IMG/VR virus record: IMGVR_UViG_3300005573_000995
Coordinates: 1 to 64,000 of that record
From: a virus
Strand: one strand, 5' to 3'
Length of the DNA: 64,000 nt
Below are positions 1 through 64,000 of this stretch, piece after piece. Positions within the stretch are counted from its first letter, which is position 1. Each line of letters starts with the position of its first letter. The notes under the pieces were generated by a model. The model was given only the letters and a program-made list of their open reading frames with translations, was not told where the DNA came from and did no database searches. Made by a program: the position numbers and the translations under genes.

Positions 1-853
1 ATTTGGTGAATATTTCTTGTAAATCATCTACAAGTTTTGAAGATTTGCTACAAGCGTAAATATACTTGTGATTTTTCCCTCCATCGCCCTTAAGATATGC
101 ATCTAAGAATTCTTTAAGAATTTCTGGTGGAGCCATCTTGATTTCTTTGGGAATAAATTTGTCTCCAGCATGTCCAAATTGACTAACATAAGTGTATAGT
201 TGCTTGGAGTTCACAGCAACAGCATAACCCGCTCCGCCCTTACAGATAAAAGCATTGAAACCCATATCTTCTAAAAGTTTATGAATCTCTTTAATATAAT
301 CCAGATTACAGTTTCTAATGCTTACTATATATTCTCCATTAGGATTAATTGCATAGGAGCCTTCAGAAATATACCAACCCAAGAAGCGCACCCATATACG
401 GGCATCAAAAGGCGTTTTAATATTCCAGTCTTTACCTTTAATATATTTAACTTCGGGAAGAGCGAAACTCTCTAAGGTCATGCAATTCCATTGACAGAAA
501 CTGGTCATAGTATATGATGTTGATGGATTATTTTCCATCCTTTTATAAGCATCTTCTGCCATTACAAAAGAGAACTTTTGATACTTTTCAAGATGTTTAA
601 TGGGCTTCGGTAAGCCCGACCTGAAGGTTGGTTTTGCATAAAGTCGATGATTGGGAGTAGTCATTAAGTCTAAGAATTTAGATTTAAAATGTAGTAATTC
701 TCCATCATACCAAAATTTGTGAAGAGCTATAGGTCTTTGATATTCCATCTCGTCATTTTTAGTGTTAAGAGTGGCTAGTTTGTCTTCCTCTGTTACATCT
801 GGCCATCGTTTCCAACCATTTTCAGTCAAAACTTCTGTTTCTTCGTCTAGACA
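1..853 (-). mobile_element. Intein with LAGLIDADG endonuclease in protease (partial)
   Basis: CLDEETEVLTENGWK (block A), TTPNH (block B), LGWYISEG and FLDAYLKGDG. Confidence 0.9.
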
Positions 854-1243
854 ATTCCCAAGCACGTGATTATTCGACAGAACACATACCTTTCCATCGG
901 TCTTGTCTCTAACTATGGCTCCTATCGTTCCGGCAGTTATGAGGTAATGACCTACGCTTATTCCGGGAAATATTGGTCTGTACCTCTTCGTTGGGTCTTG
1001 AAAATTTGAGGAAAGTGCTTTAACTTCTCCTAATTCCACAACATCTACAGGAATTCCATTAATTTCGTCTGGAAGGATGTCTTGAGGAGATAATTGTGAT
1101 TTGGGAAGCTTTTTAGAAACATAGACTCTATAAGCCTTTCTTTGAACTTCTACTCCTCCGACTATCTCGTTCTTAAGCGTCTCACTATAACCAATGACGT
1201 TCTTATAGCGATTCATTAAGAGCTTCTTGAGGTCTTCCACCAC
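1..1243 (-). CDS. Nal1-like trypsin (S1) serine protease with intein, truncated by window edge
   Basis: Not in ORF track; translated by hand from GTG 1243: ..RVYVSKKLPKSQLSPQDILPDEINGIPVDVVE..RPIFPGISVGH..TAGTIGA..VLSNNHVLGN, then an intein. Confidence 0.8.
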   Translation of the reverse strand, partial: MVEDLKKLLMNRYKNVIGYSETLKNEIVGGVEVQRKAYRVYVSKKLPKSQLSPQDILPDEINGIPVDVVELGEVKALSSNFQDPTKRYRPIFPGISVGHYLITAGTIGAIVRDKTDGKVCVLSNNHVLGNCLDEETEVLTENGWKRWPDVTEEDKLATLNTKNDEMEYQRPIALHKFWYDGELLHFKSKFLDLMTTPNHRLYAKPTFRSGLPKPIKHLEKYQKFSFVMAEDAYKRMENNPSTSYTMTSFCQWNCMTLESFALPEVKYIKGKDWNIKTPFDARIWVRFLGWYISEGSYAINPNGEYIVSIRNCNLDYIKEIHKLLEDMGFNAFICKGGAGYAVAVNSKQLYTYVSQFGHAGDKFIPKEIKMAPPEILKEFLDAYLKGDGGKNHKYIYACSKSSKLVDDLQEIFTK

Positions 1244-1287
1244 TTGTCAGCCCCTTCTGTCCATCTTATCTCCTACTATTTTAAGTT

Positions 1288-1995
1288 TTACCCCCGATGG
1301 GTTTTTGTATGTATAAATCTTTCATTAGCCTTTTCTAACTTATAGATATTTCCAATATCTACCCAAGGAGTATGTTCGACATATACTCCAATTTGCTTTC
1401 CATCTTCAAGCATTTTAGGAAGCCAATCTTTTGATATGTCATCACCGTCTTTTACATATTTATATGCAGAAGGACTAAATAAGTCTGGACCTGTATGAAC
1501 TATGCCATTATAGATTGGTTTTTCTTTAAATCCACCAACTTGCCCTAGTTCCTTTAAATAAATAATGCCAACATCAAACTGATATTGGTCTATTCCCGCA
1601 ACTGTCGCTATATTATAGCTCTTATGCTCATCCATAAGACGATAAAGATTAATGTCAGTTAAGTCGTCTCCATTTGCAATCAAAACATATTCATTCTCTA
1701 AATGTAATTTCTTTATCGCTCTTACCGCATCACCAGCAGTCCCATGCTTCTTTCTTTCAACAACATACTTAACCTTTTTTAAATCTCGAAATTCATGCCT
1801 ATAAAGTTGGACGAGATGTGGTCCTGCAATTAAGATGACAGGAATTAAGCCAAAAGATATATGTCGTTCAACTATTCGTCTTATGCAAGGAACTCCTCCA
1901 ACAGGCATGAGAGGCTTGGGTATAACGTCAGAATACGGCTTAAGCCTTGTTCCTTCTCCTCCAGCTAGTATTAGCGAATATTTAACTTCGACCAT
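1288..1995 (-). CDS. Sugar-phosphate nucleotidyltransferase
   Basis: ILAGGEGTRLKP..PKPL, GTAG, NGD, FKEKP, WVDIG motifs. Confidence 0.9.
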   Translation of the reverse strand: MVEVKYSLILAGGEGTRLKPYSDVIPKPLMPVGGVPCIRRIVERHISFGLIPVILIAGPHLVQLYRHEFRDLKKVKYVVERKKHGTAGDAVRAIKKLHLENEYVLIANGDDLTDINLYRLMDEHKSYNIATVAGIDQYQFDVGIIYLKELGQVGGFKEKPIYNGIVHTGPDLFSPSAYKYVKDGDDISKDWLPKMLEDGKQIGVYVEHTPWVDIGNIYKLEKANERFIHTKTHRG

Positions 1996-2212
1996 CTTGT
2001 TTCTCCCTCGGCTGTCTATTTCGTATTAGTAAGTCGTGCATAAGCTCCCAGAATATTGACTGAAAAGTGCTTTTACGAAATTCAGAATTGGGAGCTTCTT
2101 TACATAGTTCATTAGTCATCTCAAGTGCGAAGTAAAAAGCTTCTCTAACAGGTTCTTTCAAATCTGTAAGAAGTTCTTTATAGCCTATTGTCATCTTTTT
2201 CAAAGAAAACAT
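1982..2212 (-). CDS. Hypothetical protein
   Basis: ORF overlapping neighbours in the operon. Confidence 0.55.
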   Translation of the reverse strand: MFSLKKMTIGYKELLTDLKEPVREAFYFALEMTNELCKEAPNSEFRKSTFQSIFWELMHDLLIRNRQPREKQDGRS

Positions 2213-2228
2213 ATATATAGACTTCTAT

Positions 2229-2855
2229 TTAAACGTTTATTCTTTTTTCTTCACCAAAGATAATGCCAATTATTAGTGCATCTGCTCCATGAAAATAAGG
2301 ACCTTGCAAAGTATAGTTTTTGATATCGTTCCATGTCGTCTCCGTCCAATCATCTGTCTCTTTATTTCTTTTCAAACAATACATCTCATCAAACCTAAGT
2401 CTGTCATCAGAAATAACTTCGTCTACATAAGGATTTTGCCCCTTAGGAAGTGTTATCCAAATCTTCCCATCTTTTTGGAGATGTCTTTTTAAATTCTCAA
2501 TAGCTTTCAGTATTTTATATGGCTCAAACTCTTCTTGAGGGTCAGTAATTGGGTTTCCAATATGCTCTAAGGTTGAGATTGAGATAATTAAAGCAAATTT
2601 TCTATTCAAATGAAAAGTTGTAACATCTTCATTTATTACTCCATCTCCATGCTCATATTTATCTATGACAGTATGAAATAAAGGAATATAATGTTTTAAG
2701 GTGTTTCCTATTTCAAGTATTTCATTCTCGTTATACTCATTTGTAACTTCTATTGCTAGGGGTAACTCTACTTTTCTCTCATTTGCCCACGTTGTATTAT
2801 AAGGGTGTATAAAATATTTATACTGTTTCCCTCGAAAGACAAAGTATTCTTTCAA
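2229..2855 (-). CDS. Putative class I SAM-dependent methyltransferase
   Basis: ILEIGN, ISISTLEHIG, L..DGKIWIT.P motifs. Confidence 0.65.
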   Translation of the reverse strand: MKEYFVFRGKQYKYFIHPYNTTWANERKVELPLAIEVTNEYNENEILEIGNTLKHYIPLFHTVIDKYEHGDGVINEDVTTFHLNRKFALIISISTLEHIGNPITDPQEEFEPYKILKAIENLKRHLQKDGKIWITLPKGQNPYVDEVISDDRLRFDEMYCLKRNKETDDWTETTWNDIKNYTLQGPYFHGADALIIGIIFGEEKRINV

Positions 2856-4096
2856 CTGCCCCCCTCCGCTCCAATTATCTTAACTTCTGGAACAGGTATA
2901 ATGAATTTTCCTCCACCAAGAAGATAGTCTCTTTCGCGCTTAAGGAACTCTGGAAGGAAGGCCCAAGGTAAAATTAAGAGATAATCTGGTTTGTCTTTTC
3001 TCATTTCCTCCTCCGAAATTATTGGAATAGCAGATTTAACGGTATATTTACCCCACTTTCTTGGATTTCTATCTGCAATCTTCTTGATTTCATTTGAAGT
3101 AAACCTGCAATATTGTAGCGTGGTATTCCCTTTAGTAGAAGCACCATAACCATAGATTATATAACCATCTCCAACCAAGCTCTTTATTAGGTCTTGCAGA
3201 TTTTCCCTTAGTCCTTCAACTCTCTGGGCAAATTCTTTATATATCTCTAAGCTCTTATATCCATTCCTTTCCTCTTCCTCTAGAGTCTTAGCAATTGAAG
3301 TAGAAATCTGATATTTGCTGTTTTTATGACTAATCCAGATTCTAAAGCTTCCTCCATTTACATCATTAAATTCGACGTCAAAAGCCTTAAGGTCATTTCT
3401 TTCTAAGAGAGGCAAAAGAGACGTTAGAGTGTAATATTCTAAATGTTCGTGGCAAATATTATCGAAGGCGAGCTGTTCAAACATCGTTGGGGTATAGCTC
3501 ATTTGTATGACAAATACTCCGTCTGGAGATAAGGATTTCTTTACATCTTGCAGAAAGACATTTGGCTCATCTAAATCATAGAACATCGCTATTGCAGTAA
3601 TTGCCTTTGCCTTCTTATCTTTCAGCCAGTATTGGACAGCAGGATAATTGAAATAGTTGTTCACAATAACTCCTTCATTTTCGCTTAGCTGTGCTTCAAG
3701 AGCTATGTTACTTGGCTCAAATCCTATTTTCTTTATGCCTTTGACTGAATAGGACTTTAATAGAGTAGAGTCATTAGAGCCAATATCTATAACATAATCC
3801 CCTCTAGTAAGCCCAAATCTATCTTCTATCGCTTTGGTAATATCCCTTAATGCATCTCTCATTGTTTGATTTACACCACTGTAATACCAGTATTTGCGAT
3901 ATAGGTCGTCCCTTGGAGCAGTATGTTTCAATTGGAGTAAATAACAATCTTGACATAGCACAAGTTCCAAAGGAACTAAGGGTCTTGACGCGTTTGGATT
4001 ATCAACAAAATCTGAAAGAGCTTGTTCTCCTAGGCTTAGGATTGGATGTAATCTGGTCGATTTACAACTCCGGCACTCTGTTATTTCCTTTACCAA
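2852..4096 (-). CDS. NDP-hexose C3-methyltransferase (TylCIII/EryBIII/NovU-like)
   Basis: CRSC..LC..C zinc domain, DIGSND, HEHLEYY, NGGSFR, GYGASTKGNT, LPWAF. Confidence 0.9.
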   Translation of the reverse strand: MVKEITECRSCKSTRLHPILSLGEQALSDFVDNPNASRPLVPLELVLCQDCYLLQLKHTAPRDDLYRKYWYYSGVNQTMRDALRDITKAIEDRFGLTRGDYVIDIGSNDSTLLKSYSVKGIKKIGFEPSNIALEAQLSENEGVIVNNYFNYPAVQYWLKDKKAKAITAIAMFYDLDEPNVFLQDVKKSLSPDGVFVIQMSYTPTMFEQLAFDNICHEHLEYYTLTSLLPLLERNDLKAFDVEFNDVNGGSFRIWISHKNSKYQISTSIAKTLEEEERNGYKSLEIYKEFAQRVEGLRENLQDLIKSLVGDGYIIYGYGASTKGNTTLQYCRFTSNEIKKIADRNPRKWGKYTVKSAIPIISEEEMRKDKPDYLLILPWAFLPEFLKRERDYLLGGGKFIIPVPEVKIIGAEGGS

Positions 4097-5187
4097 TGTT
4101 CTCCCTCCTTAACTCTTTTAATTAATTTATTAGCTTTTTCTATAATATTCTTAGCATCAAAATATTCTCCCATTTTTCTACATGTTTGTCTATCTATTAG
4201 CGATATATTTCTAATTGCATCTATAACTTCATTTGCATTTTTAATCAAATATCCGCACTTTTTATGAATCACTATTTCTGGTGTAGCTCCCATAGGAGTC
4301 GCTATAACAGGAGTGCCACTTAATAGAGCTTCTACATTCGTTAAGCCAAACGCATTCAGATATGGCGTTCCAAGAAATTCCCCATTTAAAAATGCTTTGG
4401 CTTCTCTAAAAAGCTTTTTCTTTTGCTCTTCTGTCGGATTCTCAATCAATTCAACATTGGGTAGATTATCCGCAATTGGCTTTATTTGCCTAAAGTATTG
4501 GGAATGGTCAAGTGCTTTTGTCGAGCCTGCAAGAACAAATCTTTGTTCTGGCATTTCTCTAGCTATTTCTAAGATACTACGTTGTCCCTTATCTGGATGA
4601 AAACGAGCTATATTTACTATATAACTATCTGTAAACTTATCGTTATAAGGATATTCCTCAGGAAAGAAGGCTGGATACAAATATTCACATTTCTTTATGG
4701 GGCTAGGGTTCATAATATAGGTTCCAGCATACAAGCCACTTCCCAATAGAGCTTGTATTGAATGAAATTTTGACATAGCTAAACAGTTTCTATAAATTTT
4801 CGGACCAACCCAAGACACTCCATTTACAAAGTAAATTATTGCGTTTTTGTCTGCCCGATTCTCGAAAACCCACTGTGATGCTTGCTTGTAATCGCTTGCA
4901 TCTATGACTACATCAGCACTTTTAAGGGCTTCAATAACGTCTTTGTTCTCATAGATGCGCCTTCTTTCATTTTCTAAAGAATAGCCAGAATATATACTGA
5001 GTGGAATTAATTGCCCGTTTGGAGGTGTCTTGCTCCCTTCTACAGCTACTAAAATTACTTCATGCTCTTGTGCAAGTGTTCTGACTAGATTCCAATTGAG
5101 TAGTTCGCTTCCACCGTAGCCTAGAGGAGGGGTGGCTATATTTGTGAGCATGCTAACATAAGTAATTCTCATTAATAGGCCTCCCAA
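4090..5187 (-). CDS. Glycosyltransferase family 4 (GT-B)
   Basis: PP.GYGGSE, RFHPDKG, FGLTNVEALLSGTPVI. Confidence 0.85.
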   Translation of the reverse strand: MGGLLMRITYVSMLTNIATPPLGYGGSELLNWNLVRTLAQEHEVILVAVEGSKTPPNGQLIPLSIYSGYSLENERRRIYENKDVIEALKSADVVIDASDYKQASQWVFENRADKNAIIYFVNGVSWVGPKIYRNCLAMSKFHSIQALLGSGLYAGTYIMNPSPIKKCEYLYPAFFPEEYPYNDKFTDSYIVNIARFHPDKGQRSILEIAREMPEQRFVLAGSTKALDHSQYFRQIKPIADNLPNVELIENPTEEQKKKLFREAKAFLNGEFLGTPYLNAFGLTNVEALLSGTPVIATPMGATPEIVIHKKCGYLIKNANEVIDAIRNISLIDRQTCRKMGEYFDAKNIIEKANKLIKRVKEGEHW

Positions 5188-6053
5188 ATATTTTTATTTG
5201 CATCTAGCCGTTTCCAAATATTTTCATTCTCTTCTATCTTCTTTAGAGTCTCTTTGATGGCTACATCAATTGGTGTGAAAGCAAAATTAGGAACCCATTT
5301 GTCTAAGCTCCTTCGGCTACCCCATAGTTTAGGAATGTCCCAATTTCCTCTATCTGTCGGTTCTACAATCACATTTGGTGTAATTATTTTTGCTATATCC
5401 TCAAGCTTATAAGTCTTTTCTTGACAAATTTGTACCAATCCTGTGGCGTCCTTAAGAAGCAACTGCTCAAGAATTGTTGCAGTATCATTAACATATATGA
5501 ACTCCCGTTCTGACGTTCCTTTCAGAACTATCTTCCCATTTTTTAAATACTGGCGAATTATCGAAGGAATTAAGAAGTGTCTTGATTGCGTAGGTCCAAA
5601 GTTGTTAAAAGGTCTTACAATTAGAGCTTTGAAGCCATACCTTTTCTGGTAAGCATCTACCAATTTTTCTGACGCAAGCTTGCTGCAAGCATAGGGGTCA
5701 AGAGGGCATGGCTCTTGGTCTATTTCAATTGGGAATTTTGTTTGCCATCCATAGACGTGGGAAGTAGAAATGTAGATGAATTTCTTAAACATGGTGTGTG
5801 CTTTGAGGAAATTTAGAGTTCCAAAGGTATTAGTCTCAAAGTAAGCATGGGGAGTATCCCATGAGGGAGGTAAATAGGTTAATGCTGCGAAATGAATTAC
5901 TGTATCAATATCTCTTAAGTTTCTTATAATGTCGCTCTCTTTTCTTATGTCCCCAACAAATGGCTTAACGTCATATCCCTTTTCTTTCAAATATTTGTAA
6001 ACTACTCCACCGATAAAGCCAGTTGTCCCCGTTATTAGTATCTTCTCTACCAT
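5172..6053 (-). CDS. NAD-dependent NDP-sugar epimerase/dehydratase
   Basis: GTTGFIG, STSHVYG, YACSK, RPFNNFGP. Confidence 0.9.
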   Translation of the reverse strand: MVEKILITGTTGFIGGVVYKYLKEKGYDVKPFVGDIRKESDIIRNLRDIDTVIHFAALTYLPPSWDTPHAYFETNTFGTLNFLKAHTMFKKFIYISTSHVYGWQTKFPIEIDQEPCPLDPYACSKLASEKLVDAYQKRYGFKALIVRPFNNFGPTQSRHFLIPSIIRQYLKNGKIVLKGTSEREFIYVNDTATILEQLLLKDATGLVQICQEKTYKLEDIAKIITPNVIVEPTDRGNWDIPKLWGSRRSLDKWVPNFAFTPIDVAIKETLKKIEENENIWKRLDANKNIWEAY

Positions 6054-7153
6054 TCTTTCCCACCTATTACCTCATCTAATAGTTGAACGAATTTATGGAC
6101 ACTTGTTCCCAACTTGAATTTAAGGGCTTTCTCATGACATCTATTCCGGTCTACCTCAAAACTATCAAAGTTCTCAATAAAATGAACGAAATGAGCCTTA
6201 CTTGGTGCTAAAAAGCCATCTTTTGTGTGTTCGATAACTTCGCGTGGGAAACCATAAGGAGGAACAAATACAGGCACCCCATGAGCTAATGCTTCAATTA
6301 ATGTAATACTAAAGGGTTCGAGATAACCAGTCTCTAGTCCAAGAGGCAAAATAAGTCCTTTTGCGTGAGACATTAAGTCTTGCTTCGCCTTTTCGTTTTC
6401 AGAAGGATAAGTATCAGCATTGGGTAAGGAGACATATTCGATTAAGCTGTTGCTTGCAGTACGTTCTTTACAATGGTCTAAATATCCTTGTATATTGGAG
6501 CTTGGGAGGATACCAGCAACTTTTAATTTAATCCTATTCTCTAGAGCTATATCAATCGCTGTCAGTAAGCCTCTATTTGGATGAATTCTGCCAAACCAGA
6601 GGAAATAGTCTTCTGGGTCTTTGACAAAGGGTAGTGCTTCAACATCAACTTCGGGATAGACAAACTCAGCTTCATTTATGTTTAAGCGATAAGTGTTTGA
6701 AGTAGCGGGAGGAAAGAGTGGTCCATCATATCCAGCCGAGTTATAGAGAGCTAGAAGTCTTTGAGTTTTACTTACTGCGACAAAGTTATAGGGTGGACGT
6801 GGATATAGCCAGATGTTTCCATTAGTAAACCAGCTAACACACTTCTTTTTATTCTTATAAGCCCATTCGGCTACTGTCTTGTATTCGCTACAGTCGATAA
6901 TAACGTCCGCATTTAATAGCTTCTGTTTTATAGAAGGACTTTCTAGAAAGTTTTCTCTCTCAACTCTAGTAGTTAAGTTCCCCGTGCTAACAGATTCTCC
7001 TCCTTGGAGCGCTTGGGCAGAGCCAGCGATAAGAATTACGTTATGCCCGAGATTTACTAGACTTCTTGCCAAATTCCAATTCATTTTCTCTCCTTTGCCA
7101 TACGTTAGAGGAGGGGTTCTTGTTGATAACTGAGAAACGATAATAACGTTCAT
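6047..7153 (-). CDS. Glycosyltransferase family 4
   Basis: PP..YGKGE, GRIHPNRG, EPFSITLIEALAHGVPV. Confidence 0.85.
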   Translation of the reverse strand: MNVIIVSQLSTRTPPLTYGKGEKMNWNLARSLVNLGHNVILIAGSAQALQGGESVSTGNLTTRVERENFLESPSIKQKLLNADVIIDCSEYKTVAEWAYKNKKKCVSWFTNGNIWLYPRPPYNFVAVSKTQRLLALYNSAGYDGPLFPPATSNTYRLNINEAEFVYPEVDVEALPFVKDPEDYFLWFGRIHPNRGLLTAIDIALENRIKLKVAGILPSSNIQGYLDHCKERTASNSLIEYVSLPNADTYPSENEKAKQDLMSHAKGLILPLGLETGYLEPFSITLIEALAHGVPVFVPPYGFPREVIEHTKDGFLAPSKAHFVHFIENFDSFEVDRNRCHEKALKFKLGTSVHKFVQLLDEVIGGKEW

Positions 7154-9267
7154 TTCTTCTCTTCCTCTCTTTGTAATTTAGGAATCCCACCCATTACTTG
7201 ACTCTTTGCTATCTCATCCCTTTGGAACTGCCCAAAGTCTCTAAGAGAATAGATATACGTTCCAATATGCCCACATTGAACTGAAGTATCTACAAGAATT
7301 TTATAGCCTGCATCCTGGATTTTCTCACAAAAGTAATAATCTTCACTATTATGTACTATAACGCCTTCTAAACAATATTGATTATTGGGTGCTATAGTCA
7401 AATCGTATACCCATCCCTCATAGGGGCTTGTTGATATATCTTTCACCCTTACCCACATTGCTCCATCTTCAATAAAGGAACAATAGTCGGTAGTCCATTT
7501 GGGATGACTAATGTGGTCGTTGGGATAGTTAAACGTCTCTGCAAACTTATAATATTCAGAAGGTATGATGTCTACTCTATAGTAGAGTAAGCGCTTGTTT
7601 CTAACTGTCTCAAAGCTCTTTGGAGAAGTGTTTTTACTTATAAATTCTCCATAATTAGGCTTAAAGCCAAGCTTTAGAAGACATAGTGTTGTTTGTAAAG
7701 CAAGAATCTTAGATACAGTATGAAATGATGCTATACGTTTGTTATTTTGTAGAGTAGTGCATCCATCTCCATCCCACAAACCTCGTATAAAATGCTTTAA
7801 TTTGTTCGGAGGCAGTTCAATAATCCAATCTGGTATATGTTTGTTGTGAGCATTAGAGCCAAACCATGTTAGCAATAACTTGCGTAGTGGTTTGTTCGTA
7901 AACCGCACACCATAAGTGTTTGTCTTCTCTCTCTTTTCTATACGAGCCTTTACACCCCAAGTCTTTAATATTTTAATCACTTCTTGAGCGTAAGCTAATT
8001 CTTTATCGCTCATTCCAAATGAGAAGGTACTCCCTGCTGACCCTTCAGCCACATATAAGCCCAATAAATACAAAAGTTCATCGGTTATAGGCAATTGCTG
8101 AGGCAATCGAGATATAGCTCTAGGGATATAAGCTTTGGGCTGGTATTTTATTCTTCTCCGTACTTTATCGACTTGTTTATATGGTTTGTCATAATATTGA
8201 GTTCCGCAACGTGCGCATCTTAGAGGAGAAGCCTTATAGGGAAGCCACTTATATCCACAACGCTGACAAGTCGCCAATTTAGCATCATATAGATATCCGT
8301 CTATCTCACTAAGTTCGCTAACGTATTGTTTAACATCAATACTATTTCTGTCATTTATAACGTTTGGTATAGGTACTGCCAAATAATCTCCCTTATTGAC
8401 TTGTTCAGCTCTGACCCATTCAGCAACCGAACTGCGCTGGCGCTTTATTAAAATATGATGCTCTGGAGTAGTTCTTATATGTGTTCTAATTGTAGAGGTA
8501 CGTATGTCTATAATGTTGCCGGAATATTGCTTTCTAAATGTATCGATTACAGTACTTTTACCTCCAATAGTAAGCACTTTATCGCCTACTTTATATAATT
8601 CGATAGCTTTATTGTCGCCCAACACTATCTGCCCTGGCACTATACATTGCTTTGTAAATCTAAACCAAGGAGATTCTGTTTTTTGGAATACGTCTCTTCT
8701 GATTAGCGTGCATCCCATTCCTATCGCATCACACTCAATTACTTCATTATCTTTCCATGATATTGCAAATCTATAAGTGTCGGGAGCAATTCTTACATTT
8801 ATTAGTGGATAAAATGGAGGCATCTTCTGTACTATAAGTCCTGAAATAATAGGTTGATTCAGAGATAATAGTTGTTCAATAGCACGTGGGGGTAATAGAA
8901 CGTCAGTATCAAGAAATAGAAGATGGGTTGCATAGGGATAGTCTATTAAGAACTTCTCAACTATAGCATTTCTTGAATGGTCTATAGGTTTCTGCGTATC
9001 AACAATAACGCCCGCGATTATCGGAAGTGATGAAACTAAGCCTAGTGTTTGTAACATAAAGCGGATATCCACTTCTACATAGCTCGAGATTCCAATAACT
9101 ATTTTAGGCTTATAGTTTATTGGAGTCTTATCGTCAATAGGCTTATCTAAGTGTAAGAGAGGAGAATTTAAGTCCTCTTCTCCCATTAATGGAATTGACA
9201 AAACTCTATCTGAAGTCATTTCAAATCCTCTCTTATTTTCCCTTCTGTCTCTACCTTTTTCCAACAC
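7150..9267 (-). CDS. GT-A/GT2-like glycosyltransferase with intein (start probably near 9219)
   Basis: SRN, LFLDTD (DxD), GMGCTLIRRDVF..PWF|intein|SEDYYFC..GH. Confidence 0.85.
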   Translation of the reverse strand: MLEKGRDRRENKRGFEMTSDRVLSIPLMGEEDLNSPLLHLDKPIDDKTPINYKPKIVIGISSYVEVDIRFMLQTLGLVSSLPIIAGVIVDTQKPIDHSRNAIVEKFLIDYPYATHLLFLDTDVLLPPRAIEQLLSLNQPIISGLIVQKMPPFYPLINVRIAPDTYRFAISWKDNEVIECDAIGMGCTLIRRDVFQKTESPWFRFTKQCIVPGQIVLGDNKAIELYKVGDKVLTIGGKSTVIDTFRKQYSGNIIDIRTSTIRTHIRTTPEHHILIKRQRSSVAEWVRAEQVNKGDYLAVPIPNVINDRNSIDVKQYVSELSEIDGYLYDAKLATCQRCGYKWLPYKASPLRCARCGTQYYDKPYKQVDKVRRRIKYQPKAYIPRAISRLPQQLPITDELLYLLGLYVAEGSAGSTFSFGMSDKELAYAQEVIKILKTWGVKARIEKREKTNTYGVRFTNKPLRKLLLTWFGSNAHNKHIPDWIIELPPNKLKHFIRGLWDGDGCTTLQNNKRIASFHTVSKILALQTTLCLLKLGFKPNYGEFISKNTSPKSFETVRNKRLLYYRVDIIPSEYYKFAETFNYPNDHISHPKWTTDYCSFIEDGAMWVRVKDISTSPYEGWVYDLTIAPNNQYCLEGVIVHNSEDYYFCEKIQDAGYKILVDTSVQCGHIGTYIYSLRDFGQFQRDEIAKSQVMGGIPKLQREEEKK
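7348..8646 (-). mobile_element. Intein (433 aa) with LAGLIDADG endonuclease and zinc-ribbon insert
   Basis: CIVPGQ..TTPEH..LGLYVAEG..FIRGLWDGDG..VYDLTI..VHN|S. Confidence 0.92.
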
Positions 9268-9500
9268 TTTTTGCAGATACGAGCAAAGAATATTGGAGGG
9301 ACTTTATAGTGAAAGCGATAGTAGTCGATTATTGCTTGCTGGTTCTCAACCGGTATTTCATAAATGTCCCAAATATTTGGTTCGTCCTTATGGTCTTTGT
9401 GAAAAGGTGAGACTAAATCATAACTTGAGTTCTTGAGCCATTTCTTTATAAGCTCCTGTGCATCTGCCGGTTTCTCTTCTTTCTTTTCTTCTGTCACCAA
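9216..9500 (-). CDS. Hypothetical protein (CxxC)
   Basis: ORF coupled to flanking genes. Confidence 0.6.
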   Translation of the reverse strand: MVTEEKKEEKPADAQELIKKWLKNSSYDLVSPFHKDHKDEPNIWDIYEIPVENQQAIIDYYRFHYKVPPIFFARICKKCWKKVETEGKIREDLK

Positions 9501-10594
9501 TTATTTCCCTCCATTACTTCTTTATATAATTTGAGATAATTGTTTGCCATTACGGTTGAAGAAAAGTTCTCTACAGCCCAACGTCTGCATTCCTCATTAT
9601 CCACATTATCGATTAATTTCATCGCTTCGATGAATTTGTCATCATCTCCTTTGACAACCTGCCCCTCAGAATCCCGTATGACGGGAACCAGATATCCTAC
9701 CTTCCCCTGTCCTTCCCAGTCTAACCAATTTCGGCTATAATCTGGAGTAACGCCGAGCAATTCTGCCATCGCCCCTCTATCAAAAGTTATAACAGGAGTC
9801 CCACTCATTAACGCTTCAATTACCGTCATCCCAAATGGCTCCTCCCACTGTAGAGGGAATAATAGTGCCTTTGCTCTTGCAATCATATAATTCTTTTTCT
9901 TATGAGAACAGACTCCATGATATACCCAAGGAGAAGCGAAGGTACAAGCTTGGGCGACTTTGAGAACGTAGTCTGTTGGCTCAAGAGATAGTCTGCCAGC
10001 TATTACATCTAATGGGACCTTAAGGCGTTTTGCATATTCTATGGCAAATAAGGCTCCCTTCTCTGGGTTTGGTCTTCCTACAAAAATAAATCTATTTGTT
10101 TTTGCTCTTTTCTTAGTGATTACATCAAAAATAGTAGGGTCTAATCCATTATAGACATATTTCGTATCATATATGAAATGCTCGTGAATAAATTTCGCAT
10201 GAGCCTTAGAGAGACAGACGAGATTAGGTTTAAGAACTGGGAACATAGGGGTAGCTACTGTATGAACGGTGGGAATGTATTTCTTAAAGTCTATTGCCTT
10301 CATTTGCGAAGCAAATTTAGCATGAGAATGGTCAGCAATAATATCATAGTCTTTTGTTAATTCGTCTTTATAATACTCAAAGGCACTATTTTCCTGATAA
10401 GCTTGTGTTGCAAGATTTATTGTCGGAATTAATTTCACATCTGGAGGAGGTGTAGAGCCTTGAGGAGCTACTATGCTTACTTCATGCTTTTGTTTTGCAA
10501 GTTGTTCAGCTAAATAATAGACAATTAATTCCATGCCCCCGTAGTCGGTGGGGGGGACCTGTAGGGCTGCGGTAGATATTAGAAGTATTTTCAT
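9494..10594 (-). CDS. Glycosyltransferase family 4 (true start ATG 10594)
   Basis: VPPTDYGGME, GRPNPEKG, EEPFGMTVIEALMSGTPV; own TATA near 10640-10655. Confidence 0.88.
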   Translation of the reverse strand: MKILLISTAALQVPPTDYGGMELIVYYLAEQLAKQKHEVSIVAPQGSTPPPDVKLIPTINLATQAYQENSAFEYYKDELTKDYDIIADHSHAKFASQMKAIDFKKYIPTVHTVATPMFPVLKPNLVCLSKAHAKFIHEHFIYDTKYVYNGLDPTIFDVITKKRAKTNRFIFVGRPNPEKGALFAIEYAKRLKVPLDVIAGRLSLEPTDYVLKVAQACTFASPWVYHGVCSHKKKNYMIARAKALLFPLQWEEPFGMTVIEALMSGTPVITFDRGAMAELLGVTPDYSRNWLDWEGQGKVGYLVPVIRDSEGQVVKGDDDKFIEAMKLIDNVDNEECRRWAVENFSSTVMANNYLKLYKEVMEGNNW

Positions 10595-10676
10595 TTTATT
10601 TATCTCACTTTGCAGGATATTAAAAGATTGCTCAAAAGGTATATATAAGCATTTAGAACTGTTAAAAATTAAAAAA

Positions 10677-10808
10677 TTACAGCAGGAGGCTTCTGTGGCG
10701 GTCTCCTGCTGTCGAGCTACTTCTAGCTCGAAATTAAGGGGCTTCGTCTCGAGCCGAAGGCCACACCCCAATACTCCCTAGTACCCCATAGTGGGGCACT
10801 AGGGCATC
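10677..10808 (-). ncRNA. Candidate structured small RNA A
   Basis: GC-rich multi-hairpin stretch between a TATA box (about 10826-10842) and a T-run. Confidence 0.6.
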
Positions 10809-10884
10809 AATACCTTATTATGTGGCTATATATAAATGTTTTGTATAGTCTAAATGAGAGGATAAAGTAATAGGTGAATGGAAG

Positions 10885-11655
10885 CTATATTGCTTGATAA
10901 ACAATGTATACTTGTCCTTCTGATGGTATCGTCTTGTTTATTAGCCCAAAGGTTACCCACACGATTTCGTTAGGTAAGACAGGAACTATATTGTTGTACT
11001 TGCTCTGAACTGGTGAAATGTAAATAGATATTGCTTGCCCATGATAAATCTCTGTTACGTTGAGGTATAAATTGTTAATATTAGTAAAGTCTAAAGTAAT
11101 ATTGAGATACCCTGCATATCCATACGTAGTAAGGAAAGAAGCATTAAGAGTATATTCCTCTGACCATCCTTGTCCCAATTCAAAGAATGAGCCAGGATTA
11201 TAGCCTATCGCTGGTCTATATGTAAGAGAGTTAATTTGTTCTACAAGAGAGCCTATTTGTTTATTCAAATCCGATATTTGCTTGTTCAAAGAAATTATTT
11301 GCTCTTTAAGGTCTAAAATTTCATTCTTATCGTTTTGTATAGTCATGTAAGCTTGATATAGCTGTTCTGTCAAGTTGTCCCTTTCTGTTATTAGATTACT
11401 ATACGAGTTCTGGAGTGCTGTTATGTTTGTTTGCAAAGACAATAACTCTTGCTCTTTTTGTGCAAGCTGTTTTTGATAAGTTGCTATTTGAGCATTCAAG
11501 TCTGTAATTTGTTGTAGTTTCTCTGTTAGCTGATTCTGTAAGCTTTGAGCTTGGATACCTGTAGAGTTGAGAGAAAGCCAAAGAAATCCAGCAAAGCCGA
11601 GAGAACCTGCTATTATGATTGCAGATAATAGTATAACCAAGATTGTTTTATTCAT
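10885..11655 (-). CDS. Membrane-anchored coiled-coil protein
   Basis: N-terminal TM helix, long heptad region, beta-rich C-terminus. Confidence 0.75.
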   Translation of the reverse strand: MNKTILVILLSAIIIAGSLGFAGFLWLSLNSTGIQAQSLQNQLTEKLQQITDLNAQIATYQKQLAQKEQELLSLQTNITALQNSYSNLITERDNLTEQLYQAYMTIQNDKNEILDLKEQIISLNKQISDLNKQIGSLVEQINSLTYRPAIGYNPGSFFELGQGWSEEYTLNASFLTTYGYAGYLNITLDFTNINNLYLNVTEIYHGQAISIYISPVQSKYNNIVPVLPNEIVWVTFGLINKTIPSEGQVYIVYQAI

Positions 11656-12442
11656 TTTTATTATTCTCACCTCCTTCTTTATCCACATAATCTAAGATTA
11701 GCTTCTGATTGAAAACAAAATTATATCTACTCATCCATAGCTGAAAATACTCTATTCTATCCTTAGTCGATTTGGCAGAAGATAGCCCGGCAATCTTTAC
11801 ATGTCTCGTCCATGCGAAACTATCCATACTGTCTATATATGCTCTTGCCTTCTCTAGAGCCTTTAGCTTAAGTCCAAAAGCATGAATGCGCTTGTCTGGA
11901 AGCCTTTTCCTCACATTCTTGAGCGCGTTGTAAATAATTGAAGTATCAGATTCTACACACAAGTTACCGACCGCATAATAGTCATATTTTTTAATAATTC
12001 CGTTCAATTCCAAAAAGTCTATACATCTATTCAAACTTTCTGGGTTTCTGTTCCAACCTTGAATTGGTATGAGCCAATTTACGCTAGGGTAAAGCGAAGT
12101 ATATTTAACAACATTATCTACCGTGCGTTCTATATTCGTCTTATCTCCTATCCATAGGCTCTTAGGATAATAGTCATCGCAATAATCGGGAACAGTAACA
12201 TATATTTCTGGAATTAGCTTCTTGACATATTCATAAAGCGTTAAAAGTCTTTCAACATGGTCAGGAGGATAGTCTTTAACAATGGGGTCTCTAAAAATCT
12301 CTATACCGCTATCAATTATAACGCTTTCTATGTGGTCTTTATTCTTTTCTATATAGCGAATGTTTGGATTATGTGCATTTAACAATATATAAGGATATGG
12401 AATGGGAGGAAGGGTATAGAGCTTGACTTGATGTTCGTTCAT
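11648..12442 (-). CDS. dpdA: TGT-fold DpdA-like deazaguanine transglycosylase
   Basis: IIDSG, VPD, IPIQG, AVG, IHAFG, DSMDS motifs of the TGT/DpdA family. Confidence 0.65.
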   Translation of the reverse strand: MNEHQVKLYTLPPIPYPYILLNAHNPNIRYIEKNKDHIESVIIDSGIEIFRDPIVKDYPPDHVERLLTLYEYVKKLIPEIYVTVPDYCDDYYPKSLWIGDKTNIERTVDNVVKYTSLYPSVNWLIPIQGWNRNPESLNRCIDFLELNGIIKKYDYYAVGNLCVESDTSIIYNALKNVRKRLPDKRIHAFGLKLKALEKARAYIDSMDSFAWTRHVKIAGLSSAKSTKDRIEYFQLWMSRYNFVFNQKLILDYVDKEGGENNKNE

Positions 12443-12456
12443 CTTATACCCATCTC

Positions 12457-15400
12457 TTACGGCTTCTTACAGACTAAGATGTATTCATGCATAATTCTAG
12501 GGACTTCAGGTCTCTTCTTATATTGAAGAATTCTCCAAAAGCTTAACTTGTCAAGCCTTAATTTCAATACATCCTCAAGCTGAAAGCCTATTTTCTCAAG
12601 TAAGAGCCATGTTTGGTAAGGTAGGTCTATCACACGACCTTGACGCTGGAAGGGCTTAACTACTATTATCGCTCTCCCTCCCTCCTTCAATACAGCATAC
12701 ATTTCTGAATACACTTTAAACATCGCTTCTAAGTAAGTCTCTCTCTTTAAGTTGCCTATGTTGTTCTTATCCTCAGAATATTTGATTCCCAAACCAATTT
12801 TAAGACGAGTGTCTGACTTTGAATCTTTTTCCCTATCACAAATGCCTCCTGTATGCCTTGAACCCCCTTCCATACTTCCTTCGTATGGAGGAGATGTGAT
12901 AACCGTATCTATGTTCCCAACGGGTAAGTTGCCGATATTCGTTTTATCATGTGAATAATGAACCCCAATTTTCTTTTCCTTCTCGAACTTGTGTTGTGTT
13001 CCACCTCTTTCTTGCATAGATTCAGCATAGGGTGGACTTGTGATTATGGTGTCCACATCGCCGATGGGAAGATTACCGATATTCTCTGGGTTCTCAGAAT
13101 AATGGGACGGTGTGCCACTCGCCCATTCTTTACGACCCCTAAAGCCTTCTCTATCTTTAATTTTTTCCCATCTATTAGGCCTTATTCCTTTTCCTACCTC
13201 CTGGTTAGCGTATGGCGGACTTGTGATTATAGTATCTATGTCTTCCTTGTGTTCTAATCTATTTATATTTGCTGGGTCTTCTGCATATAAGTCTGGGTTA
13301 ATATTCTTCTCCTTGAAATATTTATCTATATTTGCTCTGCTTCTCTCAATATCTTGATAGTTTCTCCTTTCGCCATAGGGAGGACTTGTGATTACAGCAT
13401 CTATATTCCCATGCTTCAAATTTGCTATATTGTTCTCTTGTAGAGAGGTGTCTCTTTTTTCCTCCCATGCCTTTCTACCTTTAAAATTGTCCCCAAGTTC
13501 TTTAAGTCCATGTCTATAATTGTGTTCACCCTCGCTATATGGAGGGGATGTAATTATTGTGTCGATGTCTCCATGCTTTAGTTTCGCTATGTTGCCCTCT
13601 CCAACCATACTTTCGGTATATTTCTTCTGCATTTCTAGTCTTTCTGGATGAGAGGTGCTGTCTGCTTTATCCCCTGCTTTGTGCCCTATCCCTTCACTAT
13701 AAGGTGGAGATGTGATTACGGCATCTATATCGCCAACTGGTAGATTACCGATATTCCCCGGATTCTCAGAATAGCCTTTGTTTTTCTCTTGTTGATAGCC
13801 ATATTTTTTCTCATAAACTTTTGTTGTTCCCCCTTGGGTAATCATTTGTGCGTATGGTGGACTTGTAATCACATTATCCGCTTGCTCTTTTGAAAGCAAT
13901 TCGGACAGCCTTCGTGCATCCCCCTGTATCGCCTTAACTGAACCAATCGGCGTTAGGAATTGTCCTTTCTTAAGGTTCTCTAAAGCACCTGTATAGTGGT
14001 GGGGCTTACGAGGTAGCGCTTCCAACTCCTCCTTAAGTTTCTTAAGGCGCTCCATGTCGTTCCAAATCTTGACAATCTCAGGTGGGGTTTTTTCTTCATC
14101 GACTTCCTCAGATTCGGCGAAATCGCCAAGAGGCAATATTTTCCGAACAACTTTCGCTTCTATTTCTTTCTCATTAACATCTTTTAACTTGTCTTCTAGT
14201 TCGGCGATTTCTTTTTCTATGTCTTTACGCCTATAACAATTGAGAACGTGGCATGTGTATCCATCGCAATCTACCCCAGTGATGGTCTCCACGAACTTCT
14301 TTTCAAGCTCAACAAGGACGGCGTTTCTACCATGTAAAGCAGACAATACTCCGGTACTGCCACTATTTCCGCACCAAACTACTTTCCCATTCTTTCTTAT
14401 AAGAATGACATGATTTGGAACTTCGACACAATATATCATACCATCATAATCAACCCATTCTTCAATGCATGATGAATCAACATTTCCTCTTTTGGAGTCC
14501 CAAAGGTTGCGTCTTATATATACGCGTGGTTTCAAAGTACGTTTTGACATATAAACGACGTATGATTGAATTGTTGGTTTGATAATTCTACTTCCTATTT
14601 TGCTCGTCTTTATTTTGTATAAAGAAACTTTACTGTCGTATCCGCATTTCAAAGCTAGTTCTTGAACGTCATTAGCTAGTTGCTTACTGCTTGTATAATA
14701 AGCCAGCCTTGAGCCTCTCCTTGCCCCATCCCCCTCCACCAAAGCACTTAACAAAAGATGTAGCTTGTCCGATGGCAATTCCAGAAATTCTCTAGGAATG
14801 AATTTGGTAGTAGACTTCCCTAATCTATGAAGGAAAGAGCAAAGCCTTTTATCATTTAACCAAATTCGTCCTCGCTTGTCAATATGTACTCTGCGCCCTA
14901 GAATAGAAGCCAATTTCTTTGAAACTTCTACCATTTTATATTGAAATCTATCTTTTGTATCTGTCGCTATTTGAACATAATGCCGAGAGTTGGAAATGTA
15001 TGCGCTTCCTTCGGCTAAGTAATAGCCTAAAAACTGCAAGAATAGACCCAAGGGAATTTCAATCGCAGAATACTTCCATTGATTGTGTGAAGGGGCTTCT
15101 TCTAGCGTCACGTTTTCTATATCTTTTCCTTTCCAAATAAATTCTCTGCTGTAAACTACATGCTTACCAAAAATTTCTTTGGCTTGATGAAGACCAAATT
15201 CCCATTTATTTTTGGGCAACTGGGAGTTTCTGAGCGCCACAAACATACTATGGTCAGGCGTGACTTTAAGTTCTACTTCTTTCGTCCGTACATAGTACAT
15301 TTTACCTTTATAGGGTTGCTTCACTATCCTGATTGGATGCTGATATTCAAGTCCATCAGTAGATGTATTCAAAGTTGCTATTTCATCATCAAAGGTTACA

Positions 15401-15687
15401 TCCCGAAAAAATTTCCATCCTTTTCTTGTTAGAACTTCCGTTTCTTCGTCATAACACCCGGCCATCGGGTCAAGTATATTCTCTCCTTCTTTTGTATAGT
15501 TTAAAATCAAATACTCGAGTAAATTTGTATTCATCTTGGCTGGATGGGAAACACTGCTCGGAGGGAATAGTGCTTTGTATTTACCAAATCCTGGCGTTGA
15601 AGGAAATATAAGTTCCTTCGCTGGCATTATCTTCTCGATTTCACTTACAAATTCTTTGGCTTCTTCTTTCTTCTCTTCTTCTACCAT
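12457..15687 (-). CDS. Amino (N4C/N6A) DNA methyltransferase with intein and seven tandem TSPPY modules
   Basis: HPAK, ILDPMAG|intein|SGST (motif I), VELE, GDAR, 7x ITSPPY, YLEAMFKVYSE..VLK.GG, HEYILV. Confidence 0.88.
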   Translation of the reverse strand: MVEEEKKEEAKEFVSEIEKIMPAKELIFPSTPGFGKYKALFPPSSVSHPAKMNTNLLEYLILNYTKEGENILDPMAGCYDEETEVLTRKGWKFFRDVTFDDEIATLNTSTDGLEYQHPIRIVKQPYKGKMYYVRTKEVELKVTPDHSMFVALRNSQLPKNKWEFGLHQAKEIFGKHVVYSREFIWKGKDIENVTLEEAPSHNQWKYSAIEIPLGLFLQFLGYYLAEGSAYISNSRHYVQIATDTKDRFQYKMVEVSKKLASILGRRVHIDKRGRIWLNDKRLCSFLHRLGKSTTKFIPREFLELPSDKLHLLLSALVEGDGARRGSRLAYYTSSKQLANDVQELALKCGYDSKVSLYKIKTSKIGSRIIKPTIQSYVVYMSKRTLKPRVYIRRNLWDSKRGNVDSSCIEEWVDYDGMIYCVEVPNHVILIRKNGKVVWCGNSGSTGVLSALHGRNAVLVELEKKFVETITGVDCDGYTCHVLNCYRRKDIEKEIAELEDKLKDVNEKEIEAKVVRKILPLGDFAESEEVDEEKTPPEIVKIWNDMERLKKLKEELEALPRKPHHYTGALENLKKGQFLTPIGSVKAIQGDARRLSELLSKEQADNVITSPPYAQMITQGGTTKVYEKKYGYQQEKNKGYSENPGNIGNLPVGDIDAVITSPPYSEGIGHKAGDKADSTSHPERLEMQKKYTESMVGEGNIAKLKHGDIDTIITSPPYSEGEHNYRHGLKELGDNFKGRKAWEEKRDTSLQENNIANLKHGNIDAVITSPPYGERRNYQDIERSRANIDKYFKEKNINPDLYAEDPANINRLEHKEDIDTIITSPPYANQEVGKGIRPNRWEKIKDREGFRGRKEWASGTPSHYSENPENIGNLPIGDVDTIITSPPYAESMQERGGTQHKFEKEKKIGVHYSHDKTNIGNLPVGNIDTVITSPPYEGSMEGGSRHTGGICDREKDSKSDTRLKIGLGIKYSEDKNNIGNLKRETYLEAMFKVYSEMYAVLKEGGRAIIVVKPFQRQGRVIDLPYQTWLLLEKIGFQLEDVLKLRLDKLSFWRILQYKKRPEVPRIMHEYILVCKKP
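12745..13880 (-). repeat. Seven ~50-aa tandem modules D.[VI]ITSPPY-variable-(Y)..NI.[NKR]L
   Basis: Directly visible in the translation. Confidence 0.95.
14365..15456 (-). mobile_element. Intein (364 aa) with LAGLIDADG endonuclease in MTase motif I
   Basis: CYDEETEVLT..TPDH..LGYYLAEG..LVEGDG..WCGN|S. Confidence 0.93.
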
Positions 15688-17285
15688 GTTAAATCAGGCA
15701 CTCCAAATACTTTCTCTAAGGCAGACCTTATTCTCCCTACTACTTTGTTCCTAGAAGGAGCTTGCCCTATTATTCTCTTTTCTATCGCTTCTGTTATATC
15801 GTCTTTAGTCAAGTCTTTAGCAGGAGACGGAGGAGGAGTTATTGTAATGCTAGCATCAGCCTTTGTTTGCTTCACATCTATCTTCCACTCTATATCGGCT
15901 TCGATATCGAACTTTTGAGCAAGGATATCGTTAATGACCTTCGTTATTGCATTAGTATAATATTGAACAGGATTTTCTACAAGTTTCATCTTTATCGCTT
16001 CCCGAATGTCTCTATTTGAGCTATTTTCGATTTTCTTCACTTCACTTTCTGATTGAGTCTTATAAGCTTCTATATCGTTCTTAAGCTTTTCTGTAAGTTG
16101 CCTTATTAATTCGGGCTTTAATTGGTCTTCAAAGAAGCGTTCGGCATATCGGTCTATTTGATTATTTACGAATTCCTCTACCTTTTTCTTTATTTCCTTA
16201 ACTACATCTGGCTTTGGTTCAGCGGGGACATATTTTATCTCATCCCCTCGTGCCCTTAGAGACTCAACAATATAAATTTGGGGAGCAGACTCATGAATTC
16301 CGCTTAAAGCTTGGAATTCCCATTGCTTCTTCTCTGTTCTAAGAACCTCGACATCGTCCTTAAACTCTGGTCTAAGCTTTAGCATATCGGGCAAATTCTT
16401 TTCAGCAACCACTAATCCTTGCCCTTCTACTTTCTCAGACTCCAGATTAAGTTCTTTTGCTACTTTAGGCAATAGACCAAGAGGTAACACTTGTTTTGCA
16501 TAGAACGAAGAGGGCATGTAAGCATTATTCTTAGATGAAAGTCCATAAAGCATCATCATCTGAACACCAAAAGCATCTGCGTCATGAATACTATATACCT
16601 TCATTCCATTTCTTTCTCTTTCCGCTAAGAATTTATGAGCAGCCTCCGTTAGTTGCCCTTGACTAGTTGAGAAGATTGCTTCAACCATTTTAGAGATGTT
16701 CCCTTCTGTTAAGCCTTCAAATCCTGCTGCCTTTTCAAAATGAATGACTTTACGTGAATAGCCGTAGTAGGTAGCGTTATCTTCAGCTAAGTCAAAGTAT
16801 AGAGCGGGCGAATTATTGAGACTGTAATAAATTCCTTTTCGTGGAACATATAGCTCTCCGTCTTGTGAAAAGATAAAGCCTCTAGGACCTGCTCTAATTC
16901 CCATCGATTGCATAGTAACGCCCGTAGCTAGCTGAGCTTTTTCCATTATTTCATTAAGAAATAAGTGGTAGACTTTAACTTCTCGCCAGTCGTATTTCTT
17001 TCCACCAATCTCTATTTTTACGCTAGGATTAGCAGAACGTAGAGCATAATATACATCTCTTTGGTCTCCTATTACATGTCTTGATGCAATAGCTGCTAAA
17101 GTTTCTTTTATCCACCACTCCCGTTGGGGTAATGGTTTATTTTCCCCTATCTTTACAGCTCTCCATCTATTCTGGATTAGCTTTGCTTTCCATGCAGGAA
17201 TAGAGAATTGCGTAATTGCTTCTGTTGCCTTTTTCTTTCCTTCTTCTATCGGAACGTGCTTAATTTCTATAATAGTATCCGTCAT
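15681..17285 (-). CDS. Topoisomerase VI subunit A/Spo11-like protein with C-terminal extension
   Basis: QRDVYY catalytic Tyr motif, TOPRIM EK and DAD.FG, EFQAL. Confidence 0.75.
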   Translation of the reverse strand: MTDTIIEIKHVPIEEGKKKATEAITQFSIPAWKAKLIQNRWRAVKIGENKPLPQREWWIKETLAAIASRHVIGDQRDVYYALRSANPSVKIEIGGKKYDWREVKVYHLFLNEIMEKAQLATGVTMQSMGIRAGPRGFIFSQDGELYVPRKGIYYSLNNSPALYFDLAEDNATYYGYSRKVIHFEKAAGFEGLTEGNISKMVEAIFSTSQGQLTEAAHKFLAERERNGMKVYSIHDADAFGVQMMMLYGLSSKNNAYMPSSFYAKQVLPLGLLPKVAKELNLESEKVEGQGLVVAEKNLPDMLKLRPEFKDDVEVLRTEKKQWEFQALSGIHESAPQIYIVESLRARGDEIKYVPAEPKPDVVKEIKKKVEEFVNNQIDRYAERFFEDQLKPELIRQLTEKLKNDIEAYKTQSESEVKKIENSSNRDIREAIKMKLVENPVQYYTNAITKVINDILAQKFDIEADIEWKIDVKQTKADASITITPPPSPAKDLTKDDITEAIEKRIIGQAPSRNKVVGRIRSALEKVFGVPDLTW

Positions 17286-18190
17286 TTGTCTATCTTCCTC
17301 GCTCTAATCTGTTCTACAGGAGTATTTAAATATATCGTATAGATATCTTTAGGTGGACGATATTGATGTTCCCGCGCTTCTGTTGCTATATGCCTTGCAA
17401 TTACAGGCATAGCCTTCGATTTATCCCTCCATACCTCTTCCTGCTTCTCTACTGGAACATTTTGCATTAACTCATCCCAAGCGTGCTGTAATGCTCTATT
17501 TATCTTCTCAAGAGGCATAGGAGGATAGATTATTCTATTTATATTCGGCAATATAATCTTCTCTCTCTTCGGCAAGTCTATCTTTTCCTTAGCAAAGATG
17601 TCATAATCCTTGTCATAGAGCTTAAGAACTACACCTTCCCTTTTATGACGCTTACACCATTTCTTCATTCCATCTATTTCTGTTTTTAAGTGTTCTAAGC
17701 TTTCGGGGACAAATTCACCAATTACTCTTGGCATAGGCAAGCGAAAGTGATAACATTTCTGATACCGTAGCGTATAGGGCAAAAATCTCTCAGAAACAAC
17801 GTCATAGATGTCAAAAACTATGTATCTTGATATCTTATGAGCTGGTTCCAGCCGAGTTGGACTTGGACCTTTTTTGATTAGCTCTCCGTATACAATATAA
17901 TGATTGTCGTAAGTATGCTTCTCGTCCTTCAATAATTCTACGACTCTTGAGAATTCTGCTGTCTCTCTCATCCTTCTTTGAATGTCCTCAGAGGCAATCT
18001 CGTTATTGTGGCTAGAAATTCTTACGTCGTCGTTATCATCTAACCAAATCGAAACATTTTCTCCATCTCTTTTCTCTTCTACTATAATGGCTTTTCCTAA
18101 CAGTTCCCTCCCTTCATTAGGAAGGCGGGCTACTGGTTCTGGTTCATAGTGCTTGCCAGCAATTATTGTCTCATATCTATGCCATTTCAT
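17282..18190 (-). CDS. ATP-dependent RNA ligase-like nucleotidyltransferase
   Basis: EEKRDGEN (motif I), YGEL, FDI, EGVVLK, AKEK. Confidence 0.85.
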   Translation of the reverse strand: MKWHRYETIIAGKHYEPEPVARLPNEGRELLGKAIIVEEKRDGENVSIWLDDNDDVRISSHNNEIASEDIQRRMRETAEFSRVVELLKDEKHTYDNHYIVYGELIKKGPSPTRLEPAHKISRYIVFDIYDVVSERFLPYTLRYQKCYHFRLPMPRVIGEFVPESLEHLKTEIDGMKKWCKRHKREGVVLKLYDKDYDIFAKEKIDLPKREKIILPNINRIIYPPMPLEKINRALQHAWDELMQNVPVEKQEEVWRDKSKAMPVIARHIATEAREHQYRPPKDIYTIYLNTPVEQIRARKIDK

Positions 18191-18414
18191 TTCTTTCTCC
18201 CCCTATATTTTCGCCTATATTTTCGAGGAGGTTGATAACTAGTTTTACTAACAGTTACTCCAAGAGCATTCGACCTAATAACTACTTTTTCATTTTTGCC
18301 ATAAATGGTTTTTTCAAATGGTTCATAATAGACGACCGGACTAGTAGCCCCTTCAGGCTGGATGAGCTTCTTCTTTAATACTACTTTAAGGCGCCTAGAC
18401 GAAGGAGATGTCAT
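18187..18414 (-). CDS. Basic hypothetical protein
   Basis: ORF with upstream TATA-like element. Confidence 0.55.
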   Translation of the reverse strand: MTSPSSRRLKVVLKKKLIQPEGATSPVVYYEPFEKTIYGKNEKVVIRSNALGVTVSKTSYQPPRKYRRKYRGRKK

Positions 18415-18454
18415 AGTTCTATGTATAGAAAAGTATGTATAAAAACTTTACGGC

Positions 18455-18730
18455 TTAACTATGTCGTATTATCTCAAACGCCCTTACTTTAGCAGGTGGT
18501 GCTGTAGATAGTTTCCATTCCTTTTTATAGTTTTCCCAACCCTTTATTGTTGGTTTTGTCTCTCCTACAATAACCTCGTAGAAAATCCACCAATGAAAGC
18601 CACAAAATGGCGAAGATGGTGGAATATCTGTAATACTACTTGAAAAAGATATAGGAATGTTCTCTGCAGGCACTTCTATACCGTATATTTCTTTACAAGC
18701 CGAACACATCTTTATCTTTGGCTTACTCAT
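18455..18730 (-). CDS. CxxC..CxxH zinc-finger paralog family member
   Basis: CSAC..FCGFHWW..TAPP..R..EII, shared with ORFs at 37.4-39.3 kb. Confidence 0.7.
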   Translation of the reverse strand: MSKPKIKMCSACKEIYGIEVPAENIPISFSSSITDIPPSSPFCGFHWWIFYEVIVGETKPTIKGWENYKKEWKLSTAPPAKVRAFEIIRHS

Positions 18731-18876
18731 TTCTCACCCTCTAGTTATAGGCTAGCAGTATTTAAGCCTTTTGGAATAGTATCCCCACCTCTACTTAGTA
18801 TCCCTGCCCCTACTAAGCTGATGAGACGATTATTATAGGAAGCTTTAAATAACGCTCGCCTATACCCTTATATCAA
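18731..18876. promoter_or_regulatory. Divergent archaeal promoters at the major strand switch
   Basis: AAAAGGCTTAAATA (minus, about 18759-18772) and GGAAGCTTTAAATA (plus, about 18838-18851). Confidence 0.65.
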
Positions 18877-19503
18877 ATGACAGAAAAAATATTTGCGGTA
18901 GATGTCGATAGCACTCTGGCTGATACTATGCCTCTCTGGGTTGATGAATACAACCGAAAGTTTGATGGCACAAAACCAAAGGTTTCGGTTCAAGATATCA
19001 AGAAGTGGAAGCTAAGCGAAATATTCGCTATAGACGAAAGAACAGTAACTATATTGTTTGGAAAAGCATGGAAAAGATGGAAAGAAGTTAAGCCTGTTGA
19101 TGAGTATGCAATACCTGTTCTCCAGGAATTCAAAAAAGTTCATAAGGAGTGGAAAATACACATTATAACGGCGCAAACAAAATTAACAATCCATAACGTC
19201 TTAAGATGGATTTACAAAAACAGAATACCTTTCGACTATTTTTCTTATCTGCCTGCCAGAAAAGGAACTCATTACAAAGAATTGATGCCCTTTCACGTAA
19301 TAATTGATGATAATCTAGAGACAGTTAGTCGTATCCACAAGACGATAGTGCGTAAGGCTCTTCTTTATTCCAGACCTTGGAATGAGATGCCCGACAACGA
19401 CTTTACGTATTATGGGCTAAGGGATATTCCGCGCATTAGAAAATGGAATGAAGTGCTTTTTCATCCTCTCTTTGAGGAGGTGGATAGATTACATGTCAAA
19501 TAG
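18877..19503 (+). CDS. HAD 5'(3')-deoxyribonucleotidase (NT5C-like)
   Basis: VDVDSTLAD, IIDD, RPWN. Confidence 0.85.
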   Translation: MTEKIFAVDVDSTLADTMPLWVDEYNRKFDGTKPKVSVQDIKKWKLSEIFAIDERTVTILFGKAWKRWKEVKPVDEYAIPVLQEFKKVHKEWKIHIITAQTKLTIHNVLRWIYKNRIPFDYFSYLPARKGTHYKELMPFHVIIDDNLETVSRIHKTIVRKALLYSRPWNEMPDNDFTYYGLRDIPRIRKWNEVLFHPLFEEVDRLHVK

Positions 19504-19864
19504 ACATGGACACCCTCGATATTATGAACTCCTCAAAGAGATTGAGGAAATTCATAATCAAAAGAATTCGGACTACTCCATGAGTGCCAGAGGTGGAGAC
19601 CCATTAAGCAATTTTAAGCGTAGCGAAGAACTTGGCGTTCTCCCTTGGGTTGGCTGTCTGATTCGACTTACTGACAAGTATAGCAGAGTCGTAGAGTTAT
19701 CAAGAAAAATCCAACAGAACCAGAATATAGCCGTAACCGATGAAAAATTCGAGGATACTTTAAAAGACTTGGCTAATTACGCATTAATCACGATTATTTT
19801 ATATGAAGAATGGAAAAAGAAGCAGACAGAAGAGATGGAAAATAAAGAAGGAGGTGAAAAGTAA
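19493..19864 (+). CDS. DUF1599/Nmad1-like all-alpha nucleotide-modification-associated protein
   Basis: KNSDY..DPLSNFK..IRLTDK.SR..DTLKDLANYA. Confidence 0.75.
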   Translation: MSNRHGHPRYYELLKEIEEIHNQKNSDYSMSARGGDPLSNFKRSEELGVLPWVGCLIRLTDKYSRVVELSRKIQQNQNIAVTDEKFEDTLKDLANYALITIILYEEWKKKQTEEMENKEGGEK

Positions 19865-20271
19865 TGAGTAAAAAGACTTTGATACCAGAGGATTATAATG
19901 ACAGTAGAGCTGACCCCTTCTTAGACGGTGAGAGAGAGTTATTGGCTCAGCGATGGAACTTACGCCCTTCATCTGCTCTACCAGTCAAGAGCTTTTATTT
20001 CAGAGCAATAGTTGGTGAAGAAAGACCTACTCCACCAATAAAAGTAATTATTGATTTGAATTTGGAAAGAACCTTTGAAGGCGTTGTTGCTTACATAGTG
20101 CGTGCCTTACGGATTGCAAATCCTAATCTGCCTCCTACTCCACCAACTAAAATGTTTGCCTTTTATGGATACGATATCAACGACAAACCAATTCATAGAC
20201 TCATCTATCAGCTAGAAAACTTTATACAGATAGAAAACGATTCAACAATAATGGTGGTATTCGATGGATAG
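19864..20271 (+). CDS. Hypothetical protein
   Basis: ORF with GGAGGTGA RBS. Confidence 0.7.
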   Translation: MSKKTLIPEDYNDSRADPFLDGERELLAQRWNLRPSSALPVKSFYFRAIVGEERPTPPIKVIIDLNLERTFEGVVAYIVRALRIANPNLPPTPPTKMFAFYGYDINDKPIHRLIYQLENFIQIENDSTIMVVFDG

Positions 20272-20602
20272 AGAAGACCTATTGGCCGTTATCGACAGCA
20301 AAGAAATCATAGACGGAGCCTTTAAGATACTCGATGAGAAGCGCTATGAGTTAATACAAGAGGATACAACAAGTGTCTATTATTTAGTTCGTGGAACACA
20401 ACTATACTTTGTGGCAATCCATAACGATGGGAAAACATTTTGTTCTTGTAAAGCAGGACAAGTTGGCAGGTTATGCAAACATAGAGTCGCAGGGGTCTTA
20501 GATATTGCGAAGCGAGGAGGAGATAGGCTAGGAATCGAACTGTTAGTAAAGATTATAAAGTGGTTCAAACAAGGAGAAAGCGATGGTGATAATGGCAGTT
20601 GA
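20264..20602 (+). CDS. SWIM zinc-finger protein
   Basis: CSC..G..CKH. Confidence 0.8.
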   Translation: MDREDLLAVIDSKEIIDGAFKILDEKRYELIQEDTTSVYYLVRGTQLYFVAIHNDGKTFCSCKAGQVGRLCKHRVAGVLDIAKRGGDRLGIELLVKIIKWFKQGESDGDNGS

Positions 20603-21504
20603 TAGAAATACCTAAAAACGTTCATCTTTTTAAGCCCATAACCCTTTGGGATACTCCGTTCCCATCCCTTAATGAATATACGCAGGGAGGATTTCCTGCA
20701 GGAGCCTTCGTGGCTATAATGGGGCCTCCAGCAGAAGGGAAAACCACATTAGAAATGTGCCTAGGCTTCAGAGTAGGTTCCAAATTCAAGAAAAACGTTT
20801 TACATATAAACACCGAAAAGCAAGGCACTCTCACCGCTCCGATGTGGGCTAGTCGTCTTACTGAACTCTATACTAAACAAAAGCTACCAATTCCTGAAGT
20901 TTATCTAGAAGAGACGGTGCAAGTTCATGATTTCTTTGCTCTACATGGCATAGAACTTGACAAAAGACTGGGAAATGTTGTTCAGCTTGAACTAAATTCT
21001 GTAAATCCTTTAAAAAGCAAGATGTATGATTACATAAACAATAAGAATGTGGGAATAATTATTTATGATAGCCTTACAACTCCTTTCAACACCCTTCTTA
21101 TTGGAGGACGTCAGAATCAACCAACTCGTCATACAGGAGAGGAATTATTCTTTGAAATAACTAGAATGCTCTTTACTGGAAAAGACCTAGCCTTAATGAC
21201 ATCCAATCATGTCAGTAGAGACGTAACGAAACCCTTTAGCACCGTAACGGATAGTCAAATCAAAGGAGGTAAGTCCATCTATCATAACCATGACTATATA
21301 CTCTATATAGAAGCAGTAAAAAGCAAATATGCTGTTGGGTATCATCGCCTTTATGTAGCAAGATTTCCCAATCGCCCACCTTGGCAATTTAAGCTCGACT
21401 TGATGCTAGATGAGAATGGCTATCGAGAAATTACTAAAGAAGAGTTAGCGCTTATTAAGGAAAAGACAAAAGAAGAAAAGAGTGTTGAGAGTAATGGAAA
21501 TTGA
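20599..21504 (+). CDS. RadA/RadB-like RecA-family ATPase
   Basis: GPPAEGKTT, INTE, IIYDSLT, SNHV, GG. Confidence 0.85.
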   Translation: MIEIPKNVHLFKPITLWDTPFPSLNEYTQGGFPAGAFVAIMGPPAEGKTTLEMCLGFRVGSKFKKNVLHINTEKQGTLTAPMWASRLTELYTKQKLPIPEVYLEETVQVHDFFALHGIELDKRLGNVVQLELNSVNPLKSKMYDYINNKNVGIIIYDSLTTPFNTLLIGGRQNQPTRHTGEELFFEITRMLFTGKDLALMTSNHVSRDVTKPFSTVTDSQIKGGKSIYHNHDYILYIEAVKSKYAVGYHRLYVARFPNRPPWQFKLDLMLDENGYREITKEELALIKEKTKEEKSVESNGN

Positions 21505-23221
21505 TAAGCTTTATGAGAAATATATCCATCCTACAAACAAATTCTTTTCAATATCACTCTGGTACGTTCATACTACGCCTTGCGTAGATGAAGACGAAAC
21601 TACATTCTTTAAGCAAGACTATTCTCTTTATGAAGCACGGGTATATCAGGCTTCTAATCCTATCCTTCTCTATGACAGTAATGGCATAATTAACAGTGGA
21701 ACAAATGAATATCCTATTAGACCTTTCTCCGACAATTTCGAGGAATTTGTAACTTGGTATGACCACTTATCTCTTGAAGAAAAGAAAGCCTTAGAAAGGC
21801 TTTTTAAGGCTTGGGGATATCATGTTGATAAGGAAAAGAAAATCAACATGTTACGCTTGCTAATTGGAAGAATGTTTGTGCCTCTTCCTCGTCTTAAGAA
21901 CCCAGATTTAATCGATGAACTAAATTGGAAAGAATTTGTAGAGGAGCTTATTTCTTATGGAAAGATAGAAAAGGATGAAAGAATAAAACTTATTCTTAAG
22001 ATGTTGCTAATGCGAGGAATTTACATGCGATATGAACCTCATACATTACTTGCTACAAATCCACATACGGGAAAGACAGAATTCTTAGAGAAAGTAGGAA
22101 AACGATTGGACAAAGTTAGAAAAGACAGTCTGATTGGATACGCAAAGAACAAAGACGAAATCTATCCAGGTCCAATCAATAATCAACGTTATACCTTTAC
22201 GATAGAGCAAATCGAATCTCAAAGTAGCCCCGAGGTAATAGGATTTCTTCTTACATTTCTTGAAACTGGTAGAATAAATTGGTCTCTCGGTGGAATAGAC
22301 TTTGAGGTTAAGGGCGTCTTTCCTCTAGTTATTACTGCTAACCCAACAGGATATTCGACCGACAGAATAGGAACTTTTCGCTCATTAATAGACCATTTGG
22401 GAAGCAATCTTCTAGCTATGGGAAGGCGCTTTGGCATAATTGTTTATGGAGATTCTTACAAACAGATACCACCTTCCAAATATGATGAGCAAGAGTGGAA
22501 GAAATACCACGAATTATATAAGGCGTTAGAGGAATATGCTTATCCCTCACTAAAGGAAATTTATAACCATGAGAAAATAAAGACATGGCTTAATAAAGCC
22601 ATTCCTTATTATTATGATACAATTCTAACTCTAATTGACAAAATTTATGATAGCGAAGTAAGAGACTTCATACGCACCCATAGTGAGAATAGCTATAGAC
22701 ATCTTCGAGGGGGAGCCTTAAAGTGCGCTCTAGTAGACCATTTACCCGAATTGATTTTTTCTCAGCAACTCAAGGAAAACATACCAGAAGCTCTGGTTAA
22801 TAAGATAATTGAAGACAGCGAGAACTATCTAAAGCAACTTATAGCAATTAACGTAGAAAGCGTAGGCAATATGACCCAGCTTCTAGAAAGCGAACAACAG
22901 GTTAGTAAAATAATCTATCAAAGTCTTCCTAATTACATTAAAGAAATAATTCTAACTGTCAAAAACTATAAGAAAATAACCAGAAAAGAGGACATTCCAC
23001 CTTCAATAAATCTGACAAACCTAGGAAGTGTAATGACAAAAAAATACTATAGCTACATAAGTGAAGTAATCAAAATGTTAGACAGAATACATGATATAAG
23101 CAAATATGGAAACTATCTAGATAAATACTTTGGATTCACTATAAGAGAGATGGGAGCAAACGATTATATAATCGAGTTCACAAACAAGGAGAAGGAGATT
23201 CAGATTGAGGACAGCAGTTGA
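21482..23221 (+). CDS. Divergent AAA+ P-loop ATPase, probable replicative helicase (MCM-like)
   Basis: PHTGKT Walker A, ITANP sensor 1, RRFG arginine finger; lies between RadA and primase. Confidence 0.55.
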   Translation: MLRVMEIDKLYEKYIHPTNKFFSISLWYVHTTPCVDEDETTFFKQDYSLYEARVYQASNPILLYDSNGIINSGTNEYPIRPFSDNFEEFVTWYDHLSLEEKKALERLFKAWGYHVDKEKKINMLRLLIGRMFVPLPRLKNPDLIDELNWKEFVEELISYGKIEKDERIKLILKMLLMRGIYMRYEPHTLLATNPHTGKTEFLEKVGKRLDKVRKDSLIGYAKNKDEIYPGPINNQRYTFTIEQIESQSSPEVIGFLLTFLETGRINWSLGGIDFEVKGVFPLVITANPTGYSTDRIGTFRSLIDHLGSNLLAMGRRFGIIVYGDSYKQIPPSKYDEQEWKKYHELYKALEEYAYPSLKEIYNHEKIKTWLNKAIPYYYDTILTLIDKIYDSEVRDFIRTHSENSYRHLRGGALKCALVDHLPELIFSQQLKENIPEALVNKIIEDSENYLKQLIAINVESVGNMTQLLESEQQVSKIIYQSLPNYIKEIILTVKNYKKITRKEDIPPSINLTNLGSVMTKKYYSYISEVIKMLDRIHDISKYGNYLDKYFGFTIREMGANDYIIEFTNKEKEIQIEDSS

Positions 23222-23323
23222 AATAATCGACGTATCTGTTCATATAATCCTTAGCGTAAGCTCTAGACTAATAAATAATAAAATAATGCTAACTAGCCTA
23301 GATAACACTAAAATTAGGAAATA

Positions 23324-23436
23324 TATGTCCAAAATGTCCAAGTCCATGAGACGAGAATGCACAAAAATATACACGTCAATTGCCGAATACTCCTCTCATG
23401 ACGAACCATTTGGACATTTTGGACATTTTGGACATA
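23324..23436. repeat. Inverted repeat of iterated TGTCCAAAA units; candidate replication origin
   Basis: TATGTCCAAAATGTCCAA (23324-41) versus TTGGACATTTTGGACATA (23419-36), plus extra units. Confidence 0.7.
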
Positions 23437-23472
23437 CCAAGTCGTCATTTACTATGAGACGGTGATAAAATC

Positions 23473-24495
23473 TTGTCGATGACACCTAAACTAGATAAAC
23501 AAGCGCTATTTAATGCTTGGAAAGAGCATTTAAGACCAAAACTGTCGATGGGACTGTTTCCTAGGGACTGGGGATTAAAAAGGTATCCTGCTGTAGAAAG
23601 TATGGAGGAATATCTAGCAAGAACTTATCAGACATATCTATCTGTTAATAGTTATGTGGGAATCTACAGTCATGCACAACATAAATTGCGGATTATAGAT
23701 ACCATTTTTGTCGATATAGACAGTTCTAATCATGGCTTTAATAAAAAAGAACTTGAAGACAATTATAGCAGATTGCTGGAGCTTAAGAAGAAATTTAGGA
23801 ATATGCGCCTTTACTTTAGTGGAAATGCTGGTTTTCATTGTTTCTTTGACTTTGATTGTGACCAGATTGACGCCTTTGATAAGGAAACCGTTATTAGATT
23901 GTTTAGGAATTACGGACTTAATGTTGATAGTGCCGTAATTCTCGACATAAAAAGAATTAGTCGAATTCCCTTTTCCCTTAACTTAAAGACTAGAAGATTC
24001 TGTATTCCAATTGATGATGGCGAGGACATAGACGTTGTTTTAGACCAATCCATTTCTCCAATAGCAAAGACAATAAGAGTAATCCCAGATAACATGGCAA
24101 AATTAGAGCTAATTAAAGAGGGATTTAAAGAGGAATTTAACTATTCTGCACCACAAGCTTCAAATGAAAATGGATATTCTTGGATTATCTCATTGCTTGA
24201 GCATCCAATAAAAGACGGCAGACATAGAGCATTATGGCTTATCATCGCTCCTTATCTGGTTAATGTCCTCAAAGTGTCTTCTCAAGAAGCTACCGATATT
24301 ATAAGAGATTATTTGGATAAATGCAACAAGTTATTTGAAACTGACGCTACATCTAAGTCTGAATATTATGTTAATTATGCATTAAGAACGGGCTTAAAGC
24401 CTCCCTCCCTTCAGACGCTAAGGCTCGCACATCAAGACCTATACGAAATACTAATTAAGGAGAAGATAATAGAAGGACGCATTGGGAGTGGATAA
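23473..24495 (+). CDS. Archaeo-eukaryotic primase (PriS catalytic domain fused to PriX/PriCT-like domain)
   Basis: DID, SGNAGFH, D.KRISRIP; C-terminal DGRHR..LIIAPYL. Confidence 0.85.
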   Translation: MSMTPKLDKQALFNAWKEHLRPKLSMGLFPRDWGLKRYPAVESMEEYLARTYQTYLSVNSYVGIYSHAQHKLRIIDTIFVDIDSSNHGFNKKELEDNYSRLLELKKKFRNMRLYFSGNAGFHCFFDFDCDQIDAFDKETVIRLFRNYGLNVDSAVILDIKRISRIPFSLNLKTRRFCIPIDDGEDIDVVLDQSISPIAKTIRVIPDNMAKLELIKEGFKEEFNYSAPQASNENGYSWIISLLEHPIKDGRHRALWLIIAPYLVNVLKVSSQEATDIIRDYLDKCNKLFETDATSKSEYYVNYALRTGLKPPSLQTLRLAHQDLYEILIKEKIIEGRIGSG

Positions 24496-24498
24496 TAG

Positions 24499-27400
24499 AT
24501 GCATACGGCTTGGTATAGTGTTGAAAATGGGAAGCTCTGGATTTATGTTGTTAATAATAATGGCATAAGTAGAATAGAAGCTCCTGAAAGACCATACTTT
24601 TTTGTAACAGAAGAAGCTTTGGAAGACCTTTTAGGAAGAGGGAAAAACATTTGTCCTAACCTTAGGGTTATACCAGAAGAGAAGTTACGTACTATCGATA
24701 CTTTAGAACGTGTCTTTCGCGTTGAGGTTGATTATCCTTTTCAAGTCTCTCAGTTAAGAGATATCTTTTCCTCACACAGGTTTTATGAGGCCGATATTCC
24801 TTATATACGTCGATGGGCAATAGACTATGATATTCACGTTTCTCCAGACTATAATAAGCTATACTGGGATATTGAGGTTTGGGATAAAGATAGCATCAAA
24901 CCAGACTCTTCATTAGACCCCATAATTAGTATAGCTGCTGTAGACTCTCAAGGTAAAGAGTTCTTCTTTGTTGGAGACTATTCAACAAAAGAGAGAGCAA
25001 TCTACTCTGAAAGAACTATATTGAAGCAGTTTATTGATTTGATTGAGCAATATAACTATTCTTTAGGAATAAGCTGGTTTGGTGATATCTTCGACCATCC
25101 CCATTTTCTTAATCGCCTAAAAGTTCACAAAATACCTTTTCAAAAAGCACGCTTTAGAATGCTTGACTTAGTTATTCCGTTAGAATATGCAGAAAAGGAG
25201 ACTTATGCTAGCTATTCGTTGGAATATGTGTCCCAAAAGGTTTTGGGACGAGGAAAGAAGCATAAAAGCACAACTGGTCATGTATGGGATATGTCTCCTT
25301 CGGACTTAAAGGAATACAATCTCGAAGATTGTCGTTTATTAAGAGAAATCGATAGAGCAAAAGGAGGATTATCTGATTTAGTAATAGAATTAGCACGGGA
25401 ATCTTATGTCTTTCCTGATGAGGTATTATATAAAAGACCTTTTGATAGCCCTACTGCTTCTGCACCTGTCGATTCTCTAATCCTTAAAGAAGCTCGTTTA
25501 CACAATTATGTCCTTCCCTGTAAGCCCAAAGAAATTAATAAAGAAGAGGGGCATAAATATAAGGGTGCTATCGTCAAGCAACCAGATGGTGAAATGTGTA
25601 ATAACATTTTAGTATGCGATTTTGAATCATTATATCCAAATATAATAGTTCACTGGAATATTTCTCCCGACCCAGAAGGTATAGTAATACCAAACATTTT
25701 GAAGAAGCTCTTTGAAAAGAAAAGAGGAGCAAAAGGAAATCCCATTAAATACTGGACATACAAGACGCTGATGAATACCGTTTATGGAGTATTTGGCTCT
25801 CCTTATTTCCGTCTTTACAAGAAGGAATTGGCAGCAAAGATTACTGAAAAAGAAAGAGAGCTAATCCAAACACTAATTAATATTGTAGAGAACAATATGG
25901 ATTTGAAAGTCGTGTATGGCGACAGCGTATTATCTGGTACTCCCTTACTTTGTAAAACAGATGATAAAATAACAATTAAAAGAATAGACGATGTAAAAGA
26001 AGGCGATTATGTAATAGATGAAAATGGATGGACTAGAGTAAAGAAAGTAATTAGAAAAGAAGTAGAGAAAAGAATGTTTAGAGTAGAAACGTGGACTGGA
26101 GTAGTAGTTGTTACAGAAGACCATAGCCTTATAAATAAAGATGGTAAGGAAGTTAGTGCAAAAAATGTTAGGGTTAATGATTTGTTGGGAAGTCCTTTGT
26201 ATTGCTTTGAAAAAACAAAAGATATGACTATGGATGAAGCTTGGTTATTAGGCTATTTCGTTGCTGACGGGACAGCTAAGGAATACAAGTGGTATTTAAA
26301 GAAGAGACCTTCCTCTATTAGAGGTATGAGACAACTTAAAAAGACAAAAATCAACGGATGGAAAACAAGTAGAACTAATGTTAATATAAGTGGGCAAAAT
26401 AAAGAGTTATTGATAAGGGCAAAGAATATATTAGAAGAAATTGGGTTTAAATCTAAAATATATGCTCACAAATCTAATAGAACAAAAGGAGGTATGGTTT
26501 ATACTTTACAAATTTTGTCACCAAAGAAAAGCGGGGCTTTAGAATACTTTAAGAGATGTTATTATAATGATTTGAAAACTATTCCAGATGACATTTTGTC
26601 CTCTTCACCTGAAGTTGCTAAGAGTTTTATAGAGGGCTATCTGGCAGGAGATGGGAGTAATAAAAACAAAGAACATATTTGGAAAGCTACAGATGTAGAG
26701 CAAGTTATTTATGGATTAACTCTGCTAGCAAGGAAAGCCAATTTAAAGTTTCGCTATCTTTCTTATATTGGACAACGCGGAAAGAGAAAGTATCTTAGGG
26801 AGATAAGATTTGTGAAAGATAGGATGGACAAAAGATTAAGCGATGATAACGCAATAAGAAAGATAGAAGACCTAGGAGTTAAGAGTTGCGTAGTATACGA
26901 TTTAGAAACTGATAGTCATCATTTTGAAGCAGGAGGCGTCTTATTGCATAACACAGACAGTATTTTCATAGAGTTGCCAGACGTTGATATATCTAAAATA
27001 GATTTAGTAGGAAAAAACGTAGTTAAGGCGATAACTGAAGGTCTTGACCAGATTTATTCAACAAAGGAAAAGAAATTCTCAATAAATCTTGTTCCTCAAA
27101 AGTTCTATGAGAAGCTAATGTTCGTTAAGAAGGCGACAGGAGAGCGAATGGCAAAGAAGAAATATGCGGGAATTGTAAAATGGGATGAAAAGAAAGGGTT
27201 TTATGAATATATAGATATCGTAGGATTAGAAAGTGTGAAATCAGATACTCCTCCCTTTATTAAAGAAATTCAAGAAGCTAGTGTAAAACTCAAACTCTAT
27301 GGCATGAATGAAGAATTAAAGAATTACGTTGATGAGATAAAGAGACGGCTATATGCCAGAGAAATAGACTCTCAGCTTATTATATCCAAAGGGGTAAACA

Positions 27401-27690
27401 AGAGGCTAGAAGATTATAAAGCAGTGCAGAAGGGACAGAAGCCACCACCTCATGTCCGTGCCCTTCAAAAGGCAATTAAAGAGAACAAATGGAATGAACA
27501 GAACTACAAAATTCAATATATTATGAGAAAAAATGATATAGTAGAACCCATATTTTCGCCAAACGATATTCCCCAAGACATCGATTATGACTATTACTGG
27601 AACAACTATATAGTGCCAATATTAGAAAGGACATGCGGTATCTCATTTAACCACATTAACAATACTACTCTTGAGGGTTGGGCAGAATGA
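24499..27690 (+). CDS. polB: Family B DNA polymerase with intein
   Basis: DIE, YNLED, DFESLYP, KTLMNTVYG, YGD|intein|TDS, KKKYAG. Confidence 0.96.
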   Translation: MHTAWYSVENGKLWIYVVNNNGISRIEAPERPYFFVTEEALEDLLGRGKNICPNLRVIPEEKLRTIDTLERVFRVEVDYPFQVSQLRDIFSSHRFYEADIPYIRRWAIDYDIHVSPDYNKLYWDIEVWDKDSIKPDSSLDPIISIAAVDSQGKEFFFVGDYSTKERAIYSERTILKQFIDLIEQYNYSLGISWFGDIFDHPHFLNRLKVHKIPFQKARFRMLDLVIPLEYAEKETYASYSLEYVSQKVLGRGKKHKSTTGHVWDMSPSDLKEYNLEDCRLLREIDRAKGGLSDLVIELARESYVFPDEVLYKRPFDSPTASAPVDSLILKEARLHNYVLPCKPKEINKEEGHKYKGAIVKQPDGEMCNNILVCDFESLYPNIIVHWNISPDPEGIVIPNILKKLFEKKRGAKGNPIKYWTYKTLMNTVYGVFGSPYFRLYKKELAAKITEKERELIQTLINIVENNMDLKVVYGDSVLSGTPLLCKTDDKITIKRIDDVKEGDYVIDENGWTRVKKVIRKEVEKRMFRVETWTGVVVVTEDHSLINKDGKEVSAKNVRVNDLLGSPLYCFEKTKDMTMDEAWLLGYFVADGTAKEYKWYLKKRPSSIRGMRQLKKTKINGWKTSRTNVNISGQNKELLIRAKNILEEIGFKSKIYAHKSNRTKGGMVYTLQILSPKKSGALEYFKRCYYNDLKTIPDDILSSSPEVAKSFIEGYLAGDGSNKNKEHIWKATDVEQVIYGLTLLARKANLKFRYLSYIGQRGKRKYLREIRFVKDRMDKRLSDDNAIRKIEDLGVKSCVVYDLETDSHHFEAGGVLLHNTDSIFIELPDVDISKIDLVGKNVVKAITEGLDQIYSTKEKKFSINLVPQKFYEKLMFVKKATGERMAKKKYAGIVKWDEKKGFYEYIDIVGLESVKSDTPPFIKEIQEASVKLKLYGMNEELKNYVDEIKRRLYAREIDSQLIISKGVNKRLEDYKAVQKGQKPPPHVRALQKAIKENKWNEQNYKIQYIMRKNDIVEPIFSPNDIPQDIDYDYYWNNYIVPILERTCGISFNHINNTTLEGWAE
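25924..26952 (+). mobile_element. Intein (343 aa) at PolB YGD/TDS site
   Basis: SVLSGTP..VTEDHS..LGYFVADG..YLAGDG..VYDLET..LHN|T. Confidence 0.95.
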
Positions 27691-28046
27691 GGTCATTCTT
27701 AAGCAAAGATTTGACAAACAACTTAACAAGTGGAATTATGACAGCCAAATCTGCTCAACCTGCACCAACCTTTGAACATGAAAAGTGTGTAAGATGTAAG
27801 GCATTAGGAGTTAATGTGCTTATAGACTTTCGTTTTTCGCAAAAATATTGTAGCTTTCATTATTGGTTATACGAACTTCCTCCACTCCTTAAGACATTTG
27901 GCATTAAATTTGACTGTAGCTTAAATGGATGGCACGAATGGATAGCCGATACATTTCTCACAACTAATTATTATAATGATATAGAACCCTATTCCCGTGG
28001 TCCTACACTTCCCCCTCTTAACATTATTTTAATGGAATTGCTCTGA
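27678..28046 (+). CDS. Zinc-finger paralog family member
   Basis: CVRCKALG..YCSFHYW..PP..LMELL. Confidence 0.65.
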   Translation: MGRMRSFLSKDLTNNLTSGIMTAKSAQPAPTFEHEKCVRCKALGVNVLIDFRFSQKYCSFHYWLYELPPLLKTFGIKFDCSLNGWHEWIADTFLTTNYYNDIEPYSRGPTLPPLNIILMELL

Positions 28047-28096
28047 CCTACTGTCTCTAAAGGTTTATATATAGCTACTTAGATACCTTTCCCTAG

Positions 28097-28975
28097 GTGT
28101 ATAGGATGCCAATCAACTATGAGATGTTGAAGGAAAAGTATAAGGTAACCGATAAGGAAATAGAAGACTATATCACTTCGCACAAGCTTAATGTGGCCAA
28201 CAACCCAAATCTACGTCTTATCGTCTATCTTTCTTCAAAAGGAATAACGTCGTTTGAAGAGCCACAATCTTCGCTCTACAAGAAAGTTAGCGAACTAACG
28301 AAGAAAGAAGAGCAATCTCCTTCATTTAAGGGAGAGAACGTAAGACTTAATGTCGTTGCCAAGCTTAAAGAAACAGCTTATATAGGATGTCCTTATTGTT
28401 GGAAAAGACTAGCAGATGCAACATTAGAAGATGAAGGCGAAGAGAAAATCTGTCGTAACGAAAAATGCAAATATTATGGTAAAGAAGTTACGGCTACTCT
28501 CCATTATTCTACTCGCTATTTAGCAGGTGATGAGACAGGAGAAGTAGTAATACAAGTTCCTCCCTTTATAAAGAACGTAGATATTCTGAACAAATGGATT
28601 GACGCATGGGGCAGGCTAGATGAAAGGGGAATCTTTAACCTTGCTAACTTCAAGATAGTCGAAGACTTGACAGAAGAGCAGAAAGAAGGAAAGAAAGAAT
28701 CTAAAAGTTCAAAATCTTCTCTACCTTCCAAACCTTCCACAAAGACATCGGAGACTTTAGCATCTAACGAAACTACAGTAGTTGTCGATGAAAAGATGTA
28801 TGAAGTTGCTGTCAAGCAATTTACTAGAGTTCTTCGCCTTTACGGAGGTAGCTGGGCAGAGACAGAAGCTAAAGAATGGCTAAAGGGGAGATACGAGAAC
28901 TTAGATTCAGATGAAATTCTAAAAAGAGCAAATGTAACTATTGCTGACGGCGTTATCCAACTTAAGGAGGAGTAG
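28097..28975 (+). CDS. RPA-like OB-fold ssDNA-binding protein with zinc finger
   Basis: YIGCPYCWK..C...C, GDETGE; replication context. Confidence 0.7.
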   Translation: MYRMPINYEMLKEKYKVTDKEIEDYITSHKLNVANNPNLRLIVYLSSKGITSFEEPQSSLYKKVSELTKKEEQSPSFKGENVRLNVVAKLKETAYIGCPYCWKRLADATLEDEGEEKICRNEKCKYYGKEVTATLHYSTRYLAGDETGEVVIQVPPFIKNVDILNKWIDAWGRLDERGIFNLANFKIVEDLTEEQKEGKKESKSSKSSLPSKPSTKTSETLASNETTVVVDEKMYEVAVKQFTRVLRLYGGSWAETEAKEWLKGRYENLDSDEILKRANVTIADGVIQLKEE

Positions 28976-28978
28976 AAA

Positions 28979-29740
28979 ATGACTTTTGAAGCAATTACTA
29001 CTCCCAAAGTCTGGGAAATCCTGTTTGATGTAGCTCCACTTTGGGAAGAGGAGATAACGTTTGATATAGCTTCAGAAGGAATAACTTTCGGCGTCATGGA
29101 CCCAAGCCATGTGGCGATGATAAAAGCAAAGATAGACAAAAGCGCTTTTGCTAGCTATAAGGTAGATACTCCTCAAAAGATTTCGGTATTAGCTAATGAG
29201 ATTTCCTCTCTCCTTAAGAAGTTTCCTTCTGATAGTGCTGTCAAATTCTTTCTGGACGATGAGAAGAAATTAAGAATTGAAGTGCTATCTGATATTGAGC
29301 GACATTATGAGTTTCATACGATAGACAATCCTGAGACTCCTGATACTCCAAAGATAACTACTGTTTATACCAATTCTTTGATTTGTTCTCCCCAATTTCT
29401 CCACAACTTAATTGACGGAATTGTCCCAGTTTCTCCTACCATCACTTTTGAAATAGACGAAAAGACATTTACAGTCTGGGCTAAAGGAGAAAGTGGTAAA
29501 AGCAAAGCTATACTTAGACAGAGAGATACAACAGAAGACTCTGCTTTTGAAATTAAAGCGACATCCTCAGCAAAAAGCACATACGATAGTTCTTATATTC
29601 TCAAACTGCTAAATATAGCGAAGAAGAATGCCCAGGAGGTTAAGCTTGATTTTGAGACAAATGCTCCATTACGTTTAACTCTTTCCTATGACAACGCAAG
29701 TGTAACTATGTATCTAGCCCCAATAAGGGGAGAAGATTAG
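28979..29740 (+). CDS. pcn: PCNA sliding clamp
   Basis: MDPSHVAM, PLRL, YLAP; about 250 aa. Confidence 0.92.
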   Translation: MTFEAITTPKVWEILFDVAPLWEEEITFDIASEGITFGVMDPSHVAMIKAKIDKSAFASYKVDTPQKISVLANEISSLLKKFPSDSAVKFFLDDEKKLRIEVLSDIERHYEFHTIDNPETPDTPKITTVYTNSLICSPQFLHNLIDGIVPVSPTITFEIDEKTFTVWAKGESGKSKAILRQRDTTEDSAFEIKATSSAKSTYDSSYILKLLNIAKKNAQEVKLDFETNAPLRLTLSYDNASVTMYLAPIRGED

Positions 29741-29744
29741 AGCC

Positions 29745-30884
29745 TTGAAGTCATTAATTTTTTCTGATGAAGATGCTGACGGTATCTGCTCTGCTAGGAT
29801 AGCCCAGCTAACTGTAGGGGGTGATGTCTGGTTCCAGAAGTGGCATACTTTTGGAATTACTCCTGACGATATAGTTAGGATTAAAGCATATCATCCTCAA
29901 GCTCTCTATTTTCTCGACTTAGGATGTGAAAAGGAGACATTAGAACTACTAAATTCCTTAGTAAAGGAAGGGATTAAAGTTACTCTGTTAGATAACCATC
30001 CTCCAAAAGAAGATGCTTCATATATAGAGAATTACAGAAACAAAAACTTCATTATAAACACTACTGCTGACAATTGTACAGCAGGAATAACGTATGACTT
30101 CTTTAAAGATGCTCTAGTAGGCGAAAGCCTTAAATGGGCACAAACATGGGCTTCTGTCGGAATTACTGGGGATGTCGCTACTGAGACGGTAGAGGGAGCT
30201 AGAATTCTTAATGAGATTAGAGGAGATTCAGCTTCTTTGTTCAGTAATGTAGGGGCTTGGGCTAAAGATGAGATGGATAAGTGGCAAAGAATGGAGAGGC
30301 CTTATCTGCAACAGATGTCGTCTTATTTCCAAACCTGTAAGAGGATGTGCTACGATAAAGGAGGATATTTAGCCCTTCAAGTCTGCAGTGAGATAGAGAA
30401 AAGTGGCGATATCTTTCTTCTTGAAAGAACTTTTACAGATGAGGAAATGGCAATATATCCCGCATCCACAACGCTTAAGGCTTTGTATCAACGTTTTAAA
30501 GAATCTAAGATTTGGCAAGACTCCTCAACAAACTTAAGACTCTATTACGTAGGCAAAGTCTCCTTTAGTGTTATCGAACACCCGTGGAATGTATCTACTT
30601 ATATCGCTACTTTCAAAGCACGCGAGACTCATAGAACGCACTTCTGTATCAACACATGGGGAAAGGATAATCTATTAGTAATAGGAGCTAGGAACCCACC
30701 TAAAGAAGATACCCAATCATTTAGATGTGATATCGGCGAAGTCTTTGACCAAGTAACTCTTGAGAGCAAGAATAAAATCAACGGAGGTGGGATACCAGAA
30801 GCAGGTTCTGCCCATGCCACTGTAGGAACACCTCTCAGCTATATCATCGACACAATAACTCAAGTAGTAGAAGAATATTTCTAA
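29745..30884 (+). CDS. DHH-family phosphoesterase (RecJ/GAN/Cdc45-like)
   Basis: DEDADG, LDLG, LDNHP, GD, GGG..AG. Confidence 0.75.
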   Translation: MKSLIFSDEDADGICSARIAQLTVGGDVWFQKWHTFGITPDDIVRIKAYHPQALYFLDLGCEKETLELLNSLVKEGIKVTLLDNHPPKEDASYIENYRNKNFIINTTADNCTAGITYDFFKDALVGESLKWAQTWASVGITGDVATETVEGARILNEIRGDSASLFSNVGAWAKDEMDKWQRMERPYLQQMSSYFQTCKRMCYDKGGYLALQVCSEIEKSGDIFLLERTFTDEEMAIYPASTTLKALYQRFKESKIWQDSSTNLRLYYVGKVSFSVIEHPWNVSTYIATFKARETHRTHFCINTWGKDNLLVIGARNPPKEDTQSFRCDIGEVFDQVTLESKNKINGGGIPEAGSAHATVGTPLSYIIDTITQVVEEYF

Positions 30885-30926
30885 AAGTTTATATACAACT
30901 CTTTTATCTAAAACCTTAGAAGAGTC

Positions 30927-31184
30927 TTGAGTGAAAATATTAGCTACGTTTGTGACGTTTGTATGAAATCATTTAGCCTTGATAGCCTTTCGAACTTTCA
31001 TGCAACTCGCTCTTCTATTACAAAGATTTGTCCTGTTTGTGGTGGAAGTCTTTTTAAGATAGTAGAAAAGACTAAGCCTTCTATTACTTTCTCTTCGCAA
31101 GAGACAAAGATAAGGCATGAATGTTGGACTCTGTCAGAAGATAGACCTCAAGACTCTGACTTTAAGAGAAGAGGTGAAGGATAA
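30927..31184 (+). CDS. Small zinc-ribbon protein
   Basis: CDVC..CPVCG; upstream TATA. Confidence 0.55.
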   Translation: MSENISYVCDVCMKSFSLDSLSNFHATRSSITKICPVCGGSLFKIVEKTKPSITFSSQETKIRHECWTLSEDRPQDSDFKRRGEG

Positions 31185-31563
31185 AGTGCCTGTCTATTAT
31201 TGTTCAATCTGTAAAGATAAAGAGTTCAAATCTATAGATGAATGGAAAAAGGCTCATCCTACAGATATGAAAGGCTTATCTTATCACATTTGTATAGAGA
31301 AAGATTCTCGCGAAGACTTTTTGCTTAGAGAAAATTTAGATATAGAAGAGGAAGAGCGAAAAGAACTAGAACGAGGGCTTCCACCCCGAGCTTCTAACAT
31401 TACTCGAGAAGCAAGCAAACTACCTAGTGGCACGTTTACCCCTTATATCCGTTCTATTCCTAATGTTTCAATAAATCTTAAAGAAGCCGAAGCTAAGGTA
31501 CCAAATAAAGAAGTTCGGAGCAAGATAAAGGAATTTTTAGAAAAGCAGGTTGAAGAAAGCTGA
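31117..31563 (+). CDS. Hypothetical protein (CxxC)
   Basis: ORF in operon. Confidence 0.55.
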   Translation: MNVGLCQKIDLKTLTLREEVKDKVPVYYCSICKDKEFKSIDEWKKAHPTDMKGLSYHICIEKDSREDFLLRENLDIEEEERKELERGLPPRASNITREASKLPSGTFTPYIRSIPNVSINLKEAEAKVPNKEVRSKIKEFLEKQVEES

Positions 31564-32316
31564 TTGTCTTCTTCTTTAGCAACAGATACTGCAACAATAG
31601 TTCTTAATCCGCAAGAAGCTAAAAATCATAAGGAATTAGTTGCAAAAATTCTATCGGCTGGCATCAACGTTATTGAAGATACTTTAGAAGTTGGTGATAT
31701 TTTAGTTCTTGGTGCAAAGGAAAGAATACTTATAGAGCGAAAAGACTTAAACGACTTTCTACTAAGCGGTTATGGCCGTATCTGGGAACAAGTTTCAGAG
31801 ATGTCTAAAAATGACGATAGATTTACTCTCTACGTTCTTGTCGAAGGAACTGAAATATGGGACAATCAGCTGAGGAGACCTGTCTATTGGGCAACATGGT
31901 GCAAGCGTTATCCAGACAAGGCCAAAATGTTTTATCAAGAACAGTATGGAGTTCAGAGATGGCGAATACCAATTATTTGGACAGCAGATGTAAATGGGAC
32001 TGCCGAATTTTTGATAGGGCTTGCTAAGAAGCTAGGGAAGCCTGCTGATGCCTCTGAAAGACCTATGCGTGGGGGCTTTAAGAAGGATTGGTCATTAGAG
32101 CAGAAGAGAAAATATTTGTTTGAAGCCTTTGGAACGGAAACGGGACACACATTATTTAAGCAGTTTCAAAGCCCAGCTAATTTGATAAATACATTAAGTT
32201 CTTTGCCGATGGAAAAGAAAATAGAAGCTATTTCTGAACTTAAATTAAAAAGTGAACGCAGAATTGGCGAAAAGAAGGCGAAGGAGATATTAGAAGTATT
32301 CGGCTTAATTAAGTAA
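31564..32316 (+). CDS. ERCC4/XPF-family nuclease
   Basis: LEVGD..IERK..DF..S..GR..Q, LVEG; C-terminal HhH (IGEKKA). Confidence 0.85.
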   Translation: MSSSLATDTATIVLNPQEAKNHKELVAKILSAGINVIEDTLEVGDILVLGAKERILIERKDLNDFLLSGYGRIWEQVSEMSKNDDRFTLYVLVEGTEIWDNQLRRPVYWATWCKRYPDKAKMFYQEQYGVQRWRIPIIWTADVNGTAEFLIGLAKKLGKPADASERPMRGGFKKDWSLEQKRKYLFEAFGTETGHTLFKQFQSPANLINTLSSLPMEKKIEAISELKLKSERRIGEKKAKEILEVFGLIK

Positions 32317-32354
32317 ACTAAAAGTTTAAATAGAGCATAAACATAGGTTAATGT

Positions 32355-32420
32355 GGCTACCGGGAGAGCGGTCTTTAAGGCCACTCGTGTGCATCTTTAA
32401 TGGTGCCCCCGGCAGTCCCC
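32355..32420 (+). ncRNA. Candidate structured RNA B or structured leader
   Basis: Three-way junction downstream of TATA AAAAGTTTAAATA (about 32320). Confidence 0.4.
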
Positions 32421-32440
32421 TTAATTAGAGGAATATTAAG

Positions 32441-32686
32441 ATGTCTAAGAAAGTTAATGGCGCTAATAATAACGCTTATACGTCCTATGTAACTTACACG
32501 ACCACAACTCCTATGGAATCTACAGTTATGTCTTTTCCGTGTGGCGTTTGTGGAGGAAGTGGTATAGTATACGGGAAAGACGGAAAGCCATATCTATGTC
32601 CCAAGTGTCAAGGCGAGAAAGTAGTTCATTCTTCTCCTCATCTAACCTATATGAATTGGGCTTTTACCGCTTTAGTCAATACGTGA
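32441..32686 (+). CDS. DnaJ-type CxxCxGxG zinc-finger protein
   Basis: CGVCGGSG..CPKCQGEK; paralog at 62542. Confidence 0.65.
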   Translation: MSKKVNGANNNAYTSYVTYTTTTPMESTVMSFPCGVCGGSGIVYGKDGKPYLCPKCQGEKVVHSSPHLTYMNWAFTALVNT

Positions 32687-32757
32687 AATTAGGAACCGAA
32701 ATGGTTCATAATGTTTAAATAATACTCTCTCTACTGTAAGGACGGAGGAAATAAAGT

Positions 32758-32991
32758 ATGGTCAAAGAGGAAGTAAATGAGTGGCAGTTCACACCCGGAA
32801 CGAAGATTAAGGTAGTTGTCCTGCAAGAAGAAGGTGGAGGCTATTATATCGGTAACTTTCTCAAGTATGGACGAGATAACATTATCCTCTCCAACGCAAC
32901 ATTCCATGCGAGCAACGGTACTACCGAATCATACGCTTCTACGATAAGTATAAATAAGAGAATATATCGCCACGCTCATGTAGTCAAGTGA
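32758..32991 (+). CDS. Sm/Lsm-like protein
   Basis: G..I.V..G..Y.G.F..Y..NIILSNA pattern matching Sm1; 77 aa; own TATA and RBS. Confidence 0.6.
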   Translation: MVKEEVNEWQFTPGTKIKVVVLQEEGGGYYIGNFLKYGRDNIILSNATFHASNGTTESYASTISINKRIYRHAHVVK

Positions 32992-33006
32992 TGGGAAGAT
33001 AATAAG

Positions 33007-34086
33007 ATGACAACCTTTAAGTCATGGACGCCAGAGGAAGAACTCTGGCTCTTAAAGAATAAAACTCTTTCGATGAATGCACTAGTCGAACATTTAGGGC
33101 GCACTTCTTCTTCAATTCGCAAGAAGATTGCTCGACTAGAAGAAGAGAATAAGATAAGGCAGAGTAATTTAATACAAATTTCCCTCCCTAAATATGAAAA
33201 GCAGATAACTCTCCCCATTCCCCCTCAAGAAGATAAAAGAGCAGACGATTATGCTTATCTAACTGTCAGCGATATTCACATAGGATATATCGATGACCAC
33301 GGACATAGCATTAATGATGAGGTTAAAGAGAAGCTAGACAATTACAGGGATAATGTTCTGCATCTACTTAAATATCATAATCCAGTTAAGCACTTTAGGC
33401 TTCTCTTTCTCGGTGATATGATACAAGGGCAAGAGAATTATGATGCTCAAAAAGATGACTCGCAACCAATATCTATTCAGCTTAGTGAAGCGATAAATAT
33501 TTTGTATCACTGGTTAATACCATTCCTCGATACTCTCTATTCTATGGGCATACAAACCGACATCTATTGCATAGCTGGCAATCATGGTAGAACGTCTAAG
33601 TATAGGTCTGACGTAAAAGATAATTTCGACCTTACAATCTACAACTGGCTAAGAGCTGCGATAACCGACAGATATAAGGGCTTGAATTTCTACATCGACC
33701 CAGAGACCCTCCTTATTAAAGAGGGAGGCAAAACAATCGCCGTTGAGCATGGGGATAAAGTTAGGGGACTATCCTTAGCTTCTATGCAGAAGCGTATAAT
33801 GAATGTATCGGGAATGTATCGGACAATATTAGATGCCTACGTAATGGGGCATTGGCATACGGCAGGAGACTTATACGTTGGGAATACTCGCTTAATAATG
33901 TCAGGAACTTTACAAGGAGAGACAGACTTATCGAATGCTATGGGAATTTTGCCTCAGGAGAATTGGTATTTCTTCTCGACTAAGGGAGGACATTGGGGCT
34001 TTACGTATAGAATTGATTACAGACCTCGTAATAAGGGCAAGGGCAGTGTAATGTCAAACGGAGATAAAAACCATGCAAAGGCATAA
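33007..34086 (+). CDS. Calcineurin-like metallophosphoesterase with N-terminal HTH
   Basis: SDIHIG, LGD, GNHG, HGD, GHWH; WTPEEE..LGRT N-terminus. Confidence 0.85.
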   Translation: MTTFKSWTPEEELWLLKNKTLSMNALVEHLGRTSSSIRKKIARLEEENKIRQSNLIQISLPKYEKQITLPIPPQEDKRADDYAYLTVSDIHIGYIDDHGHSINDEVKEKLDNYRDNVLHLLKYHNPVKHFRLLFLGDMIQGQENYDAQKDDSQPISIQLSEAINILYHWLIPFLDTLYSMGIQTDIYCIAGNHGRTSKYRSDVKDNFDLTIYNWLRAAITDRYKGLNFYIDPETLLIKEGGKTIAVEHGDKVRGLSLASMQKRIMNVSGMYRTILDAYVMGHWHTAGDLYVGNTRLIMSGTLQGETDLSNAMGILPQENWYFFSTKGGHWGFTYRIDYRPRNKGKGSVMSNGDKNHAKA

Positions 34087-34396
34087 TGCTAAGAGATTGA
34101 AGGACGTAAAATATTATAAGCTTAAAGCTTTACAAGCGTTACAACTGCAAGACAATATCTTGCACGGCTTTAATCTTTTTGAATTTTTCTCGTTATTTAT
34201 ATGGTATGGGACTAATGTTTCACAGTCTTATCTTTTTGAGATGACTCCAGAGGAAATGAACAAAATAGTTAAAGAGCTTTATAAAGTGAATAAAGACATT
34301 TGGGCTATGTTGCCTCCTAAAGTAGAGTCTATATCTTCTGACTCTACTAATCTATCATCCTCTAAAATTGCTCTACGCTTGCCCGGAGTAGGATAA
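34073..34396 (+). CDS. Hypothetical protein
   Basis: ORF in operon. Confidence 0.5.
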   Translation: MQRHNAKRLKDVKYYKLKALQALQLQDNILHGFNLFEFFSLFIWYGTNVSQSYLFEMTPEEMNKIVKELYKVNKDIWAMLPPKVESISSDSTNLSSSKIALRLPGVG

Positions 34397-34473
34397 TTTT
34401 CAGATAATATACTCCTCTATGTATCTTCGATAGCTTTAAATATTCCCACTACTAATACTACTGCCGATGGAAA

Positions 34474-35187
34474 ATGGAGACAGAAAAAGATACTCTGATT
34501 ATGAAGATGACCGAACTTCTTCATGAGAGAAACCAACTTCTTTCTGAAGATGTGAGAAAGCCTCTAGAAGAGAGCTTTAACAAAATTATGGAGCGCACAA
34601 AGCGTTACCTTACTACTGGCGCTGGATACTACTGGCAGAAAATAACGTCTTTCCAACTAAATGAAGGTGGCAAAAACTGGAAAGTTGTAGATTTCTATGA
34701 CACAGGAGGATATGGTAACTATGAAGCTTGTGACCTTTGCGGCTTTCCTAAATGTCGTTATAAGTTTGTCATAGTTTCTGAACAGAACTTCTTAGCAAGA
34801 GCCATGCTAGGCACACCACTTAAGGATATATGGTGGGGTGGAAAGAAGTTAGGAACAAAATATATTGATGGTATCGATGCAAATCCAGATGAAGTAAAGT
34901 CAATAGGAGATGAGTGCGTTCTTAACTACCTCGATGAAAATGGACAGGAAATCTTTAAGAGATTCAAAAGAACTGCAATTGTCAAGGTCTTTAATATAAA
35001 GAAATATGAACCTCTTGCTAAGGAGATGTTTATCTACAAGGAAGCTATGAGATTTAAGATGACCTTTAGGCAGAGATATGAAGTCTCATCTCTTACATAT
35101 AAGATAATAAATGGTGGTGAACTTACTACTGAAACCTTAAAGAACCTTCCTCGGATACTAGGTCTTCAACAGGAGGTAAGCATCTAA
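34474..35187 (+). CDS. Hypothetical zinc-binding protein
   Basis: CDLCG..C..IGDECV; upstream TATA. Confidence 0.65.
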   Translation: METEKDTLIMKMTELLHERNQLLSEDVRKPLEESFNKIMERTKRYLTTGAGYYWQKITSFQLNEGGKNWKVVDFYDTGGYGNYEACDLCGFPKCRYKFVIVSEQNFLARAMLGTPLKDIWWGGKKLGTKYIDGIDANPDEVKSIGDECVLNYLDENGQEIFKRFKRTAIVKVFNIKKYEPLAKEMFIYKEAMRFKMTFRQRYEVSSLTYKIINGGELTTETLKNLPRILGLQQEVSI

Positions 35188-35188
35188 A

Positions 35189-36238
35189 ATGCCAAAAGAA
35201 AAAGAAATTGCGCTTACTGTTGAGACAACCAAAGTAGAGGATGTTCGTAAAGCAATTCTGTATGCCATTAAGACAAAGCTTCCTCTGATGATTTGGGGAA
35301 AGCCTGGAATAGGAAAAAGTAGTCTCGTAAGGGACGTGGCAACGGAATTATCCTATAATCTGATTGATTTACGTCTCTCTCTTCTCTTACCTGAAGACTT
35401 AATGGGCTTACCTGCCATTATCAACGGTCTTACAAAATGGATGAGACCAGAACTCCTTCCTCCCTCAGATTCTACCACTCCTACAATACTGTTTCTGGAT
35501 GAAATCAATTTAGCTCAGCTATCTATGCAACATGCAGCTTATCAGCTAATTTTAGACCGAAGAATTGGAGCATATCAGTTGCCAGATAGCGTAGTTATTA
35601 TTGCAGCAGGCAACAGGATTGAAGATAGAACGGGAGTAACAGATATGAATCCCGCATTGGCAAACCGCTTTATCCATATCAATTTCCCAGTTCCCACTAA
35701 AGATGAATGGACAGAATGGGCTGTAAAACATAACATACACCCACAGATAATTGGTTTCATTAACTTCCAATCTAACTTATTGTGGAATATAAATCCTAAT
35801 AGCAAAGAGAAAGCTCAACCTACTCCCAGAAGTTGGGAATTTGCTTCTAAGCTCCTTTGGGTCTCTAATGACCCCAATATAGTCTCTCTTGCAGTTGGAA
35901 CTCCCGCTGGACAGCAATTTGTCGAGTATATCAAGAATTTCAGTACAATACCTAACGTATGGGATATTGTAGAGGGCAAGATGAGACTAGACGAAGGCGA
36001 TGTAGGACTTTGGATTGCAGTAGTTAGCGAATTAGCTTATCAATTAAGCCAAAAGACATTTAGCGATAAGATGATAGATACTCTTCTCCACTGGCTACTT
36101 ACAATCAACGTTGAATATGCAACCTTACTTCTGAGACAGATAAAAGTTGCATCAAATCCAACAATAATCAAAATTATTAAAAACCCTATATGGGCAAACC
36201 AGATAGTTCCTAAATGGACTCGCTTTTTTGAAGGATGA
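35189..36238 (+). CDS. MoxR-like AAA+ ATPase
   Basis: GKPGIGKS, LFLDE, AAGNR, PALANRF, TPRSW. Confidence 0.9.
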   Translation: MPKEKEIALTVETTKVEDVRKAILYAIKTKLPLMIWGKPGIGKSSLVRDVATELSYNLIDLRLSLLLPEDLMGLPAIINGLTKWMRPELLPPSDSTTPTILFLDEINLAQLSMQHAAYQLILDRRIGAYQLPDSVVIIAAGNRIEDRTGVTDMNPALANRFIHINFPVPTKDEWTEWAVKHNIHPQIIGFINFQSNLLWNINPNSKEKAQPTPRSWEFASKLLWVSNDPNIVSLAVGTPAGQQFVEYIKNFSTIPNVWDIVEGKMRLDEGDVGLWIAVVSELAYQLSQKTFSDKMIDTLLHWLLTINVEYATLLLRQIKVASNPTIIKIIKNPIWANQIVPKWTRFFEG

Positions 36239-37440
36239 TAAAATTGGTTACCTTAACACCACACGAAAAGATTATATCGGCTAGATTAACTCTATTACGT
36301 GAGAACCCTTTCTTATCATACTTAGCGATGTCTCTTAATCTCACTCCTCTCCCAGAAAACAACACTCTAGGAATTAGTACGATGGCAGTAGATAGCTTTG
36401 GGCACTTATATTATAACGAGAAATGGGTTGGTGCTTTACCTCAGCAAGAACTGATAGGAGCTATATCTCATGAAGTACTTCATCTTGCTCTATTGCATAT
36501 TGTTAGAAAGGGCAACCGTAATGCTGTAATTATGTTACCTAATGGTGAGACAACCCTACTCTGGAATGTAGCAGTCGATATTGTAGCAAATAACCTAGTT
36601 GAAGAAATGGGTTATAGCTTACCACCAGACGTTATCAAAAACAAGCAACTTGCTACCTTTCCAGCCGAAGAGGTTTACTATAAGTTACTTAATGACAAAT
36701 CACAAAATGGATTTCGTAAGTTTTTCCTTAATGGAATACTATTCGACAAGCATATCTTTGGCGTAATAGATAAAAATGGCAAGATTAGAGACCTAACTGA
36801 AGATGAAAAAAAGGCATTAGAGAATGTTTGGGCTAAAAAAGCAAGAGAAGCAGCAACGTATGCCCAGAAACAAGGGACCTTACCTTCTTCACTAGAAAGA
36901 ATATTCGACTTAGTTGAACCAAAGCTAGACTGGAGAACGATATTACAACGCTTCGTTGTAAAGTCATTACCAACCGATGTATCTTTCAGAAAGCCAAATA
37001 GACGGAGCTATACGTGTGGAGACTTTATCTTTCCTGGACAAATAAAAGAGTCCCTACAACTACATTTTGCAATTGATACAAGCGGTTCAATCGACAAGGA
37101 AACATTAAGCCAAGTAGCGTCAGAAATCGTTGGAATATGCAAAGTCTATGAGAACATTAAGCTAATTATCTTAACTTCTGATGCTCAAGTCCATCAAGAA
37201 TTTACAACTGTAGAGGAAATGCTAAAAGGAGTAGAAGGTGGTGGTGGAACGGACTTTCGTCCAGTTTTTGAATATATAGAAGAGAATCAAGCAGAGTGTA
37301 ATGCTCTAATTTACTTTACAGATGGGCAAGGAACTTTTCCCGAAGAAGCTCCTCCTTATCCCGTCTTATGGGTGCTATGTGGTTATCACATACAACCAAA
37401 TGAAGTTCCCTTTGGAGAAGTGATTGTCATTGACTCATGA
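36235..37440 (+). CDS. DUF2201-like metallopeptidase plus VWA domain protein
   Basis: HEVLH, DTSGS (MIDAS), GGGGTDFRP, YFTDG. Confidence 0.9.
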   Translation: MIKLVTLTPHEKIISARLTLLRENPFLSYLAMSLNLTPLPENNTLGISTMAVDSFGHLYYNEKWVGALPQQELIGAISHEVLHLALLHIVRKGNRNAVIMLPNGETTLLWNVAVDIVANNLVEEMGYSLPPDVIKNKQLATFPAEEVYYKLLNDKSQNGFRKFFLNGILFDKHIFGVIDKNGKIRDLTEDEKKALENVWAKKAREAATYAQKQGTLPSSLERIFDLVEPKLDWRTILQRFVVKSLPTDVSFRKPNRRSYTCGDFIFPGQIKESLQLHFAIDTSGSIDKETLSQVASEIVGICKVYENIKLIILTSDAQVHQEFTTVEEMLKGVEGGGGTDFRPVFEYIEENQAECNALIYFTDGQGTFPEEAPPYPVLWVLCGYHIQPNEVPFGEVIVIDS

Positions 37441-37729
37441 GCAGAAATACTGCAAACGATGTTTAGAGTTAGGGGTAAAGGTTCCGTTACTTAAAAAAGT
37501 AAATAAAGAAACAGGAAAAGTAGTGTGGAAACATAATGCATTCTGTGCTTGGCATTGGTGGTTTGACTATAAGATGAATGTCTATCCTCGCCTTGAAATA
37601 TCTCGACCTGTAATGTCTTATGAAAGTTGGAAAGCAGGCTTAAGAAAGAACAGCAAGCATGAGGGTGAAATTGGAAAGTACGTCTTTACTGCTCCCCCAA
37701 AGAAATATAGGCTGGTAGAAATGATATGA
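37424..37729 (+). CDS. Zinc-finger paralog 1 of tandem array
   Basis: YCKRC..FCAWHWW..TAPPKKYRLVEMI. Confidence 0.75.
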   Translation: MSLTHEQKYCKRCLELGVKVPLLKKVNKETGKVVWKHNAFCAWHWWFDYKMNVYPRLEISRPVMSYESWKAGLRKNSKHEGEIGKYVFTAPPKKYRLVEMI

Positions 37730-38031
37730 TATCACCACCATATTGTGTTGAGTGTGCTAAATACGGCTTAAAAGTCATAGCAGAAACTCGCTTGGTAAAA
37801 ACTCACTTAGATAAACGGAAAAATCTAGGTTCATTTGCCTATGAGCAATGGCTTCCTGCGCTACTATGTAGCTGGCATAGATGGTTTACTAAAGCTTATT
37901 GTAACCCTTCTATTTATAATGTCAGATTTTTAAGTGAAGTTTCTTGGAAAGACTATCAGAAAGTAGTTAAAAGAGAAGGTTATAAAGTTTCTGCTCCTCC
38001 TAAGGAATATAGGATGCTGGAGTTGATATAA
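37726..38031 (+). CDS. Zinc-finger paralog 2
   Basis: YCVEC..CSWHRW..SAPPKEYRMLELI. Confidence 0.75.
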   Translation: MISPPYCVECAKYGLKVIAETRLVKTHLDKRKNLGSFAYEQWLPALLCSWHRWFTKAYCNPSIYNVRFLSEVSWKDYQKVVKREGYKVSAPPKEYRMLELI

Positions 38032-38316
38032 ATGATGAAATATTGTATCGAGTGCGCAAAGTACGGGCTAAAGATACCAGTGTTTCACAAAATCAATACT
38101 GATACAGAAAAGATAGTGTGGGAGCATCATTCGTTCTGCGGGTGGCATTGGTGGCTCGATAATAAGTCCGTTCTTTCAGCCATTCTCCAAACTTATGAAG
38201 GTTGGGTAGCATGGATAGCCGAAAGAAGTAAGAATAAAGGAGATGAGGAATACATTATTACTTCACCTCCCAACGCATATAAATTGATGGAGATGATGAG
38301 AATTAACTCAAAATAA
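38032..38316 (+). CDS. Zinc-finger paralog 3
   Basis: YCIEC..FCGWHWW..SPPNAYKLMEM. Confidence 0.75.
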   Translation: MMKYCIECAKYGLKIPVFHKINTDTEKIVWEHHSFCGWHWWLDNKSVLSAILQTYEGWVAWIAERSKNKGDEEYIITSPPNAYKLMEMMRINSK

Positions 38317-38665
38317 GACCCCAAAGCTTACTAAGTGGACACTAGCTTCTGAAAGACTCAACAATATTTCTTGCGTAAATAAGCTGATAGCACCTGCGCA
38401 AAAGCCTCGAGTTATTTGGTGTTTCTATTGTCTAAAATATAAAATCAAAATAGCTAGCACATTTTTGTTAGACTCGACAGTCACAGTCTCTCATCCTGCA
38501 CATCATGTATGCACTTTTCATAAGTGGTTATTGGAAAGGCGTCGTTTCTATCCTTCTTTTCAAGCTTATCTTGAGTGGTTAGAAGAATATAATCTCGAAG
38601 GAAAAGAGGAGCACACATTTCCACCACAAAAATATAGACTGTTAGATGTGGTGAGATTCTTATGA
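38300..38665 (+). CDS. Zinc-finger paralog 4 (frame open from 38300, start uncertain)
   Basis: WCFYCLKY upstream of the track start; CTFHKW..PPQKYRLLDV. Confidence 0.6.
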   Translation, partial: ELTQNKTPKLTKWTLASERLNNISCVNKLIAPAQKPRVIWCFYCLKYKIKIASTFLLDSTVTVSHPAHHVCTFHKWLLERRRFYPSFQAYLEWLEEYNLEGKEEHTFPPQKYRLLDVVRFL

Positions 38666-39042
38666 GCTTAAAGAAAAATGAAACTCATTTGACTCCGATA
38701 AAAGACTATGTATCCTCTCCTAAGCATGCGTACTGTAAGCTCTGCCTTAAATACAATGAAAAAATAGCTACTGCAAGCATTATTTTCATACATAATCTTG
38801 CTCTTGACGTTTGCACCTTTCATAGTTGGTTAATTGAAGTTAATTCAAAATTTAATCTGGAGACCTACAAAAGTGGCTATAATCTGAAGGGCTACAAAGA
38901 ATATCGGCAATACTTAAAAGAGGAACATCTTGCAGGACTTAATGATAAGCTTACACAACCATCGAAGTCCGTAATGTTGATGGAACTGATTAGATGGGCA
39001 AATGGAACTAAGGAGGCATTAGAGTCTTATGAAAACATCTAA
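38662..39042 (+). CDS. Zinc-finger paralog 5
   Basis: YCKLCLKY..CTFHSW..QPSK..LMELI. Confidence 0.75.
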   Translation: MSLKKNETHLTPIKDYVSSPKHAYCKLCLKYNEKIATASIIFIHNLALDVCTFHSWLIEVNSKFNLETYKSGYNLKGYKEYRQYLKEEHLAGLNDKLTQPSKSVMLMELIRWANGTKEALESYENI

Positions 39043-39343
39043 AGCAAAACCTGCTAAACAAAAGAGCTGGTCGCCACTTAGTCTAACGCCGCTTCTCTAC
39101 TGCAATTTCTGTTCTACGTATGGAAAAAAGGTAGGTAGCAACTTCCTTGATGATGGCATGCACCTTTGCACATGGCATCATTGGCTATACAAGTATGGTG
39201 GTGGCAATAGTGAGGAAACTTACGTTGAGTATTTAAGGTGGTTGGAGAAAAAAGGAATTGAAGAAGTAGGAACACATACTGCTCCACCCAAGTCTATACG
39301 TCTAATGGATATGATAAGGTTAAGCAAAGGGAAAAGAATATAA
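39029..39343 (+). CDS. Zinc-finger paralog 6
   Basis: YCNFC..CTWHHW..TAPPKSIRLMDMI. Confidence 0.75.
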   Translation: MKTSKAKPAKQKSWSPLSLTPLLYCNFCSTYGKKVGSNFLDDGMHLCTWHHWLYKYGGGNSEETYVEYLRWLEKKGIEEVGTHTAPPKSIRLMDMIRLSKGKRI

Positions 39344-39416
39344 AAGTTTATTAACAACTTGTCGAAAGACTTAAATATCCTGTGTATATTATTTCTCTGG
39401 AGGTAGATAAGCCAAA

Positions 39417-39599
39417 ATGTCAGTAAAGGAAATAAGCGAAAGAGACTGGCGAGGAGCATTAGCTGTTGGTCTAGTAGCTATCACTGCCGTTCTTGCTGTT
39501 TTAAATGGTGAATATCACCTCGGAATCGATAATATCATAACGGTATTCAGCACACTAACAGTTAGCGCTGTTTCTTGGTGGTATAAGACTCAATCTTAA
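39417..39599 (+). CDS. Small two-TM membrane protein (holin-like)
   Basis: Two hydrophobic helices; RBS and TATA upstream. Confidence 0.55.
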   Translation: MSVKEISERDWRGALAVGLVAITAVLAVLNGEYHLGIDNIITVFSTLTVSAVSWWYKTQS

Positions 39600-39609
39600 G
39601 GGCGAGACT

Positions 39610-40146
39610 ATGAATAGCGAAGAACCAAACCCTCTCCCAATTGAAGAGTCTGAAACCGTAAAAGATGTCTTACCAGTTGTTGAAGAAGTAGCCTCTCTTT
39701 CTCCTGAAGATTCTCTCCCCCTTGAAGCGCCAGAAGAGTTGCCTCAAGAAGCCACTTCTCAAGAAGAAGCTACTCAAGAGGGAAAAGAAAAGAAAAAGAA
39801 AATAGTATGTCCACGCTGTAAGCATGTGTGGTATTCTAAGGCTATGGGCTATTACACTTGTTCACAATGTTCTTATAAGTTTCGCCCTGGACAAGTGCCA
39901 CGAGAGAAGAGAGCAGAAAGGACATGGGTAGCTAACTTAGATAATATTGATTTGAGAACGTCAGAAGGGCAGAGTGCTTTACTTCTACAAATTCAAGAGG
40001 CATTAGCACAAAGGTCTCTAACGTGGGGAGATATGACTGCCATCGACCGCTTACTCAAGACCATTAGCATTAAGAAGGATTTAGATGTTATGAAGATGTT
40101 TATCGAGATGCGTAAAGAGATAGATGAATTGAAGAAAGGTGTCTAA
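39610..40146 (+). CDS. Zinc-ribbon protein, candidate terminase small subunit
   Basis: CPRC..CSQC; immediately upstream of terL. Confidence 0.45.
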   Translation: MNSEEPNPLPIEESETVKDVLPVVEEVASLSPEDSLPLEAPEELPQEATSQEEATQEGKEKKKKIVCPRCKHVWYSKAMGYYTCSQCSYKFRPGQVPREKRAERTWVANLDNIDLRTSEGQSALLLQIQEALAQRSLTWGDMTAIDRLLKTISIKKDLDVMKMFIEMRKEIDELKKGV

Positions 40147-40172
40147 TTAGCTGACAGTAAGGATGACGGAAT

Positions 40173-42833
40173 TTGAGTAGCACAACCAATTGGTACTATG
40201 AGAAGCTAAAGAGAGACTTAGATAAAATAAAGAAGAAAAAGCTACAAGAAGAGGATAAAGAGCTTATTCCAGACGACATTATTGAATTTATAACCAAATT
40301 CCGAATTATTAGAGGAAGACCTTTTTTATTTGACTATGTAGACCCCAATACAGGGGTTGTTATTCCTCAAGCTAGAAAATATTTGTATGATATTTATAGA
40401 ACAGCAGTTAATCCTCAAGTTCACGATATTATTATCACAAAAGGCAGGCAAATGGAAATCTCCGAATTAGCCGTTAATGTTTTGCTTTATTTTGCTCTCA
40501 AATATCAAGACCGTCATCTAGTTTTACTTTATACTGCTCCTCGAGGAGACCAAGTCTCTCGCTTTTCCAATAGACGCTTGAGAATAGAAGCTATAAAACA
40601 GAGCAAGCTTATTCGAAAATATTTGACAGGTACTGATGCAACCGAGACAGTCCAGCTTGGCAACTGTACAACCTATTTATACTCTGCTTGGGGGGAATTT
40701 GATGCAGTAAGGAACATCGATGCGGATGTAGCAATCGTTGATGAAGCTCAAGATATTCAATCTTCTGCTTTCCCCGTTATTCGTGAAAATATGGCTCATA
40801 GTTGGTTAAAGAAGTTTATCGTGATTGGAACACCGAAAGAAGCTAATTCCCCATTTGAGAATCTGTGGAACATGAGTGATAGGAGAGAATGGGATAAAGA
40901 GACAGGGAAGTGGATAAAAACTGTATCAGAGCCAAGACCTTTTGTCGGTTTTCATGTTTCTCAAGAAATGGCTCCTTGGATTACAAAAGAAGAGCTTGAA
41001 GCAAAGAAGATGCATTATACTCAACAGCAATTCTATAACGAAGTGCTAGGGCTGTTCTATAAGGGATTGGGTAGGCCAATCACAATCGAAGACTTATTTG
41101 CTTGCACAAACAGAGATATTGGATTCCAATCATTTGCAGAAGATACTTATGCAGGGGTGGATTGGGGGTGTTATGATGAACAAACTAGAACACTCACTAA
41201 TAGAGGATTTAAATATTATTGGGAAATAACTTCGGACGATTTGATTGCTCAATTTGACCCACAAACAGAAGAAATGTCATTTGTAAAGCCCTTAAAGAAA
41301 ATAGTATTTCATCATCGGGGGAAAATGGTACGAATAAAGAATAAGCACCAAGATATGTTAATTACACCCGACCACAAATGCATATTTCGCAAAGAATGGC
41401 AAAAGAAATGGACCAAATGCGAAGCTCAAGACTTATTGTCTTTAGATGATATAATTTTACCCAGTAAGGCGCGATGGAAAGGTGAGAATAAAGAATACTT
41501 TATACTACCATCAACCATTCGCAAAGATTGGAACAGAATATATGAAGAAAAGAAAATTGATATGAAAGTGTGGTTAGAATTTCTCGGCTACTTTCTATCT
41601 GATGGATGTGTAGCCTTTAGAAACGCAGACCATCAGCATAGTAGAATGGTTCAGGTACAAATATGTCAAAGAAACGTACATCCTTACAAGGTTAATGCAA
41701 TAAGGAATGTTTTGAATAAGTTGCCCTTCAAGTATGGAACATATTTCTATGAAAAGTATGGGGATTATCAGTTCAAAATTGCAAACAAACAGTTATATGA
41801 GTGGTTGGCAAATCATTGTGGTGCTGATTCAAAGACGAAGCACATACCAAGGGAATTTCTCGAATTATCTCCTGAATATTTAAGAATACTCTTAGATTCT
41901 TTAATGTTAGGAGATGGATATTGGTCAAAAAATAAGACTGGGGGGACTTATTATACAATATCAAAGCAACTTGCGGATGATGTATTTGAACTAACTATTA
42001 AACTTGGTTTCAATTCTCACTTATCTTATAGCTCTGGTAAATATAGAATAAACTTCTCTTTGTTAGATAAAAAACGGCATATAAGGGGAAAGAATGATGT
42101 TGAAATTGTAGACTATGATGGAATGGCATATTGTTTCTCTGTTCCAACAGGTTTCTTTGTTACAGAGCGTAATGGGTATATAGCATTCCAAGGTAACACT
42201 TCAACCAAAGATAATGCTGATACTGTATACTGGTGTATAAAACCATTAGACGATGGTAAAATTCATACGGTCTTCATTTCCAAAATAGATACCCCAGATA
42301 TAATGGAGCAAGTTCGGTTTGTAGCGAAATACATAGACCGCTATGATAACAGAAGGGTGGTTGTCGATTGGGGCTTTGGGCATGTTCAAACGCAAGAGCT
42401 ACAAAAGATGTATGGGATGAGAGTCCTTCCTTGCGATTATAGTGGGAGTGAAATCAAACCAGTTGAAATCAAGCTCACACAAACAGGCACAAAGCTACAT
42501 CTGAACCGCACATTAGCAATAGATACCGTTTTCGACTTGATTAAGAAGAAGAACTTAGTTATCCCCGGTAAGAACAGAGAACTAACAGATTGGCTATATA
42601 AGAACTTTATGGTAATGTATCAAGAATCCGAAGTATCAACAACAGGGAAAAACATACGGCGATGGGTTAAGGACAAGGGAGAAGATGCCCATGATGACGC
42701 CGTTCATGCTCTCGTATATGCCTACTATGCTTATCAAACAGATAGAACCAGAAAAGCTATGGAACTTGGCGAAGGTCCTCCTCCTGTCTATTTCGTTCCT
42801 CATTCTGAAGAAGAGTTTGGGCTTCCTTTTTGA
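40173..42833 (+). CDS. terL: Terminase large subunit (GpA-like) with intein
   Basis: KGRQMEISE, IVDE, IGTP, GVDWG|intein, VVDWG, HDDAVHA. Confidence 0.88.
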   Translation: MSSTTNWYYEKLKRDLDKIKKKKLQEEDKELIPDDIIEFITKFRIIRGRPFLFDYVDPNTGVVIPQARKYLYDIYRTAVNPQVHDIIITKGRQMEISELAVNVLLYFALKYQDRHLVLLYTAPRGDQVSRFSNRRLRIEAIKQSKLIRKYLTGTDATETVQLGNCTTYLYSAWGEFDAVRNIDADVAIVDEAQDIQSSAFPVIRENMAHSWLKKFIVIGTPKEANSPFENLWNMSDRREWDKETGKWIKTVSEPRPFVGFHVSQEMAPWITKEELEAKKMHYTQQQFYNEVLGLFYKGLGRPITIEDLFACTNRDIGFQSFAEDTYAGVDWGCYDEQTRTLTNRGFKYYWEITSDDLIAQFDPQTEEMSFVKPLKKIVFHHRGKMVRIKNKHQDMLITPDHKCIFRKEWQKKWTKCEAQDLLSLDDIILPSKARWKGENKEYFILPSTIRKDWNRIYEEKKIDMKVWLEFLGYFLSDGCVAFRNADHQHSRMVQVQICQRNVHPYKVNAIRNVLNKLPFKYGTYFYEKYGDYQFKIANKQLYEWLANHCGADSKTKHIPREFLELSPEYLRILLDSLMLGDGYWSKNKTGGTYYTISKQLADDVFELTIKLGFNSHLSYSSGKYRINFSLLDKKRHIRGKNDVEIVDYDGMAYCFSVPTGFFVTERNGYIAFQGNTSTKDNADTVYWCIKPLDDGKIHTVFISKIDTPDIMEQVRFVAKYIDRYDNRRVVVDWGFGHVQTQELQKMYGMRVLPCDYSGSEIKPVEIKLTQTGTKLHLNRTLAIDTVFDLIKKKNLVIPGKNRELTDWLYKNFMVMYQESEVSTTGKNIRRWVKDKGEDAHDDAVHALVYAYYAYQTDRTRKAMELGEGPPPVYFVPHSEEEFGLPF
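41169..42197 (+). mobile_element. Intein (343 aa) in the terminase nuclease domain
   Basis: CYDEQT..TPDH..LGYFLSDG..LMLGDG..FQGN|T. Confidence 0.93.
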
Positions 42834-42887
42834 TTAGAACAAGAAAAACTTTATATATTTTGTTAGAAATATTATAATGGCAAAGGT

Positions 42888-43217
42888 ATGAAAGAACTTC
42901 GCATAACGCCTAAATTGTGGGGGGAAGAGCATCTTTTAGTAAACGAGCCACAATATGCTATAAAACTTCTCTTTATAAAGAAAGGTTCTACGTCTAAGCA
43001 CTATCATGTTCTCAAAAAGGAGACACTTTACGTTCTTAATGGTACTGCTACATTACGTATATTTACAGTTCAAGAGAAAGACGAGACTACGCACGATTAT
43101 GTCTTGCAAGAGGGGGACTACTTTACCGTTATGCCATGCGCAATACATCAGATTACGGGTCCTGCAACAATCCTCGAAGTGTCTACCCAACCTTATGATG
43201 ATGTGATAAGATTATAG
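42888..43217 (+). CDS. Cupin (sugar isomerase-like)
   Basis: KLWGEE, SKHYH..KKET, H, ILEVST. Confidence 0.8.
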   Translation: MKELRITPKLWGEEHLLVNEPQYAIKLLFIKKGSTSKHYHVLKKETLYVLNGTATLRIFTVQEKDETTHDYVLQEGDYFTVMPCAIHQITGPATILEVSTQPYDDVIRL

Positions 43218-43232
43218 TAGGTGAGAGAATAG

Positions 43233-43496
43233 ATGAAGTTAGTTCAAATAATTGCTGTTTTTTCTATTCTTCTAATTGGCATCATTACTTTCGCTTCTCT
43301 ATGGGTGCTTCTATATTCAACTGTAAATCTATTCCAGTTCACATTAAGACCCAATGCAACTACTCCCTATGCTTATTCGTATGACATCATGATGCAAGGT
43401 ATGCAAGGCATTTTTAATCTTGCTTTCATTTTGCTGGTTTTAACGTTTGTTGTCTCGTCTCTGGTCTTGCTAATTGAAGCAAAAGCTGTTGGGTAA
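43233..43496 (+). CDS. Two-TM membrane protein
   Basis: Hydrophobic helices; GGTGA RBS. Confidence 0.65.
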   Translation: MKLVQIIAVFSILLIGIITFASLWVLLYSTVNLFQFTLRPNATTPYAYSYDIMMQGMQGIFNLAFILLVLTFVVSSLVLLIEAKAVG

Positions 43497-43559
43497 GAGG
43501 GCAGAACGTTCAAGCGTACTGTTATCTGCCTTATATATCGTTCAATACTTATTGAATCA

Positions 43560-43924
43560 TAAGCATTCTTTTTTTCTATATAAGATTTGAAATCGAATTA
43601 GAATTTTTGATTTGAAGAAAAGATGCTGAAAAATAGCTCAAATTGTTGCTATGATTTATGAGCAATCTTTGAATAAATTTCTCTAAAAATCTACGGAATT
43701 TTTCATAGGGATTTCTATCAAAAATGCTGAAAAAATGGCTGGAAATCCTTTCGGCAACTTTTTAAAATATATTTTCAAATTCTGCTGAATTTTATCGGCA
43801 ATTCTATAAGAAAATCTTTGGATTTTGCTTTAATTTTTTTCTCCAGATTTTTTCAAAATGCTGGAAAAAATTTTTGGCGAAATTTCAAACCGGAAAAATT
43901 TTTCCCGGGGGTACCTGCTTCCTC
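43560..43924. repeat. A/T-tract element, copy 1
   Basis: About 365 bp of A/T tracts ending TTTTCCCGGGGGTACCTGCTTCCTC. Confidence 0.8.
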
Positions 43925-44131
43925 TTCGAGCCTTTGTCGCTTGATTTGTTCTGCTCGTGCCAAAACGGCTTTTTTGTGGTCTTTATTGTCAATCAAGGGC
44001 TAAAAATGATAAAGTCCAAGCATCTTATAAAGTTTTATGATTGTTCTCAGGGATTATGATATATTATTTTCATAATATAGTATCGGTAGAGATTAAGGAG
44101 CGGGCAGGAACGGCAAACAAGGGTATTTTTA

Positions 44132-44313
44132 CAAATATTTGACAACCAAGGATGCCCGTTGCTCCTATAGGTAAGGGGCTTAAAATGAACAAATATTTGA
44201 AAAACACTGGTATCGTCGCTTTCCACTGCACTGCTGGTTCGTTGAACAAATATTTGGTTGCGCAGGACGTCGTTGGTGAGCATCGCAGTGGGCCGGTGTT
44301 AAACAAATATTTG
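44132..44313. repeat. CAAATATTTG cluster 1 (4 sites)
   Basis: 44132, 44190, 44247, 44304. Confidence 0.9.
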
Positions 44314-44367
44314 GGAACAAAATCCTTATTAACCCCTGCTCATATACTATTGGTGGGAAAGAGAAAA

Positions 44368-44571
44368 ATGTTAGTCTTCGCTTTCAGAGACGAGAAAGAA
44401 GCTAGTAAAGCCTGGGAAGTTCTTTTCATGGAGACAGAGAACCCATTATGGCTACGAAGATATGGCAATAAGATAATCGACGAGAACAATGATTCGCGGA
44501 CATATCGAAGCCGTCTAGTGAAGAGCCTTAAGGTAGCACTTCTCAACCCCAAGAAGGTGATGAAGACCTAA
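44368..44571 (+). CDS. Hypothetical protein (true start ATG 44368)
   Basis: TATA-like element and RBS upstream. Confidence 0.6.
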   Translation: MLVFAFRDEKEASKAWEVLFMETENPLWLRRYGNKIIDENNDSRTYRSRLVKSLKVALLNPKKVMKT

Positions 44572-44711
44572 TGGCTTCTCAAGCGCTATTTATCCAAATC
44601 TGTAAAAGATGCGGACATAAATGGTGGCCAAGAAGCCTACTCAAGCCAAAAGTATGCCCCAAATGTAAATCGCCATATTGGGACAGAGAACGGAAAAGAA
44701 TAGAGACCTAA
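44571..44711 (+). CDS. 46-aa zinc-ribbon protein
   Basis: Hand-translated: CKRCGHKWWPR..PKVCPKCKSPYWD. Confidence 0.75.
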   Translation: MASQALFIQICKRCGHKWWPRSLLKPKVCPKCKSPYWDRERKRIET

Positions 44712-44772
44712 AGTCTCCACTCTCTTTATTTTTGTTTTTATTTTTGAAAAAAGAAAGAAAAAAGCTTACGAT

Positions 44773-44883
44773 TTAGTATTCCTCTGACTTTACCTCATAT
44801 TCCTGTTTGTCAAAATCAAAAGAAATGACGGTAAAAAGCTTTTTCTTTTGATTTTGCGTATCCACGTTTTTGCTTTCGACCAA
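44773..44883 (-). CDS. 36-aa hypothetical protein
   Basis: TTG start with RBS and TTTAAATA upstream. Confidence 0.4.
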   Translation of the reverse strand: MVESKNVDTQNQKKKLFTVISFDFDKQEYEVKSEEY

Positions 44884-44947
44884 ATGCCTTTCCCTCGACA
44901 GATAGTTATACCCTACTCTATTTAAACGTATCGCTAGGTAACCCGCT

Positions 44948-45141
44948 TAAATGTTTGTTAGAGCACGCAGGACAGGAGATAGACGGTTCGCTTACAAATA
45001 TTTGTTCTAGACAACTGCTTAGTGCCGAACGGCAACGCTCTGGTGCAGGCAGTTGGATAAAACAAATATTTGAAAAAGCCTAACCTTGTCACAAAGCTTA
45101 CCAACGCTACTGGATTTGGTATCTATTAAATCAAACATTTG
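44948..45141. repeat. CAAATATTTG cluster 2 (2 exact, 2 variant sites)
   Basis: 44948 (variant), 44995, 45063, 45132 (variant). Confidence 0.85.
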
Positions 45142-45228
45142 TAAACACCCGGCCTCTAGGATATGCATCGGCTATCCATCGATAGCTTTATATACTATCA
45201 TACTATTATACTATGCGGGGATACAAAT

Positions 45229-45708
45229 ATGGTTGGTCGATTTCAAGTAATGGCAACACTCCAAGCAGCACGTGCGTATAAGCTAGGTCTTTCCCTAGAC
45301 TCAGCTTATTCGTGGGGTCTAGACCGTGCCCTATTCTATGCGGTAGCCAAAAGAGGCTTTAAGGGCAAAAGGCACTTTATCCCAAATGCGCAATCCGCTA
45401 AGGCACCAATCGGCGTTAAGCAACCTGTCGAAACTCCGAAGCCAAAATACAGCATGTTCTACCTAGGTGATGAAGGCGCATTCATGGATAACGATAAGGC
45501 TCTTTTCGTCTTCGGCGATAAAACTCTAACTCCGCAAGACTTTCAGAGGCAAATAATCAGTAGACTTAAAGACTTTCAGAGCGCCTGGAGTGAAGCCTTA
45601 AATATCGTCTCTCAGTACAGTAATGAGAAGCTTCTCTCATCAAAAGCCTTTTTTGAGGAAATCTACAAGCCTAGGAGAGACGAATTAGCCCTTAAGTGGC
45701 TACAGTAA
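45229..45708 (+). CDS. Hypothetical protein (GRFQVMATLQAARA motif)
   Basis: TATA at about 45186; T-rich terminator after the stop. Confidence 0.75.
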   Translation: MVGRFQVMATLQAARAYKLGLSLDSAYSWGLDRALFYAVAKRGFKGKRHFIPNAQSAKAPIGVKQPVETPKPKYSMFYLGDEGAFMDNDKALFVFGDKTLTPQDFQRQIISRLKDFQSAWSEALNIVSQYSNEKLLSSKAFFEEIYKPRRDELALKWLQ

Positions 45709-45732
45709 AAAATTTTTTCTTTTTTTTTCTTT

Positions 45733-46140
45733 TTAGCTTAAAGCCTCTAAGAGTTCGCTTTCTTTCAGTAGTGCAGCATGTAACCGCTCTCCATACATGA
45801 AAAGAAGGTAAAAGACACGATAATCGTGTTTAGTGGACCCACCATGAAACTCGATAACCGCGGGTAGAGAAGGCAAAATCTGATAGACAACGTTATCTAT
45901 CCTTTTTCGGTCTAAAAATTCACGTTCAAACTTATATTGCGGATGTAATCCCTTAATCTGTGCAGCCCAAGGCTTTCGTTGTGCCCATCCTCCTTCATTA
46001 CAGTAAACAAAATCTTCATGCTTAACGCAAAAGTCATTTCCGAATTTCAGAAACTCATAAGGTCGAGCATTAGCTAGCTTTTTCTCCACTAGCTTCTCTA
46101 TCCACGTCTTCGTTTCGACTGAAGTATTTTCTTGGCTCAT
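45733..46140 (-). CDS. Hypothetical protein
   Basis: RBS and TTTATATA upstream. Confidence 0.7.
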   Translation of the reverse strand: MSQENTSVETKTWIEKLVEKKLANARPYEFLKFGNDFCVKHEDFVYCNEGGWAQRKPWAAQIKGLHPQYKFEREFLDRKRIDNVVYQILPSLPAVIEFHGGSTKHDYRVFYLLFMYGERLHAALLKESELLEALS

Positions 46141-46245
46141 TTTTCCCTCATACATCTATATAACCGTGCTGTATATAAAGCTTGTGGAGTGTCCTTTATA
46201 AGCGATTGCAAGATTGCAATCCAGACGCTAAGCAAGGACAGTGTT

Positions 46246-46368
46246 CAAATATTTGTTTATGTACGACATCCCTTGGGGGGATAGAGGAGGGGGGCATAAA
46301 AACAAATATTTGATTTCTACCGAATTCCTCCTCGTCCGGCAAGCACGCCGGTACAAATCAAATATTTG
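46246..46368. repeat. CAAATATTTG cluster 3 (3 sites)
   Basis: 46246, 46303, 46359. Confidence 0.9.
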
Positions 46369-46448
46369 CGCAAAAAAGACCTACGGCAAGTTCTTCCTTG
46401 ACCAATAGCCTTAAATAACCCTCTTTACTTATAGGTAGTGGTGGGAAA

Positions 46449-47048
46449 ATGGGCTATACCCATTATTGGCGAAGACCGAAAGAAATAGACCGAAAGAGAT
46501 TTTCTCTAATCGTCAGAGACTTCAAAAGAGTAATGCCTACTCTCGAGCACTTGGGCATAAAGCTAGCTGATGGCTACGGGGAAAATAAACCTGTAGTCAA
46601 TATCCACCGCGTATGGTTCAACGGGCTAGCGAAATGCGGACATGAAAAGCATGACTATGGGATACCATGGCCAGCAGAGAACGCTAAAGGAGTAGTTCTT
46701 AGCGGAATGCCTAAAAACGAAGTTCTCGGAGGTATATGGTTTGCTGGGGCTTTACTGAACGCTAGAACATGTAATGGCGATTGCTCCCATGAAACTTTCA
46801 ATTTCCCTCGTCAAATGAATAGGAAAAACTCTCTCCTAATCAAGGACGGAGAAATGTTTTTCGATTGCTGCAAAACCGCTTATAAGCCCTATGACTTCGC
46901 GGTAAACGTCTTTCTAATCATAGCCAAGCACTACCTTAAAGACGATATCATAGTTACAAGTGACGGAACAATCGAACAATGGCAAGACGCTATCGATTTT
47001 GTCCAGAGATTTCTAGACTATGGGCAAGACTTTCAGCTAGCCAATTAA
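46449..47048 (+). CDS. Conserved hypothetical protein (MGYTHYW..CKT..KPYD type)
   Basis: MGYTHYW, HETF, CKTAYKPYD, SDG motifs recalled from phage/plasmid proteins. Confidence 0.75.
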   Translation: MGYTHYWRRPKEIDRKRFSLIVRDFKRVMPTLEHLGIKLADGYGENKPVVNIHRVWFNGLAKCGHEKHDYGIPWPAENAKGVVLSGMPKNEVLGGIWFAGALLNARTCNGDCSHETFNFPRQMNRKNSLLIKDGEMFFDCCKTAYKPYDFAVNVFLIIAKHYLKDDIIVTSDGTIEQWQDAIDFVQRFLDYGQDFQLAN

Positions 47049-47409
47049 AGCATGCTTTTTTTCTATTAAGAAAAAAATCGACCTTTAGATTTTTTGGAAA
47101 TTGACGATGCCTAATCGAAATTATCTACGGTTTTTATAGAATTTTCTTTCAAAAAGCCATTAGATTTTCAGCCAAAATGCTTAAAGTTTTGGCGATAATT
47201 TACTCTAAAATTTGCTGGGAATTTGCTTGCTTTTTGTTAGAAAATCTGGGCCATTTGCCGGGGAAATGTCAAGGAAAATTATCAAAAAAGCTGGGCAAAA
47301 TTCTGCGAAATTCGTCTCAAAATCTGCGCTCAAAATTTTGGGATTCGCGAAAAAATTTTTTTAAAAATTCTATGGGGGCAAAAATTTTCCCGGGGGTACC
47401 TGCTTCCTC
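47048..47409. repeat. A/T-tract element, copy 2
   Basis: Similar start (AAGCAT.CTTTTTTTCTAT) and identical 25-bp end as copy 1. Confidence 0.8.
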
Positions 47410-47828
47410 CGCTCTCTTTTCGTCTAAATAGTTTACATAGCGCTATATAGGATTGATAGAATAAAGGCTAGACCATACTGATAAGAAGACCTAATTACGG
47501 TCCTTATTGTTCGTGCCAATCCTTATCGCTACTTATAGTATATAGACCTATGTATTTAAACCTTTTGCCTATTTACTAATTCATGTTTTTCCTGGTCTTC
47601 TACTTATCCGTATTTATTCCAAATGTTTGATAAGGACAGTATTTATTCAAATATTTGTGACCTTAGTCTATATACTACCCTCCGAAACTATATAGACCTA
47701 CATAGGCCATCTAATGCCTATATATTCGTTCTTATCTCTATATAGAAGTTTAAACTTTTGCGCCAGGTTTAAACTCTTTAGGGTAAAGGTATATATACCC
47801 TAGGGGTATAATCTCAACCGTAAGAAAA

Positions 47829-47969
47829 ATGATAACCCAAAACCGAAACAGAAAGAATAACCTAGTTTACGAGGGCCGCTTTATGTGCTACGAATGTGGC
47901 ACGGTCTTCGTGAGTACTAGGTATTTGCATGCACATATAAAGAATGTGCATGTGCATAAGGAGGAGTGA
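47829..47969 (+). CDS. 46-aa C2H2 zinc-finger protein
   Basis: Hand-translated FMCYECGTVF..YLHAHIKNVH; TATA at about 47790. Confidence 0.7.
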   Translation: MITQNRNRKNNLVYEGRFMCYECGTVFVSTRYLHAHIKNVHVHKEE

Positions 47970-47975
47970 AAGACC

Positions 47976-48203
47976 ATGTCCGATGAGCTAGTTCTTATGC
48001 GAAAAGACCGTTTAGGTCCTGGACAGATGATGTACAAGTGTAGGGAATGCAGAGAGCACACAATACACAACTATGAGATAAGCATGCCATCATCTTATCA
48101 TCAGCATTATAGGATTACGCTAGACATTTACAAGTGTATCAATTGCGGAACCTTGAAGTATATTTCCCATAGAGAGGGTTATGTCGAGAGGTCCATGATG
48201 TAA
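47976..48203 (+). CDS. Small zinc-ribbon protein
   Basis: CREC..CINCG. Confidence 0.65.
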   Translation: MSDELVLMRKDRLGPGQMMYKCRECREHTIHNYEISMPSSYHQHYRITLDIYKCINCGTLKYISHREGYVERSMM

Positions 48204-48544
48204 TGATAACCGAAAAACAAAGGAAAAAAATCCTTCGGCAGCTAAAAACATATGTAGAAAAGGGTAGCCTATATAAGCTACACTACACTATTACTGTTCC
48301 GAAACCTTTCCTACACATTACTGCTAGTATACATATTTTTGAACAAGAAATTATAGAATTTGGCAAGGGAAGTTATCTAGATGGGATTGATATTTGGAAT
48401 TTGATCCATCTAGTCTTATATCTTCAAAGCCAAGGAATACAGGTAAATTGGATTAGGGTAGACGATAAGTTTGAGTATTATCCTAATCTTCACATATCGC
48501 TAACCCTAGATCACATGCTAGTGGATCATATATTGGAGGAATAA
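48203..48544 (+). CDS. Hypothetical protein
   Basis: Translationally coupled ORF. Confidence 0.6.
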   Translation: MITEKQRKKILRQLKTYVEKGSLYKLHYTITVPKPFLHITASIHIFEQEIIEFGKGSYLDGIDIWNLIHLVLYLQSQGIQVNWIRVDDKFEYYPNLHISLTLDHMLVDHILEE

Positions 48545-48656
48545 AGGAATTGGACGAAAGAGATCAAACCGCCATAAGTGAAGCCATGGGAATATGGCTT
48601 CAGTTAGTCCTGAAAGAATTAGCACTAGTTGCTTATGAAGGGGGAGCACTAGGAAA

Positions 48657-49094
48657 TTGACCTTAAGCATTACGATAATAAGCTATAGGCTTCCATCATA
48701 TCAACGCAAGATGATGGAAACTAATCCTGAACTTAAGGCCAACATAAAAAAGGCCTATAACAAGGCATGGGCAAAACTGTCCGAATTAGGTCCTCATCTA
48801 GGGACCTCTCAAATTGTTAGTTTTGTCAATCCTAGCGTAATAAGGGAAAGGCTAGAAGGGATTAAAGTTAAGCTTGATCTCGATAAGCCTTTTGCTGTCT
48901 TTCATGTCTTAACTACAGAGGAATTGCCATCATGGATACCCTTTTTGGAGACCACAATAAGCGAAAAGCTTGAAATAGTCAAAAATAAGAATAGTTATAG
49001 AAGTAGGACCGAATATGCCAAGCTACATAATGCACTAGAAGATTTGGAAACGATCAAAAGCGAATTAGCAAATAAGGCTTTAGAGGTGATTTAG
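48657..49094 (+). CDS. Hypothetical protein
   Basis: ORF upstream of AAA ATPase. Confidence 0.6.
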   Translation: MTLSITIISYRLPSYQRKMMETNPELKANIKKAYNKAWAKLSELGPHLGTSQIVSFVNPSVIRERLEGIKVKLDLDKPFAVFHVLTTEELPSWIPFLETTISEKLEIVKNKNSYRSRTEYAKLHNALEDLETIKSELANKALEVI

Positions 49095-49096
49095 TT

Positions 49097-50179
49097 TTGA
49101 ACATTCCTCAAGTTTCCCCCAACCAGCTTATGAAAATTTTAGAAATAGCGCATAAAACTAAAACTGCTGTCCTAATAGTAGGACGCTACGGAGTCGGAAA
49201 GACCTCAATCCCATATCAATACGCTAATGATAACAGATTTTACCTCGAGGACCTAAAGCTAAGTCAATTTGATGCGATAAGCTTGAGAGGTCCTCCGGAG
49301 ACCGAAATAAAAGACGGTATAAAAATAACGACTTGGCCTATAGGAGACATGTTTTATAGACTTTCACAACATAAAGAAGGGGCCGTTTTGCTATTGGATG
49401 AATTCGATAAAGCGACCCCTTCAGTAGCTAGCGCTAGTTATGAGCTATTACTTCAGAGACGTTATGGTAATTTTGTTTTAGCAGATAACGTTTTGATTGT
49501 AGCTACAAGTAATTTAGAATCTGAAGATTTTAGGAGTGAGGGATTTAGTATCCCTCAATTGGACCGTCTGTTAAAAGTAGAGCTAGCTTATCAGCTTGAG
49601 GATTGGCTAGCTTATGCGAAAAACAAGGGAATAGACAGTAGAATTATAGAGTTTATAAGCACTAATCCCTCTCGCTTATGGAGAGAAGGACAACCTGAAA
49701 GTTTTACTACTACTTCACCTAGAGGATGGGAAAGATTAAGCCATCTACTTCAAAACGTTAATAATTTGGATGTTGAGCTAATCGAGACGCTAGCAGGGGC
49801 CCTAGTAGGGTCCGATATCGCTAGCGAATTTATTGAATTCATTAATGAGGTATCATGGCAAAAGATTTACATTAACAACGATATGCAGAAGCTTAAAAAC
49901 CTTGATTTAGCAGCTAGAAAACTAGTAATAAAACAAGCTGCCCAAGATGTTGCTAGTGATATTGTGAAATCGCATAATGCTGCTTATAATCTGAAACTAA
50001 CGTTTATAACGAATTATTGCCTAGATTATGATGATCTTGAATTTGCTGTTTTGTTTTTCAGAGGCCTGAAGCTAAATCTCGACAGTTTTGATGATTTTAT
50101 TAGGTCCTATAGCTGGCCAAGAAAAACGGAATTATTGACAAAAATAACTGCCTTCAGTAAAAATGGAGGCAGTTCCTAA
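49097..50179 (+). CDS. MoxR-like AAA+ ATPase (second copy)
   Basis: GRYGVGKT, LLLDE, ATSN, LDR, SPRGW. Confidence 0.88.
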   Translation: MNIPQVSPNQLMKILEIAHKTKTAVLIVGRYGVGKTSIPYQYANDNRFYLEDLKLSQFDAISLRGPPETEIKDGIKITTWPIGDMFYRLSQHKEGAVLLLDEFDKATPSVASASYELLLQRRYGNFVLADNVLIVATSNLESEDFRSEGFSIPQLDRLLKVELAYQLEDWLAYAKNKGIDSRIIEFISTNPSRLWREGQPESFTTTSPRGWERLSHLLQNVNNLDVELIETLAGALVGSDIASEFIEFINEVSWQKIYINNDMQKLKNLDLAARKLVIKQAAQDVASDIVKSHNAAYNLKLTFITNYCLDYDDLEFAVLFFRGLKLNLDSFDDFIRSYSWPRKTELLTKITAFSKNGGSS

Positions 50180-51525
50180 TGAATTACGAAAAAATTATAA
50201 ATGATGCGCTTATACTAATCCGCAATAAATCAAGGATATCCTTCAGCATATTAAAAAATTTTGACTTTAAGGCTTCTAGTGAAATAAATACTTTTGCTGT
50301 AGATGAACAAAACTTAACAATTTACTACAGCCCTAAATTTATTGAGGAAATTTTAAGCAATAAGAAATATACGCTATTCACAATAAGCTCTATAATTGAA
50401 CATGAATTATGCCATGTGCTTGGAGAGGATTATTTAAGAGCTAAACTTCTTCAAAAAAATAACATACCTATTATTCTTGATGTTTGGAATTGGTCTTGTG
50501 ATGCTATAATTAATTCGGACCTTATAGCTCACGGTTGGAGCCTGACGGAAAACTGTGTATACCCAGATTTTAGAGCTATAGGCTTCGACCGTGTCCCTCC
50601 TAAAGAAGTACTTTACGAAAGAATTTTAAGAGATTATTATAACGAAGGAGACCAAGGGGACCAAGACCAAGATCAAGACCAAGACCAAGATCAAGACCAA
50701 GACCAAGATCAAGACCAAGACCAAGATCAAGACCAAGACCAAGATCAAGACCAAGAAGGAGGACAATCCGCCAAGGCTAAAGCTAAAGTAAATGTTAAGG
50801 GTTGTCAAGGACAGCAAACAATAGAGGATCCCAAAGATTTTGAAAAAAGCGTTGAAAAGGCTAGTGCTGATATAGCTCAAAAAATCGAAAAATCATTACA
50901 AAACATAGATAATAAAGACATTAGTGAAGATACGCCACAAGCAGTTAAGATATTTGCCCAAAATATCTTAAAACGCTTAAGAATTCCATTTAGCGCTAAA
51001 CTGTCTAGGGTTATCTCTACCCATCTAGGAGATTCGGAAAATTGGACAAGACCTCATATAATTAGTAGTGCTGTAGGCAAGAAATTGCCTAGTTATAACA
51101 AGGAATTGCCTAAAATCGCTATAATCTTTGATGTTTCAGGTTCAATAGATACTGAAGAGGCACAAAACTTTTTGAATTTAGCTAGTAAATATATTAGAGC
51201 ACATAGAGAATCAGAGATTTACGTAATAACTTGCGATGATGCTGTCCAATTCTTTAAGAAAATTCACAATTTACAAGAAATACCGTTAGAGGGACGAGGC
51301 TCCACAGATTTTAGGCCACCATTCGAATTGATCAAGGAAAAACACTTAAACCCAGACCTAATTTTATACTTTACGGATTTGCGAGGGATATTTCCTTCTT
51401 ATCGAAAAATTCCTCAACTATATTGGATTGTTGAGGAAAAGAAGTACAATTCTCTCAACGAAGGATATAGATCTGAAGCCATTCGATTAGGGAAAGTTAT
51501 TACCTACAGAGAGGATGAGCTATAA
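50179..51525 (+). CDS. DUF2201-like metallopeptidase plus VWA protein with DQ repeat
   Basis: HELCH, DVSGS, GRGSTDFRP, YFTD. Confidence 0.88.
   Translation: MNYEKIINDALILIRNKSRISFSILKNFDFKASSEINTFAVDEQNLTIYYSPKFIEEILSNKKYTLFTISSIIEHELCHVLGEDYLRAKLLQKNNIPIILDVWNWSCDAIINSDLIAHGWSLTENCVYPDFRAIGFDRVPPKEVLYERILRDYYNEGDQGDQDQDQDQDQDQDQDQDQDQDQDQDQDQDQDQEGGQSAKAKAKVNVKGCQGQQTIEDPKDFEKSVEKASADIAQKIEKSLQNIDNKDISEDTPQAVKIFAQNILKRLRIPFSAKLSRVISTHLGDSENWTRPHIISSAVGKKLPSYNKELPKIAIIFDVSGSIDTEEAQNFLNLASKYIRAHRESEIYVITCDDAVQFFKKIHNLQEIPLEGRGSTDFRPPFELIKEKHLNPDLILYFTDLRGIFPSYRKIPQLYWIVEEKKYNSLNEGYRSEAIRLGKVITYREDEL
50659..50754 (+). repeat. 18-bp tandem repeat GACCAAGACCAAGATCAA encoding (DQ)n
   Basis: About 5.3 perfect units. 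Confidence 0.95.
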
Positions 51526-51651
51526 ATGATGGACAGTTTAGCCTACTTTTTCGACAGCCTAGCTAAACTGATAATCGAAATACTAAAAATTACGATAATT
51601 AGCGCAATAGCGTATATAATTTTAGCTTATGTCTTAAGGAGAGGCTCCTAA

Positions 51652-51885
51652 ATGAATAAGAAGACACAAAAGAAGATAAGGAAAACTGATAAAGAGCTAG
51701 AGGAAAACATGGAAATAGTCACCTTATCATGGGACCAAATACTAAATCTTGCGAAAGAACTAGAATCTCACAAAAAGAGAGATGAATTTTTAAGGCTATT
51801 TGAAGATAACAGAAAATTGCTAATTACCTATAAGGCTCGATGGGATTGTGATGTTATTTTGGGAGAATTGATAAGAATTGAGTAA
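51652..51885 (+). CDS. Hypothetical protein
   Basis: ORF with RBS. Confidence 0.55.
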   Translation: MNKKTQKKIRKTDKELEENMEIVTLSWDQILNLAKELESHKKRDEFLRLFEDNRKLLITYKARWDCDVILGELIRIE

Positions 51886-52075
51886 AACAGCAAAATATCG
51901 CATTACCCTTAAAGACCAGAATGGTCACGAAATTACTCAAACAATTTGGTTAACTAGTGAACAATTCGATGAACTTGATAAGGCATTGCGCATTTTAAAC
52001 AACATACTTGGCCTTAAATGTGATATTTTATATAATGATTGGATATGGATAATATAAAGGAGGTGAGATAAAAAA

Positions 52076-52348
52076 TTGAAAGACCAAAACAAAAACGATA
52101 AGAACATGGCAATACCTAAAGGCTTTTTTAAGGTCTTAAAATTACAGATGTGCCCTGAATGCAGATCCTCAAAATGGCAAATAACTAGCCCATTCCCTGC
52201 CGGATATCTTTCCCATGCAGCTACTATATGGGTTAATTGCAAAAAATGTGGAAGACTTGAAGCCTTCGGATGGCAAATGTGTAAAATATGTAAAATTCAT
52301 GTCTTCCGACTAGATAAAACAAAAGGCTGGAGACAGGAATTAGGCTAG
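52076..52348 (+). CDS. Cys-rich hypothetical protein
   Basis: CPEC..CKKC..CKIC; GGAGGTGA RBS. Confidence 0.6.
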   Translation: MKDQNKNDKNMAIPKGFFKVLKLQMCPECRSSKWQITSPFPAGYLSHAATIWVNCKKCGRLEAFGWQMCKICKIHVFRLDKTKGWRQELG

Positions 52349-52586
52349 TACTTTTTTCTAGCTTCTTTCCCCGTTTTTCTATTTTCCCGAAATACTAGCG
52401 CGAGATAAGCGGATTTTATGCCTAGGAAAAGGCTTTTTTAGTAGGAATTATAGGGATTAAGGGTAGGCTATTCATGATATACCTAGGGATACCCATTACC
52501 CTATACCCTACCCATTAGCCATTACCCATTACCTAAACTGCTTAATGGAAAAGGCTCCTACCTAGATTGATTAACCCTTAAGGTCA

Positions 52587-52810
52587 CAAATATTTGTTAA
52601 AAATTAACGTTTTGAGGGGACCACTGGATATCGGATTTTTTACAAATATTTGTAGCGGTTTAAGGGTTTGAAGGGTTAGCAAGCAGTTTAAAACCCTACA
52701 AATATTTGATAACCTACTCTACCTAGGATATAGTTAGCTCACTTATTGCGTTATAGATGCAATAAAGACCTATACCGTGTCCTAGATGTTGAAAGGTTTA
52801 CAAATATTTG
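52587..52810. repeat. CAAATATTTG cluster (4 sites)
   Basis: 52587, 52643, 52699, 52801. Confidence 0.9.
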
Positions 52811-53090
52811 ATAACCTAGTCTTGCTGGTTTTGATGGCCTGTCCTTGTTGGTCTTGATAACCGATTACCCTAATCTAGCATTTTGATTTAGACATCAGAT
52901 ATAGGGTTATAGATGGGATAGTATAACTTGTATTAGCGCTCTACTGGCAATTCTTTCCTCCCGTCAAAAAGGCTATATATAGCGGGCTAACAGATGGACG
53001 GGAGTTATAGATATGTATAATCTCGGTTATCCTTCTTGCTACCAGTAAAGCTTATATATAGAGATAACAAAGGCTTATAGAAGAGAAGGC

Positions 53091-53270
53091 ATGGGACAAA
53101 ATAACAAATCTCATTATCATGTTACCGTAATGTGTCGGGAATGTGGGAAGTTATTTGACCTTCTGAAGTATTGGGATTACTGTCCATACTGTCATATCGC
53201 CATCCCCTTCTCAGTAGTCGAAGTTACTGCAAGAGATATGAATACCGGACAGCAGATAATGCTTAAATAA
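53091..53270 (+). CDS. 59-aa zinc-ribbon protein
   Basis: Hand-translated CRECG..CPYC; TATA at about 53052. Confidence 0.6.
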   Translation: MGQNNKSHYHVTVMCRECGKLFDLLKYWDYCPYCHIAIPFSVVEVTARDMNTGQQIMLK

Positions 53271-53302
53271 TGGACTATATATACGATTAATGTAGATATA
53301 GA

Positions 53303-53779
53303 ATGAACAGAAAGGAACTCGCTATAACAGCTTTAATGACTACTCTTTATGTCGTCTTAGTTCAATCTCTTGGTCCTCTATCCTTTATGCAAATACAGGT
53401 TAGAATAGCGAATGCTCTAATAGGTGTAGTGCCAGTAGTGGGTGAACCGGCAGTGATTGGTCTTACGCTAGGTGTATTAATAGGAAATATCAACAGTCCT
53501 CTGGGCTTTATTGACCTTCTCTCGTTTATCCCTTCCCTTTTTGGAATGATAATAGTTCTCAAGACTAAAGGAAAGATGGTAATGGTAGGGCTATCGGTCT
53601 ATAGTCTATTACTTTCAGCTTGGGTAGCTTTTATGCTAAACATGATATTTGGAGTTCCATATCTTATAACATTTCTCTATGTGCTTGGAGGAATGATTAT
53701 ATCTACTGTCGTCCTAGGCTATCTGGTATATATTGGCTTAAAGAAAAGAATGAGAAGCTATGAGAGTAGCAAAAATTGA
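53303..53779 (+). CDS. queT: QueT-family queuosine precursor transporter
   Basis: LYVVL..PLSF..IQVRIA.AL, GLTLG..N..SPLG..D; about 5 TM helices. Confidence 0.8.
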   Translation: MNRKELAITALMTTLYVVLVQSLGPLSFMQIQVRIANALIGVVPVVGEPAVIGLTLGVLIGNINSPLGFIDLLSFIPSLFGMIIVLKTKGKMVMVGLSVYSLLLSAWVAFMLNMIFGVPYLITFLYVLGGMIISTVVLGYLVYIGLKKRMRSYESSKN

Positions 53780-54251
53780 AAGAGCACTCATGATAGCTGA
53801 ACTGGAATTAGACGGACTTAAAACTCACACTACTATGAAAAAAGAGAAGTGCAGAATCTATAACACCGTATTTGATAAGAAAATTAGAAGAGCATTATCA
53901 GCAGTCAGGTCAGCAAGAGATATTCTACGCTTTGATGTTGGAGAGAAACAGATGACTATTACAACAAGAGGTGGCTCTAATCGTCATGGGAGATGGGATG
54001 CTAATCCAAGGTCTTCGTTTACTCAATTCCCCTGTGGCTTTGACATTGACGACAAAGAACCTGGCAAAGGACTAGCTAGCAAGTGTTGGCATTGTGGCAA
54101 TGTATTTATCAAAACTAAGCTCTGTCCCGTCTGTAAGCTTTATATCTGCCCTAGCTGTCATGGATGTGGTTGTCAGCTATCTGATGAAGCTAGAAAAGCC
54201 GTCTATTGCGCTCTAAAGACGTTGAGTCCACAAACCACGCTTCTGGAGTAA
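53760..54251 (+). CDS. Cys-rich hypothetical protein
   Basis: CWHC..CPVC..CPSC..CGC. Confidence 0.65.
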   Translation: MRVAKIERALMIAELELDGLKTHTTMKKEKCRIYNTVFDKKIRRALSAVRSARDILRFDVGEKQMTITTRGGSNRHGRWDANPRSSFTQFPCGFDIDDKEPGKGLASKCWHCGNVFIKTKLCPVCKLYICPSCHGCGCQLSDEARKAVYCALKTLSPQTTLLE

Positions 54252-54298
54252 TGAAAAGCTTAAATAACAGCTTATATATATGTTTGACGTGATATAGA

Positions 54299-54595
54299 AT
54301 GGGAGAAACAGAAAAAAGCTTGAAGGAAGCAGTCGCCAACGCTATAGTCGAGATGGAGCCACTTAAGACCTTTGGTTATAAGACTAAAATGAGATATGAC
54401 AACAAGTATGATGTTGTATGGATAAAGATATATAAAATAGCAAAGGGAAAAGGTCTGTTATGGCATTTGGGGAGTCTTCTCTCGCTTCGCTTACAGGCAC
54501 ATGGATTAAAGATAATCTATATGCGAGGTTGTCCAGATGGACAGATAGAGTTCGCAATAGATAGACAGAATACACATCGTCTAACAATTTTATAG
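54299..54595 (+). CDS. Hypothetical protein
   Basis: TATA upstream. Confidence 0.6.
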   Translation: MGETEKSLKEAVANAIVEMEPLKTFGYKTKMRYDNKYDVVWIKIYKIAKGKGLLWHLGSLLSLRLQAHGLKIIYMRGCPDGQIEFAIDRQNTHRLTIL

Positions 54596-54632
54596 GGGGA
54601 AAGGCATATATATTAGTTCTTCTGCTACTGGA

Positions 54633-54715
54633 TAGGGGCAGATAGGGATTTAGCACATCCTCTTTTTGAGGATGGTTTGCATCGTAAGGTGCAGACGAAA
54701 CTTGTCTGCCTCCTA
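54633..54715 (+). ncRNA. Candidate structured small RNA C
   Basis: Three-helix junction with G-U pairs and GTAA tetraloop, downstream of TATA (about 54606). Confidence 0.6.
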
Positions 54716-54942
54716 ATTTAGCCCAAACTTTATATATAAGACTCTAACCCTATTGTATCGAATCAAAATGGCACACAAAGTACTGACTAGGATAGGTCTA
54801 GTATCTTTAGGCATACTGGTCTTAATAGGAGTTATCATCTTCGACGTAACAGTTTGGAACAATTTATTTTCTTCCGGAAATGATTTGGGAAGAACAATAG
54901 GATATGGTATAGGATGCAAGGGATAGACTCATAAAATGAGGA

Positions 54943-55128
54943 TTGAAAGACGAGATGGCTTGTCCCTACGCACAAACTTATGCGGAACAAGGCTTCAATT
55001 ACGTGGGTTCGGAAGACTTTTCCCACGCTTCTAATGGACCATATCAACAGATGATTAACAAGCTGATAGAGCAAGGATGGACTGTCAAGTTCGTGGGTTT
55101 TGAGAGAGAGGAGGTGAGCAATCAATGA
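54943..55128 (+). CDS. Small hypothetical protein
   Basis: ORF coupled to next gene. Confidence 0.5.
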   Translation: MKDEMACPYAQTYAEQGFNYVGSEDFSHASNGPYQQMINKLIEQGWTVKFVGFEREEVSNQ

Positions 55129-55310
55129 CTGAGATAACTAGGGAGCAGTTTTCTGCGTATGTCAAAGTTCAGTATAGCGGAGTAACCAACATGTTTGCTA
55201 TTGATGTAGTAGAGGCTTTATCAGGACTTTCGAAAGAACAAATCCTCTCTATTATGAAGAACTATGAGGAACTCAAAAAACGATATCCAGATGTGATAAG
55301 GGTCATATAA
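55125..55310 (+). CDS. DUF5049-like small protein
   Basis: VQ.SG.TNMF..V motif; GGAGGTGA RBS. Confidence 0.6.
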   Translation: MTEITREQFSAYVKVQYSGVTNMFAIDVVEALSGLSKEQILSIMKNYEELKKRYPDVIRVI

Positions 55311-55353
55311 AAGACTGTAGGAAAAGTTTATATATTGTCCTTTTAATAGTGAT

Positions 55354-55529
55354 ATGCGCGGTGGAGCCAACGGAGCCAACAAGCGCCTTAGGTGCTTGCG
55401 CCCGTTGTGTATTCCTCCGCAAGTGGAGTGCGACCAGAGTCTCGCGAACTAGGCGAGGTTGCTCTGCTCCACTGTTTGGAGGTTAGTCCTCCGCGATGGG
55501 AGACAGTCGCAGAAGTCTCCCACCGCATA
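55354..55529 (+). ncRNA. Candidate multibranch structured RNA D
   Basis: Nested GC-rich helices downstream of TATA GAAAAGTTTATATA (55321). Confidence 0.65.
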
Positions 55530-55798
55530 CCCCTTAAATTGAGGTTTAACAACAATTTGTTTCGTTGGCTTAAACGGCTATTTTCGTCTAGAAAGAAAGC
55601 CTTTTTGGGGCTATTTTGTGAGGAGCATTTGCCCGAAGTTATCAAATATCATGGAACTTGTATAGTAACTCCACTACAAGGAGATTCGGTTCCTACTGAC
55701 CAAAGGTGTAACGTATACACTTGTAAAAACTTAGTAGTATATTCTGTTGAGAAAGACGAGGATAAAATATTTTGAATTATTTTCTTATGTGAGAAATA

Positions 55799-55993
55799 AT
55801 GGCTACATTACGCTGTCCTTATTGTGGTAAGTTCTTGAGTGTAGCTTATTATAAAATACATGTGAGATATATTTGCGAACAAAACCCAAACAACTATCAA
55901 ACTACTACCTGCCCTAAGTGTGGTTACACATATAAAATAAGGGGGAGGAAACCAATAAATGCAAAACCTTATATAGAAGAAGAAGATTCTTAA
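55799..55993 (+). CDS. Small zinc-finger protein
   Basis: CPYCG..H...C..CPKCG. Confidence 0.6.
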   Translation: MATLRCPYCGKFLSVAYYKIHVRYICEQNPNNYQTTTCPKCGYTYKIRGRKPINAKPYIEEEDS

Positions 55994-56062
55994 AAGAGAT
56001 AGCGGAGCATATTTAGTATCCGCTTGATATATACATTTAATCATTTTAAAAGGTGTAAATAA

Positions 56063-56365
56063 ATGAGTTTTCTTGATAGTCGCACGTGGGAAGCACAAAA
56101 GAGGCCAGAGAAAGACCCCGAAAAGGTAAAAACTAGATATCAAGACATATATGAAGAAAAGGGTGCATCTGCATTTGCTGACCCAGTTCATAAATCATAT
56201 CCGATAGATACTTATGAGCATGTAAGAGCAGCTATCGCTTATTTCTCTAAGCCGAAAAATTACAGGAGATATAAGCCGGAAGAGAGAAAGTGGATATGGA
56301 ATCGCATAGTAAAGGCAGCAAAGAAGTTCAAGATAGAAGTATCAGAGCCTGAATGGTCCGATTAA
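56063..56365 (+). CDS. DUF6582-like protein
   Basis: FADP..YPIDT.EHVRAA..YF..N...Y..ER..I..RI..AAK.F. Confidence 0.65.
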   Translation: MSFLDSRTWEAQKRPEKDPEKVKTRYQDIYEEKGASAFADPVHKSYPIDTYEHVRAAIAYFSKPKNYRRYKPEERKWIWNRIVKAAKKFKIEVSEPEWSD

Positions 56366-56589
56366 ACAAAAGGAGAGAAGCCTCTTTGAGTCGTCTTGCT
56401 GTCTCCCCTTTACTGTGTATTATCTTTGGGGCATTCTTAATAATCGACAAATTATTTTTACATCTAATCTTTTTTGATTATGATAAAATTGGACTTGGAT
56501 GGCTTAATCCGTATTTTTCTCATCTTATTTGGGGGCTTCTCTTACTTATGGCAGGACTGTTTGATGTGATAAGAAATGAGCGCCCTTAA
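56353..56589 (+). CDS. Small membrane protein
   Basis: Two hydrophobic segments. Confidence 0.5.
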   Translation: MVRLNKRREASLSRLAVSPLLCIIFGAFLIIDKLFLHLIFFDYDKIGLGWLNPYFSHLIWGLLLLMAGLFDVIRNERP

Positions 56590-56806
56590 TCAAAAATGGT
56601 GGAGACGATGGAGAGAGAAAAGAGAAGGTCATTGGATAACCAAAGAGGATAAACACATATATATAAGAGATAAGAAAGAAGAGGATAGGGATGATGTTTG
56701 GGCTTTAGTGAAGAAACAGATTATGAGAGAAGTGGAATATACAGAGGATTGGGAAAGGTCGAACCTCTCGAAGAAAAAAGCACCTTCCAAGAAAAAATCA
56801 AAATAG
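56576..56806 (+). CDS. Hypothetical protein
   Basis: ORF, GHWIT...HIYI. Confidence 0.5.
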   Translation: MSALNQKWWRRWREKREGHWITKEDKHIYIRDKKEEDRDDVWALVKKQIMREVEYTEDWERSNLSKKKAPSKKKSK

Positions 56807-57006
56807 TTGATGTAATTGAAGTAAAAGGGGCATCAATTGTGGATATACGCGTAAAGTTCGACTATCTCGATGAGCCAATTAGCTTATGTTATCCTTCGTC
56901 TATGCCCAAAGAATACATTATCAATGATATCCAAAAAACGTATGATTTAATTAAAGGGAACAAAAATCCTTCAGAACTGAAGGATTTAAAAGACTTAACA
57001 TTATAG
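56698..57006 (+). CDS. Hypothetical protein (start uncertain)
   Basis: ORF. Confidence 0.5.
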   Translation: MGFSEETDYERSGIYRGLGKVEPLEEKSTFQEKIKIVDVIEVKGASIVDIRVKFDYLDEPISLCYPSSMPKEYIINDIQKTYDLIKGNKNPSELKDLKDLTL

Positions 57007-57103
57007 GGGGAGAGGGGAATAAAGGACGTGAAGAACGCCGAAAAAACTAATTGTCTTCTGTCCTTGGCCTAGCGTCCCCTCTCCTTCCACAAAACTGCTA
57101 GGC
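57006..57103 (+). ncRNA. Candidate hairpin/pseudoknot RNA E
   Basis: 13-bp GGGGGAGAGGGGA/TCCCCTCTCCTTC stem; GCCTAGC/GCTAGGC cross-pairing. Confidence 0.45.
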
Positions 57104-57160
57104 AATAATGATATTTAAAAGGATATATTTAAAGTTTTCAAATCTTTAGGTGAACAAAAT

Positions 57161-57604
57161 TTGCCCGTATTAGCAAGTAGTGCCGTGATTGCTCAAGAAT
57201 TTAGTGGAGCATCTATTTCATCAAGCGTAATTACAATTTATGGAGTAGGGCATGGAAGACCTTATGCCATCCGAGACATTAATCAAAATAACGTTATCTG
57301 TGATGTAGCTACTACTGATGACGTGATTATTGATGTAAGCGGATTGTCTTTGCCTATGGCCGGCTATATTGTTGTATATACTCTGCAAGGGCTTAGTGCT
57401 TCTCCCTGGTGCTTCTTAAAGGTTAATCAAATCTATGGGGGGGATATATATCGTGTTATTAGAACCAATACATATAACCCTCCGGTCTTGCAGGGCAAGA
57501 TAACAACAAGGGTAGATGGAGCAAAAAAGCTTTTGACTCCTTCGCAAATTGTTTCTTTGATTAATCAGGGAAAAGACGTAGAAGTTATTGGCGATAGTGT
57601 CTAA
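57161..57604 (+). CDS. Hypothetical protein
   Basis: GGTGA RBS and TATA upstream. Confidence 0.65.
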   Translation: MPVLASSAVIAQEFSGASISSSVITIYGVGHGRPYAIRDINQNNVICDVATTDDVIIDVSGLSLPMAGYIVVYTLQGLSASPWCFLKVNQIYGGDIYRVIRTNTYNPPVLQGKITTRVDGAKKLLTPSQIVSLINQGKDVEVIGDSV

Positions 57605-57676
57605 ATTCTTAAGGACTTTGGAGATAAGGGTAAAGATTTAAATATATGGACAGAAAGCTTATAAGACAGAGAAAAT

Positions 57677-57964
57677 ATGTCCTTCGAGACCGAAATACTA
57701 AAATATGAAAATCAAATTAAAGACTTAATGGAAAGAATTCATGAACTCAGCCCTACTCGTATAGTCTATAATGCTATTGAAATTAATGGTGAAAAGCACC
57801 TCTTATATGGGGCAACATTTGCTTCTAATGGGCGCCTTGAAGGTCTCGAAGTTAAGAAGGTAAAAGATTCAGTAGAAGCTGAGCTGTGGGAGCTTGTTCG
57901 TCAAAGAGAAGACTTACTCTTTGAATATGACAAGTTAGTTAAGACTCAAATAAAAAGTGGTTGA
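57677..57964 (+). CDS. Hypothetical coiled-coil protein
   Basis: TATA upstream. Confidence 0.6.
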   Translation: MSFETEILKYENQIKDLMERIHELSPTRIVYNAIEINGEKHLLYGATFASNGRLEGLEVKKVKDSVEAELWELVRQREDLLFEYDKLVKTQIKSG

Positions 57965-57967
57965 AAT

Positions 57968-58147
57968 ATGTGTCATATAGACCGAAAGGGAGACGTAATA
58001 GCTACCTGCAAAATATATGCTGAATTGAAAGGAGAATTAACGACTGCTCAAACTCAAGAAGTGGCCGACTTAATTAAAGAGCTAACAGACAAATTGGCAA
58101 AACATTACGACCATTCTTGGGCGATGACTATTCAATACGATAAGTGA
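57968..58147 (+). CDS. 59-aa hypothetical protein
   Basis: Hand-translated; fills the gap before the portal. Confidence 0.5.
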   Translation: MCHIDRKGDVIATCKIYAELKGELTTAQTQEVADLIKELTDKLAKHYDHSWAMTIQYDK

Positions 58148-58159
58148 ACGTGAGTTTAA

Positions 58160-61100
58160 ATGAGTGAGGAGATAGACGCCGTTCTTAGAGCTTATGGTCT
58201 TAGAGGCTTAAAAGGGGCGGTGGAAAAAGAGGGAAGAGTAGCAACTTATCGTACAGCACCTACTAGAGTTCAGGAGAGATTTCTAAAGGAGGACTCTTTT
58301 GAATCTTGGCGTGATGAGGATTATTGGAGTAGTGTTGCTAAAAGATATTTAGCTGACCTTGGAATAGGTTTTGTAGTTAGCCCTTGGGTAGCTGGATGGG
58401 AACGTATCTGGGGAGCTACGCCGATTGAGGACTACGCACGTTATAAGGAAATGTACAGTGTCCATAAAGACAGACCTCTAATTATTCTTTGGAACAAAGA
58501 AGTAAAAATCTTTACTTTTGAAGAACTCTGGAATGAACTTGCCAAAAAATTCAAAGTTCAATACAATGGACAAGAAGAAATTATTATCATACCTTATCAA
58601 CAGAATAAGAAGGAAGAGGAACAATTTACAATTAAAACTCTTTCCGCTTTGAATCGTTATTGTGGACTAAAGAAAGACCAAACGGCTTCAAGGAGTCATT
58701 ATGGAGCATGGAGAAGAATAAACTATATCGTAAGACATAGATTTACTGGAGACTTAATTAGATTACAACAGAGAAATGGAGAAACAATCGTAACTCCTAA
58801 CCACTCTGTTTATGACGAAAATTTCAATCTTGTCAAGCCAGAATCTAATCCCAATCTCATGAAAATACGGAGAATCGCTAAGTTTGAAGAGTTGCCTGAA
58901 AGAGATGAACTTATAATTGATATTCCGCTCATTACAACTGTTAGTAAAAAGGTTCCAATGCCGAATGGAGGGTACAGAATACGCACTTATCAGACACAAT
59001 ATGTAGTTAGTAGAAAACTCTCGGGGGTAGCACTTCAGAATTTTGCGTATTTCTTAGGTGCATACGTTAGTGAAGGATACATATATTATAAGGATGGTAA
59101 AGCAAAAGGCATTACAATTTCTAATTCCGACAAACAATATTTGCAAAGACTGGCAACTTATGTTCCATCTTTTATGAATAGACCTAACGCTCCAATCTAT
59201 AAGGAAGGAAGGGTATATGCGCTTACCATTCTCAGCAGAGATTTGGCTCAAATTGTTGAGCAATATTGCGGAAGATACTGTAAACACAAGCAAGTTCCAT
59301 CATTTATTTTTACTGCACCAAAGGAAGTCAAAAAGGCATTTTTAGAAGGCTATTCATTTGGAGATGGACTAAAGAAAGCTCTATTAAAGGGCGTATATAG
59401 TGGAACGACTATTTCCCCCAAACTTGTTGCTGGACTAAGTTTGCTTTTCACTCAGCTTGGTTCCTCTTTTGGAATTTCTTATGGCTTAACAAAAGGCAAT
59501 AACAGAAGCTATGAAATAAAGCAAACCAAATGGTATACAAATCTATATAGAAGGAACAAAATAGAGAAAATAGCTTATGACGATTATGTTTATGACATTG
59601 AGGTAGATGGACTACACAATTTTGTTGATGGTGTCGGGCTTGTTGTCCTTCATAATACTAGGGTGCCTTTTATATCATCTGCCATCGATTTACAAGTCAA
59701 TCTTTGTGCTGCTAAAGGATTTATAATTAGTTATCAAGGACCAGAGGAGGTTAAAAAAGAAATTGAAAAACATCTAGAACGCTTTGATATAAATAATCTA
59801 GCACGCATAATTTTTACCGATATGCTTGTGTTTGGCAATGCTTATGTTGAAATAATTAGAAGATGGAGATGCAAGTCAAAAGACCACCAAGAATCTGACT
59901 TACCTTCTCTCTCGGATAATCCAGACTATCGAAAAGTAAATGGTGGCATTATATTCGAGACTGATTTGAGAGAAAAAGCAGTAGAACATCTGCAAAAGTA
60001 TCCAGACCACGAATTTGAGAGCAAATATGGCGAGGTTATAGCTTTAAAGCCATTAGACCCCTATTACATGCGTCTTAACAGGGACCCTTGGGGGTCTCAC
60101 CCTCCAGATGAGAGGTTAATATTCTTCAATGATAATAGGCTTGTTCTAGAACCGCTGGGAGAATATGTTAGCAAAAATGCTACCAAAGAAAATACTTCTT
60201 ATATCTCAAATGAAACAAGACTAATACAGCACCCGTTTATCTTGCCAAGCATGGAAAAAGATAAGGTCGTCCTTAACGTCTCGCCACACCTTATAGAGCA
60301 CTATTATTCAGGAGATATGTATGATATTTATACTATGTATGGTTCAAAGGTAAGGGCGACGGGTAACCATAGTGTCTTTACTTGGAAACCGAAGCACAAG
60401 AATCATACATTTCCTGGAGAACTTGAATTAAAAGAGACGAGAGATATTAAAGTAGGAGATTATGTATTAATATCAAGAAAGTTTCCTGTTTTCAAAGAAG
60501 TGCCTTTAGATATTAAAGTTTCAAGAATTTTTATGGAAAACATGACTATTGAGGAGTTACATGACTTTGGAATACAATCTAATTCTCTTAAAGTTGAGGA
60601 CTATAAGAACAAACTGCTTGAATATCTTAGAAAAAAGAATATTAAATACCCAGAACTAGACTATAATCATTATAAGAAGAAGCATATCCTACCTCTTGAC
60701 TTTGTTAAAGAAGCTAATATATCTGTACCAGATGATGCCATAATAATAGGATGGCATGCAAAGACAGAAATAAAAGATAAATTAGAACCAAACGGACTAC
60801 TCTATCTTCTTGGTCTTCTCTTATCTGACGGTTGTCTTTCGACCGATAACAAAAGAACTGGTAAAGTTCTATTTTCGGGAGATTCGGTAGAGAATAATAC
60901 TTTCTTAGAGGCTTGGCTTAAAGAAAACTCAATAAAGTTCAGCAAAAAGATTGATAAGAGAGAAAGACTTATATGGAAAGAGCAGAAGAATCTAGTTTCT
61001 GTTCCCAATCTTTCCATTTACAACCGTGCTCTCTACTCTTTATGCAAACTTTTGTTACCTCAAGAAAAGAAGTTGCCATCGTGGCTATATACTTTGCCTC

Positions 61101-62545
61101 TCTCACAATTAAAATACTTTATTAAAGGTCTTTGGGATGGAGACGGATGGCATAAAGACACTAGGATAACTTTCAGATACTTTACGAGAGATAAGAGATT
61201 AGCAGAAGATTTGATTCTCCTCCTTAAGCGCTTTGGAATAGTCGCTTCTCTTAGTATGAGGGAGGGAAGAGGAAAGAAGCTCGATTATGATGTTCAAGCT
61301 TATGTCGAGCCATTAGATATACTTGACTGGGACAAAGGCGTTAAGCAAAGAACTAGAGCGTCCGCTTATGGAGATTTTCTTATAGTAAAAGTTAAGAAGA
61401 TAGAGAAGTCCTTTTATAAGGGACCAGTATACGACTTTGAAGTGCCAGGCTCTGAAAGTTATCTCTCTTCCTCTGGTATCCTAGTGCATAATACGGTGCT
61501 GGGATATATCCAACTATTAACTGTTCCTCCTGTAAAGTTTACAGCAGACCAGATATTACATATTAGATTTAAAGCGAAGAGTTGGAATTTCGAATCGGCC
61601 TATGGCACGAGCATCCTAAGGAGCTTACTTTTCCACGAAGCCCTTATCGATGAACTTGAGAAGAACATGGGGGCAATTGTCGCCACTTATTTGAAGCCTA
61701 TGCTTGTTGTGAAAATTGGTAGTGCTGACCCCAATGCTCCTGAAATTACTGACGAGCAATATGATGCGATAGTTAAGGCTTTTGCTGGAAGACAAGCTAC
61801 TACCGATATTTTTGTCAGGCAGGGCTTAATAAATGACGTAATTACCATTAACCCACCAATAGCAGGCGTTCAAGCAGGTGAGTGGTGGCTCAATTATCTC
61901 AAAGAGCAGAGAGAATTTGCTTTAGGAGTTCCAAAGATTTTTGCTGGGCAACCAGAGAAATCGAATAGAGCAACCGCTCAAATGGTTATGCAAGAGTTCA
62001 TTACAAGATTAACTTCTCTCCAAGAGAGCTTCTCTTCTCAATTTGAGAAGCAAATATTTGTTGCAATTATTAAGTCGAAGTTTGAGAACTGGAAGGAATT
62101 AATAGACAAGTTTGGAATACCGAAGATATCATGGAACCCAATAATTGAGGAAGACCCAACGCAGACTTTACAGTATGCGGTTCAAGGATGGTCAGCGGGC
62201 TTACTTACTCGAGACGAGGCAAGAAAGAAATTAGGGTTGCCTCAGTTAGATAAGAACGTCTATGGGAACATTGGTGATATGATTTTGAGGCCAGATTTAG
62301 CACAACAGGCAGCCCTTCATGGCGGACTCAATCCTTCAATAGTTCCAGCAGGAGGAGCAGAGGTTGGTCCAAGGGGTCCGCAAGACCAGTTTAAGAAGGT
62401 TCAAGACTTACAAAAAGAAGAAACTCCAGAAGGAATCGAAGAGAAATTATCTGAGGCAATAGATAGCGGAATAATAACGGTAGATGAAGCTCGTCAATGG
62501 CTTGAAGAGAAAGGTGAAGTAACGCCAAAGAGGAGAAAGAAATGA
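58160..62545 (+). CDS. Phage portal protein with two inteins
   Basis: Exteins: DMLVFGNAYVE, LKPLDP..M, ILHIR..YGTS, LGVPK, NRATA, LLTRDEARKKLGL. Confidence 0.85.
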   Translation: MSEEIDAVLRAYGLRGLKGAVEKEGRVATYRTAPTRVQERFLKEDSFESWRDEDYWSSVAKRYLADLGIGFVVSPWVAGWERIWGATPIEDYARYKEMYSVHKDRPLIILWNKEVKIFTFEELWNELAKKFKVQYNGQEEIIIIPYQQNKKEEEQFTIKTLSALNRYCGLKKDQTASRSHYGAWRRINYIVRHRFTGDLIRLQQRNGETIVTPNHSVYDENFNLVKPESNPNLMKIRRIAKFEELPERDELIIDIPLITTVSKKVPMPNGGYRIRTYQTQYVVSRKLSGVALQNFAYFLGAYVSEGYIYYKDGKAKGITISNSDKQYLQRLATYVPSFMNRPNAPIYKEGRVYALTILSRDLAQIVEQYCGRYCKHKQVPSFIFTAPKEVKKAFLEGYSFGDGLKKALLKGVYSGTTISPKLVAGLSLLFTQLGSSFGISYGLTKGNNRSYEIKQTKWYTNLYRRNKIEKIAYDDYVYDIEVDGLHNFVDGVGLVVLHNTRVPFISSAIDLQVNLCAAKGFIISYQGPEEVKKEIEKHLERFDINNLARIIFTDMLVFGNAYVEIIRRWRCKSKDHQESDLPSLSDNPDYRKVNGGIIFETDLREKAVEHLQKYPDHEFESKYGEVIALKPLDPYYMRLNRDPWGSHPPDERLIFFNDNRLVLEPLGEYVSKNATKENTSYISNETRLIQHPFILPSMEKDKVVLNVSPHLIEHYYSGDMYDIYTMYGSKVRATGNHSVFTWKPKHKNHTFPGELELKETRDIKVGDYVLISRKFPVFKEVPLDIKVSRIFMENMTIEELHDFGIQSNSLKVEDYKNKLLEYLRKKNIKYPELDYNHYKKKHILPLDFVKEANISVPDDAIIIGWHAKTEIKDKLEPNGLLYLLGLLLSDGCLSTDNKRTGKVLFSGDSVENNTFLEAWLKENSIKFSKKIDKRERLIWKEQKNLVSVPNLSIYNRALYSLCKLLLPQEKKLPSWLYTLPLSQLKYFIKGLWDGDGWHKDTRITFRYFTRDKRLAEDLILLLKRFGIVASLSMREGRGKKLDYDVQAYVEPLDILDWDKGVKQRTRASAYGDFLIVKVKKIEKSFYKGPVYDFEVPGSESYLSSSGILVHNTVLGYIQLLTVPPVKFTADQILHIRFKAKSWNFESAYGTSILRSLLFHEALIDELEKNMGAIVATYLKPMLVVKIGSADPNAPEITDEQYDAIVKAFAGRQATTDIFVRQGLINDVITINPPIAGVQAGEWWLNYLKEQREFALGVPKIFAGQPEKSNRATAQMVMQEFITRLTSLQESFSSQFEKQIFVAIIKSKFENWKELIDKFGIPKISWNPIIEEDPTQTLQYAVQGWSAGLLTRDEARKKLGLPQLDKNVYGNIGDMILRPDLAQQAALHGGLNPSIVPAGGAEVGPRGPQDQFKKVQDLQKEETPEGIEEKLSEAIDSGIITVDEARQWLEEKGEVTPKRRKK
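58457..59656 (+). mobile_element. Portal intein 1 (400 aa)
   Basis: SVHKD..VTPNHS..LGAYVSEG..YSFGDG..VYDIEV..LHN|T. Confidence 0.9.
60095..61492 (+). mobile_element. Portal intein 2 (466 aa)
   Basis: SHPPDE..ATGNHS..LGLLLSDG..GLWDGDG..VYDFEV..VHN|T. Confidence 0.9.
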
Positions 62546-62763
62546 AACTCAAATCTGTATCCCATCCTAACGTGGTTACCAAAGAAGAAGGCTATAGAAT
62601 ATGCCCTACTTGTGATGGTAAGGGAGTAGTCTTTGATTCGTTAAATAATCCGCATCTTTGCCCCAAATGTGATGGAGAGAAGAAAATAAAGATTAAAACA
62701 AATGTCTCTAATGCAAGCGAAACAGATAGAGATACGACAGTTTTAACGTTTAGAGGTGCTTGA
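62542..62763 (+). CDS. DnaJ-type zinc-finger protein (paralog of 32441)
   Basis: CPTCDGKG..CPKCDGEK. Confidence 0.65.
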   Translation: MKLKSVSHPNVVTKEEGYRICPTCDGKGVVFDSLNNPHLCPKCDGEKKIKIKTNVSNASETDRDTTVLTFRGA

Positions 62764-63073
62764 AATGAGAACCGATGCCCGCAAGGTACCAGTCAAATGC
62801 CAGATGTGTGGCTATATAACTGTTGTCTATAATGACTCATGGATTTGGTTCTGCCCTACTTGCGGTGGTACTCATTTCGATGTTGATAAATATATGGTAG
62901 GAAAAGACGAATATTATCGGCAAGAAAGAATAAACAAAGTAATTCCACTTCAAAAGGTTCAGCAACAGCTTTGGGGAACTGGACACTATCCTCATGATGA
63001 CAAAGAGAAAGAATATCAGAAGATAGTATTTTCTCAGCTTCCTCCAAAGATACGTCCTAAACCGAGGTGGTAA
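62756..63073 (+). CDS. Zinc-ribbon protein
   Basis: CQMCG..CPTCG. Confidence 0.6.
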   Translation: MLEMRTDARKVPVKCQMCGYITVVYNDSWIWFCPTCGGTHFDVDKYMVGKDEYYRQERINKVIPLQKVQQQLWGTGHYPHDDKEKEYQKIVFSQLPPKIRPKPRW

Positions 63074-63188
63074 TATATAGATGAAATGTGATAATTGTAA
63101 TTATGAGATGACAAATATGAATTCATGTGCCTATGTTTGTCCTAATTGTGGGACAAAAATTGATTGTTCGGACTGGTGAGAAAGTAAA

Positions 63189-63440
63189 ATGAGTTGTTTA
63201 GATGCTAATAAGTGGAAGGCTCTGATGATGACCGATATGATGATTAGTGACAAACCAGCCATAGCATATCCTCTATTGCCTAATAAGAAAGGCAAGATTA
63301 AGATTAAGATAAAGAAAGAACTAAAAAAGAAAGAATGCCCACCCTCTTTAATGACTAAAGAAGAGTGGGACAAAATTAAGGAAATGACAGGAGAAACGGA
63401 AGAGGAGGACTACTCGAGCCATCCTCTTTATGAGAGGTGA
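63189..63440 (+). CDS. Hypothetical protein
   Basis: GGTGA RBS. Confidence 0.5.
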   Translation: MSCLDANKWKALMMTDMMISDKPAIAYPLLPNKKGKIKIKIKKELKKKECPPSLMTKEEWDKIKEMTGETEEEDYSSHPLYER

Positions 63441-63448
63441 AAGATTAG

Positions 63449-63760
63449 TTGCCAGGAATCGATGAATCTCCCCAACAGTGGAGATATAGAGTTAATGACC
63501 CCAGTAGATATAAGAGAATGCGCTATGGAAAAGACGTTTTTGGGGAGGGTATAGATGTGATATGGGGAGTAACGGATGATGGAAGAGCAGAAGTGCAAGC
63601 ACTTAGGTTCAATAAGGACAAATTCAAAGATAAGAAATCCGTCCAAGATTGGATAAAGAAACATCAAAGCGAATTAAGGCAAATGAAAGCGAATGAAATA
63701 GAATGGAGTAGTTTCCTCTCATCGTATAAATATAATGAATTGACTGGGCTATCCCTCTAA
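63449..63760 (+). CDS. Small phage head-region domain protein
   Basis: RYRVNDP..GI..IWG..VQALRF.KDKF..W.K.H; follows the portal. Confidence 0.55.
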   Translation: MPGIDESPQQWRYRVNDPSRYKRMRYGKDVFGEGIDVIWGVTDDGRAEVQALRFNKDKFKDKKSVQDWIKKHQSELRQMKANEIEWSSFLSSYKYNELTGLSL

Positions 63761-63786
63761 GATATCAAAGGAGCTTAGACGGAGAG

Positions 63787-64000
63787 ATGGACTGGAAAGA
63801 TACTAAAGATTGGTATATATGTCAAATCGGAAATAGAGAGACATACAAGAAGACACTATTTAAGAAAGCAACTATCGATAGTCGAGTTAAGATACTATAT
63901 GGGAAAGATGGGAAGAAAGTAGGTATTCTTCAAATACTCTTCCCCAAAAAATATTTTACTCTATATGATGCTCAGTGGTGGCTCAAGAGTTATACAGCCT
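63787..64000 (+). CDS. Partial ORF, apparent paralog of 63449
   Basis: KILYGKDGK..ILQILFPKKYFT..AQWWLK; runs off the window. Confidence 0.45.
   Translation, partial: MDWKDTKDWYICQIGNRETYKKTLFKKATIDSRVKILYGKDGKKVGILQILFPKKYFTLYDAQWWLKSYTA

What the first reader, a model, noticed from the sequence alone, without database searches (positions are those of the whole stretch)
44132..52810. Arrays of a 10-bp palindrome (CAAATATTTG) with ~57-bp period and unique spacers, at divergent promoters
Seen: 14 exact sites (44132, 44190, 44247, 44304; 44995, 45063; 46246, 46303, 46359; 47648; 52587, 52643, 52699, 52801) and 3 variants (44948, 45132, 47620) in five intergenic clusters; I noticed only about 3 elsewhere. 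Spacings are 56-58 seven times, plus 47, 68 and 69 (about 4.5, 5.5 and 6.5 helical turns); 28 and 102 are exceptions. Spacers are unrelated and often GC-rich. Inference: a dimeric protein binds alternate helix faces to build a nucleoprotein structure (operator array, partition site or injection/packaging signal). A processed guide-RNA array is a less likely alternative.
Basis: partly seen in the sequence, partly recalled or inferred. Interest (0 to 1): 0.8.

Follow-up and report, generated by a model that had tools for sequence, protein, structure and literature searches.

The report
Phased palindrome arrays upstream of viral promoters
An archaeal-type tailed virus from a hot spring carries one exact 10-letter palindrome in evenly spaced rows in front of five groups of accessory genes, most likely docking sites for an unidentified paired DNA-binding protein.

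Summary
CAAATATTTG occurs 18 times in the 86,876-base virus record, against 0.24-1.07 expected. Fifteen sites lie in the 9.6% of the record that is non-coding. Fourteen exact sites and three variants form five clusters at the stated coordinates.

Spacers are 46-48 nt in seven intervals and unrelated in sequence, unlike every public array with this pattern; those are all ordinary tandem repeats.

New findings:
- The arrays lie upstream of, or between divergent, TATA-N19-22-G-rich core promoters, so flanking promoters should not transcribe them.
- Spacings cluster at half-integral helical turns (47, 56-58, 68-69 bp).
- Inner flanks of consecutive sites are Watson-Crick complementary, with no strand bias.
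- One such pair, a perfect 18-bp inverted repeat, brackets a 4.9-kb block holding all 16 GATC sites of the record.

Best reading (about 0.45): phased operator arrays for an unidentified dimeric DNA-binding protein that co-regulates accessory transcription units. These may also mark cassette joints, as in the PeSL elements of T4-type phages. An RNA-hairpin array is less likely, and CRISPR/TIGR-like guide arrays are unlikely.

No binding protein, RNA data or close relative was found. Earlier notes of this scan describe palindrome-jointed cassettes and palindromic docking sites in other archaeal viruses.

The parts
44132..44313 (.). Cluster 1: four exact CAAATATTTG sites (44132, 44190, 44247, 44304), spacings 58/57/57. 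The last site ends 11 bp before the TATA-like box at 44325.
44948..45141 (.). Cluster 2: two exact sites (44995, 45063) flanked by variants at 44948 (2 mismatches) and 45132 (1 mismatch), spacings 47/68/69. It lies between a minus-strand promoter-like element (TATA 44926, G-box 44896) and the plus-strand promoter at 45187.
46246..46368 (.). Cluster 3: three exact sites (46246, 46303, 46359), spacings 57/56. It lies between the divergent promoters at 46179 (minus) and 46410 (plus).
47620..47665 (.). Cluster 4: variant 47620 plus exact site 47648 (spacing 28). Site 47648 with its 8-nt right flank is the left arm of a perfect 18-bp inverted repeat.
   Evidence: (I9)
52579..52810 (.). Cluster 5: four exact sites (52587, 52643, 52699, 52801), spacings 56/56/102. 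52579-52596 is the right arm of the 18-bp inverted repeat. Sites 52699 and 52801 share both flanks as a 35-nt direct repeat (83%).
   Evidence: I9, D6
47666..52578 (+). 4.9-kb gene block between the two arms of the 18-bp inverted repeat: zinc-finger genes, a MoxR-type AAA ATPase at 49097-50179, and a metallopeptidase-VWA gene at 50179-51525. It holds all 16 GATC sites of the record (48403-52164) and is read as a foreign cassette inserted between two palindrome sites.
44325..44711 (+). Transcription unit behind cluster 1: TATA-like 44325, G-rich box 44352, a 67-aa ORFan (44368-44571) and an overlapping 46-aa zinc-ribbon gene (44571-44711). These are candidate but unproven binders.
45187..45708 (+). 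Transcription unit behind cluster 2: TATA 45187, G-box 45215, 159-aa gene 45229-45708. The protein is a widespread hypothetical protein, about 50% identical to proteins from bacterial and archaeal metagenome bins.
45733..46179 (-). Minus-strand unit leaving cluster 3: TATA 46179, G-box 46149, gene 45733-46140 (135 aa from the second ATG).
46410..47048 (+). Plus-strand unit behind cluster 3: TATA 46410, G-box 46440, 199-aa gene 46449-47048. The only homologues found sit in otherwise unrelated viral contigs.
9370..9379 (.). Solitary exact site in the 226-bp gap upstream of the minus-strand gene 7150-9267.

Best explanation
CAAATATTTG is the recognition site of a two-fold symmetric, sequence-specific DNA-binding protein. 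The protein is not identified and could be viral or host-encoded.

Rows of two to four sites sit in the five longest intergenic gaps of the record. Each site is embedded in about 4 A/T-rich bases on either side. Neighbours are spaced by a whole number of helical turns plus about a half (47, 56-58, 68-69 bp). The rows lie upstream of the TATA-N19-22-G-rich core promoters of five accessory transcription units.

Inferred mechanism: dimers bound on alternating faces of the helix interact along the row and cover 120-230 bp of upstream DNA. This places all five units under one switch, for silencing or timing. In cluster 1 the promoter-proximal site ends 11 bp before the TATA-like box, where it could block or recruit TBP/TFB.

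Shown: the sites, their excess, their location relative to promoter-like elements, the phasing, and the flank complementarity. Inferred: protein binding, cooperativity and the regulatory outcome.

The Watson-Crick complementary inner flanks of neighbouring sites are read as a DNA-level trace of how the rows were built or are kept. Possible routes are inverted duplication or template switching between neighbouring palindromes. The same sites also bound at least one horizontally acquired gene block.
For: Excess: 18 copies against 0.24-1.07 expected; the next 10-mer palindrome has 4 copies.

Location: 15 of 18 sites lie in the 9.6% non-coding DNA (p = 3.6e-13), and the clusters occupy the five longest true intergenic gaps.

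Promoters: four of the six plus-strand elements in 43400-53400 whose box starts are named in the full report, and two of the three on the minus strand, match TATA-like 8-mer, N19-22, G-rich box. Four of these six have an ATG 3-10 nt further on. Every array lies upstream of these, and clusters 2 and 3 lie between divergent ones, so the flanking promoters transcribe away from the arrays.

Phasing: R = 0.75 at 10.5 bp per turn, mean 0.47 turn, p = 5e-4 for 12 spacings, p = 0.016 with the 56-58 class counted once. 47 and 68-69 differ from 57 by about one turn.

Flanks: A/T in 21-25 of 28 outward positions +1 to +4, with a G+C-richer centre. There is no longer palindrome; own-flank symmetry is 2.5 of 10.

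Pairing: flank complementarity shows no strand bias or G-U signature in the best stems, which fits DNA rather than RNA.

Population: a minor strain in one metagenome run keeps site 52587 unchanged while 12 substitutions and 3 indels fall within 33 bases upstream and 3 substitutions within 8 bases downstream.

Precedent: in unrelated IMG/VR contigs the same palindrome occurs in pairs 62-65 bp apart. In 14 of 21 such loci a homologue of an XRE-type HTH gene lies in the locus. In 13 of them it starts about 30 bases downstream of the second site; in L181 it lies on the opposite strand, just before the first site of the pair.
Against: No binder was found.
- Pfam or PHROG scans of 39 window proteins gave only zinc fingers or ribbons and one weak HTH (33007-34086).
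- Six-frame scans of the record found no RHH_1, HTH_3, AbrB/MazE or histone fold. The HTH_24 scan gave one sub-threshold match, at 33049-33159. The record is only about 76% complete.
- The 67-aa ORFan behind cluster 1 has no homologue, and its low-confidence model shows no significant structural match of any kind.

The sites are unusually exact for operators: 14 exact against 2 one-mismatch copies in 43500-53300.

Protein binding does not explain why the inner flanks of consecutive sites are complementary (mean 5.0 of 10 against 2.9; permutation p = 5e-5).

Distances from the last site to the TATA box vary (21, 31, 51, 55, 76 bp), so there is no fixed operator-promoter geometry.

Two of 12 spacings (28, 102) fall off the common phase.

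A promoter-like element at 44072/44100 points into cluster 1, so that array may be transcribed.

No relative carries comparable arrays (0 of 26 terminase-relative loci), so conservation is untested.
Confidence: 0.45

Rival explanations
1. Cassette joints. The palindrome with its hairpin-like flanks is the junction of self-contained promoter-gene-terminator units in a plastic accessory region. Recombination at or between the sites gains, loses or flips units, as with the promoter-early stem-loops (PeSLs) of T4-type phages. The 47-nt units are empty or collapsed joints. This reading is compatible with the operator reading.
For: Each cluster heads one transcription unit that ends in T-runs.

The genes between clusters have mixed origins:
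- a 159-aa protein about 50% identical to proteins of bacterial and archaeal bins;
- a 199-aa gene shared only with otherwise unrelated viral contigs;
- a MoxR/VWA pair only 31% and 26% identical to the resident pair.

The block 47666-52578 is bounded by a perfect 18-bp inverted repeat made of the palindrome plus 8 nt. It holds all 16 GATC sites of a record that otherwise has none, against about 302 expected from base composition over the whole record.

Consecutive sites have complementary inner flanks whether 46 nt or 4.9 kb apart.

PeSL features were read in PMC2839356 (abstract and section 13). Earlier notes of this scan report palindrome-jointed cassettes in other archaeal viruses. These are leads only.
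Against: The palindrome is not part of the core promoter here.

No tyrosine integrase or serine resolvase is in the record.

No relative is available to show exchange at the sites.

The GATC island (48403-52164) starts 737 bp inside the left boundary and ends 414 bp inside the right one, so its ends need not be the palindromes.

Ten bases is short for homologous recombination.

Joints do not explain the half-turn phasing.
Confidence: 0.25
2. Structured RNA array. The clusters are transcribed, and each unit folds into a hairpin whose base is formed by two neighbouring palindromes. The hairpins act as processing sites, as attenuators using alternative pairings of 3-4 equivalent segments, or as small RNAs.
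For: Inner flanks of adjacent sites pair: 6 of 12 adjacent pairs score 6 or more of 10, against 8 of 260 other pairs. 8 of 16 consecutive pairs fall in the best 11% of the non-adjacent energy distribution.

Spacers of clusters 1-3 are G+C-richer than the genome.

Some spacers fold well on their own: z = -4.1 for 44995-45063 and z = -5.0 for 52699-52801.

A promoter-like element (TATA 44072, G-box 44100) points into cluster 1.
Against: Clusters 2 and 3 lie between divergent promoters that transcribe away from them.

Runs of five or six T stand inside or at the edge of arrays on both strands. That such runs stop archaeal RNA polymerase is recalled knowledge.

The best stems are equally stable on both strands, with few G-U pairs.

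6 of 11 spacers have z above -1 on the plus strand, and cluster 1 shows little adjacent pairing.

Rfam gave only one sub-threshold microRNA-family match, outside the arrays (29.6 bits against a gathering score of 72.9). No tRNA was found.

Spacing steps of about one DNA turn have no RNA rationale.

No RNA run is listed. That is no evidence either way.
Confidence: 0.15
3. Replication origin, partition (centromere-like) or packaging/injection landmark: the rows are iterons bound by an initiator, a ParB-like protein or the small terminase.
For: Cluster 1 begins 1.3 kb after the large-terminase gene. Clusters 1 and 4 each follow, by about 210-240 bp, a duplicated A/T-tract element that ends in an identical 25-bp core. 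Regular rows of dyad sites are typical of such landmarks; this is recalled knowledge.
Against: Five separate rows are spread over 8.7 kb, each in front of its own promoter, which is unlike a single origin or pac site.

The spacers are not conserved.

No ParA/ParB, initiator or small terminase was recognised next to the rows; the 178-aa gene before the terminase has no family match.

The GC skew of the window turns near 18-20 kb, not here.
Confidence: 0.1
4. Guide-RNA array of CRISPR or TIGR type, or a relic tandem repeat without present function.
For: The layout is short exact repeats with unique spacers of near-constant length. Some left flanks in cluster 1 and both flanks of sites 52699 and 52801 are direct repeats, which hints at growth by tandem duplication (D6, D7).
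Against: Only 10 bases are conserved.

Spacers match nothing elsewhere in the genome beyond chance: best E = 0.022 for 14 nt.

No Nop-domain protein is in the record, and no cas-like family appeared among the 39 window proteins scanned.

A pure relic would not keep 14 sites exact while the spacers drift to 15-43% identity.
Confidence: 0.05

Closest known systems
Regularly spaced palindromic operator boxes of archaeal Lrp-type regulators (for example the three boxes of Ss-LrpB in its own control region; recalled, not read here), and global operator sets such as the KorB sites of plasmid RK2 (recalled)
   Same: Short dyad-symmetric sites repeated in upstream control regions. The spacing is tied to the helical repeat, and one protein is presumed to control several promoters.
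   Different: The period here is about 5.5 turns, so neighbours face opposite sides. Sites are exact rather than degenerate. Spacers carry inverted-repeat ends. No Lrp-type or other regulator was identified; only a weak HTH_24 match was found at 33049-33159.
PeSLs (promoter-early stem-loops), the mobile regulatory cassettes of T4-type phages (PMC2839356; abstract and section 13 read)
   Same: Repeated intergenic motifs with stem-loops, concentrated in a plastic region in front of ORFans and accessory genes. They are associated with gain and loss of gene modules.
   Different: A PeSL contains the promoter itself plus one terminator hairpin. Here the conserved word is outside the core promoter and occurs in phased rows of two to four. 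Exchange at the sites is not shown, because no relatives were found.
Intergenic repeats of halovirus HF2 (PMC8707807; abstract and matched passages read)
   Same: Archaeal tailed virus with repeated elements of 56-58 bp in intergenic DNA of the early/middle region, tied to transcription units.
   Different: HF2 repeats are single, conserved along their whole length, and carry the TATA box and start site. Here only 10 of about 57 bases are conserved, and the units stand in tandem upstream of separate promoters.
Operator pairs with the same word in unrelated IMG/VR contigs
   Same: CAAATATTTG occurs in pairs 62-65 bp apart. In 14 of 21 loci a homologue of an XRE-type HTH gene lies in the locus. 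In 13 of them it starts about 30 bases downstream of the second site; in L181 it lies on the opposite strand, just before the first site of the pair. In L132 the spacer holds a bacterial-type TTGACA-N17-TATAAT promoter.
   Different: These are bacterial-type promoters and contigs with 50-57% G+C that share no proteins with this virus. There are pairs only, spaced at about 6.0 turns (in phase). This is a convergent use of the word, not homology.
CRISPR and TIGR guide arrays
   Same: Short repeats alternate with unique spacers of constant length.
   Different: The repeat is only 10 bases. No cas or Nop-domain gene was found. Spacers have no targets in the genome. The arrays lie in promoter-upstream DNA.

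Membership tests
Operator array of a dimeric transcription regulator | Dyad-symmetric site, statistically over-represented | tested here: met
   Perfect 10-bp palindrome; 18 copies against 0.24-1.07 expected
Operator array of a dimeric transcription regulator | Sites lie in promoter regions | tested here: met
   15 of 18 sites are non-coding. The arrays lie 11-90 bp upstream of TATA-like boxes and between divergent promoters. Promoters are predicted, not mapped.
Operator array of a dimeric transcription regulator | Spacing tied to the DNA helical repeat | tested here: met
   R = 0.75, p = 5e-4, or p = 0.016 with the main class collapsed; 10 of 12 spacings fall at 0.33-0.57 turn
Operator array of a dimeric transcription regulator | A cognate DNA-binding protein | tested here: inconclusive
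   No RHH_1, HTH_3, AbrB or histone match. There is a weak wHTH and several zinc fingers. The record is about 76% complete, and the host is unknown.
PeSL-type mobile regulatory cassette | The repeated motif contains the promoter | tested here: not met
   The core promoters (TATA-N19-22-G box) lie outside the palindrome. Only 3-4 of 14 sites have a G-rich box at promoter distance (and reading).
PeSL-type mobile regulatory cassette | Stem-loop associated with the motif | tested here: met
   Complementary inner flanks of consecutive sites
PeSL-type mobile regulatory cassette | Related genomes differ by exchanges at the motifs | not testable with these tools
Integron / attC cassette array | Adjacent tyrosine-recombinase integrase | tested here: not met
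   PF00589 has no match at E <= 1 in the record. Caveat: the record is about 76% complete.
CRISPR array | Repeats of about 23-50 bp (recalled range) conserved along their length | tested here: not met
   Only 10 bases plus a preferred A at -1 are conserved
CRISPR array | cas genes nearby | tested here: inconclusive
   No cas family appeared among the 39 window proteins scanned. No dedicated cas search was run.
   PF01798 has no match at E <= 1 in the record. Caveat: the record is incomplete.
Ordinary tandem repeat | Units alike along their whole length | tested here: not met
   Consecutive spacers here are 15-43% identical. In public arrays with the same pattern they are mostly 60-100% identical.
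Rfam RNA families | Match to a curated covariance model | tested here: not met
   The only match is a sub-threshold microRNA family at 47143-47243, outside the arrays

The most novel reading that the evidence does not exclude
The palindrome, together with the short inverted repeats it nucleates, is the working joint of a cassette-capture and shuffling system of archaeal tailed viruses that does not use an integrase.

Gene blocks are inserted between two copies. The 4.9-kb GATC-bearing block, bracketed by a perfect 18-bp inverted repeat, would be one such insertion. The 57-bp rows are stacks of empty joints kept in helical register by the protein that binds them. The same sites would thus serve both regulation and genome plasticity.

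A virus-encoded structure-specific nuclease could supply the chemistry. Candidates are the ERCC4 nuclease at 31564-32316 or the Spo11/Topo VI-A-like protein noted by another reader at 15681-17285.
Probability: 0.2. Interest if true: 0.8.

Novelty: new variant of a known kind. Interest (0 to 1): 0.6.

Why it matters
Gene regulation in viruses of non-halophilic, non-Sulfolobus archaea is almost unexplored. Here one exact 10-base word marks five accessory transcription units of a hot-spring archaeal virus. That gives a clean handle for finding the regulator, for example by DNA pull-down with a 57-bp unit.

The half-turn phasing with hairpin-symmetric spacers is an arrangement I found described neither in the papers read nor in the search listing.

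The link to an inserted, compositionally foreign gene block suggests that regulation and gene shuffling share the same sites. Other notes of this scan point the same way in marine archaeal viruses. If that holds, it would describe a general way in which archaeal tailed viruses build their accessory regions.

Tried and rejected
Searches for the same arrays elsewhere.
- The three-site pattern gave 28 IMG/VR loci, 33 JGI metagenome loci and 1 GTDB genome locus.
- Spacer identity was tabulated for the 33 metagenome loci, and L001, L002, L009 and L067 were read. All looked like ordinary tandem repeats or coding repeats. The other 25 IMG/VR loci were judged only from their site spacing.
Of the 91 new loci, 50 were not tandem repeats. 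Only one of the 54 loci searched by tblastn shares a protein with this virus: a sugar-epimerase-like gene, 28% identity.
- The 21-nt GC core of the duplicated element gave 0 matches in IMG/VR.
- Megablast of 43800-53300 against the phage collection gave no match.

Relatives by protein.
- The terminase, whole or N-extein, gave no IMG/VR relative by single-sequence search.
- A profile of 17 sequences gave 26 loci at 24-40% identity, none with phased palindrome rows. L111 has five copies of another AT-rich palindrome that looks like a TATA box. L121 holds a coding repeat.
- The nearest named phages are Bacillus and Geobacillus phages, at 29-35% identity in the terminase.
- Homologues of the 199-aa gene lie in contigs that share nothing else with this virus.

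RNA.
- No RNA holder is listed for the stretch.
- The two DNA runs, kept as contigs, show no listed variant inside clusters 1-4; 25 substitution rows and 10 indel rows were not shown.
- Rfam and ARAGORN gave nothing.
- Whole-cluster folds have low z-scores, but the palindromes pair with each other by construction, so I gave them no weight.

Binder.
- PDB sequence searches with three neighbouring proteins gave nothing below E = 0.25.
- The model of the 67-aa ORFan (pLDDT 66) gave only weak Pcc1/DCoH-like rows, best E = 0.069.
- The 159-aa model (pLDDT 85.8) gave no Foldseek match and a best Z of 4.6.

Rejected ideas.
- The palindrome as a TATA box: only 3-4 of 14 sites have a G-rich box at the right distance.
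- A longer palindromic operator: own-flank symmetry is 2.5 of 10.
- Spacers as self-targeting guides.
- C/D-box or H/ACA RNAs: no boxes seen on reading the spacers; no tool test was run.
- A fixed phase between the last site and the TATA box: five distances, hand-computed R of about 0.58, not significant.
- Positioning of archaeal histone tetramers at about 60 bp: an idea only. No histone gene is in the record.

Supplementary files of the papers were not consulted.

Full report
What the DNA is. The window is the first 64 kb of a single 86,876-base virus record, classed as linear and about 76% complete. Two hot-spring metagenome runs hold the stretch as DNA. The record encodes a large terminase, a portal, a family-B DNA polymerase and a DNA methylase, each interrupted by an intein. 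It also encodes an archaeal-type primase with a PriX domain, an ERCC4 nuclease and an RNA-ligase-like protein. Genes are preceded by TATA-like boxes rather than -35/-10 elements. I therefore read it as an archaeal tailed virus.

The observation.
- The window has 17 exact copies against 0.20 expected from shuffles, with 0 of 100 shuffles reaching 17.
- The record has 18 copies, against 0.24-1.07 under Markov orders 1-5. The next most frequent 10-mer palindrome has four copies.
- Outside the clusters, four copies remain against 0.3-0.55 expected. One of them (9370) is again intergenic.
- 15 of 18 copies lie in the 9.6% of the record that I scored as non-coding (p = 3.6e-13). The five clusters occupy the five longest true intergenic gaps. 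The 768-base 'gap' at 11689-12456 in that list is an artefact of my ORF choice.
- Within 43500-53300 there are 14 exact copies but only two one-mismatch copies. The word is kept unusually exact.
- Only an A at -1 (11 of 14 sites) and about four A/T-rich positions on each side extend the motif.

Spacers. Seven intervals are 46-48 nt. Consecutive spacers are 15-43% identical. Public arrays that match the three-site pattern differ: consecutive spacers were mostly 60-100% identical in the 33 JGI loci tabulated, and the IMG/VR and GTDB loci I read (L001, L002, L009, L067) were repeats of a whole unit. The layout of exact short palindromes with unique spacers was therefore found nowhere else. The tools may leave out the window's own record and near-identical ones. 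Spacers have no significant match elsewhere in the genome.

Where the arrays sit. Four genes of the region share one architecture: a TATA-like 8-mer, 19-22 bases, a G-rich box (GGTGGG, GCGGGG or GAGGG), then ATG 3-10 bases later. Their box starts are 44325/44352, 45187/45215 and 46410/46440 on the plus strand and 46179/46149 on the minus strand. Two further elements of the same build have no ORF behind them: 44926/44896 on the minus strand and 44072/44100 on the plus strand.
- Cluster 1 ends 11 bp before the box at 44325.
- Cluster 2 lies between the divergent elements at 44926 and 45187.
- Cluster 3 lies between the divergent promoters at 46179 and 46410.
- Clusters 4 and 5 lie upstream of stretches with several TATA-like boxes.

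Each cluster thus heads a transcription unit, and for clusters 2 and 3 the neighbouring promoters point away from the array. These promoters are predictions from sequence, not mapped starts.

Phasing. The 12 spacings give a resultant length of 0.75 at 10.5 bp per turn, with a mean phase of 0.47 turn. The p-value is 5e-4 against random spacings of 20-110 bp, and 0.016 if the seven 56-58 values count once. The values 47 and 68-69 differ from 57 by about one turn. 28 and 102 are off-phase. This supports a constraint acting on duplex DNA, with neighbours on opposite faces.

An unexpected feature. The right flank of each site is complementary to the left flank of the next site.
- The mean is 5.0 of 10 positions for 12 adjacent pairs, against 2.9 for 260 other pairs (permutation p = 5e-5). 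A site's own two flanks are not symmetric (2.5 of 10).
- Allowing bulges, 8 of 16 consecutive pairs fall within the best 11% of the non-adjacent distribution.
- The best stems are equally stable on both strands and hold few G-U pairs. Spacers folded alone give mixed z-scores, from -5.0 to +1.8. Cluster 1 shows little of this pairing.

So the symmetry is of the Watson-Crick, DNA type. It is real, but it does not look like a conserved RNA fold. Protein binding alone does not explain it. I consider three causes: inverted duplication or template switching between neighbouring palindromes, cruciform potential, or selection on a hairpin. I cannot choose among them.

The strongest such pair is not adjacent. 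Site 47648 plus 8 nt and 8 nt plus site 52587 form a perfect 18-bp inverted repeat 4.9 kb apart (I9).
- The block between them holds all 16 GATC sites of the record (48403-52164). The record as a whole would be expected to have about 302 from base composition, and it has none elsewhere.
- CTAG and GGCC are also enriched in the block.
- Its MoxR and VWA genes are only 31% and 26% identical to the resident pair at 35189-37440.

I read this as a foreign block inserted between two sites that were once neighbours, so clusters 4 and 5 may have been one row. The island does not reach the palindromes themselves, so the exact ends of the insertion are open.

Search for the binder. Pfam or PHROG scans of 39 window proteins found only zinc fingers or ribbons near the arrays (44571-44711, 47829-47969, 47976-48203) and a weak HTH in the 359-aa protein at 33007-34086. 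Six-frame scans found no RHH_1, HTH_3, AbrB/MazE, histone, resolvase, tyrosine integrase or Nop domain. The 67-aa ORFan behind cluster 1 has no homologue in two very large protein sets, and its model is of low confidence. The 159-aa protein is a widespread hypothetical protein with a confident model but no clear fold match. No binder can be named. About a quarter of the genome is missing, and the host is unknown.

Relatives. No close relative was found by DNA or protein. A terminase profile brought 26 loci at 24-40% identity, none with phased dyad rows within 10 kb. Conservation of the spacing is therefore untested rather than refuted.

The two-site pattern did turn up a convergent precedent. 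In contigs with 50-57% G+C that share no protein with this virus, the same word occurs in pairs 62-65 bp apart. In 14 of 21 such loci a homologue of an XRE-type HTH gene lies in the locus, and in 13 of them it starts about 30 bases downstream of the second site; in L181 it lies on the opposite strand, just before the first site of the pair. In L132 a bacterial-type TTGACA-N17-TATAAT promoter sits in the spacer. Its HTH_3 score is 22.7 bits against a cut-off of 23. This shows only that the word is used as an operator-type site elsewhere.

Population data. Contigs of the two runs show no listed variant inside clusters 1-4. A minor strain in run X2 keeps site 52587 while both its flanks differ. 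This fits selection on the word itself.

Weighing.
- The operator-array reading best fits the location, the dyad symmetry, the phasing and the exact conservation. I give it 0.45.
- The cassette-joint reading (0.25) explains the inverted-repeat flanks and the foreign block, and it can coexist with the first. It resembles the PeSLs of T4-type phages (PMC2839356; abstract and section 13 read), although here the word is not the promoter. The HF2 intergenic repeats (PMC8707807; abstract and matched passages read) are whole conserved promoter units and differ in kind.
- The RNA-hairpin reading (0.15) is weakened by the divergent promoters, the T-runs, the lack of strand bias and the turn-sized spacing steps.
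- Origin, partition or packaging (0.10) and guide arrays or relic repeats (0.05) have little support.

Earlier notes of this scan describe palindrome-jointed gene cassettes and genome-wide palindromic docking sites in other archaeal viruses. I treat them as leads that agree with, but do not support, the present reading.

Verdict. This is a real and statistically strong feature with an unusual geometry: exact 10-bp dyads, a period of about 5.5 turns, and unique spacers with inverted-repeat ends. It most likely consists of phased protein-docking rows that control accessory genes, and it may also mark where gene blocks are exchanged. It is a new variant of a known kind. The mechanism remains inferred.

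Noticed in passing
window 48403-52164 (whole record for the count): GATC occurs 16 times in the 86,876-base record, all within this 3.8-kb stretch. About 302 would be expected from base composition. CTAG (46 against 12.8) and GGCC (11 against 2.0) are also enriched in 47666-52578. Other readers noted the island. Its MoxR and VWA genes are only 31% and 26% identical to the pair at 35189-37440.
   Followed up: partly
window 44325-44368, 45187-45229, 46410-46449, 46179-46140: A shared core-promoter build: TATA-like 8-mer, 19-22 bases, a G-rich box (GGTGGG, GCGGGG or GAGGG), then ATG 3-10 bases later. The G-rich box may be the start-site region rather than a ribosome-binding site.
   Followed up: partly
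window 44712-44926, minus strand: A promoter-like element (TATA 44926, G-box 44896) has no ORF behind it. Downstream on that strand, at about 44806-44850, a 14-nt inverted repeat (AAAATCAAAAGAAA / TTTCTTTTGATTTT) is visible. This may be a small non-coding RNA divergent from cluster 2.
   Followed up: no
window 43540-43924 and 47025-47409: Two A/T-tract-rich elements end in an identical 25-base GC-rich core. Only the first ~45 and last ~60 bases align well (D2, 96). Each is followed 210-240 bp later by a palindrome cluster. Other readers noted them. The 21-nt core has no exact match in IMG/VR.
   Followed up: partly
window 45229-45708: A 159-aa protein with 333 homologues at E <= 0.001 (about 50% identity among those listed), named by their sources as WOR-3 bacteria, Hodarchaeota, Conexivisphaerales and others. 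It has no Pfam family. The AlphaFold model is confident (pLDDT 85.8) but has no Foldseek match in the PDB and a best VIA Z of 4.6.
   Followed up: partly
L132, L146, L162, L167, L173, L177, L178, L179, L181, L198, L205, L209, L212, L216: Unrelated IMG/VR contigs (50-57% G+C) carry CAAATATTTG in pairs 62-65 bp apart. A homologue of an XRE-type HTH gene lies next to the pair, about 30 bases downstream of the second site in 13 loci and on the opposite strand in L181. In L179 it is followed by a protein with an HExxH motif, which looks like an immunity-region operator pair.
   Followed up: partly
L111:2790-3239 and 9591-9628: A terminase relative with 58% G+C has five copies of TAGTATACT(A/T), at spacings of 53, 387 and 28 bases. 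They are AT-rich islands just before small ORFs and are probably TATA boxes.
   Followed up: partly
window 52554-52603: A minor contig of run X2 (depth 22.5 of 56.1) differs at many positions on both sides of site 52587 but not within it. This points to a second strain with other flanking DNA.
   Followed up: no
window 40173-42833, 58160-62545, 24499-27690, 12457-15687: Inteins with LAGLIDADG domains interrupt the terminase, portal, DNA polymerase B and DNA methylase genes.
   Followed up: no
window 52699-52810: The 102-bp interval is itself a long hairpin-type inverted repeat with an inner 10-bp stem (z = -5.0 on both strands). Its two bounding sites share both flanks as a 35-nt direct repeat (D6), so it looks like a duplicated unit.
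   Followed up: partly
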